A DNA stretch of 64,000 nt. It comes from an uncultured Clostridia bacterium. Lineage in GTDB: Bacteria; Bacillota; Clostridia; Christensenellales; UBA1242. This document shows positions 1-64,000 of the stretch, one piece after another. The notes beneath the pieces are model-generated. The model worked only from the letters and a program-made list of their open reading frames with translations, did not search any database and was not told the DNA's origin. The position numbers were made by a program, and so were the translations under genes. The stretch is from the NCBI GenBank assembly GCA_945928645.1, contig CAMENR010000002.1, forward strand, positions 1,048-65,047, written 5' to 3'. Every line of letters starts with the position of its first letter. The stretch's first letter is position 1.

Positions 1-121
1 ATCTGTTGTTAATACAAGTTGTAAGTGAATAACTAGCAAAAAAAATTACACCAGAAAAAAAACCTAAGTAGCAAAAAAGCCACACTCCCCACCCTTGTTG
101 TAATGTAGAGAATAAAATCAT
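1..121 (-). CDS. Small hydrophobic protein, 5' part only (sits where yabQ follows yabP); runs off the window
   Basis: The ATG at 121-119 overlaps the yabP TGA stop (ATGA, 118-121). The frame stays open to position 1 and reads MILFSTLQQGWGVWLFCYLGFFSGVIFFASYSLTTCINNR, a membrane-helix-like N-terminus. The call rests on position and composition only; no family motif was recognised. Confidence 0.4.
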   Translation of the reverse strand, partial: MILFSTLQQGWGVWLFCYLGFFSGVIFFASYSLTTCINNR

Positions 122-405
122 TTGAATAATCTCTTGAACAACCCACTCTTATCTGTTGTAGAGGAGTATTTGATACTATCCACTCTGCCAGCAACTTCAA
201 TTACTCCTGTAGCAGTGTCCAGTCTAGTTACATTTAGGTCAGCCCCTATCACAATCATTACACTCCCTGCCACCCTCAATTGAAGTCTTTGCGGATTAGA
301 TTCATAAACTTTCTCCACCCCAGAAACTTTTAAGTTTTGTCTGTTTTGCAATGTTAGTTCACTGTTTTGAAATGTTTTTTCCACTTCTTTTTTGTTTTGC
401 TCCAT
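118..405 (-). CDS. yabP: YabP/YqfC-family sporulation protein
   Basis: 95 aa. The pattern ...LTLQNRQNLKVSGVEKVYESNPQRLQLRVAGSVMIVIGADLNVTRLDTATGVIEVAGRVDSIKY matches the YabP-family layout as I recall it (L.L.NR..L.I.GV..V..F....I.L.T..G.L.I.G..L.I..L....G...I.G.I..I.Y). An AGGGAGG RBS lies upstream. Confidence 0.75.
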   Translation of the reverse strand: MEQNKKEVEKTFQNSELTLQNRQNLKVSGVEKVYESNPQRLQLRVAGSVMIVIGADLNVTRLDTATGVIEVAGRVDSIKYSSTTDKSGLFKRLFK

Positions 406-781
406 AAAACCTCCCTAAAAAAAATTCTAAAGCCAAAATAAGCAAAAGTTTTGACAAAATATCTCTTTTTAATTGTTTTATAGTCTATCTAATTAAAAGT
501 GTTTATATGCTTTTTTGCAAAATTATACTTTGATAAAACAACTTGTCTATTTACAACAAATTATGACTTCCTTTTGTCTTTTTGTAATAAATTATGACTT
601 TCTTTCACTTATTCTTGCTCTTACCCATAAAAAAATATATGTAAAAGAGTGTTTTTTTATGAAATAAAAAGATTACAACTTGATCTAATTTTAATAAAAA
701 TATGGTTATATCTTCATCTAAACTAAAAAAATGATGAGTTGTTGAGAATGCTTTGTTTAAGACATTTTTGCAAGTAGGATA

Positions 782-812
782 AGAAAAAACACCACACCAA
801 ATTGGTGTGATG
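782..812 (-). terminator. Rho-independent terminator after gyrA
   Basis: A 9-bp stem (790-798 pairing with 804-812, one mismatch) has a 5-nt loop. On the minus strand it is followed by a T-run (complement of the A-run at 782-789). It lies 15 nt past the gyrA stop. Confidence 0.6.
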
Positions 813-826
813 TTGTAAATAATTAT

Positions 827-3430
827 TTAGATTTCCTCTGTGTGTTCTTCTTGTTCTGTTTGTTGTGAAGAGGTTTCTTCTTGTTCTATTTGGTTAGGCT
901 CACTTGATAATACTTCGTCTGTTGAGAGATTTTCTTGTATAGAGGAGTTTTCTGTGTCATTCTCCTCTTCTTTTTCTTCCTGGTGAATTGCTACCGAAGC
1001 ACAGACTATTTTGGAATTTTTATCTCTCAATCTCATTATTTTTACACCTTGAGAATTTCTTCCTAGGATATTAAGCGAACTGGCTTCAAATCGGATAATT
1101 GTGCCACTTTCGGACATCAATATTATATCTTGGTCTGGAGCAACTTGCTTTAGACACACCAACTTGCCTGTTTTGTCGTTTAGGACACTGGCTTTTATAC
1201 CCATTCCACCACGAGATTGAAGGCGATAATCTTCTATTCTTGTTCGTTTCCCAAATCCCTTTTCGGTGATTGTGAGCAAGTCGTATCCTCGTTTTAATAC
1301 ACACATATCCACAACGTAGTCGTCCCCAGTCAGTTTCATGCTTTTAACCCCACGAGAGCCTCTGCCCAACTTCCTTATATTCCCTTCGCTAAACCTTATA
1401 CATTTGCCTTCGTGAGTTGCGACTATAACTTCGTCAAGCCCTGTTGCTTCTTGCACAGAGATAAGCTTGTCCCCTTCGTCCAGTGCTATGGCTTTTTTGC
1501 CATTTTTGTTGATATGGACAAATTCTTGCATATCTGTTTTCTTTATTACACCCAATCTGGTTGCCATAATTAGCGAACCTTTGGCTTCCTTGTCAAAACG
1601 AACAATTTCGGTAACTGTTTCGTCATTTGCCAGTTGCAAGAGGTTAATCATTGCTCTGCCTTTGGTATTCTTTTGTGCCTCTGGAAGCATATATGCCTTT
1701 TGGGAGAACACTCTGCCCTGGCTGGTGAAGAATAATAGTTGGTCGTGCGAATTGGCAACAAACATCTTTACCACAAAGTCATCTTCCTTGGTTTTGTGAC
1801 CAGAAACACCTACTCCGCCTCGTTTTTGGGCGTGATACTCTGATACTGGTTGTCGTTTTACATAGCCAGAGTTGGTAAGAGAGATAACTACATCTTGTTT
1901 GTCGATAAAATCCTCTATATTTAGGTCGCTATAATCTACTCCTATCTCTGTTTGTCTTGGTTTTGCATATTTGTCTTTTATCTCCAAAATCTCTTTTTTG
2001 ATTATATCCAACACTTTTTGTTCGCTGGCAAGAATAGACTTGTATTCGTCAATTTGAATTTTGATTGCCTGCAACTCATCCCTTATCTTGTTAACTTCCA
2101 AACTGGTAAGCCTTTGCAATCTCATTTCGAGTATTGCAGTGGCTTGCTTTTCGGTAAGGAGGAATTTTTCGCACAGTTTTGCATTGGCATCATATTTGTC
2201 TTCACTTTTCTTGATAATTTGCACTACTTCGTCCACATTGGCAAGTGCTATAACCAAGCCCTCCAAAATATGAGCCCTTTCCTGTGCTTTCTCTAGATCA
2301 TAACGTGTTCTGCGAATGATAACATCTTTCTGATGTTCGAGGTAGTAATAAAGCATTTCCTTAAGGTTCAAAATCTTTGGCTCGCCATTGACAAGTGCAA
2401 GGAAAATTATGCCATAACTAATTTGAAGTGGAGTATGTTTGTAGAGAAGATTAAGCACTACTTGTGCATTGGCATCTCTCTTTACATCAACAACCACACG
2501 CATACCAGTTCTATCTGATTCTTCCTTTATATCTGCAATGCCTTCTATTCTTTTTTCTTTGACAAGGTTGGCTATTTGCTCAATTAGTTTTGCTTTGTTT
2601 ACCTGATAAGGCAATTCTGTTATTACGATTCTGTTGTGTTTGTTATCTTCTTCTATTTCTGCTCTTCCACGCAAAATGATAGATCCACGACCTGTTTTGT
2701 AGGCTTGTTTTGCCCCATTTCGTCCCAACATAATGGCTTTGGTTGGAAAATCTGGTGCAGGAATAATTTTTATAAGGTCATCAATGTCTATCTGTGGGTT
2801 ATCTATCAATGCCACCACTCCATCTATCACTTCACCCAAGTTGTGTGGTGGGATATATGTTGCCATACCCACAGCGATACCGTCCGAACCATTTACAAGC
2901 AAGTTTGGGAAACGTGCTGGCAAGACTGCTGGCTGTTGCAATGTTCCATCAAAGTTTGGATAAAAATCTACAGTTTCCTTGTCGATGTCCCTGAGCATTT
3001 CTCCAGAAATTTTGGAGAGTTTTGCCTCGGTGTAACGATAGGCTGCTGGAGGATCGCCGTCTATGCTACCAAAGTTGCCTTGACCATCAATCAAAGGTTC
3101 GTTGATAGAAAAATCTTGTGCAAGACGAACCAATGCATCATAAACACTGATATCGCCATGAGGGTGGAATTTGCCCAACACATCGCCTACAATACGAGCA
3201 CATTTTTTGTAACCTTTTTCGTAGGTTATGCCAAGGTCGCCCATATCATACAAAATTCTCCTATGAACAGGTTTCAATCCATCTCTTACGTCTGGGATTG
3301 CTCGGCTAACATTAACCGCCATTGCATAAGAGATAAAAGACTTTTTCATTTCGTCATTTAGGTGGACCTTGACATACTTTGTATTGTCAACCAAATCTTC
3401 CAGTTGTTTTGAATAATCTTGCTTTTTCAT
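827..3430 (-). CDS. gyrA: DNA gyrase subunit A, with an acidic low-complexity C-terminal tail
   Basis: 867 aa. Motifs seen: AMAVNVSRAIPDVRDGLKPVHRRILY, the active-site region AAYRYTEAKL and C-terminal beta-pinwheel repeats. The last ~50 aa are E/Q/S/T-rich. Confidence 0.97.
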   Translation of the reverse strand: MKKQDYSKQLEDLVDNTKYVKVHLNDEMKKSFISYAMAVNVSRAIPDVRDGLKPVHRRILYDMGDLGITYEKGYKKCARIVGDVLGKFHPHGDISVYDALVRLAQDFSINEPLIDGQGNFGSIDGDPPAAYRYTEAKLSKISGEMLRDIDKETVDFYPNFDGTLQQPAVLPARFPNLLVNGSDGIAVGMATYIPPHNLGEVIDGVVALIDNPQIDIDDLIKIIPAPDFPTKAIMLGRNGAKQAYKTGRGSIILRGRAEIEEDNKHNRIVITELPYQVNKAKLIEQIANLVKEKRIEGIADIKEESDRTGMRVVVDVKRDANAQVVLNLLYKHTPLQISYGIIFLALVNGEPKILNLKEMLYYYLEHQKDVIIRRTRYDLEKAQERAHILEGLVIALANVDEVVQIIKKSEDKYDANAKLCEKFLLTEKQATAILEMRLQRLTSLEVNKIRDELQAIKIQIDEYKSILASEQKVLDIIKKEILEIKDKYAKPRQTEIGVDYSDLNIEDFIDKQDVVISLTNSGYVKRQPVSEYHAQKRGGVGVSGHKTKEDDFVVKMFVANSHDQLLFFTSQGRVFSQKAYMLPEAQKNTKGRAMINLLQLANDETVTEIVRFDKEAKGSLIMATRLGVIKKTDMQEFVHINKNGKKAIALDEGDKLISVQEATGLDEVIVATHEGKCIRFSEGNIRKLGRGSRGVKSMKLTGDDYVVDMCVLKRGYDLLTITEKGFGKRTRIEDYRLQSRGGMGIKASVLNDKTGKLVCLKQVAPDQDIILMSESGTIIRFEASSLNILGRNSQGVKIMRLRDKNSKIVCASVAIHQEEKEEENDTENSSIQENLSTDEVLSSEPNQIEQEETSSQQTEQEEHTEEI

Positions 3431-3616
3431 TTTCTTCCCTTTTTTGTTTTGTAAAATTTGTTTGAATAAATTTTTTGTTAGAAACCTACATTTTTATAAA
3501 TAACTAGCAATTGTATTACAACTCATTGTGTGTATTTATAAAATTTATAATTTTGCTACTTATCAATCTAATAGTGTAATTTTTGGCTAAAATTTATATT
3601 TAGCAATAAAACATTG

Positions 3617-5668
<2,052 letters not shown>

Positions 5669-5839
5669 TTATTATATATATAATATATTATGTATATAAT
5701 ATAACATATATAATATGAAAAAACAACCACTTAAATCACTTTTTTCAAAAAAATTTTTTCGACAAAAAAATATATGCAGAAAATTATAAGGTAGCAAGTA
5801 TAAAAACCAACTACTTCTTATGAAAATAAAATTGAAGTA

Positions 5840-6400
5840 TATTCAAATTTTTTTATTACCCTTACTTTCTTTTTGTTGATAACTATTTTTGTTTTAACAA
5901 CCATATTTATTTTTATTTGATAATTATTTTTATTTGGTAACTTTTTTTATTTTAACTATTATATTTATTTATTTTTTTTCTTGCTGTTTTATTTATTATT
6001 TTTTTCTATTGGCTTTTATTTGTTATTTTTTTTCATTAATTAATTTTAGATTTTTGTTTAATATTTTTAATTTATTATTTATCATTTTTTTAATCTTTTT
6101 ATTTATTGTTTGTTTAATATTTCTTAGTTACCATTTGTTATCTTCTTTGTTATTTATTCATTCTTTTAATTAGTTATTTTTTGAATTATTTGATTGTTAA
6201 ATTATTTATTAAACTGATTGTTAAATAGTTTTTTTTCTTATGTTAAATTTTTATTGTATTTTATATTTTTCTTTATATCCATTTTTTATATTTATTTGTT
6301 TGGATATTTTATTTGGATAATTTGATTAAATTGCTTGTTTATTTTTCTTGTATATTCCTTGCTTGTTTATAAATTTATTTTTTGTTATTTGGTTTATAAA
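5840..6400. repeat. T-rich (plus strand) non-coding tract made of short degenerate tandem repeats
   Basis: One example is a set of ~27-bp units starting at 5972, 5999 and 6026 (TTTTTTTC-TTGCTGTTTTATTTATTA-like). Local duplications also occur, such as tgattgttaaat x2 (~6191-6235), ttggata(t/a)ttt x2 and cttgcttgttta x2. The only ORF here (5934-6173) is F/L/I low complexity. Confidence 0.5.
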
Positions 6401-6754
6401 AATTGTGAGAATAAAATATTTTTGAGAGAAAATAAAAAGTTGTGAAAATTGCTTGACAAGATTTTCTGGGGATAAAAGAGAAAATTTGAAAACGGTAAAA
6501 TGTCGGATAAATGCTAAAAGTAGCAAAATATGTGGATTTTGTAGATTTTGAAAAGTAATAATTGCTAATTGCGTGTAAAATAGCGGTTTGTAGCGATTTT
6601 ATATTGTAAAATAATGTTATTTGTTTATATTTGTAACTATATGTAATATCTTGTCAAAATTGATAAACTTCGCTATTTATCAATAATGTAGAGATTATTA
6701 GAAAATTAAGTAACTCAATTTTTTTAGAATTTGTTTTGTATTGTAATAACTATT

Positions 6755-6790
6755 AAAACAAAAAAACTGTATTCGCTTGGAAAACAGTTT
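6755..6790 (-). terminator. Candidate terminator downstream of recF
   Basis: A 7-bp stem aaactgt (6764-6770) pairs with acagttt (6784-6790). On the minus strand a T-run follows (complement of 6755-6763). It lies ~145 nt past the recF stop. Confidence 0.4.
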
Positions 6791-6932
6791 CTTTTGTAGA
6801 ATAATGTATTTTTATTGTGTTGTGTTATTAAAAATATTTTTTAGTTTAATTTTTTATTAAAAGAAATTTGTAAAAAAAATATCTGGAAAAATAAATTTCA
6901 AATAATTTTTGCTTTCAATCTTTTTGTAAATT

Positions 6933-8024
6933 TTACAATCGGGAAATCTTAGCATCTTTCACTTGAAAGATTGCATCTATATCTCTCAACTTTCTATTGT
7001 ATTTGGTGGTGGTCAAAATGGTTTGGTAATTTTCTATTTCTCTTAAAAAGTTTTGACAGCGCTTGTTGTCCAGTTCACTTAACACATCATCGAGTAGCAA
7101 TACAGGTTTTTCTCCCAATTCTTTTTCAAATAAAACTAACTCGGCAATTTTGAGAGAAAGAGTGGCAAGACGTTGTTGACCTTGCGAACCAAAGTTTCTG
7201 ATGTCTATGCCATTGATTGTTATCTGTATGTCATCTCTGTGTGGACCTATTGTGGTATAACCAAATTCAAAATCTCTTTTTAGATTGGCTTTGTAACTTT
7301 GATAAATTTTGTTTTTTATATCCTGAACAGTGGGAAGATTTATCCCTTGATATTTTACATCGAGGTCCTCCTTGCCAGAAGTGATGTTGTGATGTATCTT
7401 TTTTGCAGGTTCTTTAATTTTGTCCAAAAACCACAGTCTTTGAAAAATTATCCTACTTGCCACATCTGCCAATTGACTGTCCCACAAATCTATGGTGTCC
7501 GATATTCCCTCTAAAGTTTTTGTTTGTTTGAGTAGTTTGTTACGTTCGTTTAATATTTTGTCATAGCGAAGAAGATTGTAAAAATATTGCTTGTTTAGTT
7601 GGCTAATATCAATATCCATAAATCTTCGTCTGTCGGCTGGGCCATCTTTGATAAGTCCAATTTCGTCTGGAGCAAAATACACCACAGGCATCTCGCCAAT
7701 CAAATCTCCTATACGCTTTATACCCATACCATTGATTTTGATTATTTTGTTGGTTTGGTCGTTTAACACCAACTCTATGGTTTGGTCATAATATTTCTTT
7801 TTACTCTTTACATACACCTTTGCGAAGTTGCTACCCCATTTGATTAAATCTTTCTCTTTGTTTGTTTTGGGAGATTTGCCGATACTGGAAATATACACAC
7901 TCTCCAAAAAGTTTGTTTTGCCTTGTGCATTATTTCCCCTAAAGATATTCAATCCCGGAGATAGTTTGAGTTCGCAAGAGGTATAGTTTCTAAAATTTTC
8001 TAGCTTAACCTTTTCTATTATCAT
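6933..8024 (-). CDS. recF: DNA replication/repair protein RecF
   Basis: 363 aa. Motifs seen: Walker A GNNAQGKTNFLES, signature SQGQQRLATLSLKIAE and Walker B LLLDDVLSELD. Confidence 0.95.
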   Translation of the reverse strand: MIIEKVKLENFRNYTSCELKLSPGLNIFRGNNAQGKTNFLESVYISSIGKSPKTNKEKDLIKWGSNFAKVYVKSKKKYYDQTIELVLNDQTNKIIKINGMGIKRIGDLIGEMPVVYFAPDEIGLIKDGPADRRRFMDIDISQLNKQYFYNLLRYDKILNERNKLLKQTKTLEGISDTIDLWDSQLADVASRIIFQRLWFLDKIKEPAKKIHHNITSGKEDLDVKYQGINLPTVQDIKNKIYQSYKANLKRDFEFGYTTIGPHRDDIQITINGIDIRNFGSQGQQRLATLSLKIAELVLFEKELGEKPVLLLDDVLSELDNKRCQNFLREIENYQTILTTTKYNRKLRDIDAIFQVKDAKISRL

Positions 8025-8258
8025 ACAGATATTTTATCACAGTTTGCTTTTTTTTGAAATAGAAATTATCAAACATTTCATTTTTAATTTTTATCACCAT
8101 TTGACTTTTGATAAGATAACTTTTTGTGAATGATAATCAAAATTTTTAATAGTAAGAAGTTTTTGTGGTTATTCCCCTTTTGAATAAAAGATTGGTGGTC
8201 AAAAATAAAAAAATTTTTGAAATTTGCCTTTTGAAAAAGATTTTGTTGACACTAGTCA

Positions 8259-8287
8259 TTGACAATAAAAAATATTTATTGTATTAT
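8259..8287 (+). promoter_or_regulatory. Sigma-70/SigA-type promoter for dnaA
   Basis: TTGACA (8259-8264), a 17-nt spacer and TATTAT (8282-8287). A GGGGGAG RBS lies at 8302-8308 and the ATG at 8311. Confidence 0.55.
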
Positions 8288-8310
8288 TAAATTGTATATA
8301 TGGGGGGAGT

Positions 8311-9657
8311 ATGAACAATTTACTTATCACGTGGAAAGATGTCCTAAAAGAAATGCAAAACCTTGTTACTGCCGTAAGTTATGATCTTTATATCGAAACT
8401 TTGGAGCCTATTAAGTATGAAAATGGCAAACTTGTTCTTTTGGCATCTACAGAGACCAACAAAAATCAACTTATGAAACTTCATTACAACAAACTCCTTG
8501 GGGTGTGCCAAAAACATTATGGCGAGATTGATGAAATGATTATTCTCCAACCTAATGAAGAAAAAGAGTTTTTGGACGAAGTTCGTCAGGCTGAAGAAGA
8601 GTTGAGGATAAAGCAAGAATTTGACGAACGCAACAAACTCAACGAAAAATACACCTTTGACACCTTTGTGGTTGGCAAAAGCAATCAAGTTGTTTACTCT
8701 GCTTGCAAAAATGTTGCCGAAAATCCTGGGAAGAATTTCAATCCACTGTTTATTTATGGTGGTGTGGGGTTGGGCAAAACACACCTTTTGCATGCTATTG
8801 GCAATTATATCAGGAAGACTTTTCCAAAGACAAGGTTGTTGTATGTTACTTGCGAGCAGTTTATGAACGACTTTACAAGGGCAATAAGAGAAAAGACCAA
8901 TGAAGCATTCCGCAAGAAATATCGAGAAGTGGACGTTTTGATGGTAGATGATATTCAGTTTATAGCCAACAAGACGGGGACTCAAGAGGAATTTTTCCAT
9001 ACATTCAATGACCTTTATCAGTTGAACAAGCAAATTGTGCTAGCAAGCGACAAACACCCAAGAAATATGGAAACCTTGGAAGAGCGGTTAAAATCTCGAT
9101 TCACAGGTGGGTTGACACAAGATATTCAGAAACCAGACTTTGAAACTCGACTTGCTATCCTTCAGAAAAAGGTTCAACTGGAAAATTACAATGTAGATCC
9201 AAATGTTCTTATTTTCCTTGCAGAAAGGATTGATAGCAATATAAGAGAGTTGGAAGGAAGTCTTAATAAAGTTGTTTCTCTGTCTATCCTTATGGGCAAA
9301 GAACAAGCGAGTATGTTTGAAGCAGAGGAAGCCTTAAAGGACATTGAATTTGACCGTTCTCAACATCTTACGGTTGACAAAATTATTGATACCGTTTGCA
9401 AATACTACAATGTAAAGCGAAGCGATTTGGTTGGTAAAAAGAAAAACAAAGAGATTGTGGACCCACGTCAAGTGTGTATGTATGTGGCAACCGAATTGCT
9501 TGATGTCCCTCTGATGACCATTGGAGAAATTATGGGAGGCAGAGATCACACCACTGTGATGCATGCAAGAGATAAGATTGCAGACAATATTCGCAAAAAC
9601 AAAGCGCTTAAAACAGAAATTGACGACCTAATCACTATGCTGAAGTCGGAAACATAA
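8311..9657 (+). CDS. dnaA: Chromosomal replication initiator DnaA
   Basis: 448 aa. Motifs seen: AAA+ Walker A GGVGLGKTHLLHA, MVDDIQF and the C-terminal DNA-binding region with ...GGRDHTTVMHARDKI. Confidence 0.98.
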   Translation: MNNLLITWKDVLKEMQNLVTAVSYDLYIETLEPIKYENGKLVLLASTETNKNQLMKLHYNKLLGVCQKHYGEIDEMIILQPNEEKEFLDEVRQAEEELRIKQEFDERNKLNEKYTFDTFVVGKSNQVVYSACKNVAENPGKNFNPLFIYGGVGLGKTHLLHAIGNYIRKTFPKTRLLYVTCEQFMNDFTRAIREKTNEAFRKKYREVDVLMVDDIQFIANKTGTQEEFFHTFNDLYQLNKQIVLASDKHPRNMETLEERLKSRFTGGLTQDIQKPDFETRLAILQKKVQLENYNVDPNVLIFLAERIDSNIRELEGSLNKVVSLSILMGKEQASMFEAEEALKDIEFDRSQHLTVDKIIDTVCKYYNVKRSDLVGKKKNKEIVDPRQVCMYVATELLDVPLMTIGEIMGGRDHTTVMHARDKIADNIRKNKALKTEIDDLITMLKSET

Positions 9658-9727
9658 GGATTTTTGAACAATATCTTTTTTGAAAAAATAGAAAAATGAC
9701 CTTTTGTAAAGGTATAGAAAGATGTGT

Positions 9728-10085
9728 TTGTCCACAATGGGATAGTTATCCCCACGAAATTGTTGACAAAATTATGTTGAAAATAAGCAAAAGAACAATA
9801 AAAAAAGGTTTTTTTGACGAAAAAACAGAGTTTTCCACATTTCCACCGCACTAATAATAACTCTTAAAAAATTTATATTACTATTTGTATACATAATATA
9901 GTAAAACTTAATTGCGAAAAGTCAAAAAAGATGAGTTGTTAACAAAAATATGCACTTATCCACAATGATTGATTGAGAACAATTCACATTGTCAACAACA
10001 AAATATTGTGGTTAAGTTGCTGATAAAGTGGCTGATTTGACACAATATATTGTGCTTTCGGTGGCAAAAAATAAGTTGTGCACAA
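9728..10085. promoter_or_regulatory. oriC candidate: DnaA-box cluster plus AT-rich stretch in the dnaA-dnaN spacer
   Basis: One perfect box, TTATCCACA, lies at 9956-9964. One-mismatch boxes: TTGTCCACA 9728-9736, TTATCCCCA 9746-9754, TTTTCCACA 9831-9839 and TGTGGTTAA (reverse) 10007-10015. The palindrome TTGTGCACAA lies at 10076-10085. A ~60-bp stretch that is AT-rich by eye (9851-9910) sits between the box groups. Confidence 0.6.
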
Positions 10086-10132
10086 CGGAAACGCTACTAT
10101 TATAAATATTTAATAAAAAAAGGAGAAAGAAT

Positions 10133-11239
10133 ATGAAAGTTATGTGCGAGGGGTTAGATTTGAGTGTTGCTACTGCTCAGGTTACAAAGGCAATATCTTC
10201 AAAGACAACTAATCCTGTTTTGGAGGGAATTAAACTAACTGCAGAAAATGACACCCTAAAATTGTCTGCTACAGATTTGGAGTTGGTCATTGAAAAAACT
10301 ATTAAAGCAGAAGTTAAGGTAGAAGGAGAGGCTGTTGTTCCTGGCAAATTCTTTTCGGAGTTTGTCAGAAAGTTGACCAATGATAAGATAGAGTTGGAGT
10401 TGAATGACAAAAATCAACTTAAAATCAATTATACTGACAGCGAAAGTGTTGTTCAATGTTACAATGTAGCAGAATTTCCAAATCTCGAACTTCAGGGTGA
10501 GAAGGAACACTTTGTTTTGAGTAAGAAAGATTTTAAGTCGCTGGTTACAAAATCAATATTTTCAACTGCGCTGGACGACACCAGACCTATCCTAAAAGGT
10601 GTGTGTTTTGAAATTTCAAAGACAGAAATAACTGCTGTTGGTTTGGATGGATACAGGTTGGCATTGGTCAAAAAGCCTGTTAAAGAAAGTTCTGTGGAAA
10701 CAAGGATTGTTGTGCCTGCAAAGAGTTTGACAGAAATATCTAAGTTTTTGGAAGATAGTGATGATGATGTCAAAATTTGTGTGCAGAAAAATTTCCTTAT
10801 GGTAGAGATAGACAATACAAAGATTATTTCTAGGTTGATTGAAGGTGATTTTATCAATTACAGACAGATTGTTCCTACAGAATTTTCTACCAGCATAATA
10901 ATTTCGAGGGCAATGTTTGAAGAAGCAATAGAAAGAAGTTCTATTTTGTCTAGAATTGACAGGAATAATTTGGTAAAATTTGAGATAAAGGAAAAGTTGC
11001 TCACCTTAACATCCAACTCCGACATAGGAAATATCAGAGAGAATATTGGCGTAGCCCTAAAAGGTAATGACCTGACCATTGCATTCAACTCAAGATATTT
11101 TTCGGAAGGGTTGAGGACAATGACTGAGGAGGCAATAAAAATATCTTTTAACACTCCTTCTAGCCCTTGCGTAGTAACTCCGGTGGATAGTGATGAATAC
11201 CTATACCTCATCTTGCCAGTTAGAATAATTACACAATAA
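10133..11239 (+). CDS. dnaN: DNA polymerase III beta sliding clamp
   Basis: 368 aa with a typical three-domain clamp sequence (..TNPVLEGIKLTAENDTLKLSATDLELVIE..). An AGGAGAAAG RBS lies upstream. Confidence 0.96.
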   Translation: MKVMCEGLDLSVATAQVTKAISSKTTNPVLEGIKLTAENDTLKLSATDLELVIEKTIKAEVKVEGEAVVPGKFFSEFVRKLTNDKIELELNDKNQLKINYTDSESVVQCYNVAEFPNLELQGEKEHFVLSKKDFKSLVTKSIFSTALDDTRPILKGVCFEISKTEITAVGLDGYRLALVKKPVKESSVETRIVVPAKSLTEISKFLEDSDDDVKICVQKNFLMVEIDNTKIISRLIEGDFINYRQIVPTEFSTSIIISRAMFEEAIERSSILSRIDRNNLVKFEIKEKLLTLTSNSDIGNIRENIGVALKGNDLTIAFNSRYFSEGLRTMTEEAIKISFNTPSSPCVVTPVDSDEYLYLILPVRIITQ

Positions 11240-11560
11240 AAACCTTACGAGAAAAAATATTAAAATACTTATATTATAATTATAAAAAAAATATATATAT
11301 TATAAAAAAAATTATATAATAAAAAGAATATTACTGATATTATAAATTATGATTTTTTATAGTTTAATATAGATTATAATTTTTGTAATAAAAAATATTA
11401 AGTAATAACGAATTTAATAAATAATTAAAAAATATTTCAGTAAATAATAAATTTAGATAAAAAATATTTAGTATTAAAAAATTATTAAAACTATCGTAAG
11501 AGTACGTTATTATTAAAAGTATTGTAAAAGTGTATTATTATAAAATTGAAGAATTATGGG
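11240..11560. repeat. Extremely AT-rich non-coding tract with ~32-37-bp degenerate repeats
   Basis: The tract is almost pure A/T by eye. AAAAAATATT recurs at 11252, 11390, 11427 and 11459. The last three head related units (AAAAAATATTnAGTAATAA..AATTTA). Confidence 0.5.
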
Positions 11561-11624
11561 TTTAGAGTATTAAAAAAATTTTCGTTGTTGAATAATGTGT
11601 TTAAGTCTAAATCGCTTATGATTG

Positions 11625-11661
11625 AAATACGTTCGCAGATTGTCTGTGGGCGTATTTTTTA
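11625..11661 (+). terminator. Candidate rho-independent terminator
   Basis: aatacg (11626-11631) pairs with cgtatt (11651-11656), with an inner caga/tctg pairing, followed by TTTT. It lies ~390 nt after the dnaN stop. Confidence 0.4.
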
Positions 11662-11776
11662 TAAACGGTGATGAAATGGAAAAAAAATTCAAAAAAATTT
11701 CAGGGCTAAAGTGCAGTGATAATGCGGAGTTTGTAAAATGGTTGGTAAAAAATTAAAAAAAAATTGACACTAACTG

Positions 11777-11805
11777 TTGACTTTGGCTTTTTGGTAGTTT
11801 ACAAT
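11777..11805 (+). promoter_or_regulatory. Sigma-70/SigA-type promoter for the orphan gene
   Basis: TTGACT (11777-11782), a 17-nt spacer and TACAAT (11800-11805). This predicts a ~160-nt leader. Confidence 0.5.
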
Positions 11806-11973
11806 GAAAGTGTGGTGTGAAGAGGATGACCTAGGCTACAACCTCGTTGCATTGCAAAATAAAATAGTTATTGCTACAATCTTGTCCACAATTTGTGCAC
11901 AAGACAGCAAAAATTATTTGAGTTTGACAAAAAAAAGAGAGTGCTGTCAAACTATAAAAAAAAGAGGGAGGGT

Positions 11974-12921
11974 ATGATGAGCAAACGTGAATATTCGGAA
12001 GAAGAACAGTGGGTCATTTGCAGAAGTGCAGTGTCGGAGAATTATAAAATTCTACACTCCATATTTGGCAAGGATATGTATTCGCAACCTTCTGTTTTTT
12101 CTTCAAAGGTAAAGAGGGATTTTTTGGCAGAAGCACAATCTGCTATAGCAAAAAGGTTTTTCTCTTATGACGATGAAGCAAGTGAAATGTGCAAAAACTT
12201 GATTGTAAAGAAAAAGAATTGGCAAGATTATCTGTCCAAGGAAAATCTAGTCAGTCTATTTCTGTTGCAAAATAGAGCAATAGCTATTGCTTTGCAAAAT
12301 ATCAAATTGCCTCAACTGATAGAGGACAAAATTTACGCACTAAATGACAGAGATTTTTTGGCTACCCCAATAGATGATTTGAAAAAAATTAAGGGGAAAT
12401 CAAAAGCAAAAATGCAAGTTATGGAAGAATTGCAAACGGTGGACACCTACAAAACTGTGATGATGCCAATTATTAACAAAATTTCGAAGTGGTATAAAAG
12501 GGAGATAAATTTTGATCCTTTTGCAAATTTGGAAAAAAGATTTGGCAGATTGACGCAGGAAGATTATCTAAAACTTATCAAACAAGAAGAACTGGGTGTG
12601 GACCTAAATGGCAACCTAATTTCTCGTGGGTTGGACGGAACTTTGTATGTGAATGGCGACCCAAAGCCAGACGATTATGTTATAGATTTTGGCTTGGATA
12701 TAAAAAGCGAGTATGAAGACGAAGACCTTGATTCGACTGATTATTCTCAGCAGACTCTTATTGACAACTACAACAAATTGCGAAGCAACAGCAGAGGTAG
12801 TGGAATGACGGCAGAAGAATATTTTGCCAAAAAAGGAAAAACAAATCTTGACGAAGATGCGACCAGTGGTTCCAATGGCGAATTGGGTGGTGAAGCTGTT
12901 CAATTATTGCTTGATTTATAG
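11974..12921 (+). CDS. Hypothetical protein (315 aa) with an acidic C-terminal region ending in QLLLDL
   Basis: A GAGGGAGGG RBS lies at 11964-11972 and ATGATG at 11974. The track's upstream extension from 11893 has no RBS. No family was recognised. The C-terminal third is D/E/G/S-rich and the last residues are ..GGEAVQLLLDL. Confidence 0.8.
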   Translation: MMSKREYSEEEQWVICRSAVSENYKILHSIFGKDMYSQPSVFSSKVKRDFLAEAQSAIAKRFFSYDDEASEMCKNLIVKKKNWQDYLSKENLVSLFLLQNRAIAIALQNIKLPQLIEDKIYALNDRDFLATPIDDLKKIKGKSKAKMQVMEELQTVDTYKTVMMPIINKISKWYKREINFDPFANLEKRFGRLTQEDYLKLIKQEELGVDLNGNLISRGLDGTLYVNGDPKPDDYVIDFGLDIKSEYEDEDLDSTDYSQQTLIDNYNKLRSNSRGSGMTAEEYFAKKGKTNLDEDATSGSNGELGGEAVQLLLDL

Positions 12922-12990
12922 CGGAGTTTAGCGTGTTTTTGGCAGACGGAACATTCGGGTTAATGTAAAAAATATATTATATAATAATAT

Positions 12991-13027
12991 AAAGGCATTG
13001 CAGAAAAACTGTTGTGCCTTTTTCTTC
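12991..13027 (+). terminator. Candidate terminator after the orphan gene
   Basis: aaaggca (12991-12997) pairs with tgccttt (13015-13021), followed by a T-rich run. The loop is long (17 nt), so this is only moderately convincing. Confidence 0.4.
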
Positions 13028-13062
13028 GACAAAAAAAATTGTGGATAAATCTCAAAAAATTG

Positions 13063-13091
13063 TTGACAAATGTTTTCAAATATCTTACACT
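13063..13091 (+). promoter_or_regulatory. Candidate promoter for the rpmH-rnpA operon
   Basis: TTGACA (13063-13068), a 17-nt spacer and TACACT (13086-13091). A perfect DnaA box TGTGGATAA (13040-13048) lies just upstream. Confidence 0.45.
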
Positions 13092-13179
13092 ACGGGAGCA
13101 AGTTTAATTTTGATGACTGATTATTCGGAACAAAAAGTCAAATCGTGGACAAACTTGAAAGGTATTATAGGAGGAAATT

Positions 13180-13317
13180 ATGGAAAAGGGAACTTATCAA
13201 CCAAACAAGCGTAGCAGAAGCAAAGTTCACGGTTTTAGAAAGAGAATGGCAACCAAGAACGGACGAAAAGTGCTTCAACGTCGTAGAAATCGCGGAAGAA
13301 AAAAACTTTCAGCATAA
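13180..13317 (+). CDS. rpmH: 50S ribosomal protein L34
   Basis: Hand translation gives [45 protein letters not shown] (45 aa), a classic L34 sequence. An AGGAGGA RBS lies at ~13169-13175. The gene is too short for the track's 60-aa cutoff; the track ORF at 13145-13327 is in another frame. Confidence 0.95.
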
Positions 13318-13320
13318 GAC

Positions 13321-13650
13321 ATGTTAGCAAGAAAAAATCGACTTAAAAAGAAAAAAGAATTTTCTTACATCTATCGAAAGGGCGAAAGTTATTATTCTGC
13401 AGATATGATACTTTTTGCTTGCAAAACAAAACTTGCAAGCAGTAAAGTGGGCTTTTCGGTCAGTAACAAGGTGGGAAATAGTGTTGTAAGACACAAAATT
13501 AAAAGGCAACTAAGCGAGATTGTTCGCCTAAGGATTAACAACTTCCCTATCAAAAATTATATTCTTGTTGCAAAACCAACTGTTGCCGACAAAAGCTTTC
13601 ATGACCTAGAAAAACAAGTAGAAATACTTTTTGAAAAGGTAAAACCGTGA
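13321..13650 (+). CDS. rnpA: Ribonuclease P protein component
   Basis: 109 aa, basic, with KVGNSVVRHKIKRQL (the RNase P protein motif). It lies directly after rpmH. Confidence 0.92.
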   Translation: MLARKNRLKKKKEFSYIYRKGESYYSADMILFACKTKLASSKVGFSVSNKVGNSVVRHKIKRQLSEIVRLRINNFPIKNYILVAKPTVADKSFHDLEKQVEILFEKVKP

Positions 13651-13952
13651 AAAATAAATTTAAAGACAAGACTTTGTGGCAAAAGATAACTTTTGTTTTG
13701 CTGTTCCCTGTTTACTGCGTAGTATTGGGACTGGTTAAGATTTATAGGTATGTTATATCTCCTTTGCTTCCTCATGCGTGTAGGTTTTTCCCTACCTGTT
13801 CGGAATATTTTTGTTTGGCAGTAAAAGAGTATGGCATCATTCGTGGTATGGCGATGGGAGTGGGCAGAATAGTTAGATGTAACCCTTGGTCAAAGGGTGG
13901 ATTTGACCCCGTAAAACCTAATATTAAAGGAAATATAAGATGGCTGTTATGA
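13647..13952 (+). CDS. yidD: Membrane protein insertion efficiency factor YidD
   Basis: Contains CRFFPTCSEY...NPWSKGGFDPV. The GTG start overlaps the rnpA TGA stop (GTGA). Confidence 0.9.
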   Translation: MKNKFKDKTLWQKITFVLLFPVYCVVLGLVKIYRYVISPLLPHACRFFPTCSEYFCLAVKEYGIIRGMAMGVGRIVRCNPWSKGGFDPVKPNIKGNIRWLL

Positions 13953-15082
13953 CACTTCTATCTTCCGTTACTTCGCAGTGGCCAAGCGGTTTCTGGCCTA
14001 ATATCATAAAGATATTTGAAGTGGGAAGTTATGCGTGGACAATTGTTTTGTTCACCATTGTTTTGAAGTTGGTGCTGTCGCCAATGGACTTTTTGCAAAG
14101 GTTCTTTATGAACAGGCAAACAAGGGCTCAGGCAAAGCTTCAACCAAAACTAGAAAAGTTGAAAAAACAATATGGGCAAAACCAAAATTTGCTCTATCAA
14201 AAGCAAAATGAGTTGATGGCAAAAAGCGGAGTAAATATGAAGGCTTCGTGTATAACCATGCTTGTATATATGGTTTTGACATTGACAATATTTATTACCT
14301 TGTTCAACTCCATAAGAGATATTTCTGCATTTAAGATAGCCAATCAATACAAAGATTTAAGGCAAACCTATTCCATAACCTACGATGTGGGTTATCTAAA
14401 AGATTATCTTAATATGACTGATGAAAATGTAGAGGAATTGTATTCAAAATCTGGAGATGAGAGAGCAGGATATCTAAATACATTTGAACAAAACAAGGCA
14501 ACTGCTGATGGGTTGACATTGGAGCAGGTAAAAGCCTATGGAAAACAAATAAAATCTACTGCACAAGACAATGTAGAAAGTAGATATTTTGAAATAAAAG
14601 ACAGTTGGCTTTGGATTAAAAATATTTGGATCCCAGACAAAGCAACAACATCCGAAATCCAAAGTTACAGTTCTTACATTTCTTCCACTGGCGACAAAGG
14701 AGTGCTGGAAGAAGATTATAACAATGTGATGGGCAAACTTCAGGCACAAGAAAAAAACGTAAATGGGTATTATATATTGCCTATTTTGGTGGTAGCAATT
14801 ACCTTCTTATCTCAGTGGATTTCCAAAAAACTTTCTACTCCAAAAGACAGCAATGGTAATAAAATTCAACAACCAGGCACAGGTAAATTCCTAATGATTT
14901 TGATGCCATTTATGATGCTTTTGTTTACACTTAACTCCAGTGCAATATTCTCTATATATATTATTGTAAACTCTATTATGTCTACCATTCTTTCGCCAAT
15001 TATAACCATAATTTGCAACAAGATAGAAGACAAAAGAGAAAGAAAAACTGTGGAAATAGCCAAGCCAGATTATATGAGATAA
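13940..15082 (+). CDS. yidC: YidC/Oxa1-family membrane protein insertase
   Basis: 380 aa and multi-pass hydrophobic. It has the KLQPKLEKLKKQYGQNQ motif region and the conserved rnpA-yidD-yidC-jag context. Confidence 0.9.
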   Translation: MAVMTLLSSVTSQWPSGFWPNIIKIFEVGSYAWTIVLFTIVLKLVLSPMDFLQRFFMNRQTRAQAKLQPKLEKLKKQYGQNQNLLYQKQNELMAKSGVNMKASCITMLVYMVLTLTIFITLFNSIRDISAFKIANQYKDLRQTYSITYDVGYLKDYLNMTDENVEELYSKSGDERAGYLNTFEQNKATADGLTLEQVKAYGKQIKSTAQDNVESRYFEIKDSWLWIKNIWIPDKATTSEIQSYSSYISSTGDKGVLEEDYNNVMGKLQAQEKNVNGYYILPILVVAITFLSQWISKKLSTPKDSNGNKIQQPGTGKFLMILMPFMMLLFTLNSSAIFSIYIIVNSIMSTILSPIITIICNKIEDKRERKTVEIAKPDYMR

Positions 15083-15102
15083 TTCTATAAAAAAGGAATT
15101 TT

Positions 15103-15858
15103 TTGAAAATGAAAACAATTCAGATAACTGCCAAAAATGTGCAAAAAGCAATAGAACAAGGTTTGAAGGAACTGGGCGTTTCTCAAGAGGAAGTTGATAT
15201 AAAAATTTTGGACGAAGGTGGTCTTTTTAGAAAGGCAAAGATAGAACTTTGCTATGAAGAAGGAAACAGCGCCAAAGAAAAATCTGAAAAGAAAGCCGAA
15301 GATAAGGATAAAAAAGAAGAGTCTAAGGTAGAAAAAAAGGAAGAAAAATCAAAAGAAAAGGCTGAAAAGAAGAAACCTATAGAACAAGAAAAAACCGACA
15401 ACAAAGAGTCTATTGAAAGTGCTGGAAAAGACTTTTTGAACAAACTTCTCGAAAAAATGAGAGTGCAGGCAGAGATAGACTTTGCAAAGACTGAAGACGG
15501 GGTATTGTTTAATGCTTCTGGCGACAAAGTAAGCGCTCTTATTGGTAGACATGGCGAAACACTCAATGCCATACAAGAATTACTATTGAATGTGCTTAAA
15601 AACAAAGGATACAAGGAAGGCAGAGTTTATTTTGATGTGGAAAACTACAAGAATAGACGAGAGATTGCTCTTGTAGAAATGGCAGAAAAAATGGCAAGCA
15701 AGGCAATAAAACTAAACAAGCCTGTTCGTCTTGAAAGAATGAGTGCATATGAGAGAAAGATAATACACACTGCTTTGCAGAATTTTGAGGGTGTTACTAC
15801 CCAAAGTGAAGGTGTTGAACCAAACAGACACCTAGTGATTATCCCAGAAGAAAAATAA
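15103..15858 (+). CDS. jag: Jag/KhpB RNA-binding protein (KH + R3H domains)
   Basis: It has an N-terminal Jag_N-like region, a K/E-rich linker and C-terminal ..RLERMSAYERKIIHTALQ (R3H). The start is either TTG 15103 or ATG 15109. Confidence 0.9.
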   Translation: MKMKTIQITAKNVQKAIEQGLKELGVSQEEVDIKILDEGGLFRKAKIELCYEEGNSAKEKSEKKAEDKDKKEESKVEKKEEKSKEKAEKKKPIEQEKTDNKESIESAGKDFLNKLLEKMRVQAEIDFAKTEDGVLFNASGDKVSALIGRHGETLNAIQELLLNVLKNKGYKEGRVYFDVENYKNRREIALVEMAEKMASKAIKLNKPVRLERMSAYERKIIHTALQNFEGVTTQSEGVEPNRHLVIIPEEK

Positions 15859-15898
15859 AGAGAGAATGAATTTCAACAACATAAATTATTTGAAAAGG

Positions 15899-15926
15899 GA
15901 TTGGGCTTGATTGCTCAATCTTTTTT
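15899..15926 (+). terminator. Rho-independent terminator after jag
   Basis: An 8-bp stem (15899-15906 pairing with 15913-15920, one G-U pair) has a 6-nt loop and is followed by TTTTTT (15921-15926). Confidence 0.65.
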
Positions 15927-16124
15927 CTTACATTAAGGATTAAAGCAAAGGAAGAAGTAGTTTGTAAGGGTTCTGCTATTATCAAAAAGCCATCGATTTG
16001 CGATTAGCAAACATTTGCTTGCAAAAGCAAATAAATTTAATTTATTAAATTTCGCTGGCTTTTTATTTGTTCAAATGATAAAAAAATAGTGGAAAGTATT
16101 GTCAGTGTGTGATAAAATAATAAT

Positions 16125-17480
16125 ATGAGTGAAAATGATTTGATAGTTGCTATTGCAACACCTTATGGAAAAAGCGGAGTAGGCATTGTAAGACTAAGCG
16201 GAGAGGGCTGTTTGACGCTTGCAAAGAAGATGTTTAGACCGTTTGATAAAAAGTGCGATTTTACCCCAAACAAGATGTATTTGGGGGAGATAGATTTGGG
16301 AGATGTCAAAGATAAGGGCTTTGTGGTCTTTTTTCAATCGCCACACTCCTTTACAGGAGAGGATATTGTAGAGTTTCAATGCCATGGTGGCATTATGGTT
16401 ACCCAAAAGATTGTGGATATGTGTCTAACAAAAGGGGCAAGAATGGCAGAGCCAGGGGAGTTTTCTAAGAGGGCTTTTCTAAATGGCAAGATGTCTTTGG
16501 ATGAGGCAGAGGGAGTGGCAGACCTCATAAACGCAGAGAGTGAAAGTGAGATGAGGTGTAGCACTGCCCTTGCGCGTGGAGAACTAAATAAAACGGTAAC
16601 CGATATACAGGATAAGTTGTCTGATATAGTATGCGAAATGCAGGCATATATGGACTACCCTGAGGAACATATCGAGGAAAAGACAAGAAGCGAAATAAAG
16701 GCCATTTTAGAGGAAATCTGCCAGCAGATAGACAATCTTTTGGCTACTAGCAAACAAGGCAAATTGTGCAAGTTTGGGGTTGATGTGGCTATTGTGGGAA
16801 AAACAAATGCAGGAAAGAGTAGTTTGCTCAACAGACTGCTTGGAACAGAACAGGCCATTGTAACAGATATAGAAGGCACAACACGAGATGTTGTGAGTGG
16901 AGTTATGGAATACAATGGTGTAAAATTTAATCTTTTGGACACTGCTGGTTTAAGGGAAACAAAAGATATAATAGAAAACATTGGCATAGACAAGAGCAAG
17001 CAAACAATAGAGCAAAGCGATGTGGTTTTGCTGGTAATAGATAGGACAAGGCAAATGGACAAGCAAGATGAGGAAAACCTTTGCCTAACACAAGGCAAAA
17101 ACAGAATAATTGTGCTGAACAAAAGCGACCAAAAAAACTGTGCTACACTAGATAAGTTGATAGGCAAAGACAAAGTAATAAGTGTTAGCGCCAAGACTGG
17201 TGAAAACATAGACCAACTGAAAAAAGAGTTGTTTGACAAAGCTTTTGATGGCAATTTTGTAAACAATTCGTTGGTAATAACCAATTCTAGACACGAGCAA
17301 GTGTTAAGAGAAGCCAGTGAAATAGCACATAAATTGCTTTCTAGTGGAGATGATTTGTTTTTTGATTGTCTTACACTAGAGTCCCAATATCTTTGGGAAA
17401 AATTAGGAGAAATAACAGGCGTAAGTGCCAATGATGTATTGATATCAAAGATTTTCTCCAAATTCTGCTTGGGCAAATAA
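16125..17480 (+). CDS. mnmE: tRNA modification GTPase MnmE
   Basis: 451 aa, with G1 motif GKTNAGKSSLLN, DTAGLRE and the C-terminal CLGK tetrapeptide. Confidence 0.96.
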   Translation: MSENDLIVAIATPYGKSGVGIVRLSGEGCLTLAKKMFRPFDKKCDFTPNKMYLGEIDLGDVKDKGFVVFFQSPHSFTGEDIVEFQCHGGIMVTQKIVDMCLTKGARMAEPGEFSKRAFLNGKMSLDEAEGVADLINAESESEMRCSTALARGELNKTVTDIQDKLSDIVCEMQAYMDYPEEHIEEKTRSEIKAILEEICQQIDNLLATSKQGKLCKFGVDVAIVGKTNAGKSSLLNRLLGTEQAIVTDIEGTTRDVVSGVMEYNGVKFNLLDTAGLRETKDIIENIGIDKSKQTIEQSDVVLLVIDRTRQMDKQDEENLCLTQGKNRIIVLNKSDQKNCATLDKLIGKDKVISVSAKTGENIDQLKKELFDKAFDGNFVNNSLVITNSRHEQVLREASEIAHKLLSSGDDLFFDCLTLESQYLWEKLGEITGVSANDVLISKIFSKFCLGK

Positions 17481-17660
17481 TATTGGCATAAAATTTTGTT
17501 CTATAAAAAAACTTATTTATGTAAAAGTGTTTTGATAAGAAGAATTTTTTGCAAAAATATTGAAAAGAGTGAAAGTTAATATTTACAAAATTATTGCAAA
17601 AGAAGAAAAGGTGTATTATATTATTGAATAGGAAATTTTGAAAGTAATTTGAGGGAAAAG

Positions 17661-19562
17661 ATGATAAAAGAAGAATTTGATGTGGTTGTTGTAGGCAGTG
17701 GTCATGCTGGTTGTGAGGCAAGTCTTGCATTGGCTCGTTTGGGCAACAAAACAATGCTGGCAACACTCAACCTAGACAGCATAGCATTTTTGGCTTGCAA
17801 CCCATCTATAGGAGGCACAGCAAAGGGACAATTGGCAAGTGAAATTGATGCCTTGGGTGGAGAAATGGGCATAAACACCGACAAAAATATTTTGCAACTT
17901 CGTATGCTAAACACAGGCAAAGGGGTGGCTGTTCAGAGTTTGAGGGCTCAGGTTGATAAGCATGGTTATCATTTTAGTATGAAAGAAACATTGGAAAAAC
18001 AGAAAAACCTGACTATTAGACAATGCGAAATTGTGGAAATTTTGGTCAAAAATAACAAAGTTGTTGGGGTGAAAAACTCTTTTGGTGAAGAAATATCTTG
18101 TCGTGCAGTAGTTTTGGCAACAGGTGTGTATATGGAGAGCAGGGTTATAATAGGTGAGTGGACAAAGGACCAAGGTCCAAATGGTTTTGTCAATTCCAAA
18201 GGTCTTTCCAAAAACCTTCAAAAACTAGGTTTTGAAATTTTTAGATTTAAGACAGGAACACCTGCCAGGGTATTAAAAGATTCTATTGATTTTGACAAGT
18301 TTGAGGAACAAAACGGAGATGAAAATATCCAAAGTTTTTCTTTTTTGACGAAAAAGCAACCAAAAAATATTTGTAAATGTTATCTAGGATATACCAACGA
18401 AAAAACACACGAAATAATAAGAAATAACCTTCATCGTGCGCCAATGTTCAGCGGTATGATAAAAGGTGTTGGACCTCGCTATTGCCCTTCTATTGAGGAT
18501 AAGGTAGTTAGGTTTGCCGATAGACCAAGACATCAAATTTTCCTTGAACCAGAGGACAAAACTGGCAGTGAGATTTATGTGCAAGGATTCTCCTCTTCTA
18601 TGCCTGTTGATGTGCAGGAGAAGATGTATCGCAGTGTGGAAGGTTTTGAAAATGTGCAGTTGTTGAGAAATGCCTATGCCATAGAATATGACTGCATAAA
18701 TTCGTTGGAATTATTGCCAACGTTGGAGTCAAAACGCATATCAGGAATGTTTTTTGCAGGGCAAATAAATGGGACAAGTGGCTATGAGGAAGCGGGCGCA
18801 CAAGGGCTGATTGCTGGGATAAATGCTAGCAGAAAACTCAACAATCAAGAACCATTCATCTTGGGGAGAGATGAGGCATATATTGGAGTTTTGATTGATG
18901 ACTTGGTAACAAAAGGGACCAACGAACCATATCGAATGATGACTTCTCGTGCCGAATATCGCTTACTTTTGCGACAAGACAATGCAGATATTCGCCTTAC
19001 ACCAATAGGAAGAAAATTGGGATTAGTAACTGATGAAAGATACAAAATTTTTGAGAAAAAACTAAAACTTATATCAAAGGCACAAAAAGATTTGGACAAA
19101 ATGCTTTCTGCGAGTGAAGTAAGGAAACTTTATGAACAAAAAGGAGAAAGTTCCCAGTCTATCAACCCTCTGGCAAGAGAAGTTTTGAAAAGAACAAACA
19201 TTTCCATTTTTGACCTAAAGGAGCATTTTAATCTTTTTAAGAATATTCCAGAAAATATTTTGAACTATGTTCAAACGGAGGTAAAATACTCTGGCTATCT
19301 CAAAAGACAACAAATGCTTATTGCACAAATGAGAAAGAATGAACAGATAAAACTTCCTGCAGATTTTGATTATTCACAGATAAAAGGGTTAAGGATTGAA
19401 GCGCAACAAAAATTAAACAAGTTCAAACCATTATCCCTGGGACAAGCGAGCAGAATAAGTGGAGTATCCCCTGCCGACATTGCAGTGCTTACTGTGTATA
19501 TTTCTATGAAAAATAAGCAAGATAAATTGAAAAATGGAGATAAAAATGTCAGAGAAAAATGA
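17661..19562 (+). CDS. mnmG: tRNA uridine 5-carboxymethylaminomethyl modification enzyme MnmG (GidA)
   Basis: It has the FAD motif VVVGSGHAGCEA and is conserved along its whole length. ATG 17661 is preferred over the track's TTG at 17649 because GAGGG lies 5 nt upstream of it. Confidence 0.96.
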   Translation: MIKEEFDVVVVGSGHAGCEASLALARLGNKTMLATLNLDSIAFLACNPSIGGTAKGQLASEIDALGGEMGINTDKNILQLRMLNTGKGVAVQSLRAQVDKHGYHFSMKETLEKQKNLTIRQCEIVEILVKNNKVVGVKNSFGEEISCRAVVLATGVYMESRVIIGEWTKDQGPNGFVNSKGLSKNLQKLGFEIFRFKTGTPARVLKDSIDFDKFEEQNGDENIQSFSFLTKKQPKNICKCYLGYTNEKTHEIIRNNLHRAPMFSGMIKGVGPRYCPSIEDKVVRFADRPRHQIFLEPEDKTGSEIYVQGFSSSMPVDVQEKMYRSVEGFENVQLLRNAYAIEYDCINSLELLPTLESKRISGMFFAGQINGTSGYEEAGAQGLIAGINASRKLNNQEPFILGRDEAYIGVLIDDLVTKGTNEPYRMMTSRAEYRLLLRQDNADIRLTPIGRKLGLVTDERYKIFEKKLKLISKAQKDLDKMLSASEVRKLYEQKGESSQSINPLAREVLKRTNISIFDLKEHFNLFKNIPENILNYVQTEVKYSGYLKRQQMLIAQMRKNEQIKLPADFDYSQIKGLRIEAQQKLNKFKPLSLGQASRISGVSPADIAVLTVYISMKNKQDKLKNGDKNVREK

Positions 19563-20271
19563 AAAAAATTTTCAAAAATTCTGTGTGAGAGAAGATTTGA
19601 ACCCTTTTTTTGACCTAATTTCGCAAAAAAAAGACAAATTTGAATTGTATTTTCGCAATCTTATCAGCTGGAACGAAAAATTTAATCTTACTGCAATAAC
19701 AGAACACAATGAGGTTTTTGAAAAACATTTTTTGGATAGTATACTCTCTGAACAATTTATCCCCAAAAATTCCACAGTAATTGACATAGGTGCCGGTGCT
19801 GGCTTCCCTAGTTTTCCATTGAAAATTGTTAGAGATGATTTGAAGATTGTGGCAGTGGATAGTGTAAATAAGAAGGTTTCATTCCTTAATGATATATCTA
19901 ACAATCTAAATTTCAAAAATGTGAGTTGTCTGCACGAAAGGGCGGAAGATTTAGCACAAAAAAGTGATTTTAGAGAAAAATTTGATGTATGTGTTGCAAG
20001 GGCTGTTGCTAGTTTAAACATTTTATGTGAATATTGCCTTCCCTTTGTTAAGATAGGAGGAATATTTCTGGCATACAAATCTCAAAATTTGGAAGAGGAA
20101 TTGAAAACAGCAAAAAATGCCCTTTCCCTACTTGGAGGAAAGGTTGAAAAAATAGTTAATTTTGACTTAAACGGAGCAGAAAGAAAGATAGTTGTAATAA
20201 GGAAAATTTCTCCAACACCAACAAAATTTCCACGACTAAAAAACAAACCAAGGATTTCTCCTCTGGTATGA
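19546..20271 (+). CDS. rsmG: 16S rRNA (guanine527-N7)-methyltransferase RsmG (GidB)
   Basis: It has the SAM motif DIGAGAGFPSFPLKI. ATG 19546 has GGAG 6 nt upstream. The track's start at 19534 is also possible. The gene overlaps the mnmG 3' end. Confidence 0.93.
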   Translation: MSEKNEKNFQKFCVREDLNPFFDLISQKKDKFELYFRNLISWNEKFNLTAITEHNEVFEKHFLDSILSEQFIPKNSTVIDIGAGAGFPSFPLKIVRDDLKIVAVDSVNKKVSFLNDISNNLNFKNVSCLHERAEDLAQKSDFREKFDVCVARAVASLNILCEYCLPFVKIGGIFLAYKSQNLEEELKTAKNALSLLGGKVEKIVNFDLNGAERKIVVIRKISPTPTKFPRLKNKPRISPLV

Positions 20272-20616
20272 TGAAAACTATGTGCCTATTTGCTCAATTT
20301 GTTCGCAAATCAATTTATTAAATGAAATCCTTTGTTATAGCGACATCACAGTTTGAATAAACATTAGTTATTGTCAAATATCCTTGTGGATAATTGATAA
20401 TAACACCCAACAAATTAGTTATATATTTACAACTAAATTAAATTGTATGTAATAAATCTTTCTGAAAAGGTTATCTAAGTAAAGTGTTTATTATTTGAAA
20501 AATATTTTATATGCTATGAAAATTTGAAAAAATCATCAAAAAAGAGATATTTATTCTAAAATTTTTTAGTTTTGGGATAAAAATTGATGTTTTTTGGTGG
20601 TTTTTTCTTATTTTTT

Positions 20617-20625
20617 TGGTATAAT
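20617..20625 (+). promoter_or_regulatory. Extended -10 element (TGgTATAAT) upstream of parA
   Basis: TGGTATAAT lies at 20617-20625, ~20 nt before the AGGAAG RBS and the ATG at 20646. The -35 region is poor. Confidence 0.45.
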
Positions 20626-20645
20626 GAATCTATAAGGAAGTAATT

Positions 20646-21434
20646 ATGGGAAAAGTAATTTCATTTGCAAATCAAAAAGGTGGAGTTGGTAAAACAACCA
20701 CTTGTATAAATTTGGCATCTTACCTCGCAGTTTTTGGAAAGAAGGTTTTAATTGTGGATATGGACCCGCAAGGAAATGCGACTAGTGGGCTAGGAGTTGA
20801 CAAGACACAAAAAATGCCAACGATGTATGATGCTATTTCTGGTGAAGCAACAATTTCGGAGGTTATAAGGCCAAGTTTTATCAAAAATTTGGATATAATA
20901 CCAGCCACAGTGGATCTTGCTGGTGCAGAAATTGAACTTGTTGGTATGAAAAACAGGGAAAAAGTTGTTTCAAAACTCTTTGAGAGTATAAAAGATAACT
21001 ATCATTACATTCTAATAGATTGTCCACCATCTTTGGGGTTGCTCACGGTAAATGCGTTGACTTCGTCAGATTCTGTTATGATACCTATTCAATGTGAATT
21101 TTTTGCACTAGAAGGGTTAAGCCAACTTATGAATACTATAAAACTTGTCAAAAAGCATCTTAATCCACAGATTGATGTGGAGGGTGTTGTTTTGACTATG
21201 AAAGACAATAGGTCTAATCTTATTCAGCAGGTTTCGGAGGAAATTCGTAAGTATTTTGGCAAAAAAGTGTATGAAACCGCTATTCCAAGGACAATAAGAC
21301 TAGCAGAAGCCCCAAGTCATGGTAAACCAATATTCTTATATGACCCAAGAGGCAAAGGTGGAGTAGCATATTTTGAACTAGCAAAAGAGTTTATGAAAAG
21401 GAATCGTGACGGTTATAAGAATATAACTATATAG
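20646..21434 (+). CDS. parA: Chromosome partitioning ATPase ParA/Soj
   Basis: 262 aa, with the deviant Walker A motif NQKGGVGKTTT plus IVDMDPQGNAT and LIDCPPSLG. Confidence 0.96.
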   Translation: MGKVISFANQKGGVGKTTTCINLASYLAVFGKKVLIVDMDPQGNATSGLGVDKTQKMPTMYDAISGEATISEVIRPSFIKNLDIIPATVDLAGAEIELVGMKNREKVVSKLFESIKDNYHYILIDCPPSLGLLTVNALTSSDSVMIPIQCEFFALEGLSQLMNTIKLVKKHLNPQIDVEGVVLTMKDNRSNLIQQVSEEIRKYFGKKVYETAIPRTIRLAEAPSHGKPIFLYDPRGKGGVAYFELAKEFMKRNRDGYKNITI

Positions 21435-21612
21435 CATTTTCAAGAAAAATTATATTTCATACTTTTCGCTCTACATGCGAAATGTAGTAATTATAAATTT
21501 ATATTTATTTAATAAATATATAAAGAAATAATGTGATAATTATATTTTTATATATAGTAAACTTAGTCATAGAATAACTAATTATAATTAAAATAATACA
21601 TATGTTTTTATT

Positions 21613-21643
21613 AAGACTTTCTATTTTTTGGGAAGTCTTTTTT
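21613..21643 (+). terminator. Candidate terminator between parA and parB
   Basis: A 9-bp stem (21613-21621 pairing with 21631-21639, one G-U pair) has a 9-nt loop and is followed by TTTT. Confidence 0.5.
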
Positions 21644-21690
21644 GATATATGGTTGATATAAAAGATTATATAAGATTGAGATAATTTCTG

Positions 21691-21719
21691 TTGCAAAAAA
21701 AAATTAATAATGTTACAAT
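21691..21719 (+). promoter_or_regulatory. Sigma-70/SigA-type promoter for parB
   Basis: TTGCAA (21691-21696), a 17-nt spacer and TACAAT (21714-21719). Confidence 0.5.
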
Positions 21720-21753
21720 ATAACTAGTAAAGAAAGATTTGTAAAGAGGAGAT

Positions 21754-22680
21754 ATGATTATGAAACATGGTCTAGGTAGAGGGCTTGATGCCTTGTTTTC
21801 AATTTATCAAGATGAAGAAGAACAAGAAGTAGAAGAAAAAAAAGAAGGTCGTGTGCAGGTTGGTAATAATGGAGATGAATCTATTGTAAACAGTGGTGTT
21901 GTAGAACTGGATATGAAACTAATCGACCCAAATAAAGAACAGCCAAGGAAGAAATTTGATGTAACTTCCCTGCGTGAATTGACAGAGTCAATAAAGCAAC
22001 ATGGAGTTATTCAACCAATTATTGTAAACAAAACATCAGGCAACAGATATCTTATTGTTGCAGGTGAAAGGAGATTTAGAGCTTGTCTTAATGCTGGGCT
22101 AAAGACTATCCCTGCTATCATTAAGGATTTTAGCAAACAAGAAGTGCAGGAAATTTCTCTTATCGAAAACCTTCAACGTGAGGATCTCAATCCGATAGAA
22201 GCAGGAAAAGCAATTCGCCAACTAATGACTGATTATGGCTTTACACAAGAAGAAATTGCTGACAGGATTGGTAAAAGTCGTCCTCTTGTTGCAAATACAT
22301 TAAGACTACTCACTTTGTCGCCAGAAGTTATTTCTCTTATTGAAAATGGTCAACTTTCTGCCGGACATGGTAAATGTCTTGTAGTTGTTACAGATGAAGA
22401 AAAACAACTTAATCTTGCAAAATTTGCAATTGAAAGAAAACTTTCTGTAAGAGATTTTGAAAAGTTGGTTAAAGATTCGCAAAATGAAAAAATACCAGAA
22501 GCAAAGAAAAAAATTGTTCAAAGCATAGAACTTAAAGAACTTGGACATAGAATTCAAAGGTTATTTAGAACAAAAGTAGTTATCCATGGTGATGATAACA
22601 AAGGAAAGATTTCAATAGACTATTTTAACTCTGATGATTTAGATAGAATTTGCTCCTTTATTTCTAAATTAGAAAAATAA
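21754..22680 (+). CDS. parB: Chromosome partitioning protein ParB/Spo0J (CTPase clamp)
   Basis: Motifs seen: GLGRGLDALF, the arginine patch VAGERRFRAC and LIENLQREDLNPIE. ATG 21760 has better RBS spacing (8 nt from GGAG) than ATG 21754. Confidence 0.96.
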   Translation: MIMKHGLGRGLDALFSIYQDEEEQEVEEKKEGRVQVGNNGDESIVNSGVVELDMKLIDPNKEQPRKKFDVTSLRELTESIKQHGVIQPIIVNKTSGNRYLIVAGERRFRACLNAGLKTIPAIIKDFSKQEVQEISLIENLQREDLNPIEAGKAIRQLMTDYGFTQEEIADRIGKSRPLVANTLRLLTLSPEVISLIENGQLSAGHGKCLVVVTDEEKQLNLAKFAIERKLSVRDFEKLVKDSQNEKIPEAKKKIVQSIELKELGHRIQRLFRTKVVIHGDDNKGKISIDYFNSDDLDRICSFISKLEK

Positions 22681-22785
22681 TTAGAATACTTTAATGCAAT
22701 TTTTAATTAGAATTATATTCATTGCTGTAAAAATAATTTTATTTGATGTCATATAACATAGCAATACATAATGTTTCATGTGATG

Positions 22786-22801
22786 TGTTTCACGTGGAAC
22801 A
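22786..22801 (+). promoter_or_regulatory. parS site (perfect)
   Basis: TGTTTCACGTGGAACA read directly. Confidence 0.9.
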
Positions 22802-22857
22802 TTTTTTTATTATTTTTGTTGTGTTTCACATGGGACAAATCTCTATTATGTCTAACA

Positions 22858-22873
22858 TGTTTCACGTGGAACA
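22858..22873 (+). promoter_or_regulatory. parS site (perfect)
   Basis: TGTTTCACGTGGAACA read directly. Confidence 0.9.
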
Positions 22874-22963
22874 TTTTTTATTGATTCTGATATGTTTCAC
22901 GTGAAGTAACCCTTCGTTAAGTTTAATATGTTTTTAACTTGGTTTTATTTTGTTTTGTTGATA

Positions 22964-22979
22964 TGTTTCACGTGGAACA
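22964..22979 (+). promoter_or_regulatory. parS site (perfect)
   Basis: TGTTTCACGTGGAACA read directly. Confidence 0.9.
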
Positions 22980-23195
22980 ACTATATATTTAATCTAGTAC
23001 GTTTCAGGTGGAATAATTCTCTATTGAGTCTAGTATATTTTACAGGGAAGTTTTTTTGTTATTCTTGATATTTTTCATGTGGAATAATATTTATTATTGA
23101 AATCTAATTTATCTGACTCTTCTAGATAATTATCTATTTATATATTACTTAATAAACTTTTATATAAAAACTTAATCCGCATCTATTGTAATTTT

Positions 23196-23211
23196 TGTTT
23201 CACGTGGAACA
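23196..23211 (+). promoter_or_regulatory. parS site (perfect)
   Basis: TGTTTCACGTGGAACA read directly. Confidence 0.9.
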
Positions 23212-23234
23212 GACTTTTGTTGTATTGGTGATAA

Positions 23235-23250
23235 TGTTTCACGTGGAACA
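23235..23250 (+). promoter_or_regulatory. parS site (perfect)
   Basis: TGTTTCACGTGGAACA read directly. Confidence 0.9.
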
Positions 23251-23430
23251 AGCTTTTGCTGTTTTAGTAAAAATGTTTTATGTGGAACAATGCTCTATTA
23301 ATTTTAGCATGTTTCACATAGAATATCTTTTAATAGATTTAGTATCTTTATTTGGAGTAAGTCTATTATAAAAAAAAATCTATGAATCATATCAATTAAA
23401 TAACCTTATATAAAAAATATATACATATTT

Positions 23431-23446
23431 TGTTTCACGTGGAACA
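23431..23446 (+). promoter_or_regulatory. parS site (perfect)
   Basis: TGTTTCACGTGGAACA read directly. Confidence 0.9.
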
Positions 23447-24419
23447 TCTTACAACTTAAACGTTGTTATAAACATTATCATACAGAAAAATTATAATAAT
23501 CATACTATATATTTAAGTGTTATACTATATGAAAGTATTATAAAATATAGTTATAATAATATAACTAAAATTAATACACAAGCTTTGTCAAAGAGATAAC
23601 TATAGAAATATAAACAAAGAGAGATTATAACTATGATTGATTTATGTTAGATAAAAATATAGTTAAATATATACAAAGTATAACATTTGATTAACAACAA
23701 TATAAAAATTGTAAAATATTTTAACAAATGTAAAAATGGTTGATGAATGGTAAATTGTATAATAGAAGTTTTATCATTTATAATTGCTAGACAATTGATT
23801 ATCAGCGATAATTCGCAAATATAATTTTTATTTTTTTAACAATTTTTGCAATAAATTTTACTATTTTTTTCTTATTTTTTTTATTAACAAAACTACTCTT
23901 TTATATATATTTCTGTTGTTTCTATATGAGAAGCTTGTGTGTATATCAAACTAATTGCAAACAAACATTCCAATATTGCTTAATGTTAGGTTTAGTAGTT
24001 TAAATAGTAATTTCTCAAAAATTTATAAATGAACAAATAGCGTCTTACTTTTAGTGAATGTCTTAAAATTTATGTATAAAAAATTTTGGGATTAAAATGT
24101 AAAAAGTTGTGTATAAATAGTTATCATTGAAGAAAAATGCTCCATTTTATTCAAAAATTGAATGTTTTGACGAGGGAGTTTTGAAGAATGTTTAGGAGAT
24201 TGTAGTTTTTTTGATAAAAAGAAAGTTATCCATAAAACAACAAAAATTGTTGATAACTTATGCTCCGACTTATAGTTTTTTGGTAAAAGGTGAAATTTGT
24301 CAGAAAAACTCTATATATGGGAGGGAATGCGAAAAGTAGAAATATGGACTTTTTGGTCGTAAAAAATATCAATTGATGCACTTTATGGAAAAATTTTGGC
24401 AAAAAGATAATGAATTTTA

Positions 24420-24448
24420 TTGCTTAAAAAATATTTATATGGTAAACT
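24420..24448 (+). promoter_or_regulatory. Candidate promoter for ftsH
   Basis: TTGCTT (24420-24425), a 17-nt spacer ending in TGg, then TAAACT (24443-24448). A GGAGG RBS lies at ~24464 and the TTG start at 24477. Confidence 0.45.
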
Positions 24449-24476
24449 TATTATCGTAAAAATGGAGGAAAATTGA

Positions 24477-26939
24477 TTGAAAAATAACAAATTAAAAGGC
24501 TGGATTATTTTTGCGCTGTCATTTATGGCAATCATTTTGCTATTTTATCTTACGCAAACTGGCAATATCGGGAAAAAGATTGCTATTTCTGGCCCTTCCA
24601 ATGTAGAATCACTGGAATCGCTGGTTGGGGTTAAGAAAGATGCAGAAGGCAAATATGTTGTATCCACTGATATAGACTATGCGGGTAGTGTTGTCAAATA
24701 TATTGCTTTGGCAGATAATGGCATAGGTTATGTTATCAAGAAAGATAGCAAGTATAAAAAAGATGATATCTTGAATAACTGCGACTATTATTTTGAATAT
24801 GTAACAGAATCAGATTATGACCAAGTAAAAGCCATGATAGAAGCCTACAACGCAAAGGCAGAAACAAAAGTTGAAGATGGTTGGGTTTTGATGGAAGCAT
24901 ATCCTACTCATGTATCAAAGACTTCTTGGTGGGAAAGTTTGCTCCCTTATCTTAGTGTAATTGTTGTAGTAGTCTTAGGTGTTATCCTAATAAGAAGTAT
25001 ATTAGGGGCAAACCAAAAGAGTTTCAACTTTGGCAAAACAAAGGCTCAGGTGGCTCACGCAGTAAAAGTGAAATTTGCAGACGTGGCAGGCATTGACGAG
25101 GAAAAGGAAGAACTGCTGGAAATAGTGGAGTTTTTGAAAAACCCACAAAAATTTACTGAACTTGGGGCAAAAATTCCTAAGGGCATCCTTCTAGTTGGTC
25201 AACCAGGGACTGGTAAAACTTTGCTGGCAAAGGCAATCGCTGGCGAGAGCAATGTCCCATTCTTCTCCATAAGCGGAAGTGATTTTGTGGAGATGTTTGT
25301 GGGCGTTGGTGCTTCTCGAGTTAGAGATCTGTTTGAACAAGCAAAAAAAGAAGCCCCTTGCATTGTATTTATTGACGAAATTGATGCTGTGGGCAGACAA
25401 CGTGGCGCAGGACTTGGCGGTGGAAATGATGAAAGAGAACAAACGCTTAATCAACTTCTAGTTCAAATGGACGGTTTTGAGGGGAATACGGGTGTAATTG
25501 TTATCGCTGCAACCAACAGAGCAGATGTTTTGGACCCAGCATTGTTAAGGCCAGGCAGATTTGATAGGCAAATATACATTATGCCACCAGATGTAAAGGG
25601 TAGAGAAATGATTCTCAAAATTCATGCAAGAAACAAGCCAATAGATAGTTCGGTGGATTTTAAGAACATTGCAAGACTTACCAGTGGATTTACTGGTGCA
25701 GACTTGGAAAACCTCTTGAATGAGGCGGCAATTCTTACAGCAAGGGAAAGTAGAAAGTCTATAACAATGACGGATATCACAGAGGGCATAAACAAGGTTA
25801 TTATGGGACCTCAAAAACGAAGTAGAATTGTAACCCCTGTGGACAAGAGAATTACTGCTTACCACGAAAGTGGTCATGCAATAGTGGGCAAGGTATTAAC
25901 ACATTGTGATGTAGTGCAAGAAGTTTCTATCATTGCAAGGGGAATGGCTGCCGGATATACCATAAGCAGACCGGACAACGACGAAAGTCATATGTCCTAT
26001 AACAAACTTATAGACAATATTACAATGATGTTGGGTGGTAGAGCAGCAGAAGAAATAATGGTCAAAGACATCTCAACAGGCGCTCAAAACGACATAGAAA
26101 GGGCAACCAAACTAGCGAGAAAAATGGTTACCGAATGGGGAATGAGTGCAAAGTTGGGACCTGTGAATCTAGGCTCTAGCAGTGAGGTGTTTTTGGGTAG
26201 AGATTATCAAAGTCAACTAAACTACAGTGAAAAAACTGCCAGTGAAATTGACAACGAGATAAAATCAATTATTGATATGTGCTACTCTCGAGCCAAAGAA
26301 ATAATAACCAAACACGCAAAACAAATGAACACGATGGTGGAAGTTCTGCTAGAAAAAGAAACAATTTACTTTGGCGAAGTGGAGATGATTATGAAGGGCA
26401 AAACTACCAAACAAATATTGCTTCAAATGGAACAAGATGCCATAAGGAACAAAGAGCGTGTAGAGTTGGAGAGAGCAGAGGCTGACCTTGAAAGAGTGAG
26501 AAAAGAACAATCAATAAGGGTAAAAACGGCTGAGGCATTGAAAAAAGGTGGTGTTCTCTCTGCAGAGGAAATAGAAAAGGTGGCAAAAGATTCTGAAAAT
26601 ATCATTGCCATTGCAGAGAAGAAAGTAAACGAACTAAAACAAAAACTTGCAGAAAAATATGCCAAAACAGAACAAACAAAACAAAAAACATCAAAGTCTG
26701 CAGAGAAGAAAGAAAAAAATTCTGACAATAAAAAATCAACAAAATCCACAACTACAAAGAATGCAAAAGCAAAAACGGAAAAACAAAAGAGCCTAAATAA
26801 GCCTACCAATGTTGATAGTAAAAAAATCAAAATAAAAAGTATTGAGGCAAAAGGTAATAATGTGGAAGGGGAAAAAGTAGTTAACAGTATGTCAGGAGAG
26901 ACAGAAGACATAAATAAGAAAAATGGCGACAAAAATTGA
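24477..26939 (+). CDS. ftsH: ATP-dependent zinc metalloprotease FtsH, with a large extracytoplasmic loop and a ~180-aa K/E-rich C-terminal tail
   Basis: 820 aa. It has two TM segments flanking a ~125-aa loop, Walker [14 protein letters not shown], the SRH region and the zinc motif HESGHA. The tail from about residue 640 is lysine- and glutamate-rich low complexity. Confidence 0.96.
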
Positions 26940-26987
26940 AATTGTTTTTGTCAAAAAAATACAAAATATTAAAGGACGGAATATATT

Positions 26988-27614
26988 ATGAAAAAGAAAA
27001 TTATTATTTCAGTATCGTTAGGGATAGTTGCATTGCTGGCTATTGCAACACTTATTTTGGCTCTTGTGCCAGTGAACAAAAACACAGTGATTGCAAAACC
27101 AAACTCTATATATATAACCAATCAAAACACAAAAGAATTTGGTGGACATTGTGCCTATGATAATATTCAGGATGTTACTCAAAATGGTTCTGCAATGCTA
27201 AATGATTTCTACAAAGCATTTAATGAGAGTTTTGAACAAAAAGCATTGGTGGCAATGTTTACTAACCAATCTAATAGTGGAATAAAGGCAAATTATGTAG
27301 ATGTGGCGGGATCATCAGAAAAAATTTCAAAAAATTATGACACCACAGAAAAATTTACTGTTATCTTCCAATACAATGAAAATCAAACAATTTATGTAGA
27401 AGAAAAGGATTTGTCTTTTGAATATAATTATCTATTCTTTGAAGTAACAAATGCTGACGAAAGACAAGAGGTAACATTTGGTGTAATGAAAGACAACTAC
27501 TCTCTAGACGGTTCTTATACCAGTCTTTCTTACAAATACTACTTCACTGCTCAAGCCAACCTAAAACCTGTCTATCAATATATCAATACAATTTCAATAT
27601 TTAGTCAAAAGTAA
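26988..27614 (+). CDS. Hypothetical N-terminally membrane-anchored protein
   Basis: 208 aa. MKKKIIISVSLGIVALLAIATLILALV is a signal-anchor; the rest is N/Y/T-rich and soluble-looking. No family was recognised. Confidence 0.7.
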   Translation: MKKKIIISVSLGIVALLAIATLILALVPVNKNTVIAKPNSIYITNQNTKEFGGHCAYDNIQDVTQNGSAMLNDFYKAFNESFEQKALVAMFTNQSNSGIKANYVDVAGSSEKISKNYDTTEKFTVIFQYNENQTIYVEEKDLSFEYNYLFFEVTNADERQEVTFGVMKDNYSLDGSYTSLSYKYYFTAQANLKPVYQYINTISIFSQK

Positions 27615-27633
27615 AATATTTAGTCAAAAGTAA

Positions 27634-27658
27634 AAAAAACTCCCTCGTGGAGTTTTTT
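27634..27658 (+). terminator. Rho-independent terminator
   Basis: aaaaaactcc (27634-27643) pairs with ggagtttttt (27649-27658), with a 5-nt loop. Confidence 0.6.
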
Positions 27659-27669
27659 AAGAAGGGGAA

Positions 27670-29034
27670 ATGAAAATGCAAAAGAAAAATTTCTTGCTAA
27701 ATATCGTAATGTTGCTCTGTGTGACGGTTGCTGTAACTTTTCTTGCAGGGTGTTCTCACACGCACAAAGCGGGTTCTGACTGGGGTTCTACAGCAGGTGA
27801 ACACTTTCATATATGCACTCATTCAAATTGTTGTGAAATAATGGACAGAGAGGAACATGACTTTGGAGAATATGTGGTATCAAAAGAACCTACTTGCACA
27901 GAGGCTGGGGCAAAATATCGTGTCTGTTCAGTCTGTAAATTTTCAAATTGGGTTACTATATCACCTTTATCTCACAATTTTGGCAAAAGCAGTGATGTGG
28001 TATTTGAATTTGAAAAAATTACCACCTCTTCTGGTGAGTTTGTTTACACTTGCACCGCAACTCGCAATTGTATCCGTTGTGAAGAATATGAAAGTGAAAC
28101 TATTTCCACAGCAGACAGAGAAATTACCGCTACAATAATTCAAGAATGGGGTTGTGGACAAGATGAAATAACTAAATTTACCAACCCAAAGTTTACAAAT
28201 GAAGTATTCACCAATGCATTTAATAGCACAAGGGAAGAGATTACTAAACCAAAAGAAAGAGAACACAACTATGATTATGGCAACATACAGTATGATTGGG
28301 CTGATGATTACTCCTATTGCAGTGCAACTGTAACATGTAGTTATGACGATTGCGAATCTATCTTGAAAGGGGACTCTATAAGAGTGGACTCTCAACATTA
28401 TGATGCAACTTGCACAGAGGGGGATTATACAATATATACTGCCACATTTGACAATGAAACATTATTTCCTTCAAAAGAAAAAAAAGTATATGGTTCAACA
28501 TCGGCTACTGGTCATCAGTATGGCACAGCGACTTATCTTTGGGCAGAGGACCATTCTTCTTGCACAGCACACAACACTTGCACTTCTTGTAATGCTGATT
28601 TTAGCGAAACGGTTGTCAAAACATCAGCAAGTAACAGCCCTATTGTTTATTCCGAAAAACAACAAACCTGTTTTCAAAGTGGAGAAAAGAAATACACTGC
28701 AACTTTTGAAAACTCTATCGCTTTCCCTCAAAATATGGTGATAGTAGAAAGTAGTCCAAAGCTTGATCACGAGTGGGGAGAAGCTACATTTGATTGGAGT
28801 ATTGGCGATGACGCCAAAGCCACTTGCACCGCAAGAGTAAATTGCACAAGAGAACTAAATGGCACTACTTGTAGTGGAAGTTATACCTACACAATATCTA
28901 ATATATCAGGTGTTGTAGATGAGGGGGGTAATACTACATATACTGCAAATTTTGTGGAAGAAACTTCCCTATCAGAAGAACTCAAAACTAAATTTGGTGT
29001 GCAAACATACACTATACCTATACAACAAGCATAA
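27670..29034 (+). CDS. Cysteine-repeat lipoprotein of unknown function
   Basis: 454 aa. It has a signal peptide with the lipobox LAGC (..VTFLAGCSH). Five related modules follow, beginning H-x-[FYW]-G/D and carrying C-[ST]-A-x3-C-x2-C and T-C-x-x-G...Y-T-A-x-F elements. Confidence 0.8.
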   Translation: MKMQKKNFLLNIVMLLCVTVAVTFLAGCSHTHKAGSDWGSTAGEHFHICTHSNCCEIMDREEHDFGEYVVSKEPTCTEAGAKYRVCSVCKFSNWVTISPLSHNFGKSSDVVFEFEKITTSSGEFVYTCTATRNCIRCEEYESETISTADREITATIIQEWGCGQDEITKFTNPKFTNEVFTNAFNSTREEITKPKEREHNYDYGNIQYDWADDYSYCSATVTCSYDDCESILKGDSIRVDSQHYDATCTEGDYTIYTATFDNETLFPSKEKKVYGSTSATGHQYGTATYLWAEDHSSCTAHNTCTSCNADFSETVVKTSASNSPIVYSEKQQTCFQSGEKKYTATFENSIAFPQNMVIVESSPKLDHEWGEATFDWSIGDDAKATCTARVNCTRELNGTTCSGSYTYTISNISGVVDEGGNTTYTANFVEETSLSEELKTKFGVQTYTIPIQQA

Positions 29035-29085
29035 CAGACATAAATTATGTAAAATTGCTACCAAATATTATCTTTATACATAATA

Positions 29086-29132
29086 AAAAACACTCATTGA
29101 TTGGGAATCTTTCCATAACAATGGGTGTTTTT
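29086..29132 (+). terminator. Candidate terminator after the lipoprotein gene
   Basis: aaaaacactcattg (29086-29099) pairs with caatgggtgttttt (29119-29132), with one G-U pair. The loop is long (19 nt). Confidence 0.45.
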
Positions 29133-29365
29133 GTATCTAGATTTATATTTGCCAATATCCGCATTTCATCTTTTTTTTATCAATTATAAATATTTGTATT
29201 ATTGTAACATAGTTTTTGATAGAGCCACTTTTTATAGCATATTTTTTTTATAAAAAAACTTTTCTGTGTTAAAGTTATAGTTTAGCAAAATAAAAATAGT
29301 TAATGTGGTAAAAAAAATTGTATAATAATTTGATTTTGTTGTAAAATTAGAATATAATAAATAGT

Positions 29366-30097
29366 ATGAAATTTGGCAATTATAATCTTGCAAAGGTTAA
29401 TAGATTATACAAAAGTAAGTGGGATTTGATGGACAGAGTTGCTGTTTGGATGGCAACTATTTTAATTTCGTCTATCTTAATAATGACAACTTTCAATATT
29501 TTTTTCTATCAGTCAGAAGTTGTTGGCCCTTCTATGCAACCAACATACAATGTTCTTGCACCAGATGTGATGGACAAAGAGGAGATTGACAGAAGCCCTT
29601 ACAGAGATCATATTATTGTTTCTCGCTTTAGACAGCCAAAACTAGGGGAAGTGGCTATAGTGGAACTTCCTTCTCAAACGATAATTAAGAGAGTAATTGC
29701 AACAGGTGGGCAGACATTAACTTTGAAGAAAAACATTGATGATGATTATTATAGTTTTTATCTTGACGGAACAAAACTTGACGAAAGTTATATCAAAGAT
29801 CCAACCGATATGGACTATAAATATATGAAAGATTTTGTCAGCAATCCTGCATTGTTTAATATTTTCAAAAATGCTGTTTCAAAGCAAGATGAGTTTGGAT
29901 ATGAGATGGTTCAGATTTATGTCCCAGAGGGATATGTGTATGTAGCAGGTGATAATCGTGCAAACAGCGCAGATAGCAAAGCATATGGGCTTATAAAAAC
30001 ATCTGATTTGCGTGGAACGGTGGTGTTACATTATGCCTACGATGATTCTTTATTAGGAGTCATTGTGCGATCTCTTGTTGATTTTTTTAGTTTTTAG
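29366..30097 (+). CDS. lepB: Signal peptidase I (S26 family)
   Basis: It has an N-terminal TM segment and the catalytic-Ser box GPSMQPT. It also has the Lys box KRVIATGGQ and the box E motif GDNRANSADSK. Confidence 0.9.
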   Translation: MKFGNYNLAKVNRLYKSKWDLMDRVAVWMATILISSILIMTTFNIFFYQSEVVGPSMQPTYNVLAPDVMDKEEIDRSPYRDHIIVSRFRQPKLGEVAIVELPSQTIIKRVIATGGQTLTLKKNIDDDYYSFYLDGTKLDESYIKDPTDMDYKYMKDFVSNPALFNIFKNAVSKQDEFGYEMVQIYVPEGYVYVAGDNRANSADSKAYGLIKTSDLRGTVVLHYAYDDSLLGVIVRSLVDFFSF

Positions 30098-30276
30098 CCA
30101 AAACCATTTTGACCAAATAGTCATTTTAGTAACTATTTAGGATAAAATGTAAATGTAAACAATTAGTAAGTAGTCAATCAAATATAGTTTTTTAATTATA
30201 AAAAGTTACAAAGTGTTCAATTATTTTGACAAAAAATATAAAATGTGTTAAAAATATCTTATAAATGGAGATTGTT

Positions 30277-31146
30277 ATGGCAAACAAAATTCAAATAACA
30301 GCGGACAGCACAATTGATTTGAGCCCAGAATTATATGAGAGATTTAATATCAAAATTCTCCCTTTTGTAGTTATGCTTGGGGATAAAAGTTTTACCGACG
30401 GAGTTGATGTAAAACCAGAAGACATATTCAGGCATTTTGACAAGACAGGAGAATTGCCTAAAACAGGGGCAAGAAGTCCAGAAGACTTTGCGGACTTCTT
30501 CAAAGGTTTTACCGACCAAGGATTTGATGTTGTTCATATTGGCATTGGGGCAGAATTGTCTTCTGGCTACTCAAATGCAGTGCTTGCAAGCCAAAACAAC
30601 CCTCACGTCTATGTGGTCGACTCACGCACTTTGTCGTCTGGCAGTGGGTTGCTTGCTATGTATGCCAGCGAACTTGTATCCGCCGGCAAATTTACAGCCG
30701 AACAAATTGCAAAAAAGGTGGGTGAAAGAGCATACTATGGGCAGTCGTCATTTATTATTGAGAAGTTAAAGTTTTTGTATAAAGGTGGCAGGTGTAGTAT
30801 GTTAAGTATGCTGGGCGCAAATCTTATGCACATCAAACCATCTATCAAAGTTACAGATGGAACAAACAAAGTAGGCAAAAAATATATTGGCAGTATGGAA
30901 AGTTGTGTAAAAAAATATATGGAAGATATTTTAAGAGAATTTAACAACCCCGACCATACAAGAGTTATGATAACATACTCCTCAATAACTGACGGAATGA
31001 AAAAATCTGTGCAGGAAGTGTTGGAAAAATATGGAAAGTTTAAGGAAGTTCTCTATACACAAGCAGGCAGCGTGATATCTTCTCATTGTGGGCCAAATAC
31101 TGCGGGTATTCTTTACCTAAATGACGGAGATAAAGGGCATTATTGA
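30277..31146 (+). CDS. DegV-family fatty-acid-binding protein
   Basis: It has a typical N-terminus, KIQITADSTIDLSPEL, and is ~290 aa long. ATG 30277 has GGAG 6 nt upstream; the track's start is 30265. Confidence 0.88.
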   Translation: MANKIQITADSTIDLSPELYERFNIKILPFVVMLGDKSFTDGVDVKPEDIFRHFDKTGELPKTGARSPEDFADFFKGFTDQGFDVVHIGIGAELSSGYSNAVLASQNNPHVYVVDSRTLSSGSGLLAMYASELVSAGKFTAEQIAKKVGERAYYGQSSFIIEKLKFLYKGGRCSMLSMLGANLMHIKPSIKVTDGTNKVGKKYIGSMESCVKKYMEDILREFNNPDHTRVMITYSSITDGMKKSVQEVLEKYGKFKEVLYTQAGSVISSHCGPNTAGILYLNDGDKGHY

Positions 31147-31366
31147 TTGAAAAACAGTTAAATGTGACTTTACTTTTGCATAAAATATCAATTTTTGGTC
31201 AAATATTGGCATAAAAGGTGCTACAAAACGCCCATATTATCCAAAAGAAAGAAATAAATAAGGCTTTTTGTGAAAAATTTTTGAAAAATGTTAGGAAAAT
31301 GTGGGAAAATATGCTAGTATTAAGTAACCTTTTAAGGAAAATCTTATATTAAAGGAGAAGAATTTT

Positions 31367-31639
31367 ATGAACAAAGGTGATATTGTTAGCGCAATCGCAA
31401 CAAAAGCAGGTTTCACACTAAAAGATGCAGATGAAGCATACAAAGCATTTGTATCCACAGTTGCAGAAGCTCTGAAAAACGGAGAAGAAGTAGTCCTTGC
31501 AGGATTCGGCACATTCAAAGTTAAAGAAAGAGCAGAAAGAACTGGTGTAAACCCTCAAACAAAGAAGGCAATCAAAATACCTGCAACCAAAGCTCCAACC
31601 TTCAAGTTTGGAAAATCTTTCAAAGAATTACTTAAATAA
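31367..31639 (+). CDS. hup: Nucleoid-associated DNA-binding protein HU
   Basis: 90 aa: MNKGDIVSAIA...GFGTFKVKERAERTGVNPQTKKAIKIPATKAPTFKFGK. Confidence 0.95.
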   Translation: MNKGDIVSAIATKAGFTLKDADEAYKAFVSTVAEALKNGEEVVLAGFGTFKVKERAERTGVNPQTKKAIKIPATKAPTFKFGKSFKELLK

Positions 31640-31716
31640 TTGCAAAGACAATTGCTATGTTCATTGTGAATAATTTTTTGTTCATTGTGAACTCCGAAAA
31701 TTTTGTTATTTAGACG

Positions 31717-31748
31717 AAAAAGAGTCCGTTGTGGCTCTTTTTTGTTTT
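31717..31748 (+). terminator. Rho-independent terminator after hup
   Basis: A 10-bp stem (31717-31726 pairing with 31733-31742, one G-U pair) has a 6-nt loop and runs into TTTgTTTT. Confidence 0.6.
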
Positions 31749-32102
31749 GTGTATAAATGACACAACTCGCATTTTTGCTAGGCATATACAAATTATCTTT
31801 CAAACTAACATTGTTTTGATTTTTTTAATCTTTTATTTTTTTGACAGAAAAATTATTTATTTTTTTTGCAAAAAATGTTATGCTTTTTTTGGGATTATAT
31901 AAAAATTTTTTATCCTTTTTTTGTCAAAATCTATTGTAATTTATTTGGTAAAAATTGAAGATACTATTATAATAAGATTGTAATATTATATTCAATAATA
32001 TGCTATGCAACTTTTTGGGAATAACTGGTCGGGCGATTAATCCTGCAGGTTAAGAGTAATTTGCAAGATCGTCGGTTGGCAGGTCTAAAAGGAGATAACC
32101 AA

Positions 32103-35100
32103 ATGTTTATAACAAAATTCAAAAAAAATAAAATGAATTTTTTGGGCAAAATAGTGGGTTTGTGTTTTATGGCGCTGTGCGTGTGTGCACCGTCCTTTTT
32201 TGGTTTGTTTAGAAAAGAGACATTTGCTTTGTCAAAAAATGTAACCAACATTTCTAGCACAACATCTCTCACTGCTGGCTCTAAAGTGTATTTTGGTGAA
32301 TACCCACAAGATTCGGTTATCAAGGTTAGTGAAGAAACTGGTTGGGAAAAATTAACAATTGTAGATTCAAATGGTAGTTATAACGCAGTTAAACCTTTGG
32401 AGGTTGGTGTAAACAAAAATAGCATAGTGGCACATAATACCATTAAGGGATATATTGAAGAATTGCTAAAGGTGGAATATGGCGATGATTATCAATGGCA
32501 TTATACCACTGTAGGCAAATTCACACCAAGAAGAAGTTGCCAAACAGACAAAATTTCGTACGATTACATAACAGGCTATTATACTTTGCTGGTTGATGTA
32601 ATAGAAAACACATTCACTGGCGATGCAAATACCAAAGTAACATATCCTGCAGGGTCAAAATTCTATGCCTACAACAGAGTTGTAGATGCGCTGAACAAGT
32701 ATTATAGGGTAGAGGTTGATGAAACAGCATCATCATGGAATCCTGAAAGTCCTAATAAAATATCCACTTATCTTACTGGGAAAACAAAAGAGACTCAAAA
32801 TGGTAAGTGGGTAATGAGGGTTGCTGAAACCCCAGATGAAGCTTCAATAAGAATGAACTCGGAACGAGATTATATTTGGGACCCTGGAAACTACTATTTG
32901 CTAAAAAAGAATGAGGGAAGATACTTTGTCAATGATAGTGGCTATTATTTTGATAAAGCAAAAAGTGATGTTAATTATGGCGAGATAACCATGCACGGTT
33001 ATGACAAGTTTTTAGATAACGAGGTAGTAGATAGCGAAGCATATGAGCAAACAGGCACTGGTCCTAGTGGGATATTTCTATTTGAAGTAAAGCCTATAGA
33101 GTGGACGGTGTTTAATTCTAGTCAATTGAGTGTTAATTTGGAAAATAGTAATGAATGTGTAACACTAGTGTCTAGTCAAATAATAGATTCCAATGCCCTC
33201 AACTACGACCAATGGAAATATACAAGCAATTTATTTTATTCATTTGGTTCTCGTTATGATAATAGTAATTTGAAAGCTTGGCTTAATGCAAAAGGCTCTC
33301 TTACAACAGATATAGAAAGTGTTGACCTTACTCTTAAGAATGACTCAACTACATACACAGACACATATTACCAAAGCAAGCGAACATTTTTACCCATGGC
33401 TTTTGGGGGAAAAGCAGAGAGTTTGAAACTTTTTACCCATAAATCAGTAAGTATTCAAGCGCGAGTAGGGCTATTGTCATCAGAAGAGATACAAAACAAC
33501 AACTTAAAATTGGCAACAAAAACTCAATACTCTTTGGCTTGTGGGGACCAAGGGGAAACTACTTGGGGATCTTGGCTGTTTTCTCAGTCGGATTCTGATG
33601 GAAGCAATTTTTGTTATGGAGCAAATGGGTATGTTGAATCTGGATCTGTATTTACTGTTTATGGTGTAAGGCCTGTGATATGCCTTAAGAAATCTGAATT
33701 TTATGCAGATACAAATGTAGGGCAAATTGAAGCAAATGAGGTGCTAAACATTAGCACTCCATTAGAGTTGGGTGGCAGTGTAAATGTGGCTGGATATACA
33801 GAAACAATACCAAATTTGTTGCAGTTTGCAACTGCTGAAAGTGGGATAGGCTCGATTGAAAGTGGTTCTCTTGAAATAAAGCAATCGGATATAACAGGAA
33901 AGAACTACAGTGTTACTGCCAAGAATTTTGTGGTAACTACGAAAAACTATGATCCATATACAAAAGATTCTCAGCCTACTATACCCGTTTCTGCTGTGTC
34001 TGGATTTATTGTAGCAGGAATAAAATCTTACGAAGTAGGCGAAAAGAATATCACCGATAGCGACTGCCCATACACTGTTTCGTTTGTTCCGATAACCTCA
34101 TTTTTGGGGACTGGACAAAGTCCTATAAGCAACAGCATAAATTATCTTTCGGGGCAATTTGTGATGGATTATTACCTTATCTTTCAAGGGGATATCTATC
34201 TTATCAATCCAGAAGATGTAACCAACCCCAACATCTACATAAGCGAAAGTGGCTCGGCTAGTAACTCTGGAAGATCTACCAGCGAACCTGTTCCCCTATC
34301 TGTTGCACAGAAGTTGGCTGGCAATGATGTGGGGGTGGATACTGGGAATATGTCCACATTGATATTCCTAGAGAACAGAGAGTTTAGCAACAGAGAGTTG
34401 AAATTTAATTATCCTGTAGTCTTTAACTCAAATACGGCAAACGGAACATTTATCACCGTAACAAGTGGAACTGTAACTTTTGAAAATATTATCTTTGATG
34501 GACAAAACAAATCAAGGACTACTGCAGGGATAAGGATAAAAGATGTCGCAAATTCTATATTCAATAATTGTAAAGTTATCAATTTTGTCAACTCATCTGG
34601 CAATGGGGGTGGAATATCAGTAGGTGTCGGATCGACTATAAGCAGTGCAGGAGACAGTATACTAGAACTCTCCAATAACAAAGCAAAAAAAGGTGCTGGA
34701 ATGTATTGTGAGGGGACGTTGAATGTAGACAAACTTATCCTTACAAACAATATGGCTACTGGAAGTACTGAAGGAGGGGCTCTTTATGTTTCTGGTGGTG
34801 TTGAAGTAAAGAGTATTGAGGCGTCAGGAAATATTGCAAACGGAATAACCTCTTGCATATTTGCAAAAGATTCTAGCGGAGGGAATAATACCTTTAGAAT
34901 TACAGATACTTTGCATATTCACGATAACAAAGGTTATATTAAAGGTGATAATACATATTATTCATCTTCCGCTGTTTATATAGAGGGTTACAAAGTAAAT
35001 ATTATCAATCCCAAATTTGAGAAAAACGAAAATTCTATTGCATCATTGTTCCTTAATGGGTGTTATTTGATGGCAGACGGAACGCCAACTTTGCAAGGGA

Positions 35101-38100
35101 ATAGCAGTGAAAACAAAGGGTTATTCACCCAAAACTACAACAAGGATGCCGGTCAGAATTATGCTGGTGCAATCTATGTGTCTGACAATGGCAAAAGTGA
35201 TTGCTCATATATCTTCTCAAATATTTCCTTTGACAACAACGGTGCGGACAATGGTTATGGGGCAGTGCTGGTTGTTGGGAAATATATCGATAATGAGGTT
35301 ACATTTAATAATTGCTCCTTTAGCAATAACAAGGGGGTATATTGTGGTGGACTGGCATTTTATCAAGCACAGAATACTGAGATGTCGGGCAACTTTAGAG
35401 TTATTAACTGCACATTTAGTGGCAATGAGGCAACAAGCCAAGATGAGCCTACAGAGCAGAGCAATGCAAGGAGTGTTGCTGGTGCATTGGTTGTTCAACA
35501 TAGAGATAACTCTGCCAATGTGTCCGTTGAGATATCAAATGCAACATTTACAAAGAACAAATCTACAAAATATGGTGTTGCAAAGTTTGACCTAAAGGAA
35601 GAAGATGCAATAATTATAAGTAATTTAACATTGGGTGGAGATTTGATAGATGAAAATGACAAAGCAAACATCTCAAATATATCTACTCAAGCAGGAGCAT
35701 TGTTTGCAATAAATGGGACTAGGAAAGAGGCAAACACGACAGCATTTTCAATAGACAATTTTATTGCCAAAAACAATGGCAATGCGGGAGATGTATTATT
35801 TGCAACAGAGGGAGTTTTGGAAATAAGCAATGTTAATCCAACCGATGGAAATTTGCTAAAAAATTGTCAATTTGTCAACAACGAATCAGTGTCTTCTGGT
35901 GGTGCAGTAATTATTAAGGATAGCTCGGGCAAGATAGAAAATAGCTTTTTCAGTGGTAACAGCGTAAGGGTTACAAAAAATGACAATTCAACAACCTATG
36001 TTGGAGGAGGTGCTATATATATCACCAGTCAAAGTTATACCTGCAATGTGGATATTTCAAAAACCACTTTTGTGGACAACATTGTTAATTTAGACGGAAG
36101 TGGGGAATGTGTTGCAGGCGGAGGTGCTGTGCTTGCCAACAAATCTCTTTTGACTTTGACAGACGTTTATGCCAAAAACAACAAAGTAATAACTAATGGT
36201 GAAAATCAAACTGCAAAAGGTGGTGCTGTTTGCTCTTATGGCAATACACAAACAACGGGGGTTCAATACATTACACAATGCCAGCACACTACTCCTTGTG
36301 TTGTGATAAATGGTGGACATTATGAGTCCAATTCGGCAGTTGTCGTTGGAGATACTTATTCTTATGGTGGTGTTATTTGGGGTGATTGTGTCAAAATATT
36401 AAGTGGTAGTGCAAGTGCTGGCTGTGATAGCAACAACATATCCACAGAAAATGGACAAGCAAAATTTATTTCTAATAGTGCAATTTATGGTGGTGGGGTG
36501 TATACTTCCAATTGCCTAGAAATAGACAACAAAGACAGTAGTGATTTAGTAGCATTGTTTGACGGAAATGAAGCAACTCACGGTGGAGCAATCAACGCAC
36601 ATGGTGTGGCGATAATTGACGGTGGAAAATTTACAAACAACGTTGCAAAAAATGTTAATGACGATAGTGCAACCTATGGTAATGGCGGTGCAATCCTCTT
36701 TGAAAACAGTGAGCAGAAGGTCAAATTCTCTAATTATCCAACAGAATTAAGCACTGGTGACTATTCTTATTATGCATTGCCTATGTATGCAAAGATTGTT
36801 AGAGCAGAGTTTTATGACAATAGTGCTGTGCAAGGCGGAGCGATTTATTCAAGCAGCGCTTTAACTCATGGTGTCAACAGTGTGTTTGCAAAAGGCTCTA
36901 TGCTAGAAATTGTGGGTGAAGACAAACAAGGAGAGTCGCAGTATTCTGTAATAATTCAAAATAATTCCGCAAAGAATTATGGTGGTGGTATATATGCCTA
37001 TTCTCCTGTAAAAATGAAGAACATAAAGATAAATGGCAATCAAGCATTTAGTGGTTCTGTAATATATTTTGACAATCAACATCAAAAGTATAGCATTGCA
37101 GATAAAGAGTTTGTGGCAAGTGATAAAGTAGAGATTTCAAACATTATGTTTGAGGGGAACATTTCCTCGTCTGTTGGTGTAATTCAGGCAACCAAGAATA
37201 TTGATATAACTATAACAAATGGTAACTTTATCAACAATAAAAATGGCGGTGCAATACTCAACTTTGTTGGAACAGCCAACGGAAATAATGGGCAAGGACT
37301 AGGCTCTGGAACACTGCAAAACTGCACCTTTAGTGGCAATATCGGTTTTGTTAACACTATGGAAAATTATGAAGGCGATGTGATAAAGGTTGCTGATTGT
37401 GAGGTGGCAATAAACGACTGCACTTTTGGTCAAAATGGCGATAAAAATCTTGCTCATTATGGCACAGTTTTGGTGGTTGCAGAGGGGAGTGTAGTTTATC
37501 TAAATAATGTTATTGCCAACGGAACAGCAGGCAATAAAATAGCCAATACAGAGGGACTTATTTGGGTTCAAAACAACGGAACACTAAAAGCAAAAGGTGG
37601 GCAAATATCCTATTTGTCGGGGGTAAATGGTAGCGTTGCTGTGATAAATGGCAAGGCATCTTTTGACGAGATAAACATTAGCAATTGCTCTGTAACAGGT
37701 AATGGCGGTGCAATATATGTTGCAAACGGTGGGGATTTGTCTTTTGCTGGCAGTATTGCTAGTTGTTCTGCAACAGGTAATGGTGGTGCAATATATGTCG
37801 AAGACGGGGCTTGTGCTCTGATTTCGGGTAAACTTAAATTAGACTCAACATACTCTCAATGCAATATAACAGATTGTTCTGCCCAATATGGTGGTGGATT
37901 ATTTGCAAACGGTGATGTTGTAGTGCAACATGCAACTATTTCTGGCAATTCGGCAACAAAAAGTGGCGGTGGAATATTTGCCAACAACAATAGTTCTCTT
38001 ATAATAGGTATTGATTCAAATATTTTGAACAACACAATAAATGTAGCAAGTGGGGGAGGAAATACAGAAAAATATTACGGTGCAGGCGTTTATGCCAAAG

Positions 38101-40946
38101 GTCAACTGTATATCTCTGATGCAACTATTTCTGGCAACAATTTTAGTTCAACAACAAACACCTTTGGTGGTGGATTGTATACAGAAAATATCTCTTTTGA
38201 GATAATCAATACCTCTTTCCAAGGGAACAATGCTGGAGTAGGTGGGGCAATATTTTCAACTGGTGGTGTAGTAGATTTGCAATATTGCAACTTTATAGGA
38301 AAGATAGTAGGTTCAGAAGCCAAAACAAATAACACCGTAAAATTGTCAAATTGCTATGCCAACATATATGAGTGTAAGTTTGAAAATATTTCTTCAAATG
38401 AAGAAGCCAGTGCAATTGTCCTTGACGGAGGAAGTTGCATTATGCAAAATTGTCTTTTTGATAACAACAGTTTTGCAGGAAGTAAAGATACAAACAAAGG
38501 CACTGTATATTCCGCAGGCGTCTTGCTAGAAATGGCTGGATGTTCGTTTACAGATAACGGAACAAATGGTGTTTTGTCCAACCTTTATTATAATAACAAT
38601 AAAGGTAGCGCAAGGCTGGTTGATTGTTCATTCACAAACGGAAATGCTAGTGGAAATGAAAACAGTGTAACAATAATCACTCCAAATGTTTGGGTAGAAA
38701 ACTGCACTTTTGACAACAACAAAGACGGAGGTTTGTTGCTACAAGTAAAATATGCAGTAGTGGCAAACTGCTATTTCTATGCAAACGAAAAGAATGGTGG
38801 TCTGAAGGTTAAATCTATTGAAAATGGAGTGAATGCAAATATAGAAATTTTGGATAGTTATTTCTTGAAGGGTCTTTCTAACAAAGCAAATAGTTCTGAG
38901 TCTTTTGGCGGTGCAGTGTTTGTTGAACAATATTGCAATGTAAGACTTACTGGAATATTTGAAGCGAAAGAAAACACTTCTAATAATGGTGGTGCGATAT
39001 ATGTTTCAACTGGTGCAAAATTATATATCACAAGAAACTCCAAAGTAAATATTGTTGGTAATACAACATCAAGCAATGAAAGCAACCTTTTGCTCGCTGG
39101 TGAAAATTTGCTAGTTCTTGAAGGTGGGTTGCTAGAAGGAAGTAGCATAGGCATTTCGCTTGCCAGCGGGAACGTTGTTGCAACCAATGGAGGATATCCT
39201 ATAGAGAGTGCTGACGTAAACAAGTTGTTTAGCGATAGCAAATCACACTTTTTGTGCTATTCTGACAGCGACAACAGAGTGTATAAAAAAGCAATTACTA
39301 CGGAAACAACAGATTATTATTACCAAGTAACCGTTGGAACAACTTATTATACCCCAAAGAGTGATATAATATTGACCTATTCTCAAATGCCAAAAGATGG
39401 TTTTACATTGGACAAAAGTTACTTTAAGGCCTATGTAAAAAATGGTGAGGAACTAAAAGAAGTGGAAATAGTGGAGATTGTCTTCCAATCCAAATCAGGA
39501 GAATTGTATGGGGAAGAAAAAAGCGGAAGAATAAAAATCACTCAAAAGGGAAATCAAACAATAAAATTCCTTATTAAAACAGTAAAAGATGGCGAGGAGG
39601 AGATAACTCTGGGCGATGGGCTTGGTGGTGATGTTATTGTAAATGTTGTTGGAGAATATTTGTATATAATTTCCACTCCACAGGCTACTATGACCGCCAA
39701 AAAAATCAATACATTTAAGATAATTCAAGCAGGCAATGTGATAGGTAGCAGTGGGCAGGCAATCGCAGGAATTTGGAGTCTTGTTTCGGGAGAAAATATA
39801 GAAAAATCAGGTTATTACGAGTGCAAATTTACTCCAAAACAGTCTGATTTGTATGAAAATGCAAGCAACCTAATTTCTACAATGTATGTCAATGTGGTCT
39901 ATGACAAGGTGTATTATTTTAATAGCACAAAAAATGGCTTTTTTGCAGACAGCGAGGGCAGTGTAAAACTGGACGGGGTAACTAATATCTCAGGTGCATT
40001 GTCGTTGCTCAACGATAACGGAACTATTGTCTTTATGGATACATATGTTGTAAACACTTCGGAAAATATTGTTGCAACAAAGAGGGTGAATTTTGTAAGA
40101 CAAAAAACAGATAAAGACTTTGCAATGATAGAAATTTCGGCGGATAATACATTGTATATTGCTGGACAAAATGTAGAAATTGTGTTTGACGGAAATGAGA
40201 TAAACAAAGTAAATTTCCCTGCATTTGTTGTTGGTGGAACACTCAGTTTGGGAGATAATGTGGTGGTTCGCAACTTTGAATATTTGTCAACTGAATCATC
40301 TTCCAAATTTGGAGTAATTTGCAATCTTGGAACGCTCATTCTGCAAGGGTGCAAAATATACAACAACAAGGCACTATCTTCTTCAAACAGTCAAGGTGGG
40401 GCAATATATAATGAGGGCTCAATGAATATAATGGCAGGCGAGTTTTACAACAACACAGCAGTCGGCTCTGGCAAGGGTGGATTTGTGTATTCCAAAGGAA
40501 AACTAATGGTTTCTGGTGGAAGAATTTACAACAATGCAAGTGCCTTTGGCGCAGGGATTTATGTGGCAAATGGTGGGTCGGCAAATCTTGTTGGGGGATA
40601 TATTACACAGAATTATGCAACAACCAATGGCGGTGGAGTGTATGTGGAAAATGGTGGCAAATTGTCGTTGGGTTCTACACAAATTTTATCCAACAAATCA
40701 GAGTCGCTGGGTGCTGGAGTTTATAAGGCTGATGGTGGAATTGTATTGCTGTCTTCCGGCGAAGAAATTGCTGGCTCGACCATTCAGTCTGTAGAGGAGA
40801 ATAACATTCCATTTGCTACAAACAATCAGTCAGAAGAATCAACTTGGGTAGTCATTTTGGGTGCAATTGCAATGATTTTGGCTACAGCAATAATGATGTT
40901 CCTACTCAAAAAATCGCAAAAAGTTTATCTTTACAAACTAAAATAA
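32103..40946 (+). CDS. Giant secreted surface protein (2,947 aa): signal peptide, split DUF6273-like module, PMP-type parallel beta-helix repeats, C-terminal membrane anchor
   Basis: An AAAGGAGA RBS precedes ATG 32103; the track's extension to 32061 has no RBS. The signal peptide is MFITKFKKNKMNFLGKIVGLCFMALCVCAPSFFG. About 30 GG[AG][ILV][YFL] motifs paired with FxxN motifs lie between ~34.4-39.2 kb and 39.95-40.8 kb. The protein ends in WVVILGAIAMILATAIMMFLLKKSQK. Confidence 0.9.
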   Translation: MFITKFKKNKMNFLGKIVGLCFMALCVCAPSFFGLFRKETFALSKNVTNISSTTSLTAGSKVYFGEYPQDSVIKVSEETGWEKLTIVDSNGSYNAVKPLEVGVNKNSIVAHNTIKGYIEELLKVEYGDDYQWHYTTVGKFTPRRSCQTDKISYDYITGYYTLLVDVIENTFTGDANTKVTYPAGSKFYAYNRVVDALNKYYRVEVDETASSWNPESPNKISTYLTGKTKETQNGKWVMRVAETPDEASIRMNSERDYIWDPGNYYLLKKNEGRYFVNDSGYYFDKAKSDVNYGEITMHGYDKFLDNEVVDSEAYEQTGTGPSGIFLFEVKPIEWTVFNSSQLSVNLENSNECVTLVSSQIIDSNALNYDQWKYTSNLFYSFGSRYDNSNLKAWLNAKGSLTTDIESVDLTLKNDSTTYTDTYYQSKRTFLPMAFGGKAESLKLFTHKSVSIQARVGLLSSEEIQNNNLKLATKTQYSLACGDQGETTWGSWLFSQSDSDGSNFCYGANGYVESGSVFTVYGVRPVICLKKSEFYADTNVGQIEANEVLNISTPLELGGSVNVAGYTETIPNLLQFATAESGIGSIESGSLEIKQSDITGKNYSVTAKNFVVTTKNYDPYTKDSQPTIPVSAVSGFIVAGIKSYEVGEKNITDSDCPYTVSFVPITSFLGTGQSPISNSINYLSGQFVMDYYLIFQGDIYLINPEDVTNPNIYISESGSASNSGRSTSEPVPLSVAQKLAGNDVGVDTGNMSTLIFLENREFSNRELKFNYPVVFNSNTANGTFITVTSGTVTFENIIFDGQNKSRTTAGIRIKDVANSIFNNCKVINFVNSSGNGGGISVGVGSTISSAGDSILELSNNKAKKGAGMYCEGTLNVDKLILTNNMATGSTEGGALYVSGGVEVKSIEASGNIANGITSCIFAKDSSGGNNTFRITDTLHIHDNKGYIKGDNTYYSSSAVYIEGYKVNIINPKFEKNENSIASLFLNGCYLMADGTPTLQGNSSENKGLFTQNYNKDAGQNYAGAIYVSDNGKSDCSYIFSNISFDNNGADNGYGAVLVVGKYIDNEVTFNNCSFSNNKGVYCGGLAFYQAQNTEMSGNFRVINCTFSGNEATSQDEPTEQSNARSVAGALVVQHRDNSANVSVEISNATFTKNKSTKYGVAKFDLKEEDAIIISNLTLGGDLIDENDKANISNISTQAGALFAINGTRKEANTTAFSIDNFIAKNNGNAGDVLFATEGVLEISNVNPTDGNLLKNCQFVNNESVSSGGAVIIKDSSGKIENSFFSGNSVRVTKNDNSTTYVGGGAIYITSQSYTCNVDISKTTFVDNIVNLDGSGECVAGGGAVLANKSLLTLTDVYAKNNKVITNGENQTAKGGAVCSYGNTQTTGVQYITQCQHTTPCVVINGGHYESNSAVVVGDTYSYGGVIWGDCVKILSGSASAGCDSNNISTENGQAKFISNSAIYGGGVYTSNCLEIDNKDSSDLVALFDGNEATHGGAINAHGVAIIDGGKFTNNVAKNVNDDSATYGNGGAILFENSEQKVKFSNYPTELSTGDYSYYALPMYAKIVRAEFYDNSAVQGGAIYSSSALTHGVNSVFAKGSMLEIVGEDKQGESQYSVIIQNNSAKNYGGGIYAYSPVKMKNIKINGNQAFSGSVIYFDNQHQKYSIADKEFVASDKVEISNIMFEGNISSSVGVIQATKNIDITITNGNFINNKNGGAILNFVGTANGNNGQGLGSGTLQNCTFSGNIGFVNTMENYEGDVIKVADCEVAINDCTFGQNGDKNLAHYGTVLVVAEGSVVYLNNVIANGTAGNKIANTEGLIWVQNNGTLKAKGGQISYLSGVNGSVAVINGKASFDEINISNCSVTGNGGAIYVANGGDLSFAGSIASCSATGNGGAIYVEDGACALISGKLKLDSTYSQCNITDCSAQYGGGLFANGDVVVQHATISGNSATKSGGGIFANNNSSLIIGIDSNILNNTINVASGGGNTEKYYGAGVYAKGQLYISDATISGNNFSSTTNTFGGGLYTENISFEIINTSFQGNNAGVGGAIFSTGGVVDLQYCNFIGKIVGSEAKTNNTVKLSNCYANIYECKFENISSNEEASAIVLDGGSCIMQNCLFDNNSFAGSKDTNKGTVYSAGVLLEMAGCSFTDNGTNGVLSNLYYNNNKGSARLVDCSFTNGNASGNENSVTIITPNVWVENCTFDNNKDGGLLLQVKYAVVANCYFYANEKNGGLKVKSIENGVNANIEILDSYFLKGLSNKANSSESFGGAVFVEQYCNVRLTGIFEAKENTSNNGGAIYVSTGAKLYITRNSKVNIVGNTTSSNESNLLLAGENLLVLEGGLLEGSSIGISLASGNVVATNGGYPIESADVNKLFSDSKSHFLCYSDSDNRVYKKAITTETTDYYYQVTVGTTYYTPKSDIILTYSQMPKDGFTLDKSYFKAYVKNGEELKEVEIVEIVFQSKSGELYGEEKSGRIKITQKGNQTIKFLIKTVKDGEEEITLGDGLGGDVIVNVVGEYLYIISTPQATMTAKKINTFKIIQAGNVIGSSGQAIAGIWSLVSGENIEKSGYYECKFTPKQSDLYENASNLISTMYVNVVYDKVYYFNSTKNGFFADSEGSVKLDGVTNISGALSLLNDNGTIVFMDTYVVNTSENIVATKRVNFVRQKTDKDFAMIEISADNTLYIAGQNVEIVFDGNEINKVNFPAFVVGGTLSLGDNVVVRNFEYLSTESSSKFGVICNLGTLILQGCKIYNNKALSSSNSQGGAIYNEGSMNIMAGEFYNNTAVGSGKGGFVYSKGKLMVSGGRIYNNASAFGAGIYVANGGSANLVGGYITQNYATTNGGGVYVENGGKLSLGSTQILSNKSESLGAGVYKADGGIVLLSSGEEIAGSTIQSVEENNIPFATNNQSEESTWVVILGAIAMILATAIMMFLLKKSQKVYLYKLK

Positions 40947-40991
40947 TCATTTTTGTGCTAGCAAACAAATATTTTGTGTATCAAAATTTTG

Positions 40992-41028
40992 AAAAAAATA
41001 GGTAAGAAATTGCCTATTTTTTTTAATT
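40992..41028 (+). terminator. Rho-independent terminator after giant gene 1
   Basis: aaaaataggt (40994-41003) pairs with gcctattttt (41012-41021), with an 8-nt loop and a long T-run. Confidence 0.7.
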
Positions 41029-41147
41029 TTTTTATAAAAATATAATCGCTAAATGTCTTTTGTAGAGCAAAAATATGCAAAAATAAATTTGTCAACTAAA
41101 ATTCAAACAAAAATATTATTTTTTGTATATTTTTTGTGGTAAAATAT

Positions 41148-41176
41148 TTGTTAAATTTTGGCCCATAATATATAAT
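41148..41176 (+). promoter_or_regulatory. Sigma-70/SigA-type promoter for giant gene 2
   Basis: TTGTTA (41148-41153), a 17-nt spacer and TATAAT (41171-41176). Confidence 0.5.
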
Positions 41177-41271
41177 ATAATCATAGTTGTAATAAGATTG
41201 TTGTATTGTGCATTTTTTTGGATAACAATCTTAGCCAACAATTTAGTGGCATATGCCAAGAGGTTATGGTT

Positions 41272-44200
41272 ATGAAAAATTTGAGCCGAAAATTTATGCA
41301 AGGTGTCTGTTCGTCACTTTTGGGTATTGTGGCGATTATGGGCGGGATAATGTTGTCGCCAAATTTTTTTGCATATCAAAAGTCGTATGCAACCATAGAG
41401 AGTTTTCAATCACAAGGCTCTTTGCTAGGTGTAACGCAAGAAGAGATTATTTTTGGAGATGGTCCTTATGATGACAACACTCACCCTCTATACATAGAAA
41501 CACAAGCATTGGTGGATAATGGGTCAATCGCTTTGACAGGTGATAACTTCTATAAGAGCACAGATGATAACAAGGCTTATACTTTTGTCTTTGTAAGTCC
41601 AGTAACAGAGTCGGATACCTCTTGGGGTAGTCCATTTGCCTTTGATGGTTTTACATTCAAAGCAAGTCAAAATTTTGTTGCCAATGGAGCAAATAACACA
41701 ATGCTTACAATCTCCGGGCTTCAAAATGTAAAATTTAGAAATTGCTCTTTTGTAGGCTATGAAAAAGTTGCAGGGATACGTTTTGAGGATTGTGTTAATA
41801 TTTCCTTTGAAAATTGCTCCTTTGTTGACTTTGGTGGGAAAACAATCTCTTCCACAAAAACAGGAGATAATTCAACTATAACATTTTCTGGCGAAAACTA
41901 TTTTGCAAACAATGTTTCAGAAAATGATTCTATTTTATCTTTTGTTAGTGCAGACGTTTACTTTAATATCAAACCTGATAAAACGGATTTTGAAATTCCT
42001 TCCAATACGATATTTGAAGAAAACATTGCTAACAATGTGATAGATATTTCTAGCGGAAGTATAACAGCAAAAAACATAAATTTTGCTAATAACTCTGGCA
42101 GAATTTTCTATATAGATGGTTGTTTTGTTGATTTGCAAGATATCGAATTTTCGAATAACTACAACTGTGTGAACAATGTTATAAAAATCACAGGACAGCA
42201 AAGTAACTTGCAGATGAGCAATCTTTCTTTTGTCAACAACATAATCAAAAGGCAAACAGCAGGAACTGAAGTTGCTAGAGTAATTTCTATTGAATTGTCT
42301 GCTACAACAACAGGAAACCTTAACAATATCAACATTGACAATCCAACAACTTTTGACAATATTGTCGTAATAGGAAATGATAGCAATACAGAAAATTCCT
42401 TTGCAGTTACCGATTGCAACATAACTGGTGGAGGCAGAGCGTTCAGTTTTGAAAAAGTTAAAAATATAACATTTAGTAAGGTTGAGGCAAATAGTTGCTC
42501 TGGCAACATAATTGCAGTAGCAGGCGCTTCCTCACTTGTTATCAAAGATAGCAATATTGGTTGGTTGGACACCACAGAAACCAATGCTCGTGGTATTTAT
42601 GTCAGCAATGTTGCCTCTGCAACAATAGACAATGTAACTGTTTACAACTGCAATATAGGAGCAGAAGAAGATGGTGGTGCTATCTTTTCTGAAAATAGCG
42701 CTTTGGTGCTAAACAATGTAAAGTTGGTTGGTAACAAAGCAAGAAATGGTGGCGCTATCGCAGTTAATGGTGGCAGTGTTACATTGTCAAACAGTGTTCT
42801 TGAATCCAACGGTGCATTTGCTGGTGCAGAAGAAAGTGATTTAAGTGGTTATGGTGGTGCAATATATGTAAACACTGCAACTCTTAAAATCACTGCAACA
42901 ACTAATGATGCTGGAGATGTAAATGAAGACGAAAAAATTATTTTCAAAAACAACAGCGCAGTAAATGGTGGAGCGATTTATTTAACCCAAGAAGCAGAAT
43001 TTACTCAAAATGAAATCAATGGCTATATTTGCCCAATAATTTTTGAATCAAATACATCATCAAAAAACGGTGGTGCAATCTACTCCAAAACGACATTAAA
43101 TATCAAAGATGCTTCATTTGTTGGTGGTGGTTCTGGCGGAAATGGTGGTGCATTGTATATAGATTCATCAAATAATCAATTCAAAGTGGAAGAATGTGAT
43201 TTTCAAGATTTGTATGCAGTGAACGGTGGTGCAATATACGTAAATGTTGCTAACGGTGTAGAAATCCTCGGCGGAAGCAAGGGAAATAAATTCTTATCTT
43301 GCAGGGCAACAGGAGAAGGAGTTATTTACATAGCAAAAGCGCAAAGTGTTAATATTGAAAACACAGAACTATCTGGTGCAAATATCACAGGTGTTGCATC
43401 AGATGGAGTGGTGGTAATTAAATCCAAAGAAGATAGTGAAGCAAATGCCTTTAGTTGTGATATTAACGTTAAAGATTTGACAATAAAGGATTATACAACA
43501 GCCTCCAAAGGTGGAGTGGTGGTGGACTTCCAAGGCTATGCCAGTGCAGAGGCAACTTTTGAAGGAATAATTGTGTCTAATGTGTGTGCGCAAGAAGAAA
43601 GTCCTCTTGGTGGTGCAATGAGTTTTGATGGTAATGTAAAGGCAACAATCTATGACGGAGTATTTACCTCCAACTATGCAGACAATGGTGGTGTTGTGTA
43701 TGCAAATGGCGCAGAAGTATCAATGGAAAATGTAGAGTTTTCGTCAAATTGCACATCGCAAAGTGCTTCTTTGAATAGGGATATAAATGGTGCAATTTTG
43801 TATGCAAATAATAGTAATATTTTCATTAAGGATGCAACAATTTCTGGCACAGTTTTGGCAGTAAACAGTAGCCTTATCACACTGGATGGAGTTGGTGAGG
43901 TAAACTTTGACAACATAGAATTTGTCAACAATACTTGCTATTCTCAATATTCTACATCAAACGATGGTTATGGTGTAAAAATAAGTAAAGGCATAAAATT
44001 TTCTCTTTCAAACGGAAGATTTGTTGGTAACACTTTTGCAAAAGATATTTTGCAATTTGCTGACGATATGACTTATATGATTTCGGACACTCTTTTTGAA
44101 TCCAACGAAATAAAATCTAGCACAGTAAATGGCATCTTGAAGGTAACCAACTCCAACAACATCATTCAAAATTGTGTGTTTAGGGACAATGCAGTAAATG

Positions 44201-47200
44201 GCGATTGTGCTGGTATATTCATCTCCGGAAAGGGTTATTCTTACACCATTGCAGGATGTGAATTCGAATCTTGCAAAGGCGCTAGCGGTAGTGCAGTGCG
44301 TGTAGATTCCAGAGATACTGATGTAAAACTTACATTAGATGGTTGTGTGTTTATAAACAATACAAGTTCAGACGGTGCAGTGTATTCTACAAAGGAGTTA
44401 ACAGTAAAAAATTGCCAGTTCGTAAACAACACTTCCACTGCCAATGCTGGTGCAATAAGGGCAGAAGTTCTTACAGTGATCAGTTCTACATTCCAAGGAA
44501 ATACAGCCAGTGGAAATGGTGGTGCAATATTCATCAGTTCCTCTTCTTCCCAAGCATTGAAAATACTTGATGACAAAACTAAATTCTCAGGAAATATGGC
44601 CTCAAAGGGTGGTGCAATTTACATCTCCAAAAACACAGGGGCAATACTCTCAGGTTGTTGTTTTGTAGGCAACCAGGCAATATATGAAGGTGGTGCAATC
44701 TACAACCTTGGTAGTCTTGTTGCAGAGGGAGTATCTTTTAGCAAAAATATCTGCACAAGCGAAGAAGATTCTCGTGGTGGAACAATATTCTCCCAAGGCA
44801 ATTTGAGCCTGTCGGATATAGAAAACTTTGTGGGCGACAACACCAAAACAATATCTTACGGTGGAGCAATTTACCTCACATCAGAAAGTTTGACAAAGTA
44901 TTCATTCTACATAAACAATGTAAAATTTGGTGACTTTAAGGCAAACAATGGCGGTGTGCTGTATATGAATGACGGCTACCTAAAATTGAATAATTGTTCT
45001 TTTGGTTCTACAGTGGATAACATAGCAAATTCCGCTATTTCTAAAGGTGGAGTGTTGTATATCAATTGTGCAAATTCTAGTGTAGATGTCTTTGATTGCC
45101 AGTTTCAAAATGCAACAGCAACAAATGGCGCATTTGTTTACACAGAGGGGAGTTCTTCAAGTGATATTATTACCTTCAATTCAACCACTTTTAGCGATGC
45201 AACAGGCACTGCATTATATCTTGTTGGTGGCAAGGTCTATTTGCATGATGTAGAGGTTTCTTCTTCCAGCGAAGCAAATATTATTTTGAATGGCGCTTAC
45301 CTATATCTGTCAGGGTTAATAAATATCTATGATGATGGTGAAGGTAAAACAAATGTTAAACACGAAAATGGTTACATTTTCCTTATTGGGCCATTGTCCA
45401 AAGGTTCAAAAATTGGGCTTTCTGCTGATACAGATAAAAGAGTTGTTCAGGCCTTATCCCAAAATAAATATTATATGAATGCTGGAGATGTGCAATGTTT
45501 TGTGCCAGATAGCAATTCCAACATCGCTTTGAGTTACTCTTTTACAAAGGGTGTTGAAACAGGCGCAATCTCTGCCACAGTGATAAGCAACACAACAACT
45601 ACTATTATTGTGTCAGATTTTAATGATTCGGTTAACTTTTTTGAAGGAAATATCGAAGAATTGCCATATTCACTGGTGCAGGTCTATAAAAATGGCACAA
45701 AATTAGACTATACACTTAGTGACAGTGGTTGTAAGTTTGGTGAGAGAATAACTTACGAATTTGTTTCTTATGACGACAAAACTCATCTCTCAGAAAAAGA
45801 TTTCCCAACAGACAAGGTAAAGGGTTCTGCAGGGAGTTATTACATTGTAAATGTGATTGTTGAGCAAGATACAAATAAGAGAACAGAAATAGAAAGCGTC
45901 ATCAAACTCACTGCCGAGGGGCAACTGACAATAGAAAAACTTCCTCAAGTTGACGATTTGTTTGTGGGGCACACTTTGGACACTGCGCACTTGACACAAG
46001 GGAGAGCAGAGTTTGGTGGCAACTCCATCGCAGGAACATTTAGTTGGAAAGATGGCACAAAGACTGCAAGGACAACCGCAGGATATCAGTTGCTTACTGT
46101 TGTGTTTACCCCAACTAACACCAGTTTGTTCGCCCCAGTGGAATTTGAAATGTTGGTCAAGGTGAACGGTTATGACCAATTGACTTACAAGGCTGGGGGC
46201 TTCTTCCGTGGTGAAACAAATGTGGGGACATCTTTGTCTGATATTATCAGCAAAATGAGTGACGGAGGAGTGATTTATCTTGAAAAAACAATAGAAAATG
46301 AATCAATTTCTGTGGACAATAAGACTGTCAAGTTTGTTAGAGCAAATGGTTTTAATGAAGTTATGTTCAAAAATTCTACATTAGGCTCAAAAAATATGAC
46401 AGGAAAAATCATAATTGATGGCGCAGGGGATAGTTTTGTTACAGGAGAAGCGAATCCTAATCCAGAAAATATCATTTTGGTAGATTCCGGATCTAGAGCA
46501 ATATATAGTGGTGTAACTATTCAAAATCACAACGGTTCTGACTCTGCTGTTGCAGTGAAAGCGGGCGCTACACTTACAATTTATGGTGGAGAGATTTTGG
46601 ATAGTATTACAACGGGCAACGGTGGTGGTTTGTCTGTAATGGAAACTTCTACTGTGGTAATTTATGATATATTCATCAAAAACTGCTCGGCAACACTTGG
46701 TGGTGGCTTGTATGTGGATAGTGACGCAAACGTAACAATTTATGATGCAGAAATTGTGGAATGTTCCGCTCAAAATGGTGGTGGATTGTATTGCGTAGGG
46801 GACAAAATAATAATAAGCAATATAAACATTGTATCCAACAAGGCAATTCAAGATAATGCAATAGTCGATTCAGGTCTTGGTGGTGGTGCTTATTTTGGGC
46901 AAGTGCCAAAAATTTATCAAGCAGAGATAAAATACAATTCTGCAGAACTAGGCGGTGGTATTTATCTTGCTAGTTGCGAAACACAATTTGGTCTTGGTCG
47001 TGTGGGAGCAATCGCAGTGTATGGCAATACTGCAGAAGAAAATGGTGGTGGAATATACGCAAAAACCAGTTTTGTTGCCAATGGATTATCTATTTCGCAG
47101 AATATAGCAAAAAGTAGTGGCAGTATGGGTGGAGGTCTATACGTAGAATTAAATGAGCAAGACACAACCAAACAGAGTTTGCTTACCAACTGTGAGCTTG

Positions 47201-50200
47201 TGGGAAATATTGTTAATGCAGGCAATGGTGCAGCAATTTACGCATACGACATTGTGTTAAACAATGTTCAAGTGGTTAATAACGGTATAGAAAACTGCAG
47301 TGCAACAATTCTTGGTGGGGCGATATACACTGCAAAGAGATTGAGTTTGCTAAGCAGTTATGTTTCCAGCAACTATGCACAAGGAAGTGCCGGTAACATA
47401 GAAGTAAGGTCTGCTGGATTATCAGGATTTAATATTAAGGATAGTGAACTGTATGTTTCCAACTCTGTATTATCTAACAACAATATCTACAACCTTTCAG
47501 GTGGAACAATTAGCACAAACTCTGGTTCACAAATTTGGATGGATGCAGGACAATTAGTCGGTGGCATAATATCAATTTCTGATAGTTTGATAGAAGTCAA
47601 CAACAACGAGGAAGTGGCAATAAATTATAGTCAACAGACTACAGAGGACTTGACCAGTGTTACTAACTCAAAAGTGAATATTATTTTGTCTGGCAAAGTG
47701 CAAATATTGGGCAAATTGAGTGTAGTAAGAAATAGTGATAATGCTGAAAGCGAGTCTAACCTTACTCTAAAAAATCTTTCAGCAGATTCCACAGTAAACC
47801 TTGCACTAGACAAAGTAACCAATGGCACAATTATTGCTACAATAATAGGGAATACACTAACAGTTGACAACTACACAAATATTTTCGTTTCATTAGGCAA
47901 GAAGTTTAACTTGCAGAGCGGAGATACAACCACTCTTGTTGTGGGGAATGAAAATGCTTCATACACAACCACAGAAATAAATAAACCAGAAGTATTCAAC
48001 AGAAGTGATAGAAATTATAAGTTATCTCGTGTCAAGATAAATCCAGTAAATACTTATGCTACAGACGGACTTGTAATGTATGAGGTGTATGAAAATGTTG
48101 TAGTGAAAGTTACTGATGTTATTGCCGATATCAATTATGGAAATTTGGGTGCAAGAAAACTAGCAGTTTTGTTTGTAAACCGAGGAACATTGATAATAGA
48201 CAACTTAACACTCACTGCTGGGAGCAGAGCAGGGTATTATGCAATAAAGAATTATGGCACAATGATTATTTCTGCCAGTGAGTTGATTTCTGCTTCTATA
48301 TACAATGAGGGATATATTGAAATAAACAACGGAACAACTATACGTAATACTAGCATATGCCCTGCAATAAGCAACTATGGAAAAGTGGTTATAAACGCTG
48401 GCTCTTTCCATGGAAACACCAGCGGAGTAATAGAAAATTTAGGCGAAGATGCTTATGTAGAGATAAATGATGGTATTTTCTACAACAATGCAAGCAATGG
48501 TTCTGTGGTAGATTTGCAATATGGGTCTGCAGTAATCAATGGAGGAACATTTGAACACAATGTTGTTCAGTCAGATGGTACTGTAGCGTCTATTGGTGGG
48601 GCAATCAAAGTTGACCGTGGCACAACATTGCAAGTGTTTGGTGGAACATTTGAAAGCAACTCGGCTTGCTTTGGTTCAGTGATTTACTCTGAGGGCAATG
48701 TAGAAGTTTATGACGGACTTTTTGTATCAAACTTTACCTACTCCACAGGAGATTTTAATGGTATTGGTGGTGCAATATTTGCAAAAAATAGCAATGTTGC
48801 TATATATGGCGGTATGTTTGAGGGCAACAAAGGTCTGGCAGGTGGAGTTATTGGCGCATACAATGCAAAAGTAGATATCTATGAAGGTGCAAAATTTGCA
48901 GAGAATTATTTATCCAACACAGGCAATCAATGTTATTCTCTTGGGGAAGTAGATTTCTTAAAGATAAAACCTTTTGGTGCAGTCCTATATGCAGGCGGAA
49001 CATCAGAAATCAATATTTTTGGTGGAGATTTTGTGCAAAATGGCAATGGCTATGGCGGTGGAACAATTTATGTTGATAGTTGCGTGTTAAAAATTTCAGG
49101 TGGATATTTTTACAAAAATAATATGGAAACGGGTGGTGGCTTGTATCTGGCAGGTAGTTCACAAACAACTATTACAGACGGTGTTTTCTCAAACAATGAC
49201 GCATCTAGTGCCGATGGTTGCGCTATTTACAACTACGGAGCATCACTCAACCTGTTAGGTGGTGTCATTTACAATCACAATAGCAGTGCAAACATTCTAT
49301 CTCTTAGTGGCACAACAACTATTGCTGGCAATGTTAAGATTTATAACAATACAAGCAATAATAATATCATTTCTGTTACGGGCACTCTTGTTATGAGCGA
49401 TGGCATTATCAGCGGAAACTCTGCCGACAAGTGCATTGTTTATATCAGCGAAGAAACTTCTTCGGCTGTGGTAGAGATTTCAGGTGGTCAAATTACAGGC
49501 AATAGATCTAAAAAAGGTGCTGTGGGTGGTGGAACAGACAAGTTGACAATCAAAGATACACCTTATATTTTCAACAACACCAACGATTCAGAAACAAGCA
49601 GTTTGAATGTAAATGTAAAATGTGATAATATCATCAAAAAAGCATATCCAATTAGACTGGACGGAGATCTTTTGGCTGGCTCGACAGTGGGTATTAGTGC
49701 TCAAGAATTGGCTACTTCAACCAATTATGACTATGTAAAAGTAGTTGCTGGGGTTAGTTCTATAGGGTCTAGTTCTATAGATACAAAGAATTTGCAATAT
49801 TTCTCAAGCGATGACAATCGTTATAGTGTATTTGCTTCTAGCCATATAGTAGATGGCAATTTGTTTTCCAAAGATGACAATCCAACAATGGGAGAAAATT
49901 CTCACTTTATGTTGGGGCATTCTACCAAGCAAATTGATACCAACAAAATTGAATATGTTGCCAGCGATTATTATGGTCAGTATGACGGTGCGTATCATTC
50001 AATCTCTCTAGATTTTATGGATAGCAATGATGCAAATAAATACGACATATCGTATTATCAGAGTTCTACAAGCAATCTAACCAATGAAGCTTTGGACAAT
50101 GTCATTTGGACAAGTAGTTACGAACCTGTGTTGTCAGGTAAGTCTTATGTGTATTTTAGGTTTAGCCTAAAAACTGACAGTTCAAAAAAGAGTTCTGTAG

Positions 50201-53200
50201 ATTGCAGAAGCATTGTTATTGGAGCAAAAGAAGTGGAAGTGCTTGAGGCACCTACACTTCAAACAACAATTTATTACAATGCACAAGAGCCTCTTTCTAA
50301 GTCATATTTGGATACATGGCTGGTGGGTGGCAAAGTGGTTGACAAAGATAATCATAGCATAACAATAGGTGGTAAGTTTGAATGGGGTGAAAGTAGCACT
50401 TTGTTCAACACAATTGGCATAAATAAGTGCACAGTTAGATTTGTTCCAGACGAAAACACATACTCGGCATATTCGTCAATTACTTACACAATAGATGTCT
50501 TTGTCTATGCAGAAAACTTGTATTACAATGGAGAATTCTATGTAGATGATACCTTTACAACTCGTTTAGGAGATAAAAACGTTATTAGCCCTGACAACAA
50601 AAATAGTAGTGGCGAACCAATATATTATCATCAAAATATGGAAAGTGCTTTTGGGGCTTTGGCTAACGGTGGCAAGATTTATGTAAATGCTACCTATGAA
50701 GTTAACACCTCAAACACAATATGGTCAAGAGGATCAGACAGAATAATCATAACTCGTTTTGCTGGATTTAGTGAGGCAATTGTAAAGGTAACAGGCGAAA
50801 ACTCCAGTCTTAATATTTCTGGCGAAATAACCATTGATGGTGGTGCAGTGTGGACTATCAACACAAGCAATCCAAATTACAACAATCCATATTACCTAAA
50901 TAGTTTTGATAGAGCATACAACTCGGGCATAAAAGCAACTAGCAGTATGATAGAAGTGGGTGATAAAGCGTCTCTTACAGTAGAAGAAGGCGTAATATTA
51001 GAGAATGCAGAAAATATAAATAATGGTGGCGCTATCACAAATAACGGAACAACATCTATATCCAATTCGACTATCCAAAAGAATATGGCGAGAAATGGTG
51101 GCGCTATTGTAAATAATGGAACATTAAGTATAAGTGGAAATACAAGGATACAATACAACCTTGCCAATATAGCAACAAAAATTGCTGGAGATAGATATGG
51201 CTATGGAGGAGCAATCTTCCAAGAAGAAGTTGAAACAGCAAAATTTGCAATAACTAAATCTATTCTTTCTTATAACAAATCTCAAATATATGGTGGGGCT
51301 ATTGCAGTGCTTTCTGGCAGTGTTCAATTTGACGCAAGCCAAAGTGGAGATGAAACACAGATTAGCAACAATATGTCTTCCTCTGCAACAGCAATTTATT
51401 CTTGCTCTATGATAAAGGTTGTGGGATTAAAATTATCCAACAACAATCTTATTAGTGGTGCAACAGGCAATAATATTTCTATTATATTAGCAGGCACTGG
51501 CGAAATGATGACCCTGAATAATGGCAAAACGTCCGACAGTGCAGAAGGTAATTTCCCAGCTATAGAAATAAACGGTCAAGTTGTGTTGGTTTCTGCACCT
51601 ACTTCCACAGAGGCAGAATATCTTGACCCATATATTAGGCAAAAGAGTATGGTTTCGGATAAGTCCAGTATGACTGTTTATTTAACAACCAAAGGCGAAT
51701 CTGACAGATTGGTTGTTGTTAGTGATATAGGCAAAGTGTTGGTAGTAGTGGAAAATGGGGCCAATGAGAATGTGTATAAGGCATATACAGGCAATAAGAT
51801 TGCAGTTATAACAACTCACAAAGAAGTGAGCGATATATATGCTCCAAAAGATCCAGTGACCAACGAACCTACGGTTGACACATCAACATGGAAGTTGGTG
51901 GAAAATGGTGGAGAGGTGGAAATTCTTATTTTGAAATCAAAAGAAGTTACTCTCCCAACCAGCAACGAAAATAATCAAAGCAGTGATGTTGTTACAGAAA
52001 ACGAATGGGTAAGAATAACTACAACCTATGGCAATACTTATAGTGCAAACATCGACTCGGCTGATCTCCGTAAGATTTCTTATGTAGAAAAGGGAGAAAA
52101 GGAACAAAGATTTGACTATGCTGGGCAGGCAATTAAAGAGTTTAGATATGTAGACAACGTAGGTTTTGGATTGAATTTGAATACTCAAGTCCGTATCGGT
52201 AGAAATATATATGCCTGGTGGACACTGGCAACACCTATATTTGACGTTAAAGGTTATGTTTTGGACGAACAAGGCAATCAAGTCGGTGAAGAATTTAATG
52301 CTACAGACGGATATTCTGTGCCTTATGGCAATATGATTAAACTGAAAGTAAACATTCAAAACAAAAATGACAACAACATCAACGAAGAGGATAATTATAA
52401 TTACTCTTATCAATGGGTTTATTATAACGCCAGCAATACGCAAATAGATTTCAAAAACCCTACACTGTCTGGTCACCCTGACGAATTAGTGATAAAGCAT
52501 GCATTTTCGGGTAGAATAGGAGTGTTAGTAACTGTAACAGGCAAGGGCGCTAATGATGAAAGTGTAGAAACTAGAAGCAATACAATCTCTATTGATAATA
52601 TTAAAATAACCCAAGCACAGATTGAATTGTCGTTGAAAGATAAAAACTTTACTTATGCACATCACGACATCAATCCAATTTATAACGATGGAATTGCAAA
52701 AACGGTAACAGGTGATAGTGAATACAATCTTTGGATAAGCAAAATCAACGGAAATATATCTGATGGGACAGAAAGTTTGATGTTGCCTTATGGCGAAAAT
52801 TTATACACGCATATTCAACCAATAGGGACTGTGAAGGACAAAGAATACAAAACAAACATCAATGCTCTTAATAGTGGTGATTATCTTGTTGATATAGGAG
52901 CAGAGATTGCTGCTAGTGGCGAGGTAGGAAAAACAGATTCGGACAACTATGATTACTTTGGCAATTTTGATTATCAACTTATAAACAATTTAGATAGAGA
53001 ATGGAGAATAACGCAACTAAATATAAGTGTTCAAAAATGGGTTTATGCACAACAAATAGGAGAAAGCCTGTTTAGGATAGTAGGAGATTACACCAATGCT
53101 ATTCAAAATATCAGCGGTTATACATTTGTTGTTTTGCCAGTTTTTGATAATATTGGAGAGGACAATATAAGGTTTAAACTTACTACCAAACATCTTGGAG

Positions 53201-56200
53201 AAGAGGTTTCTGAAGACATTGTCATCAAATACAATGGATATGCAAATGGAGATGTAATTGTCCTTGAAGACATAACAAATAGCACACCTAAGTTGTCTAG
53301 CATAGGATATGTTGGAGATATAGGGACATTTAGAACAACTATTAGCCAAGTTAACGACTATACAAATGAAAGTGATATTGGAGAAGGCAACCAAAATTAT
53401 TCTTGTGTCGATATAGAGAAAAATTGGGCAATTACCAGAACACAAGCAGTTGTTTCCGATTGGATAATTGGATATATTGGAGAGAGTTCAACAAATTATC
53501 AATATACCTATTTAGATGGCGAAGAAAACAACAAAATTATACAAGTGAACAACACCTACTTTGATAGCGAAACAAATAGTATGGTTGTTTCGGACGACTT
53601 CTTCTACAGAGATGGTGGCAAGTTGGCTGTGGGTGCAACATTTATAAATTGCGCCAACGGAACGGGAGGCGCGGTAAGAGAAGGGCTAAAGGTTACGCTG
53701 TCTGTTAATGGTAGATTGAACAATGGAGCAGTCCTTGAGCAGATTTTTACCTATGCAGTATCATCCAACAATGCTGGTGTATTGGATAGTGAAAGAAAAT
53801 CTTACATCGAACTATTTAATCCTAATGTAGCAGATTCTGTAACACAAGCAGGAATATATACAATAACTATCAACTTTGTTTCGGAAGAGTCGGATTTTGA
53901 TATGGCGTCGGCATATAGTTATACTCTTACAGTTGTAGTGAACAGACAAGTGTTGCAGGTAGAAGACAAATGGGTTGGCAATTGGGGAAGTCTTCTCAAT
54001 GTATATGACGGACTGCAAAAAACAATGACCATTGAAAATGCAGTTGGGTATATTTACAGGACGTATTCTGCAGTGGAAGATGTGGAATCAGAGGAAGGAT
54101 ATCATACTGATGTTAGATATTACATAGACAATGGATATGCTTCAATAGAAAAAGTTGTAAATGCTGATGTGTATATAACATATGCCACCTTGCCAACTGA
54201 ATTGTCTTACAATTATAGACTGGACAAGGAATACAACATATGGACTGTGTATCCTCGAACACTGAATGTTGATACCTCAAATAGCAATATGCAATGGACA
54301 GGAACACTACAGACATATAGACCAAATATTAGCAATGTGCTTATTATTGACTCTATAGAAAGTATAATAGATTTCAGTGAGGGTTTTGTAGCTGTGGATA
54401 TCAACGAAACAGACGAAGTTGGCTATAGTGGGGTTATGACCATTACATCAACCAACTACACATTTGGTTCGGATGGTATTTACGAAATGGAAAAAACAGT
54501 TAATTGGCATATTGTTAGAAAACAATTATCTGTCAAATGGAATTTTTACTCTGATGGAGTTATGGACCCAACTATATACGAAAGCAGTGGGGAAACAGTC
54601 GCTGTTAGCCAAGAGTATAGTGGCAAAACGTTCTATCCAGTGGTAGTCCTTGACGGATTTGTAACAGTAGACGGGGTAACTTACAACAATGTTTCTGCCA
54701 GTGCGTCATATTTTAGGCAAGGGGAAACCTCCGCATTAGACGGAACATTTATCAAAAATGCTAGCAGATATTATGCATTTGTGGGCGACAGTTTAACTAG
54801 CGAACACGCCATATATTATTCTCTACCAGCAGATGTTTCAAATAAAAGAATTACATGGGAAATCACTCAAAAAGAAGTTACTATAGAATGGGCAGAAACT
54901 CCTATAGAATACAATGGAAATACCATAATTTACAGCGCAACAATACCTCAAGAGCAACTAAGAGGAGATGACAGAGTTGGTGACTTTGAATTGGTGTATG
55001 GTGGCATTTACTCAGCCAGAGATGTAGGCAATTACATTGCCACAGCAACTATCGTCAAAAAAGGCGGTGGAATAACAAACTATGTAGTATCCAATGATAG
55101 CAAACAGGGACAGTGGAGCATAAAAGCAAAGGAAATTTCGCTACAATTTACAACTGGAAACTCATTCACTTATGATGGCAAGGCACATATCAATTCTGCA
55201 GAATTTAGTTCAGCACTTTTTGCTGGAGATATCGTTAAGATAGTGCCAAAATATTACAATGGCTACAATGCAAGTGGAGAACCAATCCTAGATGGTGTCA
55301 ACATTATCAATGTGGGCAAATACAGTGCTAAGTTTGAATTGTATAACAACGACAATACTCCTTGCACAAACTATATTGTAAAAGACAGTGATATTTCCAA
55401 TTGGGATATTGTTCAACTCAAATTGCAATTAGATTGGTTTGATCGTGATGATGTTAAAGTAACAAGTGTTGCAAATTATCAAAAGAATTACAATTCCAAT
55501 GGAAGCACAGCCTATTATGTTTACTATAGCATTGCTAATAGCGAAAGTTTTACCTTTGATGGAAGAGAACAAGTAACAGTGAAATTTGGCGAAGTGGGAA
55601 CCAGCAACAACAGAACTATTACAATAGGACTTTTGAATGAACTTAGAAGTTCTACAGAATTTATAAATTCTAGTTACTTTATAAATGCAGGGACTTACTT
55701 TATAGAGATTATGTCTATCGCAGATAGCGGAGGCAAGTCTAACTTTGCTATGCCAGACAACAAGCGATTTACAGTAACAGTAAATCCTGCACAAATTGTT
55801 ATAACTAAAATTCTTGACGACAACAACAATTATAGTGAAGATGACTGGTGTGTTGCAAGATTCTACAATGAAGGTGGCTCTACAGTTCCTCCACAATATG
55901 ATGGGACAGAAAAAACAGCATATGTCAAGTTAAGGGATTTGTCGGGCAAAGAACTTACTATCAATGTAGACTTTAAGGTAGAAAACAACAAAAAGACCAA
56001 TGCAGGCTCTTATGATGCCACTGTTACCTTGATCAATGGCAATTATGCCTTGGGCTCACTGCTAGTTGTAGATGGCAAGGAAACATTCCAACAACAAGTC
56101 AGTGTAAAGGTAAGGTGGAGTATAAAAGCAAAACCTGTAACTTTTGTGTGGCCAGAGAAAACTGAGTTTGAGTTTACAGGGGCAGATATAACAATAAATG

Positions 56201-59200
56201 TTCAAGAAATACAAGGGATAGTAACTCGTGATGGAGTTAAGGATAGTGTTGGTGTTGCAAGTTATTATAGAGATGGAAATACAACCAACATTGCAAGAGA
56301 TATTCTAACTGAAGGCTATTACACAGCCAGAGTAAAAGAACTTAACAACAGCAACTACACAGTCGAAGGCTCAACCAATTCTATAGTAAATTGGCGAATA
56401 GTAAAACGCAAATTGATAGTAAATTGGACACCAAACAACAGCAACACTATTGTGGACAAGACAGAAGAAATTTGGTCTGTTCAATATGCCAACACACCTA
56501 GATATTTTGTGCCAACATTTAGCAATTTGATAGCAGGGATAGACAGTCCAACACTCACATTGGAATATTCCTTTAGGAATGGTAGTGTGTATGAAAAAGT
56601 GCAGTCAGGCAATATAATCAATGTAGGGTCATATAGATGTAGTGTTGCAATAGGGGACAACGACTATTATTTGCTAGAAGACACCCTGGGGGTTGGGTAT
56701 TTGGAATGGAAAATTTCGAGGAAGAGTGTCAGAGCCAATTGGTCCAATCTTTCGCTTATGTATTGCGCAACAGCGCTAAGACCAACCCTAAGTTTGACTG
56801 GAGTATATGGCAACAGCATAGATACAAGCAGTGTTAGCCTAATATTTTATGATAGTAGCAATAGACCTTTGTCAGGAGATCCTATTTATGTTGGGGTATA
56901 TGGTGTTCAGGTAAACAAAGAGGCTTTTGAAAACATCAACTCAAACTATCAAATATTAGACGAAGACAACGCCATTGTTTCCTGGCAGATAACCAAGAGA
57001 AGCGTATCATTTACATCTTACAAAAACAACGGGGCTTCAATGGTTTATGACGGCAATGCTCACTATTACTTTGGTGCAAACAAGGACGGTGACGCAGGGT
57101 TGGATCTTATTTCAAAATCTGCGTCTATGACAGATTCACAATATTCTGCTATTCTTAGCGATATGAACAGCAACTTGTTCCTAGTGCCAGTGATTTCCTA
57201 TGTGGATAACGATGGAAATATGCATATTGTCGCCGATGATTTTACTATAGATGCAGGTTCCTCTGAAAGTGAAATTAGAGCAAATATAATAGGTATTTAC
57301 AACAGATGTATAAATGCAGGAATATACACCTTGTCGTTTAGGCTCTATGACAAGCAGGGAGTTTCAAACAACTATGTTTTGGCTATTCCTCAAGACAGAT
57401 ACAACTGGACGATTTCACGCAAGGTTGCAGAATTTAATTGGAGTGGCGATGGAGAAGGCTGGAATACCGACAGCGCAGGAGTTTGGTATGTAGTATATGA
57501 CAAGCAACAACACTCCTTTAGTGCAACAGTAAGCAACAAGAAAGAAGGAGATGATGTCAGCATAGCTTCTTACACCGACAGCACTGCCACCAATGCAGGC
57601 AACTATACTGCAAGGGTTACATCTCTTCGTGGAACTTCAGCCAATAACTACCAAATAGACTCAACCAAAGCATATCAACTGTGGACTATAGCAAAGAGAG
57701 CAGTGGAAATCTCTTGGAATAAAGGTGTATTGATTGAAACAACAGGAGGATTTAGTGCAACTTATTCTGGAGAGGAGATAGCCTTCATACCTTCATTAAA
57801 TGTAATGGAAGGAGATAATGTTTCAGTCAAAACTACTCTTACTCTGACAAGTTCAGGCGCAACAGTGGATAGAGCAGTAAATGCAGGCAGTTATAAAATT
57901 ACAATAGTTGACTTGGAGGGGGATCTAAGCAAAAACAACTATACCCTAGATTCTGTTGTCACTAGCGAAAGGTCAAGAACATGGACAATCAAGCCAAAAG
58001 AAATAACAATCCAATTCCCATTTGGAAGTTTCACTATTGATGAGGGTAGTAGATCAATTAAAACAACTTATACAGGCGCAGACATATCCTTTAGTGTAAG
58101 TTTTAATGATGTTGTGGAAAAAGATAAAAACTACCTGCTCCCACATTACAACTATTCTTATGTTACGGACAACCTAGACGCTACCTCTCAAATTATTGTA
58201 GAGTCAAGAGAATCAAATTCTTATGTGTTACTTAAAAATGTTAATGAGAACAATGAAGTTTGGCAAAGTGTAGTTATTACATTGGTTTCTCCTGACAATC
58301 CAGTAATTGCAGGGAACTATACTCTTAGAGAAGGTGAAGGTTCATGCAAATTTGTTGTGATGAAAAAGACGATTAGTATAACTGGTTGGAAAATAGGAGA
58401 AAATATATATACAGATGGTGAACCAATCGCCAATGCTTATACTTTTGATGGCACATTAAAGAACCCAGCTCCAGTAGTATCGGGATTGAGTAGCGAGATA
58501 TCTTCTCCATTGACATATAGTTATAAATACAGCAAGGAAGAGACTTTCTTGAATGTAGATTCTGCTTATTGGCAAATAATAGAAGATGATGATGTCAATC
58601 AATATCTCACTCATGCAGGCAAGTTTATGATAACAGCCAAACTGAATGGTAAATTGGCAGAAAATAATTATTCTTTGGACACTTCATCTATTAACACCTT
58701 TAGATATGAAACATCAAAATACACCCCAACTATTACAGTTGTTCCTCTCAAAATGGGCGACCTAAAAGTTGGAGCAACCGCAGAAGATAAAACAACAAAA
58801 GTGCTAGTAGTTGTGAACTCTGCCAATAAAACACTTGACGTAGGTCAAGACAATACTTTTGTTTACCCAAGTGGCACAGTTACATTGAAGAATGGGGATA
58901 AAGTATTAAATAATCAAACACTTAGCACAAAATCAGCACTATCTGACGGATCTTTTGATGGGTATAAGGTATATGATTTGTTCAATCTGCTGGTAGTAAA
59001 TGACACCGATGACAAAAATTTGATGTTTGCAGTCTTTTCCTACACAGAAGAGGCAGATGCACAATATCATCCAACCATAACATACAATCCAGATATATTC
59101 AGCACAACAAATTATTATGACTATGCATCGGTTACTAATATGACAGTTGATTCCAACGACTTTATCCCAAAAAACAAAGCACAAACCGATCCATTGGCAA

Positions 59201-62200
59201 TGTATTATGCGGTAGGTTCGGGAGATACTATTAGTTATCATAAAGTAAGTGACAATCTACCTTTGAAAAATGAAAGTGGTGGTGCTTTGGTGTATGGAGA
59301 CAAAATTACTCTTTATGTTTTGGGTGGAGTATTGTTGGATGAAAATACTTTTGGTGTAAAACTTCATGGTAGAGATAGTGCAATAACAACCAGTTTGACA
59401 TCAGGTGAAACAACTAAAGAAGCCAATGGAATTGTTTGTTCAATTTCTGTTGTAAAAATGGAAACCAACGATGCTTTCTACACATACTATGTTAATTATT
59501 ATAATAGTCTTACTGAAAGTGAAAAAGCAAAAGTTGCAAATATAGGGAATGGTGGCTATGTTAAGGTAGAAGTTACTCTACTCAGCACTGGAACAACTTA
59601 TATAATGGGCTACAAACAAGGTGGAAATCAGACAGATGATAAAGGAACAACCAGTTATAACGAGGCAACTTCACCAAAAGCAAAAATTGTGGTAGAAAAG
59701 AAAACTGTTCTTCTACACACTCCAGATGCTAAGATAAACTATGGTGATAACAATATTCAGTTTATCAAAGAAGGTAGTGCTATTCCATACAACTATTATA
59801 GTGTTAATAGCGGTAAAACATCTTATCCAAGTTCTGCATTGGGGACAGAAGGGGATTGGACTGGGGTAGATATTTTTGATGGTTCTGGTGTGTTGGAAGG
59901 AGATAAATCAGAGTTAGAAGGCTTTATTACCCCTGTGGTGAATAACATTTCCAGCCTAAATCCAGGCAAAAATGCAGGCATAGTAACTATTTCATTTGTT
60001 CACGACAATTACAATATTACTTCTGATACGGGTGCAGTGTGGGTGTTGAGTCAAATGGTTGGGACTGAAGATGTAAAGGTTCAATTCAAATACAAGTATG
60101 TTTATGACACCACAGAAAAAGTCATTGCGGATAGTGATATCATAGTGTATGTAAAAGGGAAGTTGTTTACTGATTATCACATTATGAGAATGGAAGACAC
60201 TACCAATGCCGGCACAGGAAAGATTTATGTTGCAATCGGGGTAGATACAAATGGAATTCCAAAAGATAGCGCATACACTTCTGGTGTTAATGGACCAGAT
60301 CCAATTTCATTTGAAAAGACATTTACAATTGAAGCACTTAACCTTGACCAAACAACATACAAGCAACTAGGCACAACGGGATTGTATTATGGAGTTATGA
60401 ACAAAACTTTGGTATTTGATGAATACCTAACTAGCGAAGAAACTTACAATGGAAGTGCTATTGAAAAAAATCTTTCAAGTCGAATTTATATTCAAAACAG
60501 CACAAATACCAACTATATTGATTTAGGCAATCTTACGGCTTCTCATAATTCAAATACCAATGCAGGAACTGCAACTCTTACTATCACAGGCAAAAACAAT
60601 TTAACTGGTAGGATTGTTTTGACATTTAAGATTAAGCCAAAAACAATTGACACAAGTTATATTGGAGAGTATGAATTAACCTTGAGTGGTGAAACATCTA
60701 CAGGCAACCAATTTGTTTATAATGGTGGGGCAATCAAACCTGTTATTAGCTTTATCAAACTTAATAACCCTTCCAAAACTCTTACATTTGATGCCAATTA
60801 CACTTATCTTAAAGGCGATCAAACTGCAATTTCCGATTATGGTGGCAACCCTGTTAATGTGGGTAGTTATTGCATCAGAGTTAATATAACTGGCGACTAT
60901 CCAAATCAAAACTACACTGGCACAGTTTATCTAGCCTACAATATTGTCAAAATGAGTATCGAAAACAATAATCTTGTAACAATCGACGTCAACGATAGCA
61001 GTCTTGTCTATACAGGATACAACTTGTCGCCATCGATTGCTATAAAGAGAAATGGCAAAACTTATGTCGATGGAAGTTTTGTATGGCAAAATAATATTGA
61101 TATTTCCAGTGACTTTAACTTCACTTATAATGCAACTCATGCAAATGCAGGTTCTCATGAAGTTGTTATATCAGCAAAGGATGGAACAAACTTCTCTGGC
61201 AGTGTTACAAAAATATTTACAATTAAGCAAAGAAGTTTGGCAGATGTATCGTTTGAAATAGAGTCTCAAACTTTCACAGGCACGAAGATAACTCCAATAA
61301 GAGATGATATAACAGCGACTCTTAACCCTTATATTCTTACTGCTGATGACTATGACTATGCTTCTTTGGGCGAAAATGTCAATGTTGTTTATAACGAACA
61401 TGGGATCCCAGTGTTTAGTGGTAGCATAACTGCAACTGGCAAAGGCAACTTTAGTGGTTCGAAGGTGGTGCAATTTGTGATCACTCCACTGGAGGTAACG
61501 CAAGAAAATAACAACAAATTTGTTGTAACATTTGACAGTTCGTCCTTTGAATATTCTGGGGAGGAGATTAGACCAAATGTAGAGGGAATATCCTTTGTAG
61601 TTGGACAAAATTCCTATCCTCTAGTAATGGCAGATTGGACAAGCAGAGAGTTTGGGTATTCAAACAATATCAATGTTCCAACCAATGAATCTGCTAAGCC
61701 AACTATTAGTATAACCCTCAGCGGAAACTTCACAGGAACTTTGGAAAAGACTTTTGAAATTTTGCCAAAAGAAATAAAAGAAGGACTTTTCTTTGTGGTG
61801 GATCAAACGGAAGATTTGCAAGATACTATGACTTCTATTTCTCCAAACCTTTCCAATGCCACATACACAGGTGCAGTGCAGAATAAGGCAGTGGCTGTTT
61901 ATCAAAAATTTGTGCTAGAAGACGGTTCGGTGGAATATAGAAGGATAACGCAAATAAATACAGGCAACAACGACCTGCCTAACTTCAAGTTGAATTACTT
62001 GTCAAGAATTATTGACAATCCAATAGAAAGCGATTATGCAGTCAATGTGGGTTCTGCATTTGTAAAAGTTACAGGGCAGAACAACTACACTGGTTCAATC
62101 TACTCATTCTTCAGCATTGACCCTCTGGATATTCAAGTGGCTTTGGACAAGTGGATTGCCGAAGGGGCAGAAGCATCATCTAGTGGCAGAATTAAGTTGG

Positions 62201-64000
62201 ATAATTATATCCAAAAGGTAACTATTGATGACGATATTACAGCATACAAGTTTAATGCAGAAGCAACATATTCTGGCAATGTGATTATCCCAACACTCAC
62301 TCTAAGCCTTCTTGTAGGAGATAGTAGCGTAGCATTGCAAAAATGCGCAACAATCAACTCAAATGGGGATTATTATGTAGGGGTTTTGAAAGGTTGCGTA
62401 GATGTAAACTCTGTTAACGTATTATACGTTACGGGGTATGGCAACTTTACTGGCACAGCATATCTTTCATTTGATATTTCTCCTATGGACATTTCGAATG
62501 TTCTTCAAGGAGTAACCATTGCAGATGTAGAATACACTGGATTTGAGGTAAGACTGGAAAATCTGATATTTAAGAATTCAGATGGCAGTGTTGGCTTGAA
62601 AAATAACAATAACAAGTTGTCTTATGGGGTAGACTACTACTTGCAATATTTTGACACATCAGACAAAATAAATGTTGGAACAAAGACCATAGTAATTGCC
62701 GGGGGAAACAACTATTCATCTAGTGGTGAAGTTAGACTAACATTTGATATTATCCAAAGAGATATGTCCCTTTATCCAGAAGAATTTGTGTTCAACTTGA
62801 TTTCAGAAAAGCAATATCAAGGCAAAAACGAATCAACAACTCTTCTTGCCAGCGATTTTGAATTGAAGTTTGTTTGTGGCACCCATCAAGAAACACTAAT
62901 GCTATTTGACAATTTGACAGGACAAGGCAACTTTACGATAAAGAGTTACGCAGACAACACCAACGCAGGTATTGCAACTGTGGTGTTTGAAGCAATCGGG
63001 ACATCAAACTTTAAGGGAAGTGTATCCAAACAATTTGAAATCAGCCCAAAAGATGTTTCGTCAAGTGATGACATTTTGATAGAATTGCCAACTCCAACAC
63101 TAGCGGTTAGCACATTGTATTTGTATAGATACAATATGGGTGATACAAGACCTCAACTTAGCATTTCAGATAATGGGGAAATGTTGACTGCTGGAGAAGA
63201 TTATCAAGTGATATATTCAAATTGTCAAAAGATTTCTCACGATATTTATGGCAATATGATATCTAGCAGTATGCCAACAGCAACAGTGATATTCAAAGGA
63301 AATTATGTAGGTAACCTTTCCAAAACTTATGGAATAGCAAAGATAGCCTTAACAGAAGAAGATGTAAGTTATCAATTCCCAGAACTTATCTATACTGGTA
63401 GCGAAATTAAGATTTCTCCATTGATGATTAAGATGAAACTAAAAGAAACATCTTATAGCAAGGAATATACATTTACAATCAACGATTTTGCACTTGCCAC
63501 AGGGGGATATTTTGAAGCGACTAGCGAGAACATCAATGCTACAAGTCTTGACGGATTGGGCAATTATACTAGTGAAAACAAAGGCAAGATAAAGGTAAGA
63601 TTTACAGGAAGTGCAAGCGATGTGTTTGCAGGAGAGTTTGAGTTGGAGTTTAATATTGCCAGAAGGAATATCTCCGAGGCGACATTTGACCACAACTTCT
63701 TTACTTCCGAAACATACACAGGGACTTACATTGGCAAAGATTATCCAGTAACATTTGCACAACAAACATTGGTGCTAGATAGTGATTATACTCTGTCATA
63801 CATAGACAACAAAAATGTTGGCACAGCAACGGTTAAAGTAGGGGCAGTATCTGGCAGTGGAGCTCACAACTTTACTGGCTCTACAGAGATAACATTTAGC
63901 ATTTTGCCAAAGAATATTTCAAGTGAGGATATTACTTTTGAAATTATTGATTCTCCAACATACAATTATGGCACTGCAATAGAACTTTCTTCAAGCAAAC
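41272..64000 (+). CDS. Giant secreted surface protein, 3'-truncated by the window (at least 7,576 aa): signal peptide, three PMP-type beta-helix blocks, then at least 35 Ig-like (MBG/YGX-type) repeats
   Basis: It lies in the frame where position mod 3 = 1. My hand translations at ~41.3, 42.5, 45.6, 46.2, 47.0, 48.0, 49.6, 50.0, 50.2, 53.4, 54.8, 55.0, 58.0, 59.4 and 63.7-64.0 kb contained no stops. The track reports no plus-strand ORF in this frame across 22.7 kb, as expected if the ORF has no stop inside the window. An AGAGG RBS lies 8 nt before ATG 41272 (ATG 41266 is an alternative). The signal peptide is MKNLSRKFMQGVCSSLLGIVAIMGGIMLSPNFFA. Confidence 0.88.
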   Translation, partial: MKNLSRKFMQGVCSSLLGIVAIMGGIMLSPNFFAYQKSYATIESFQSQGSLLGVTQEEIIFGDGPYDDNTHPLYIETQALVDNGSIALTGDNFYKSTDDNKAYTFVFVSPVTESDTSWGSPFAFDGFTFKASQNFVANGANNTMLTISGLQNVKFRNCSFVGYEKVAGIRFEDCVNISFENCSFVDFGGKTISSTKTGDNSTITFSGENYFANNVSENDSILSFVSADVYFNIKPDKTDFEIPSNTIFEENIANNVIDISSGSITAKNINFANNSGRIFYIDGCFVDLQDIEFSNNYNCVNNVIKITGQQSNLQMSNLSFVNNIIKRQTAGTEVARVISIELSATTTGNLNNINIDNPTTFDNIVVIGNDSNTENSFAVTDCNITGGGRAFSFEKVKNITFSKVEANSCSGNIIAVAGASSLVIKDSNIGWLDTTETNARGIYVSNVASATIDNVTVYNCNIGAEEDGGAIFSENSALVLNNVKLVGNKARNGGAIAVNGGSVTLSNSVLESNGAFAGAEESDLSGYGGAIYVNTATLKITATTNDAGDVNEDEKIIFKNNSAVNGGAIYLTQEAEFTQNEINGYICPIIFESNTSSKNGGAIYSKTTLNIKDASFVGGGSGGNGGALYIDSSNNQFKVEECDFQDLYAVNGGAIYVNVANGVEILGGSKGNKFLSCRATGEGVIYIAKAQSVNIENTELSGANITGVASDGVVVIKSKEDSEANAFSCDINVKDLTIKDYTTASKGGVVVDFQGYASAEATFEGIIVSNVCAQEESPLGGAMSFDGNVKATIYDGVFTSNYADNGGVVYANGAEVSMENVEFSSNCTSQSASLNRDINGAILYANNSNIFIKDATISGTVLAVNSSLITLDGVGEVNFDNIEFVNNTCYSQYSTSNDGYGVKISKGIKFSLSNGRFVGNTFAKDILQFADDMTYMISDTLFESNEIKSSTVNGILKVTNSNNIIQNCVFRDNAVNGDCAGIFISGKGYSYTIAGCEFESCKGASGSAVRVDSRDTDVKLTLDGCVFINNTSSDGAVYSTKELTVKNCQFVNNTSTANAGAIRAEVLTVISSTFQGNTASGNGGAIFISSSSSQALKILDDKTKFSGNMASKGGAIYISKNTGAILSGCCFVGNQAIYEGGAIYNLGSLVAEGVSFSKNICTSEEDSRGGTIFSQGNLSLSDIENFVGDNTKTISYGGAIYLTSESLTKYSFYINNVKFGDFKANNGGVLYMNDGYLKLNNCSFGSTVDNIANSAISKGGVLYINCANSSVDVFDCQFQNATATNGAFVYTEGSSSSDIITFNSTTFSDATGTALYLVGGKVYLHDVEVSSSSEANIILNGAYLYLSGLINIYDDGEGKTNVKHENGYIFLIGPLSKGSKIGLSADTDKRVVQALSQNKYYMNAGDVQCFVPDSNSNIALSYSFTKGVETGAISATVISNTTTTIIVSDFNDSVNFFEGNIEELPYSLVQVYKNGTKLDYTLSDSGCKFGERITYEFVSYDDKTHLSEKDFPTDKVKGSAGSYYIVNVIVEQDTNKRTEIESVIKLTAEGQLTIEKLPQVDDLFVGHTLDTAHLTQGRAEFGGNSIAGTFSWKDGTKTARTTAGYQLLTVVFTPTNTSLFAPVEFEMLVKVNGYDQLTYKAGGFFRGETNVGTSLSDIISKMSDGGVIYLEKTIENESISVDNKTVKFVRANGFNEVMFKNSTLGSKNMTGKIIIDGAGDSFVTGEANPNPENIILVDSGSRAIYSGVTIQNHNGSDSAVAVKAGATLTIYGGEILDSITTGNGGGLSVMETSTVVIYDIFIKNCSATLGGGLYVDSDANVTIYDAEIVECSAQNGGGLYCVGDKIIISNINIVSNKAIQDNAIVDSGLGGGAYFGQVPKIYQAEIKYNSAELGGGIYLASCETQFGLGRVGAIAVYGNTAEENGGGIYAKTSFVANGLSISQNIAKSSGSMGGGLYVELNEQDTTKQSLLTNCELVGNIVNAGNGAAIYAYDIVLNNVQVVNNGIENCSATILGGAIYTAKRLSLLSSYVSSNYAQGSAGNIEVRSAGLSGFNIKDSELYVSNSVLSNNNIYNLSGGTISTNSGSQIWMDAGQLVGGIISISDSLIEVNNNEEVAINYSQQTTEDLTSVTNSKVNIILSGKVQILGKLSVVRNSDNAESESNLTLKNLSADSTVNLALDKVTNGTIIATIIGNTLTVDNYTNIFVSLGKKFNLQSGDTTTLVVGNENASYTTTEINKPEVFNRSDRNYKLSRVKINPVNTYATDGLVMYEVYENVVVKVTDVIADINYGNLGARKLAVLFVNRGTLIIDNLTLTAGSRAGYYAIKNYGTMIISASELISASIYNEGYIEINNGTTIRNTSICPAISNYGKVVINAGSFHGNTSGVIENLGEDAYVEINDGIFYNNASNGSVVDLQYGSAVINGGTFEHNVVQSDGTVASIGGAIKVDRGTTLQVFGGTFESNSACFGSVIYSEGNVEVYDGLFVSNFTYSTGDFNGIGGAIFAKNSNVAIYGGMFEGNKGLAGGVIGAYNAKVDIYEGAKFAENYLSNTGNQCYSLGEVDFLKIKPFGAVLYAGGTSEINIFGGDFVQNGNGYGGGTIYVDSCVLKISGGYFYKNNMETGGGLYLAGSSQTTITDGVFSNNDASSADGCAIYNYGASLNLLGGVIYNHNSSANILSLSGTTTIAGNVKIYNNTSNNNIISVTGTLVMSDGIISGNSADKCIVYISEETSSAVVEISGGQITGNRSKKGAVGGGTDKLTIKDTPYIFNNTNDSETSSLNVNVKCDNIIKKAYPIRLDGDLLAGSTVGISAQELATSTNYDYVKVVAGVSSIGSSSIDTKNLQYFSSDDNRYSVFASSHIVDGNLFSKDDNPTMGENSHFMLGHSTKQIDTNKIEYVASDYYGQYDGAYHSISLDFMDSNDANKYDISYYQSSTSNLTNEALDNVIWTSSYEPVLSGKSYVYFRFSLKTDSSKKSSVDCRSIVIGAKEVEVLEAPTLQTTIYYNAQEPLSKSYLDTWLVGGKVVDKDNHSITIGGKFEWGESSTLFNTIGINKCTVRFVPDENTYSAYSSITYTIDVFVYAENLYYNGEFYVDDTFTTRLGDKNVISPDNKNSSGEPIYYHQNMESAFGALANGGKIYVNATYEVNTSNTIWSRGSDRIIITRFAGFSEAIVKVTGENSSLNISGEITIDGGAVWTINTSNPNYNNPYYLNSFDRAYNSGIKATSSMIEVGDKASLTVEEGVILENAENINNGGAITNNGTTSISNSTIQKNMARNGGAIVNNGTLSISGNTRIQYNLANIATKIAGDRYGYGGAIFQEEVETAKFAITKSILSYNKSQIYGGAIAVLSGSVQFDASQSGDETQISNNMSSSATAIYSCSMIKVVGLKLSNNNLISGATGNNISIILAGTGEMMTLNNGKTSDSAEGNFPAIEINGQVVLVSAPTSTEAEYLDPYIRQKSMVSDKSSMTVYLTTKGESDRLVVVSDIGKVLVVVENGANENVYKAYTGNKIAVITTHKEVSDIYAPKDPVTNEPTVDTSTWKLVENGGEVEILILKSKEVTLPTSNENNQSSDVVTENEWVRITTTYGNTYSANIDSADLRKISYVEKGEKEQRFDYAGQAIKEFRYVDNVGFGLNLNTQVRIGRNIYAWWTLATPIFDVKGYVLDEQGNQVGEEFNATDGYSVPYGNMIKLKVNIQNKNDNNINEEDNYNYSYQWVYYNASNTQIDFKNPTLSGHPDELVIKHAFSGRIGVLVTVTGKGANDESVETRSNTISIDNIKITQAQIELSLKDKNFTYAHHDINPIYNDGIAKTVTGDSEYNLWISKINGNISDGTESLMLPYGENLYTHIQPIGTVKDKEYKTNINALNSGDYLVDIGAEIAASGEVGKTDSDNYDYFGNFDYQLINNLDREWRITQLNISVQKWVYAQQIGESLFRIVGDYTNAIQNISGYTFVVLPVFDNIGEDNIRFKLTTKHLGEEVSEDIVIKYNGYANGDVIVLEDITNSTPKLSSIGYVGDIGTFRTTISQVNDYTNESDIGEGNQNYSCVDIEKNWAITRTQAVVSDWIIGYIGESSTNYQYTYLDGEENNKIIQVNNTYFDSETNSMVVSDDFFYRDGGKLAVGATFINCANGTGGAVREGLKVTLSVNGRLNNGAVLEQIFTYAVSSNNAGVLDSERKSYIELFNPNVADSVTQAGIYTITINFVSEESDFDMASAYSYTLTVVVNRQVLQVEDKWVGNWGSLLNVYDGLQKTMTIENAVGYIYRTYSAVEDVESEEGYHTDVRYYIDNGYASIEKVVNADVYITYATLPTELSYNYRLDKEYNIWTVYPRTLNVDTSNSNMQWTGTLQTYRPNISNVLIIDSIESIIDFSEGFVAVDINETDEVGYSGVMTITSTNYTFGSDGIYEMEKTVNWHIVRKQLSVKWNFYSDGVMDPTIYESSGETVAVSQEYSGKTFYPVVVLDGFVTVDGVTYNNVSASASYFRQGETSALDGTFIKNASRYYAFVGDSLTSEHAIYYSLPADVSNKRITWEITQKEVTIEWAETPIEYNGNTIIYSATIPQEQLRGDDRVGDFELVYGGIYSARDVGNYIATATIVKKGGGITNYVVSNDSKQGQWSIKAKEISLQFTTGNSFTYDGKAHINSAEFSSALFAGDIVKIVPKYYNGYNASGEPILDGVNIINVGKYSAKFELYNNDNTPCTNYIVKDSDISNWDIVQLKLQLDWFDRDDVKVTSVANYQKNYNSNGSTAYYVYYSIANSESFTFDGREQVTVKFGEVGTSNNRTITIGLLNELRSSTEFINSSYFINAGTYFIEIMSIADSGGKSNFAMPDNKRFTVTVNPAQIVITKILDDNNNYSEDDWCVARFYNEGGSTVPPQYDGTEKTAYVKLRDLSGKELTINVDFKVENNKKTNAGSYDATVTLINGNYALGSLLVVDGKETFQQQVSVKVRWSIKAKPVTFVWPEKTEFEFTGADITINVQEIQGIVTRDGVKDSVGVASYYRDGNTTNIARDILTEGYYTARVKELNNSNYTVEGSTNSIVNWRIVKRKLIVNWTPNNSNTIVDKTEEIWSVQYANTPRYFVPTFSNLIAGIDSPTLTLEYSFRNGSVYEKVQSGNIINVGSYRCSVAIGDNDYYLLEDTLGVGYLEWKISRKSVRANWSNLSLMYCATALRPTLSLTGVYGNSIDTSSVSLIFYDSSNRPLSGDPIYVGVYGVQVNKEAFENINSNYQILDEDNAIVSWQITKRSVSFTSYKNNGASMVYDGNAHYYFGANKDGDAGLDLISKSASMTDSQYSAILSDMNSNLFLVPVISYVDNDGNMHIVADDFTIDAGSSESEIRANIIGIYNRCINAGIYTLSFRLYDKQGVSNNYVLAIPQDRYNWTISRKVAEFNWSGDGEGWNTDSAGVWYVVYDKQQHSFSATVSNKKEGDDVSIASYTDSTATNAGNYTARVTSLRGTSANNYQIDSTKAYQLWTIAKRAVEISWNKGVLIETTGGFSATYSGEEIAFIPSLNVMEGDNVSVKTTLTLTSSGATVDRAVNAGSYKITIVDLEGDLSKNNYTLDSVVTSERSRTWTIKPKEITIQFPFGSFTIDEGSRSIKTTYTGADISFSVSFNDVVEKDKNYLLPHYNYSYVTDNLDATSQIIVESRESNSYVLLKNVNENNEVWQSVVITLVSPDNPVIAGNYTLREGEGSCKFVVMKKTISITGWKIGENIYTDGEPIANAYTFDGTLKNPAPVVSGLSSEISSPLTYSYKYSKEETFLNVDSAYWQIIEDDDVNQYLTHAGKFMITAKLNGKLAENNYSLDTSSINTFRYETSKYTPTITVVPLKMGDLKVGATAEDKTTKVLVVVNSANKTLDVGQDNTFVYPSGTVTLKNGDKVLNNQTLSTKSALSDGSFDGYKVYDLFNLLVVNDTDDKNLMFAVFSYTEEADAQYHPTITYNPDIFSTTNYYDYASVTNMTVDSNDFIPKNKAQTDPLAMYYAVGSGDTISYHKVSDNLPLKNESGGALVYGDKITLYVLGGVLLDENTFGVKLHGRDSAITTSLTSGETTKEANGIVCSISVVKMETNDAFYTYYVNYYNSLTESEKAKVANIGNGGYVKVEVTLLSTGTTYIMGYKQGGNQTDDKGTTSYNEATSPKAKIVVEKKTVLLHTPDAKINYGDNNIQFIKEGSAIPYNYYSVNSGKTSYPSSALGTEGDWTGVDIFDGSGVLEGDKSELEGFITPVVNNISSLNPGKNAGIVTISFVHDNYNITSDTGAVWVLSQMVGTEDVKVQFKYKYVYDTTEKVIADSDIIVYVKGKLFTDYHIMRMEDTTNAGTGKIYVAIGVDTNGIPKDSAYTSGVNGPDPISFEKTFTIEALNLDQTTYKQLGTTGLYYGVMNKTLVFDEYLTSEETYNGSAIEKNLSSRIYIQNSTNTNYIDLGNLTASHNSNTNAGTATLTITGKNNLTGRIVLTFKIKPKTIDTSYIGEYELTLSGETSTGNQFVYNGGAIKPVISFIKLNNPSKTLTFDANYTYLKGDQTAISDYGGNPVNVGSYCIRVNITGDYPNQNYTGTVYLAYNIVKMSIENNNLVTIDVNDSSLVYTGYNLSPSIAIKRNGKTYVDGSFVWQNNIDISSDFNFTYNATHANAGSHEVVISAKDGTNFSGSVTKIFTIKQRSLADVSFEIESQTFTGTKITPIRDDITATLNPYILTADDYDYASLGENVNVVYNEHGIPVFSGSITATGKGNFSGSKVVQFVITPLEVTQENNNKFVVTFDSSSFEYSGEEIRPNVEGISFVVGQNSYPLVMADWTSREFGYSNNINVPTNESAKPTISITLSGNFTGTLEKTFEILPKEIKEGLFFVVDQTEDLQDTMTSISPNLSNATYTGAVQNKAVAVYQKFVLEDGSVEYRRITQINTGNNDLPNFKLNYLSRIIDNPIESDYAVNVGSAFVKVTGQNNYTGSIYSFFSIDPLDIQVALDKWIAEGAEASSSGRIKLDNYIQKVTIDDDITAYKFNAEATYSGNVIIPTLTLSLLVGDSSVALQKCATINSNGDYYVGVLKGCVDVNSVNVLYVTGYGNFTGTAYLSFDISPMDISNVLQGVTIADVEYTGFEVRLENLIFKNSDGSVGLKNNNNKLSYGVDYYLQYFDTSDKINVGTKTIVIAGGNNYSSSGEVRLTFDIIQRDMSLYPEEFVFNLISEKQYQGKNESTTLLASDFELKFVCGTHQETLMLFDNLTGQGNFTIKSYADNTNAGIATVVFEAIGTSNFKGSVSKQFEISPKDVSSSDDILIELPTPTLAVSTLYLYRYNMGDTRPQLSISDNGEMLTAGEDYQVIYSNCQKISHDIYGNMISSSMPTATVIFKGNYVGNLSKTYGIAKIALTEEDVSYQFPELIYTGSEIKISPLMIKMKLKETSYSKEYTFTINDFALATGGYFEATSENINATSLDGLGNYTSENKGKIKVRFTGSASDVFAGEFELEFNIARRNISEATFDHNFFTSETYTGTYIGKDYPVTFAQQTLVLDSDYTLSYIDNKNVGTATVKVGAVSGSGAHNFTGSTEITFSILPKNISSEDITFEIIDSPTYNYGTAIELSSSK
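52600..64000 (+). repeat. Tandem divergent Ig-like repeat modules (~90-140 aa each) inside giant gene 2
   Basis: Type I (52.6-60.3 kb) has boundaries W-x-I-x-[KR]-x-x-[LIV]. Examples are WEITQKEVT at 54856, WSIKAKEIS at 55113, WSIKAKPVT at 56115 and WTIKPKEIT at 57982. Its internal motifs are Y[DN]G and [ND][AV]G.Y. Type II (60.3 kb to the window end) has boundaries F-x-I-x-P-x-x-I. Examples are FKIKPKTI at ~60628, FEILPKEI at ~61754 and FSILPKNI at ~63895. Its internal motif is DY.[LV].Y..N.N[AV]GTA.V...G.GNFTGS. Confidence 0.8.

Follow-up and report, generated by a model that had tools for sequence, protein, structure and literature searches.

A dense head-to-tail array of parS sites directly 3' of parB, a probable chromosomal centromere in an uncultured Clostridia bacterium

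The DNA analysed here, called the window throughout, is a stretch of 64,000 nucleotides from an uncultured, low-GC Clostridia bacterium known only from metagenomes. The genes gyrA, gyrB and recF lie on the minus strand and are followed by dnaA, dnaN, yidC, jag, mnmE, mnmG, rsmG, parA, parB, a tandem repeat array and ftsH. The GC skew switches sign at about 6-8 kb of the window, and a cluster of DnaA boxes, the candidate oriC, occupies the dnaA-dnaN gap. The array lies about 12.8 kb from this cluster and is thus origin-proximal, in agreement with the initial annotation, which had placed it about 13 kb from oriC. The genes and intergenic segments that matter below are as follows.

8311-9657: dnaA
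9728-10015, no strand assigned: candidate oriC, a cluster of five TTATCCACA-like DnaA boxes between dnaA and dnaN
10133-11239: dnaN
20646-21434, plus strand: parA, encoding a Soj-type Walker ATPase of 262 aa with the motif KGGVGKT (Pfam AAA_31, 4.8e-71, plus CbiA/ParA)
21754-22680, plus strand: parB, encoding a chromosomal ParB/Spo0J protein (Pfam ParB_N, HTH_ParB and ParB_C)
23447-24476, no strand assigned: about 1 kb of non-coding, AT-rich DNA between the array and ftsH (ORF and Rfam scans)
24477-26939, plus strand: ftsH (AAA and Peptidase_M41 domains), which bounds the putative centromere gap downstream across the whole clade (same neighbour in relatives)

The par genes of the window specify a cognate chromosomal ParB and a Soj-type ParA, as judged from domains, motifs and model scores. 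ParB has a ParB_N domain with the CTP motif GERRFRA, an HTH domain of the parS type and a C-terminal dimerisation domain. The protein scored 195.7 against the NCBIfam model TIGR00180 parB_part, passing the cut-off of 58, and 225.8 against the Noc model, failing the cut-off of 315. The solved structures closest to it were the ParB/Spo0J proteins of M. xanthus, T. thermophilus, B. subtilis, H. pylori and C. crescentus, ahead of Noc. Because the ParB homologues are 306 aa long, the true start of parB is likely M3, at 21760. ParA, which carries the KGGVGKT motif, fell far below the cut-offs of the plasmid SopA and RepA equivalog models (for SopA, 66.9 versus 725). Nucleoid-occlusion (Noc/NBS) sites were considered as an identity for the repeats and rejected, given the score of ParB below the Noc cut-off; the NBS sequence ATTTCCCGGGAAAT, with up to 2 mismatches allowed, had no match in the 64 kb.

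The gene-free stretch 3' of parB measures 1.8 kb, and the array lies within its first 0.77 kb. When the 64-kb window was searched for TGTTTCACGTGGAACA with up to 3 mismatches, 12 distinct plus-strand sites were found within 22786-23446, i.e., in about 0.66 kb. Six are exact copies, starting at 22786, 22858, 22964, 23196, 23235 and 23431, and the other six, at 22822, 22893, 23000, 23071, 23274 and 23310, have 2-3 mismatches. The remaining 63 kb of the window held only two matches, both with 3 mismatches, and shuffled sequence gave a chance expectation for the whole window of 0.73 matches on average, with a maximum of 5. No parS was found within parB in the window. All copies have a single orientation, read from the T at position 5 and the G at position 12 of the near-palindrome; since parS is near-palindromic, the exact copies double as 2-mismatch matches on the minus strand. 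The reverse complement of the array 16-mer, TGTTCCACGTGAAACA, fits the parS consensus TGTTNCACGTGAAACA (PMC7022226). By their sequence the repeats are canonical parS, the 16-bp near-palindrome TGTTNCACGTGAAACA; six of them match TGTTNCACGTGNAACA exactly, and the other six depart from it by 2-3 mismatches. The variant 16-mers include CACATG, CATGTG and GGAATA arms. The degenerate copies, half of all, some of them with mismatches in the CACGTG core, may not bind ParB. The elements of the array, in order, are these.

22770-22813, plus strand: hairpin formed by a left half-parS remnant (22772-22782) and the first full parS (terminator scan, RNA fold)
22786-22801, plus strand: parS, exact, block 1, unit 1 (TGTTTCACGTGGAACA search)
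22822-22837, plus strand: parS-like, 2 mismatches, TGTTTCACATGGGACA; perfect, TGTTTCACGTGAAACA, in L127, L129 and L132 (search and strain comparison)
22858-22873, plus strand: parS, exact, block 1, unit 3 (TGTTTCACGTGGAACA search)
22893-22908, plus strand: parS-like, 3 mismatches, decay in the right arm (TGTTTCACGTGGAACA search)
22929-22944, plus strand: in-phase unit, parS decayed past recognition, 11 mismatches (mismatch count)
22964-22979, plus strand: parS, exact, block 1, unit 6 (TGTTTCACGTGGAACA search)
23000-23015, plus strand: parS-like, 3 mismatches (TGTTTCACGTGGAACA search)
23036-23051, plus strand: in-phase decayed parS remnant, 6 mismatches (mismatch count)
23071-23086, plus strand: parS-like, 3 mismatches, closing block 1 (TGTTTCACGTGGAACA search)
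23087-23195, no strand assigned: AT-rich interruption of 109 bp between the blocks, its position kept among strains (sequence and strain alignment)
23196-23211, plus strand: parS, exact, block 2, 39-bp unit (search and Tandem Repeats Finder)
23235-23250, plus strand: parS, exact, block 2, 39-bp unit, missing from L129 (search and strain alignment)
23274-23289, plus strand: parS-like, 2 mismatches (TGTTTCACGTGGAACA search)
23310-23325, plus strand: parS-like, 3 mismatches (TGTTTCACGTGGAACA search)
23431-23446, plus strand: parS, exact, isolated final copy; degenerate, TGCTTCACTTGGAACA, in L128 and L129 (search and strain comparison)

The sites are closely phased. Start-to-start spacings run 36, 36, 35, (36, 35), 36, (35/36, 35/36), then 125, 39, 39, 36, then 121 bp, the steps through decayed units being given in parentheses. 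Block 1 (22786-23086) has a period of 35-36 bp, block 2 (23196-23325) has periods of 39, 39 and 36 bp, and the final copy at 23431 stands alone. parB ends at 22680, 92 bp before the first remnant (22772), and the array units begin 92-106 bp after parB. The search of the window thus reproduced what the initial annotation had proposed on these points, namely six exact and six 2-3-mismatch copies of a Bacillus-type parS, in one orientation, phased every 35-39 bp in two blocks, and starting 92 bp past the parB stop. That annotation had also listed four remnants. Those at 22772 and 23036 (the latter corrected from 23035) are recognisable, with 6 mismatches each, whereas those at 22929 and 23346, with 11 mismatches each, are in phase only and cannot be identified alone. 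The spacers of about 20 bp fall into two classes, one T-rich and the other 'CTCTATT..GTCTA'. Their order in block 1 is T,C,T,C,T,C,C,T, and the proposed alternation of related spacers accordingly holds there with one exception. Tandem Repeats Finder reported periods of 71 (22786-22933), 36 (22965-23035) and 39 (23196-23290), and a higher-order duplication of 178 bp, or five units, relates 22781-22909 to 22959-23087 at 71% identity. The repeat periods, the 178-bp duplication and the strain alignment described below bear out the tandem amplification and later decay that the initial annotation had proposed, there for a unit of about 72 bp.

Small ORFs that cross the array (22743-22904, 22928-23068 and 23195-23371) were rejected as coding sequences because their TTG or ATG starts lie inside repeats, their frames are broken by the 35-bp units and strain indels fall there. 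No ORF of at least 60 aa was found in 23447-24476 of the window. Rfam gave nothing at the gathering threshold in the whole window, and at E ≤1 the segment 22600-24520 gave just meaningless plant and animal miRNA models, with no sign of structured RNA. A terminator scan of 22400-24600 had the hairpin at 22770-22813 as its sole match. The half-parS remnant that begins at 22772 base-pairs with the right-hand part of the first full parS (22786), and the resulting 14-bp hairpin is followed by a T-run; its RNA fold has an energy of -17.5 kcal/mol (z = -4.4), and four strains show almost no variation in this segment. The first parS and its upstream half-site thus likely serve also as the intrinsic terminator of parB. 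Promoter-like matches were not enriched (17 observed versus 19.3 expected).

Same-species contigs from other samples, with ParB 97-100% identical, were compared with the window: L001, L002, L127 (GCA_019973095.1), L128, L129 and L132. A metagenome scan with ParB gave two close relatives, of which L132 was usable and L133 stops inside parB. The species occurs, among others, in the samples behind SRR7193027, SRR27108386 and ERR3588731. The position and orientation of the array are identical in all same-species contigs. The arrays of L001 and L002 are those of the window except for 2 bp in the last interval; L127, L128, L129 and L132 have homologous arrays that differ from it. By alignment, about 220 bp of block 2 and one 36-bp unit are absent from L127, a single 39-bp unit is absent from L129, and L132 has one extra unit. 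Which copies are intact also differs between strains, e.g., the site at 22822 has 2 mismatches in the window and is perfect, TGTTTCACGTGAAACA, in L127, L129 and L132. The window has 6 perfect sites, L128 has 4, L129 has 3, L127 has 2 and L132, which is partial, has at least 5. Strains whose ParB is 97-99% identical thus differ in their perfect sites, of which they have 2 to 6 or more. The initial annotation had asked whether the array is conserved or variable in copy number in related genomes; among same-species strains the array is kept and its copy number is variable.

Pairwise divergence among five related strains, for which counts are not independent, was 8.2% in the parS columns and 8.3% in the spacers of the same alignment. 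In parB the corresponding five-strain values were 10.5% at third codon positions and 1.8% at first plus second positions. Within parS, variation is highest at the two central positions, C8 and G9. There is thus no detectable extra constraint on individual sites, a result that is indicative only for so small a sample of related strains. Because the parS columns diverge like the spacers and the number of perfect sites varies, the pattern argues for redundancy and a near-neutral turnover of single sites. The equal divergence of sites and spacers could also reflect a weak, diffuse constraint on the whole array. Repeat structure and strain differences together show an origin by tandem amplification, with the array now maintained as duplications and deletions of units and mutational decay offset one another. 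If the array is a centromere, it shows that bacterial centromeres can evolve by amplification and decay, because units have been gained and lost between strains. Such dynamics are known for plasmid iterons and for eukaryotic satellite centromeres.

More distant relatives have sparser sites at the same place. Where ParB is 81-83% identical (L003, L004, L130 and L131), 3-4 parS-like sites directly follow parB at spacings of 58-113 bp, with one 233-bp gap in L004. Where it is 64-68% identical (L151-L155), 3-4 perfect parS lie 145-410 bp apart in the parB-ftsH gap. Some genus-level relatives have no perfect parS among their 3-4 looser sites. In L003 and L004 every site has the core variant CATGTG, all on one strand, which suggests local duplication of one mutated site. 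Syntenic parS are thus present in relatives, as 3-4 sites in the parB-ftsH gap at 64-83% ParB identity and as the full array in same-species strains. Because relatives at 64-83% identity hold 3-4 parS there, a multi-site centromere in this gap is, as judged from synteny, ancestral in the clade, and the compaction and amplification to a 36-bp tandem array is, on the same comparison, specific to the window's species. The initial annotation had regarded the array as unusual unless relatives commonly carry the same one; they do so within the species, and at genus level the dense array is absent. The assembly GCA_050872785.1 is a genus-level relative, GCA_019973095.1 belongs to the same species, and a ParB homologue at 66% identity is labelled 'Clostridia bacterium'. 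Between the parS cluster and ftsH, L003 and L004 have a 156-aa ORF, which matched no NCBIfam family; the corresponding stretch of the window has no ORF of at least 60 aa.

How the array compares with characterised chromosomal centromeres depends on the species chosen. B. subtilis has 10 dispersed parS, 8 of them in the origin domain, with the consensus TGTTNCACGTGAAACA (PMC7022226). The window shares with it the identical site sequence (TGTTCCACGTGAAACA on the window's minus strand), the Soj/Spo0J family and an origin-proximal location, but in B. subtilis each site stands by itself, tens of kb from the next, and one is inside spo0J, while those of the window are packed into 0.66 kb. M. xanthus has 22 parS, in forward, reverse and palindromic copies, which are spread over about 3 kb at a distance of about 4 kb from parA (PMC3899335), and parS clusters are also found in Caulobacter, P. 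aeruginosa, C. glutamicum and Streptomyces (PMC7022226, Table 1). Numbers of parS have been given as 1-4 in most species and 20 or more in a few (Livny et al. 2007, as cited in PMC3899335), and in gut bacteria the sites are described as 'mostly clustered' (PMC10197239). Clusters of the M. xanthus type and that of the window have in common canonical 16-bp parS in several copies beside parAB in the origin domain. The characterised clusters are bound by a CTP-dependent chromosomal ParB. The window has one site per 36-55 bp compared to about 140 bp in M. xanthus, a density about 4 times higher, and it differs further in being strictly head-to-tail, with related spacers, nested higher-order repeats and about half of its copies decaying. 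The view in the initial annotation that chromosomal parS are normally single and scattered, and that such an array is more plasmid- or phage-like, was overstated, given the 3-4 sites in the gap in relatives, the at least 120 close-pair loci described below and the published clusters (PMC3899335, PMC10197239).

In its architecture the array resembles sopC of the F plasmid, where a 43-bp direct repeat occurs 12 times and SopB binds a 16-bp inverted repeat present in every copy (PMC3177203). Both loci consist of tandem direct repeats with one 16-bp inverted-repeat ParB site each, immediately 3' of a parB-family gene; in the window this layout takes the form of 35-39-bp units in two blocks. One sopC repeat is reported to be enough for function, most copies being redundant. 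The window array differs from sopC in being chromosomal, in having the universal parS in place of the sopC 16-mer, and in its unit of 35-39 instead of 43 bp; its units are also far less homogeneous, with two interruptions and decayed units. ParA of the window is of the short chromosomal Soj type (66.9 with the SopA model, where the cut-off is 725), and the surrounding synteny is core chromosomal, unlike a plasmid-borne locus with type Ia SopA/SopB and the sopC 16-mer. The array is best filed as a sopC-like, tandemly amplified form of an ordinary parB-adjacent chromosomal centromere, and not as a new type of element.

GTDB, represented by one genome per species, was scanned for pairs of parS separated by 15-45 bp. 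Close parS pairs are common, since at least 120 loci matched across many phyla. Among the matches listed, three loci (L093, L100 and L088) have at least 6 perfect sites within 700 bp. L093, a Bacilli MAG, has recF-gyrB-gyrA and then 10 sites with 44-45-bp periods; L100, from Parcubacteria, has a 3-site module repeated three times after gyrA; and L088 is from Moraniibacteriota. In the Eubacteriales MAG L035, the rsmG-parA gap contains five sites spaced at 33-35 bp. In IMG/VR, fifteen contigs have at least 3 consecutive perfect parS with regular periods of 33-55 bp. The phage contig L169 has eight parS with a 38-bp period, and the phage contig L163 has four at 35-36 bp, adjoining a terminase gene. 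Within the stretch examined, no ParA or ParB was detected on the phage contigs, L157 excepted. The arrays of L035, L093, L100, L163 and L169 are like that of the window in being made of canonical parS in phased tandem units of 33-55 bp, and the chromosomal ones (L035, L093 and L100) are origin-proximal as well. They differ from it in spacers, periods and neighbouring genes, indicating independent origins, and they are mostly shorter but built of perfect copies. Because parS spacings below 35 bp were almost absent in the unbiased range of 31-61 bp, among the matches listed, the window array would seem to be about as dense as natural arrays get. A full-text literature search of limited coverage turned up no account of a comparable natural array of tandem parS on a chromosome.

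Taken together, 12 same-orientation parS in 0.66 kb, 92 bp after a canonical parB, near the origin and with syntenic sites in relatives, make it probable, and in our judgement strongly so, that the array is the centromere beside parB in this chromosome, made up of sites at which the neighbouring ParB is loaded, and that it was amplified from an ancestral loose cluster and is subject to birth-death turnover. From the established ParABS clamp mechanism (PMC7053999, PMC8367383, PMC8299390), each intact 16-mer would bind one ParB dimer through its HTH, and parS binding would trigger the CTP-dependent closure of the ParB clamp and its sliding onto flanking DNA. The accumulated ParB would form a partition complex that is the target of ParA and probably of SMC. 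In this species an ancestral loose cluster of 3-4 sites was compacted and tandemly amplified into units of about 36 bp (a 16-bp site plus a spacer of about 20 bp) and nested 71/178-bp repeats, with slippage or unequal recombination adding and removing whole units and point mutations eroding sites, especially at the central CG. If one or a few sites are enough, single copies would be redundant and drift almost neutrally, while the locus overall keeps several perfect sites. The match of the repeats to parS, their setting, their history of amplification and the differences among strains are shown by the sequences, whereas the binding and loading of ParB, and any quantitative gain from many sites, are inferred.

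A more ambitious reading, which builds on that of the initial annotation, makes the array an adaptive 'super-centromere', in which amplification was selected for higher local loading of ParB-CTP, and of SMC, with copy number and phasing tuned. It can appeal to the finding that more parS give more loading in vitro, with loading rate and condensation force both climbing with parS number (PMC8299390), to the retention of the array at the same place in all sampled strains, and to the independent appearance of phased tandem arrays in L035, L093, L100 and phage contigs. The near absence of spacings below about 33-35 bp among the matches listed also hints at a structural lower bound. Tuning is difficult to reconcile, however, with perfect sites that vary from 2 to 6 or more at 97-99% ParB identity, with whole units gained and lost between strains, and with parS columns conserved no better than spacers. 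Further, genus-level relatives manage with 3-4 looser sites, some without any perfect one, and several model species need no more than one parS in vivo (PMC8299390, PMC4368675). Occupied sites only 20 bp apart might also hinder the escape of clamps, in which case ParB flux need not scale with copy number. We therefore consider selection for high loading unlikely; that interpretation goes beyond the evidence, and the evolutionary pattern points to redundancy.

A regulatory role, in which the repeats are chiefly an operator or terminator array for parAB or ftsH, or sites for some other CACGTG-binding protein, with ParB incidental, is far less likely again. The strong hairpin of the first site and its upstream half-site with the T-run that follows, the T-rich spacers trailing several sites and the similar array of L035 within the parA promoter region are what such a role would lead one to look for. 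Against this, all six exact copies match the full parS 16-mer, beyond the CACGTG core, the cognate parB is adjacent, a single terminator-like structure was detected, promoter-like matches stood at 17 versus 19.3 expected, and the array is downstream of the par operon, 1 kb from ftsH. Least credible of all, and nearly negligible, is that the array is no real feature of this kind, being an artefact, a CRISPR-like or MITE element, or an integrated plasmid or phage centromere. Many public ParB-bearing contigs are indeed very short, 1-3 kb, as expected where repeats break assemblies, and the architecture is like that of plasmid sopC (PMC3177203). Assembly artefact was nevertheless ruled out because independent assemblies from other samples (L001, L002, L127, L128, L129 and L132) reproduce the array, two of them exactly apart from 2 bp in the final interval, the other four in the form of homologous arrays. 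The repeats are degenerate (0-11 mismatches) and the spacers form two related classes, up to 80% identical, unlike a CRISPR array, and no cas-like domains were found in the neighbouring genes scanned. A MITE was likewise rejected, as was an integrated plasmid, since the flanking core chromosomal genes are in conserved synteny and ParA and ParB fit chromosomal, not plasmid, models.

With the array read as the parB-adjacent centromere, a broader proposal can be made tentatively, and we hold it to be possible though on balance doubtful. Phased tandem parS arrays of about 33-55 bp would be a recurrent, independently evolved chromosomal counterpart of sopC, arising by local amplification and kept in birth-death turnover. 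The bound at about 33-35 bp would reflect the space needed by a loading ParB dimer, and the ParB-less phage arrays would mimic host centromeres, allowing episomal phages to ride the host ParABS system; the window array would be among the densest and most dynamic of its kind. Were this so, the polymorphism among strains would serve as a natural experiment on the number of loading sites that a chromosome requires. Similarly, if the array loads ParB from a dozen sites 20 bp apart, it offers a natural test of how loading flux depends on site number and of whether occupied neighbouring sites obstruct clamp escape, questions for which engineered substrates with several parS have so far been the main approach (PMC8299390). 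These observations leave the established view of ParABS as it is and add an architectural variant to it, the value of which lies mainly in its density and strain-level dynamics. On the practical side, such arrays break short-read assemblies beside parB and mark the origin region in metagenome-assembled genomes.

Tandem parS arrays near the origin are also found in unrelated lineages, with periods of 33-50 bp. The loci listed from the scan for close parS pairs, which took one genome per GTDB species, include at least three such arrays and one dense cluster in which the spacing is irregular:

L093, 5922-7979: tandem parS array 3' of gyrA, Bacilli MAG
L100, 7008-7813: tandem parS array 3' of gyrA, Parcubacteria
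L035, 3544-3694: tandem parS array between rsmG and parA, Eubacteriales MAG
L088, 6414-7911: dense, irregularly spaced parS cluster, Moraniibacteriota MAG

IMG/VR contigs classified as phage (L156-L170) likewise carry the universal chromosomal parS in tandem arrays of regular spacing; the number of perfect sites is 3-8 and the period 33-55 bp. Two examples are:

L169, 6137-6460: parS array, phage contig
L163, 7102-7224 and 9020-9071: parS array, phage contig

In L163 a terminase large subunit gene lies at a distance of 1 kb from the array. In the contig stretches examined, only L157 had a ParB-like gene, and ParA was found in none of L156-L170. The phage-borne arrays may represent mimicry of the host centromere by episomal phages.

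In the genus-level relatives L003 and L004, all of the parS sites 3' of parB (L003, 6977-7120; L004, 6941-7316) have as their core CATGTG, which is not a palindrome, in place of CACGTG, and all of these CATGTG-core sites lie on one strand. No perfect parS was found within about 6 kb on either side of parB in L003 or L004. Within the window's own species, variability among parS positions is highest at the central C8/G9. The CATGTG cores and the C8/G9 variability could be due to a CG-specific mutational bias, perhaps through methylation or deamination, or to an altered ParB specificity. Between the parS cluster and ftsH, both relatives encode a 156-aa protein (L003, 7468-7938; L004, 7473-7943) for which no family match was found. 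The window segment 23447-24476 is AT-rich and non-coding, with no ORF of at least 60 aa found, and the array-amplifying lineage may have lost the 156-aa gene.

At the start of the window's array, a half-site pairs with the first full site:

Window, 22770-22813: 14-bp hairpin of a left half-parS and the first full parS, followed by a T-run

RNA folding gave -17.5 kcal/mol for this hairpin (z = -4.4), and the left half-parS is conserved in the strain alignment. The first centromere site seems to have a second role, as the parB terminator.

In the public assemblies with ParB relatives, contigs that carry the gene for this ParB are in many cases just 1-3 kb long. Some of the retrieved contigs, from which the contig-end positions were taken, stop inside or soon past the parS array (the same-species contigs L002 and L132) or parS cluster (contigs L005 and L006). 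Short-read assemblies seem to break up at the origin through the parS repeat.

The gene order at the window's origin is unusual. At 827-11239, recF-gyrB-gyrA is on the strand opposite to dnaA-dnaN and points away from the origin; because the two groups diverge from the origin, each is co-oriented with its own replichore. Further features of the window are:

5657-6932: gene-free gap, 1.3 kb
32061-40946, + strand: 2961-aa ORF, sole Pfam match DUF6273
41176-64000, + strand: frame without a stop over 7608 codons or more, continuing past the window end and for that reason missing from the ORF list

The two giant genes are in tandem, the 2961-aa ORF coming first, and both probably encode huge surface proteins; a right-handed beta-helix domain lies at residues 1012-1177 of the longer frame.
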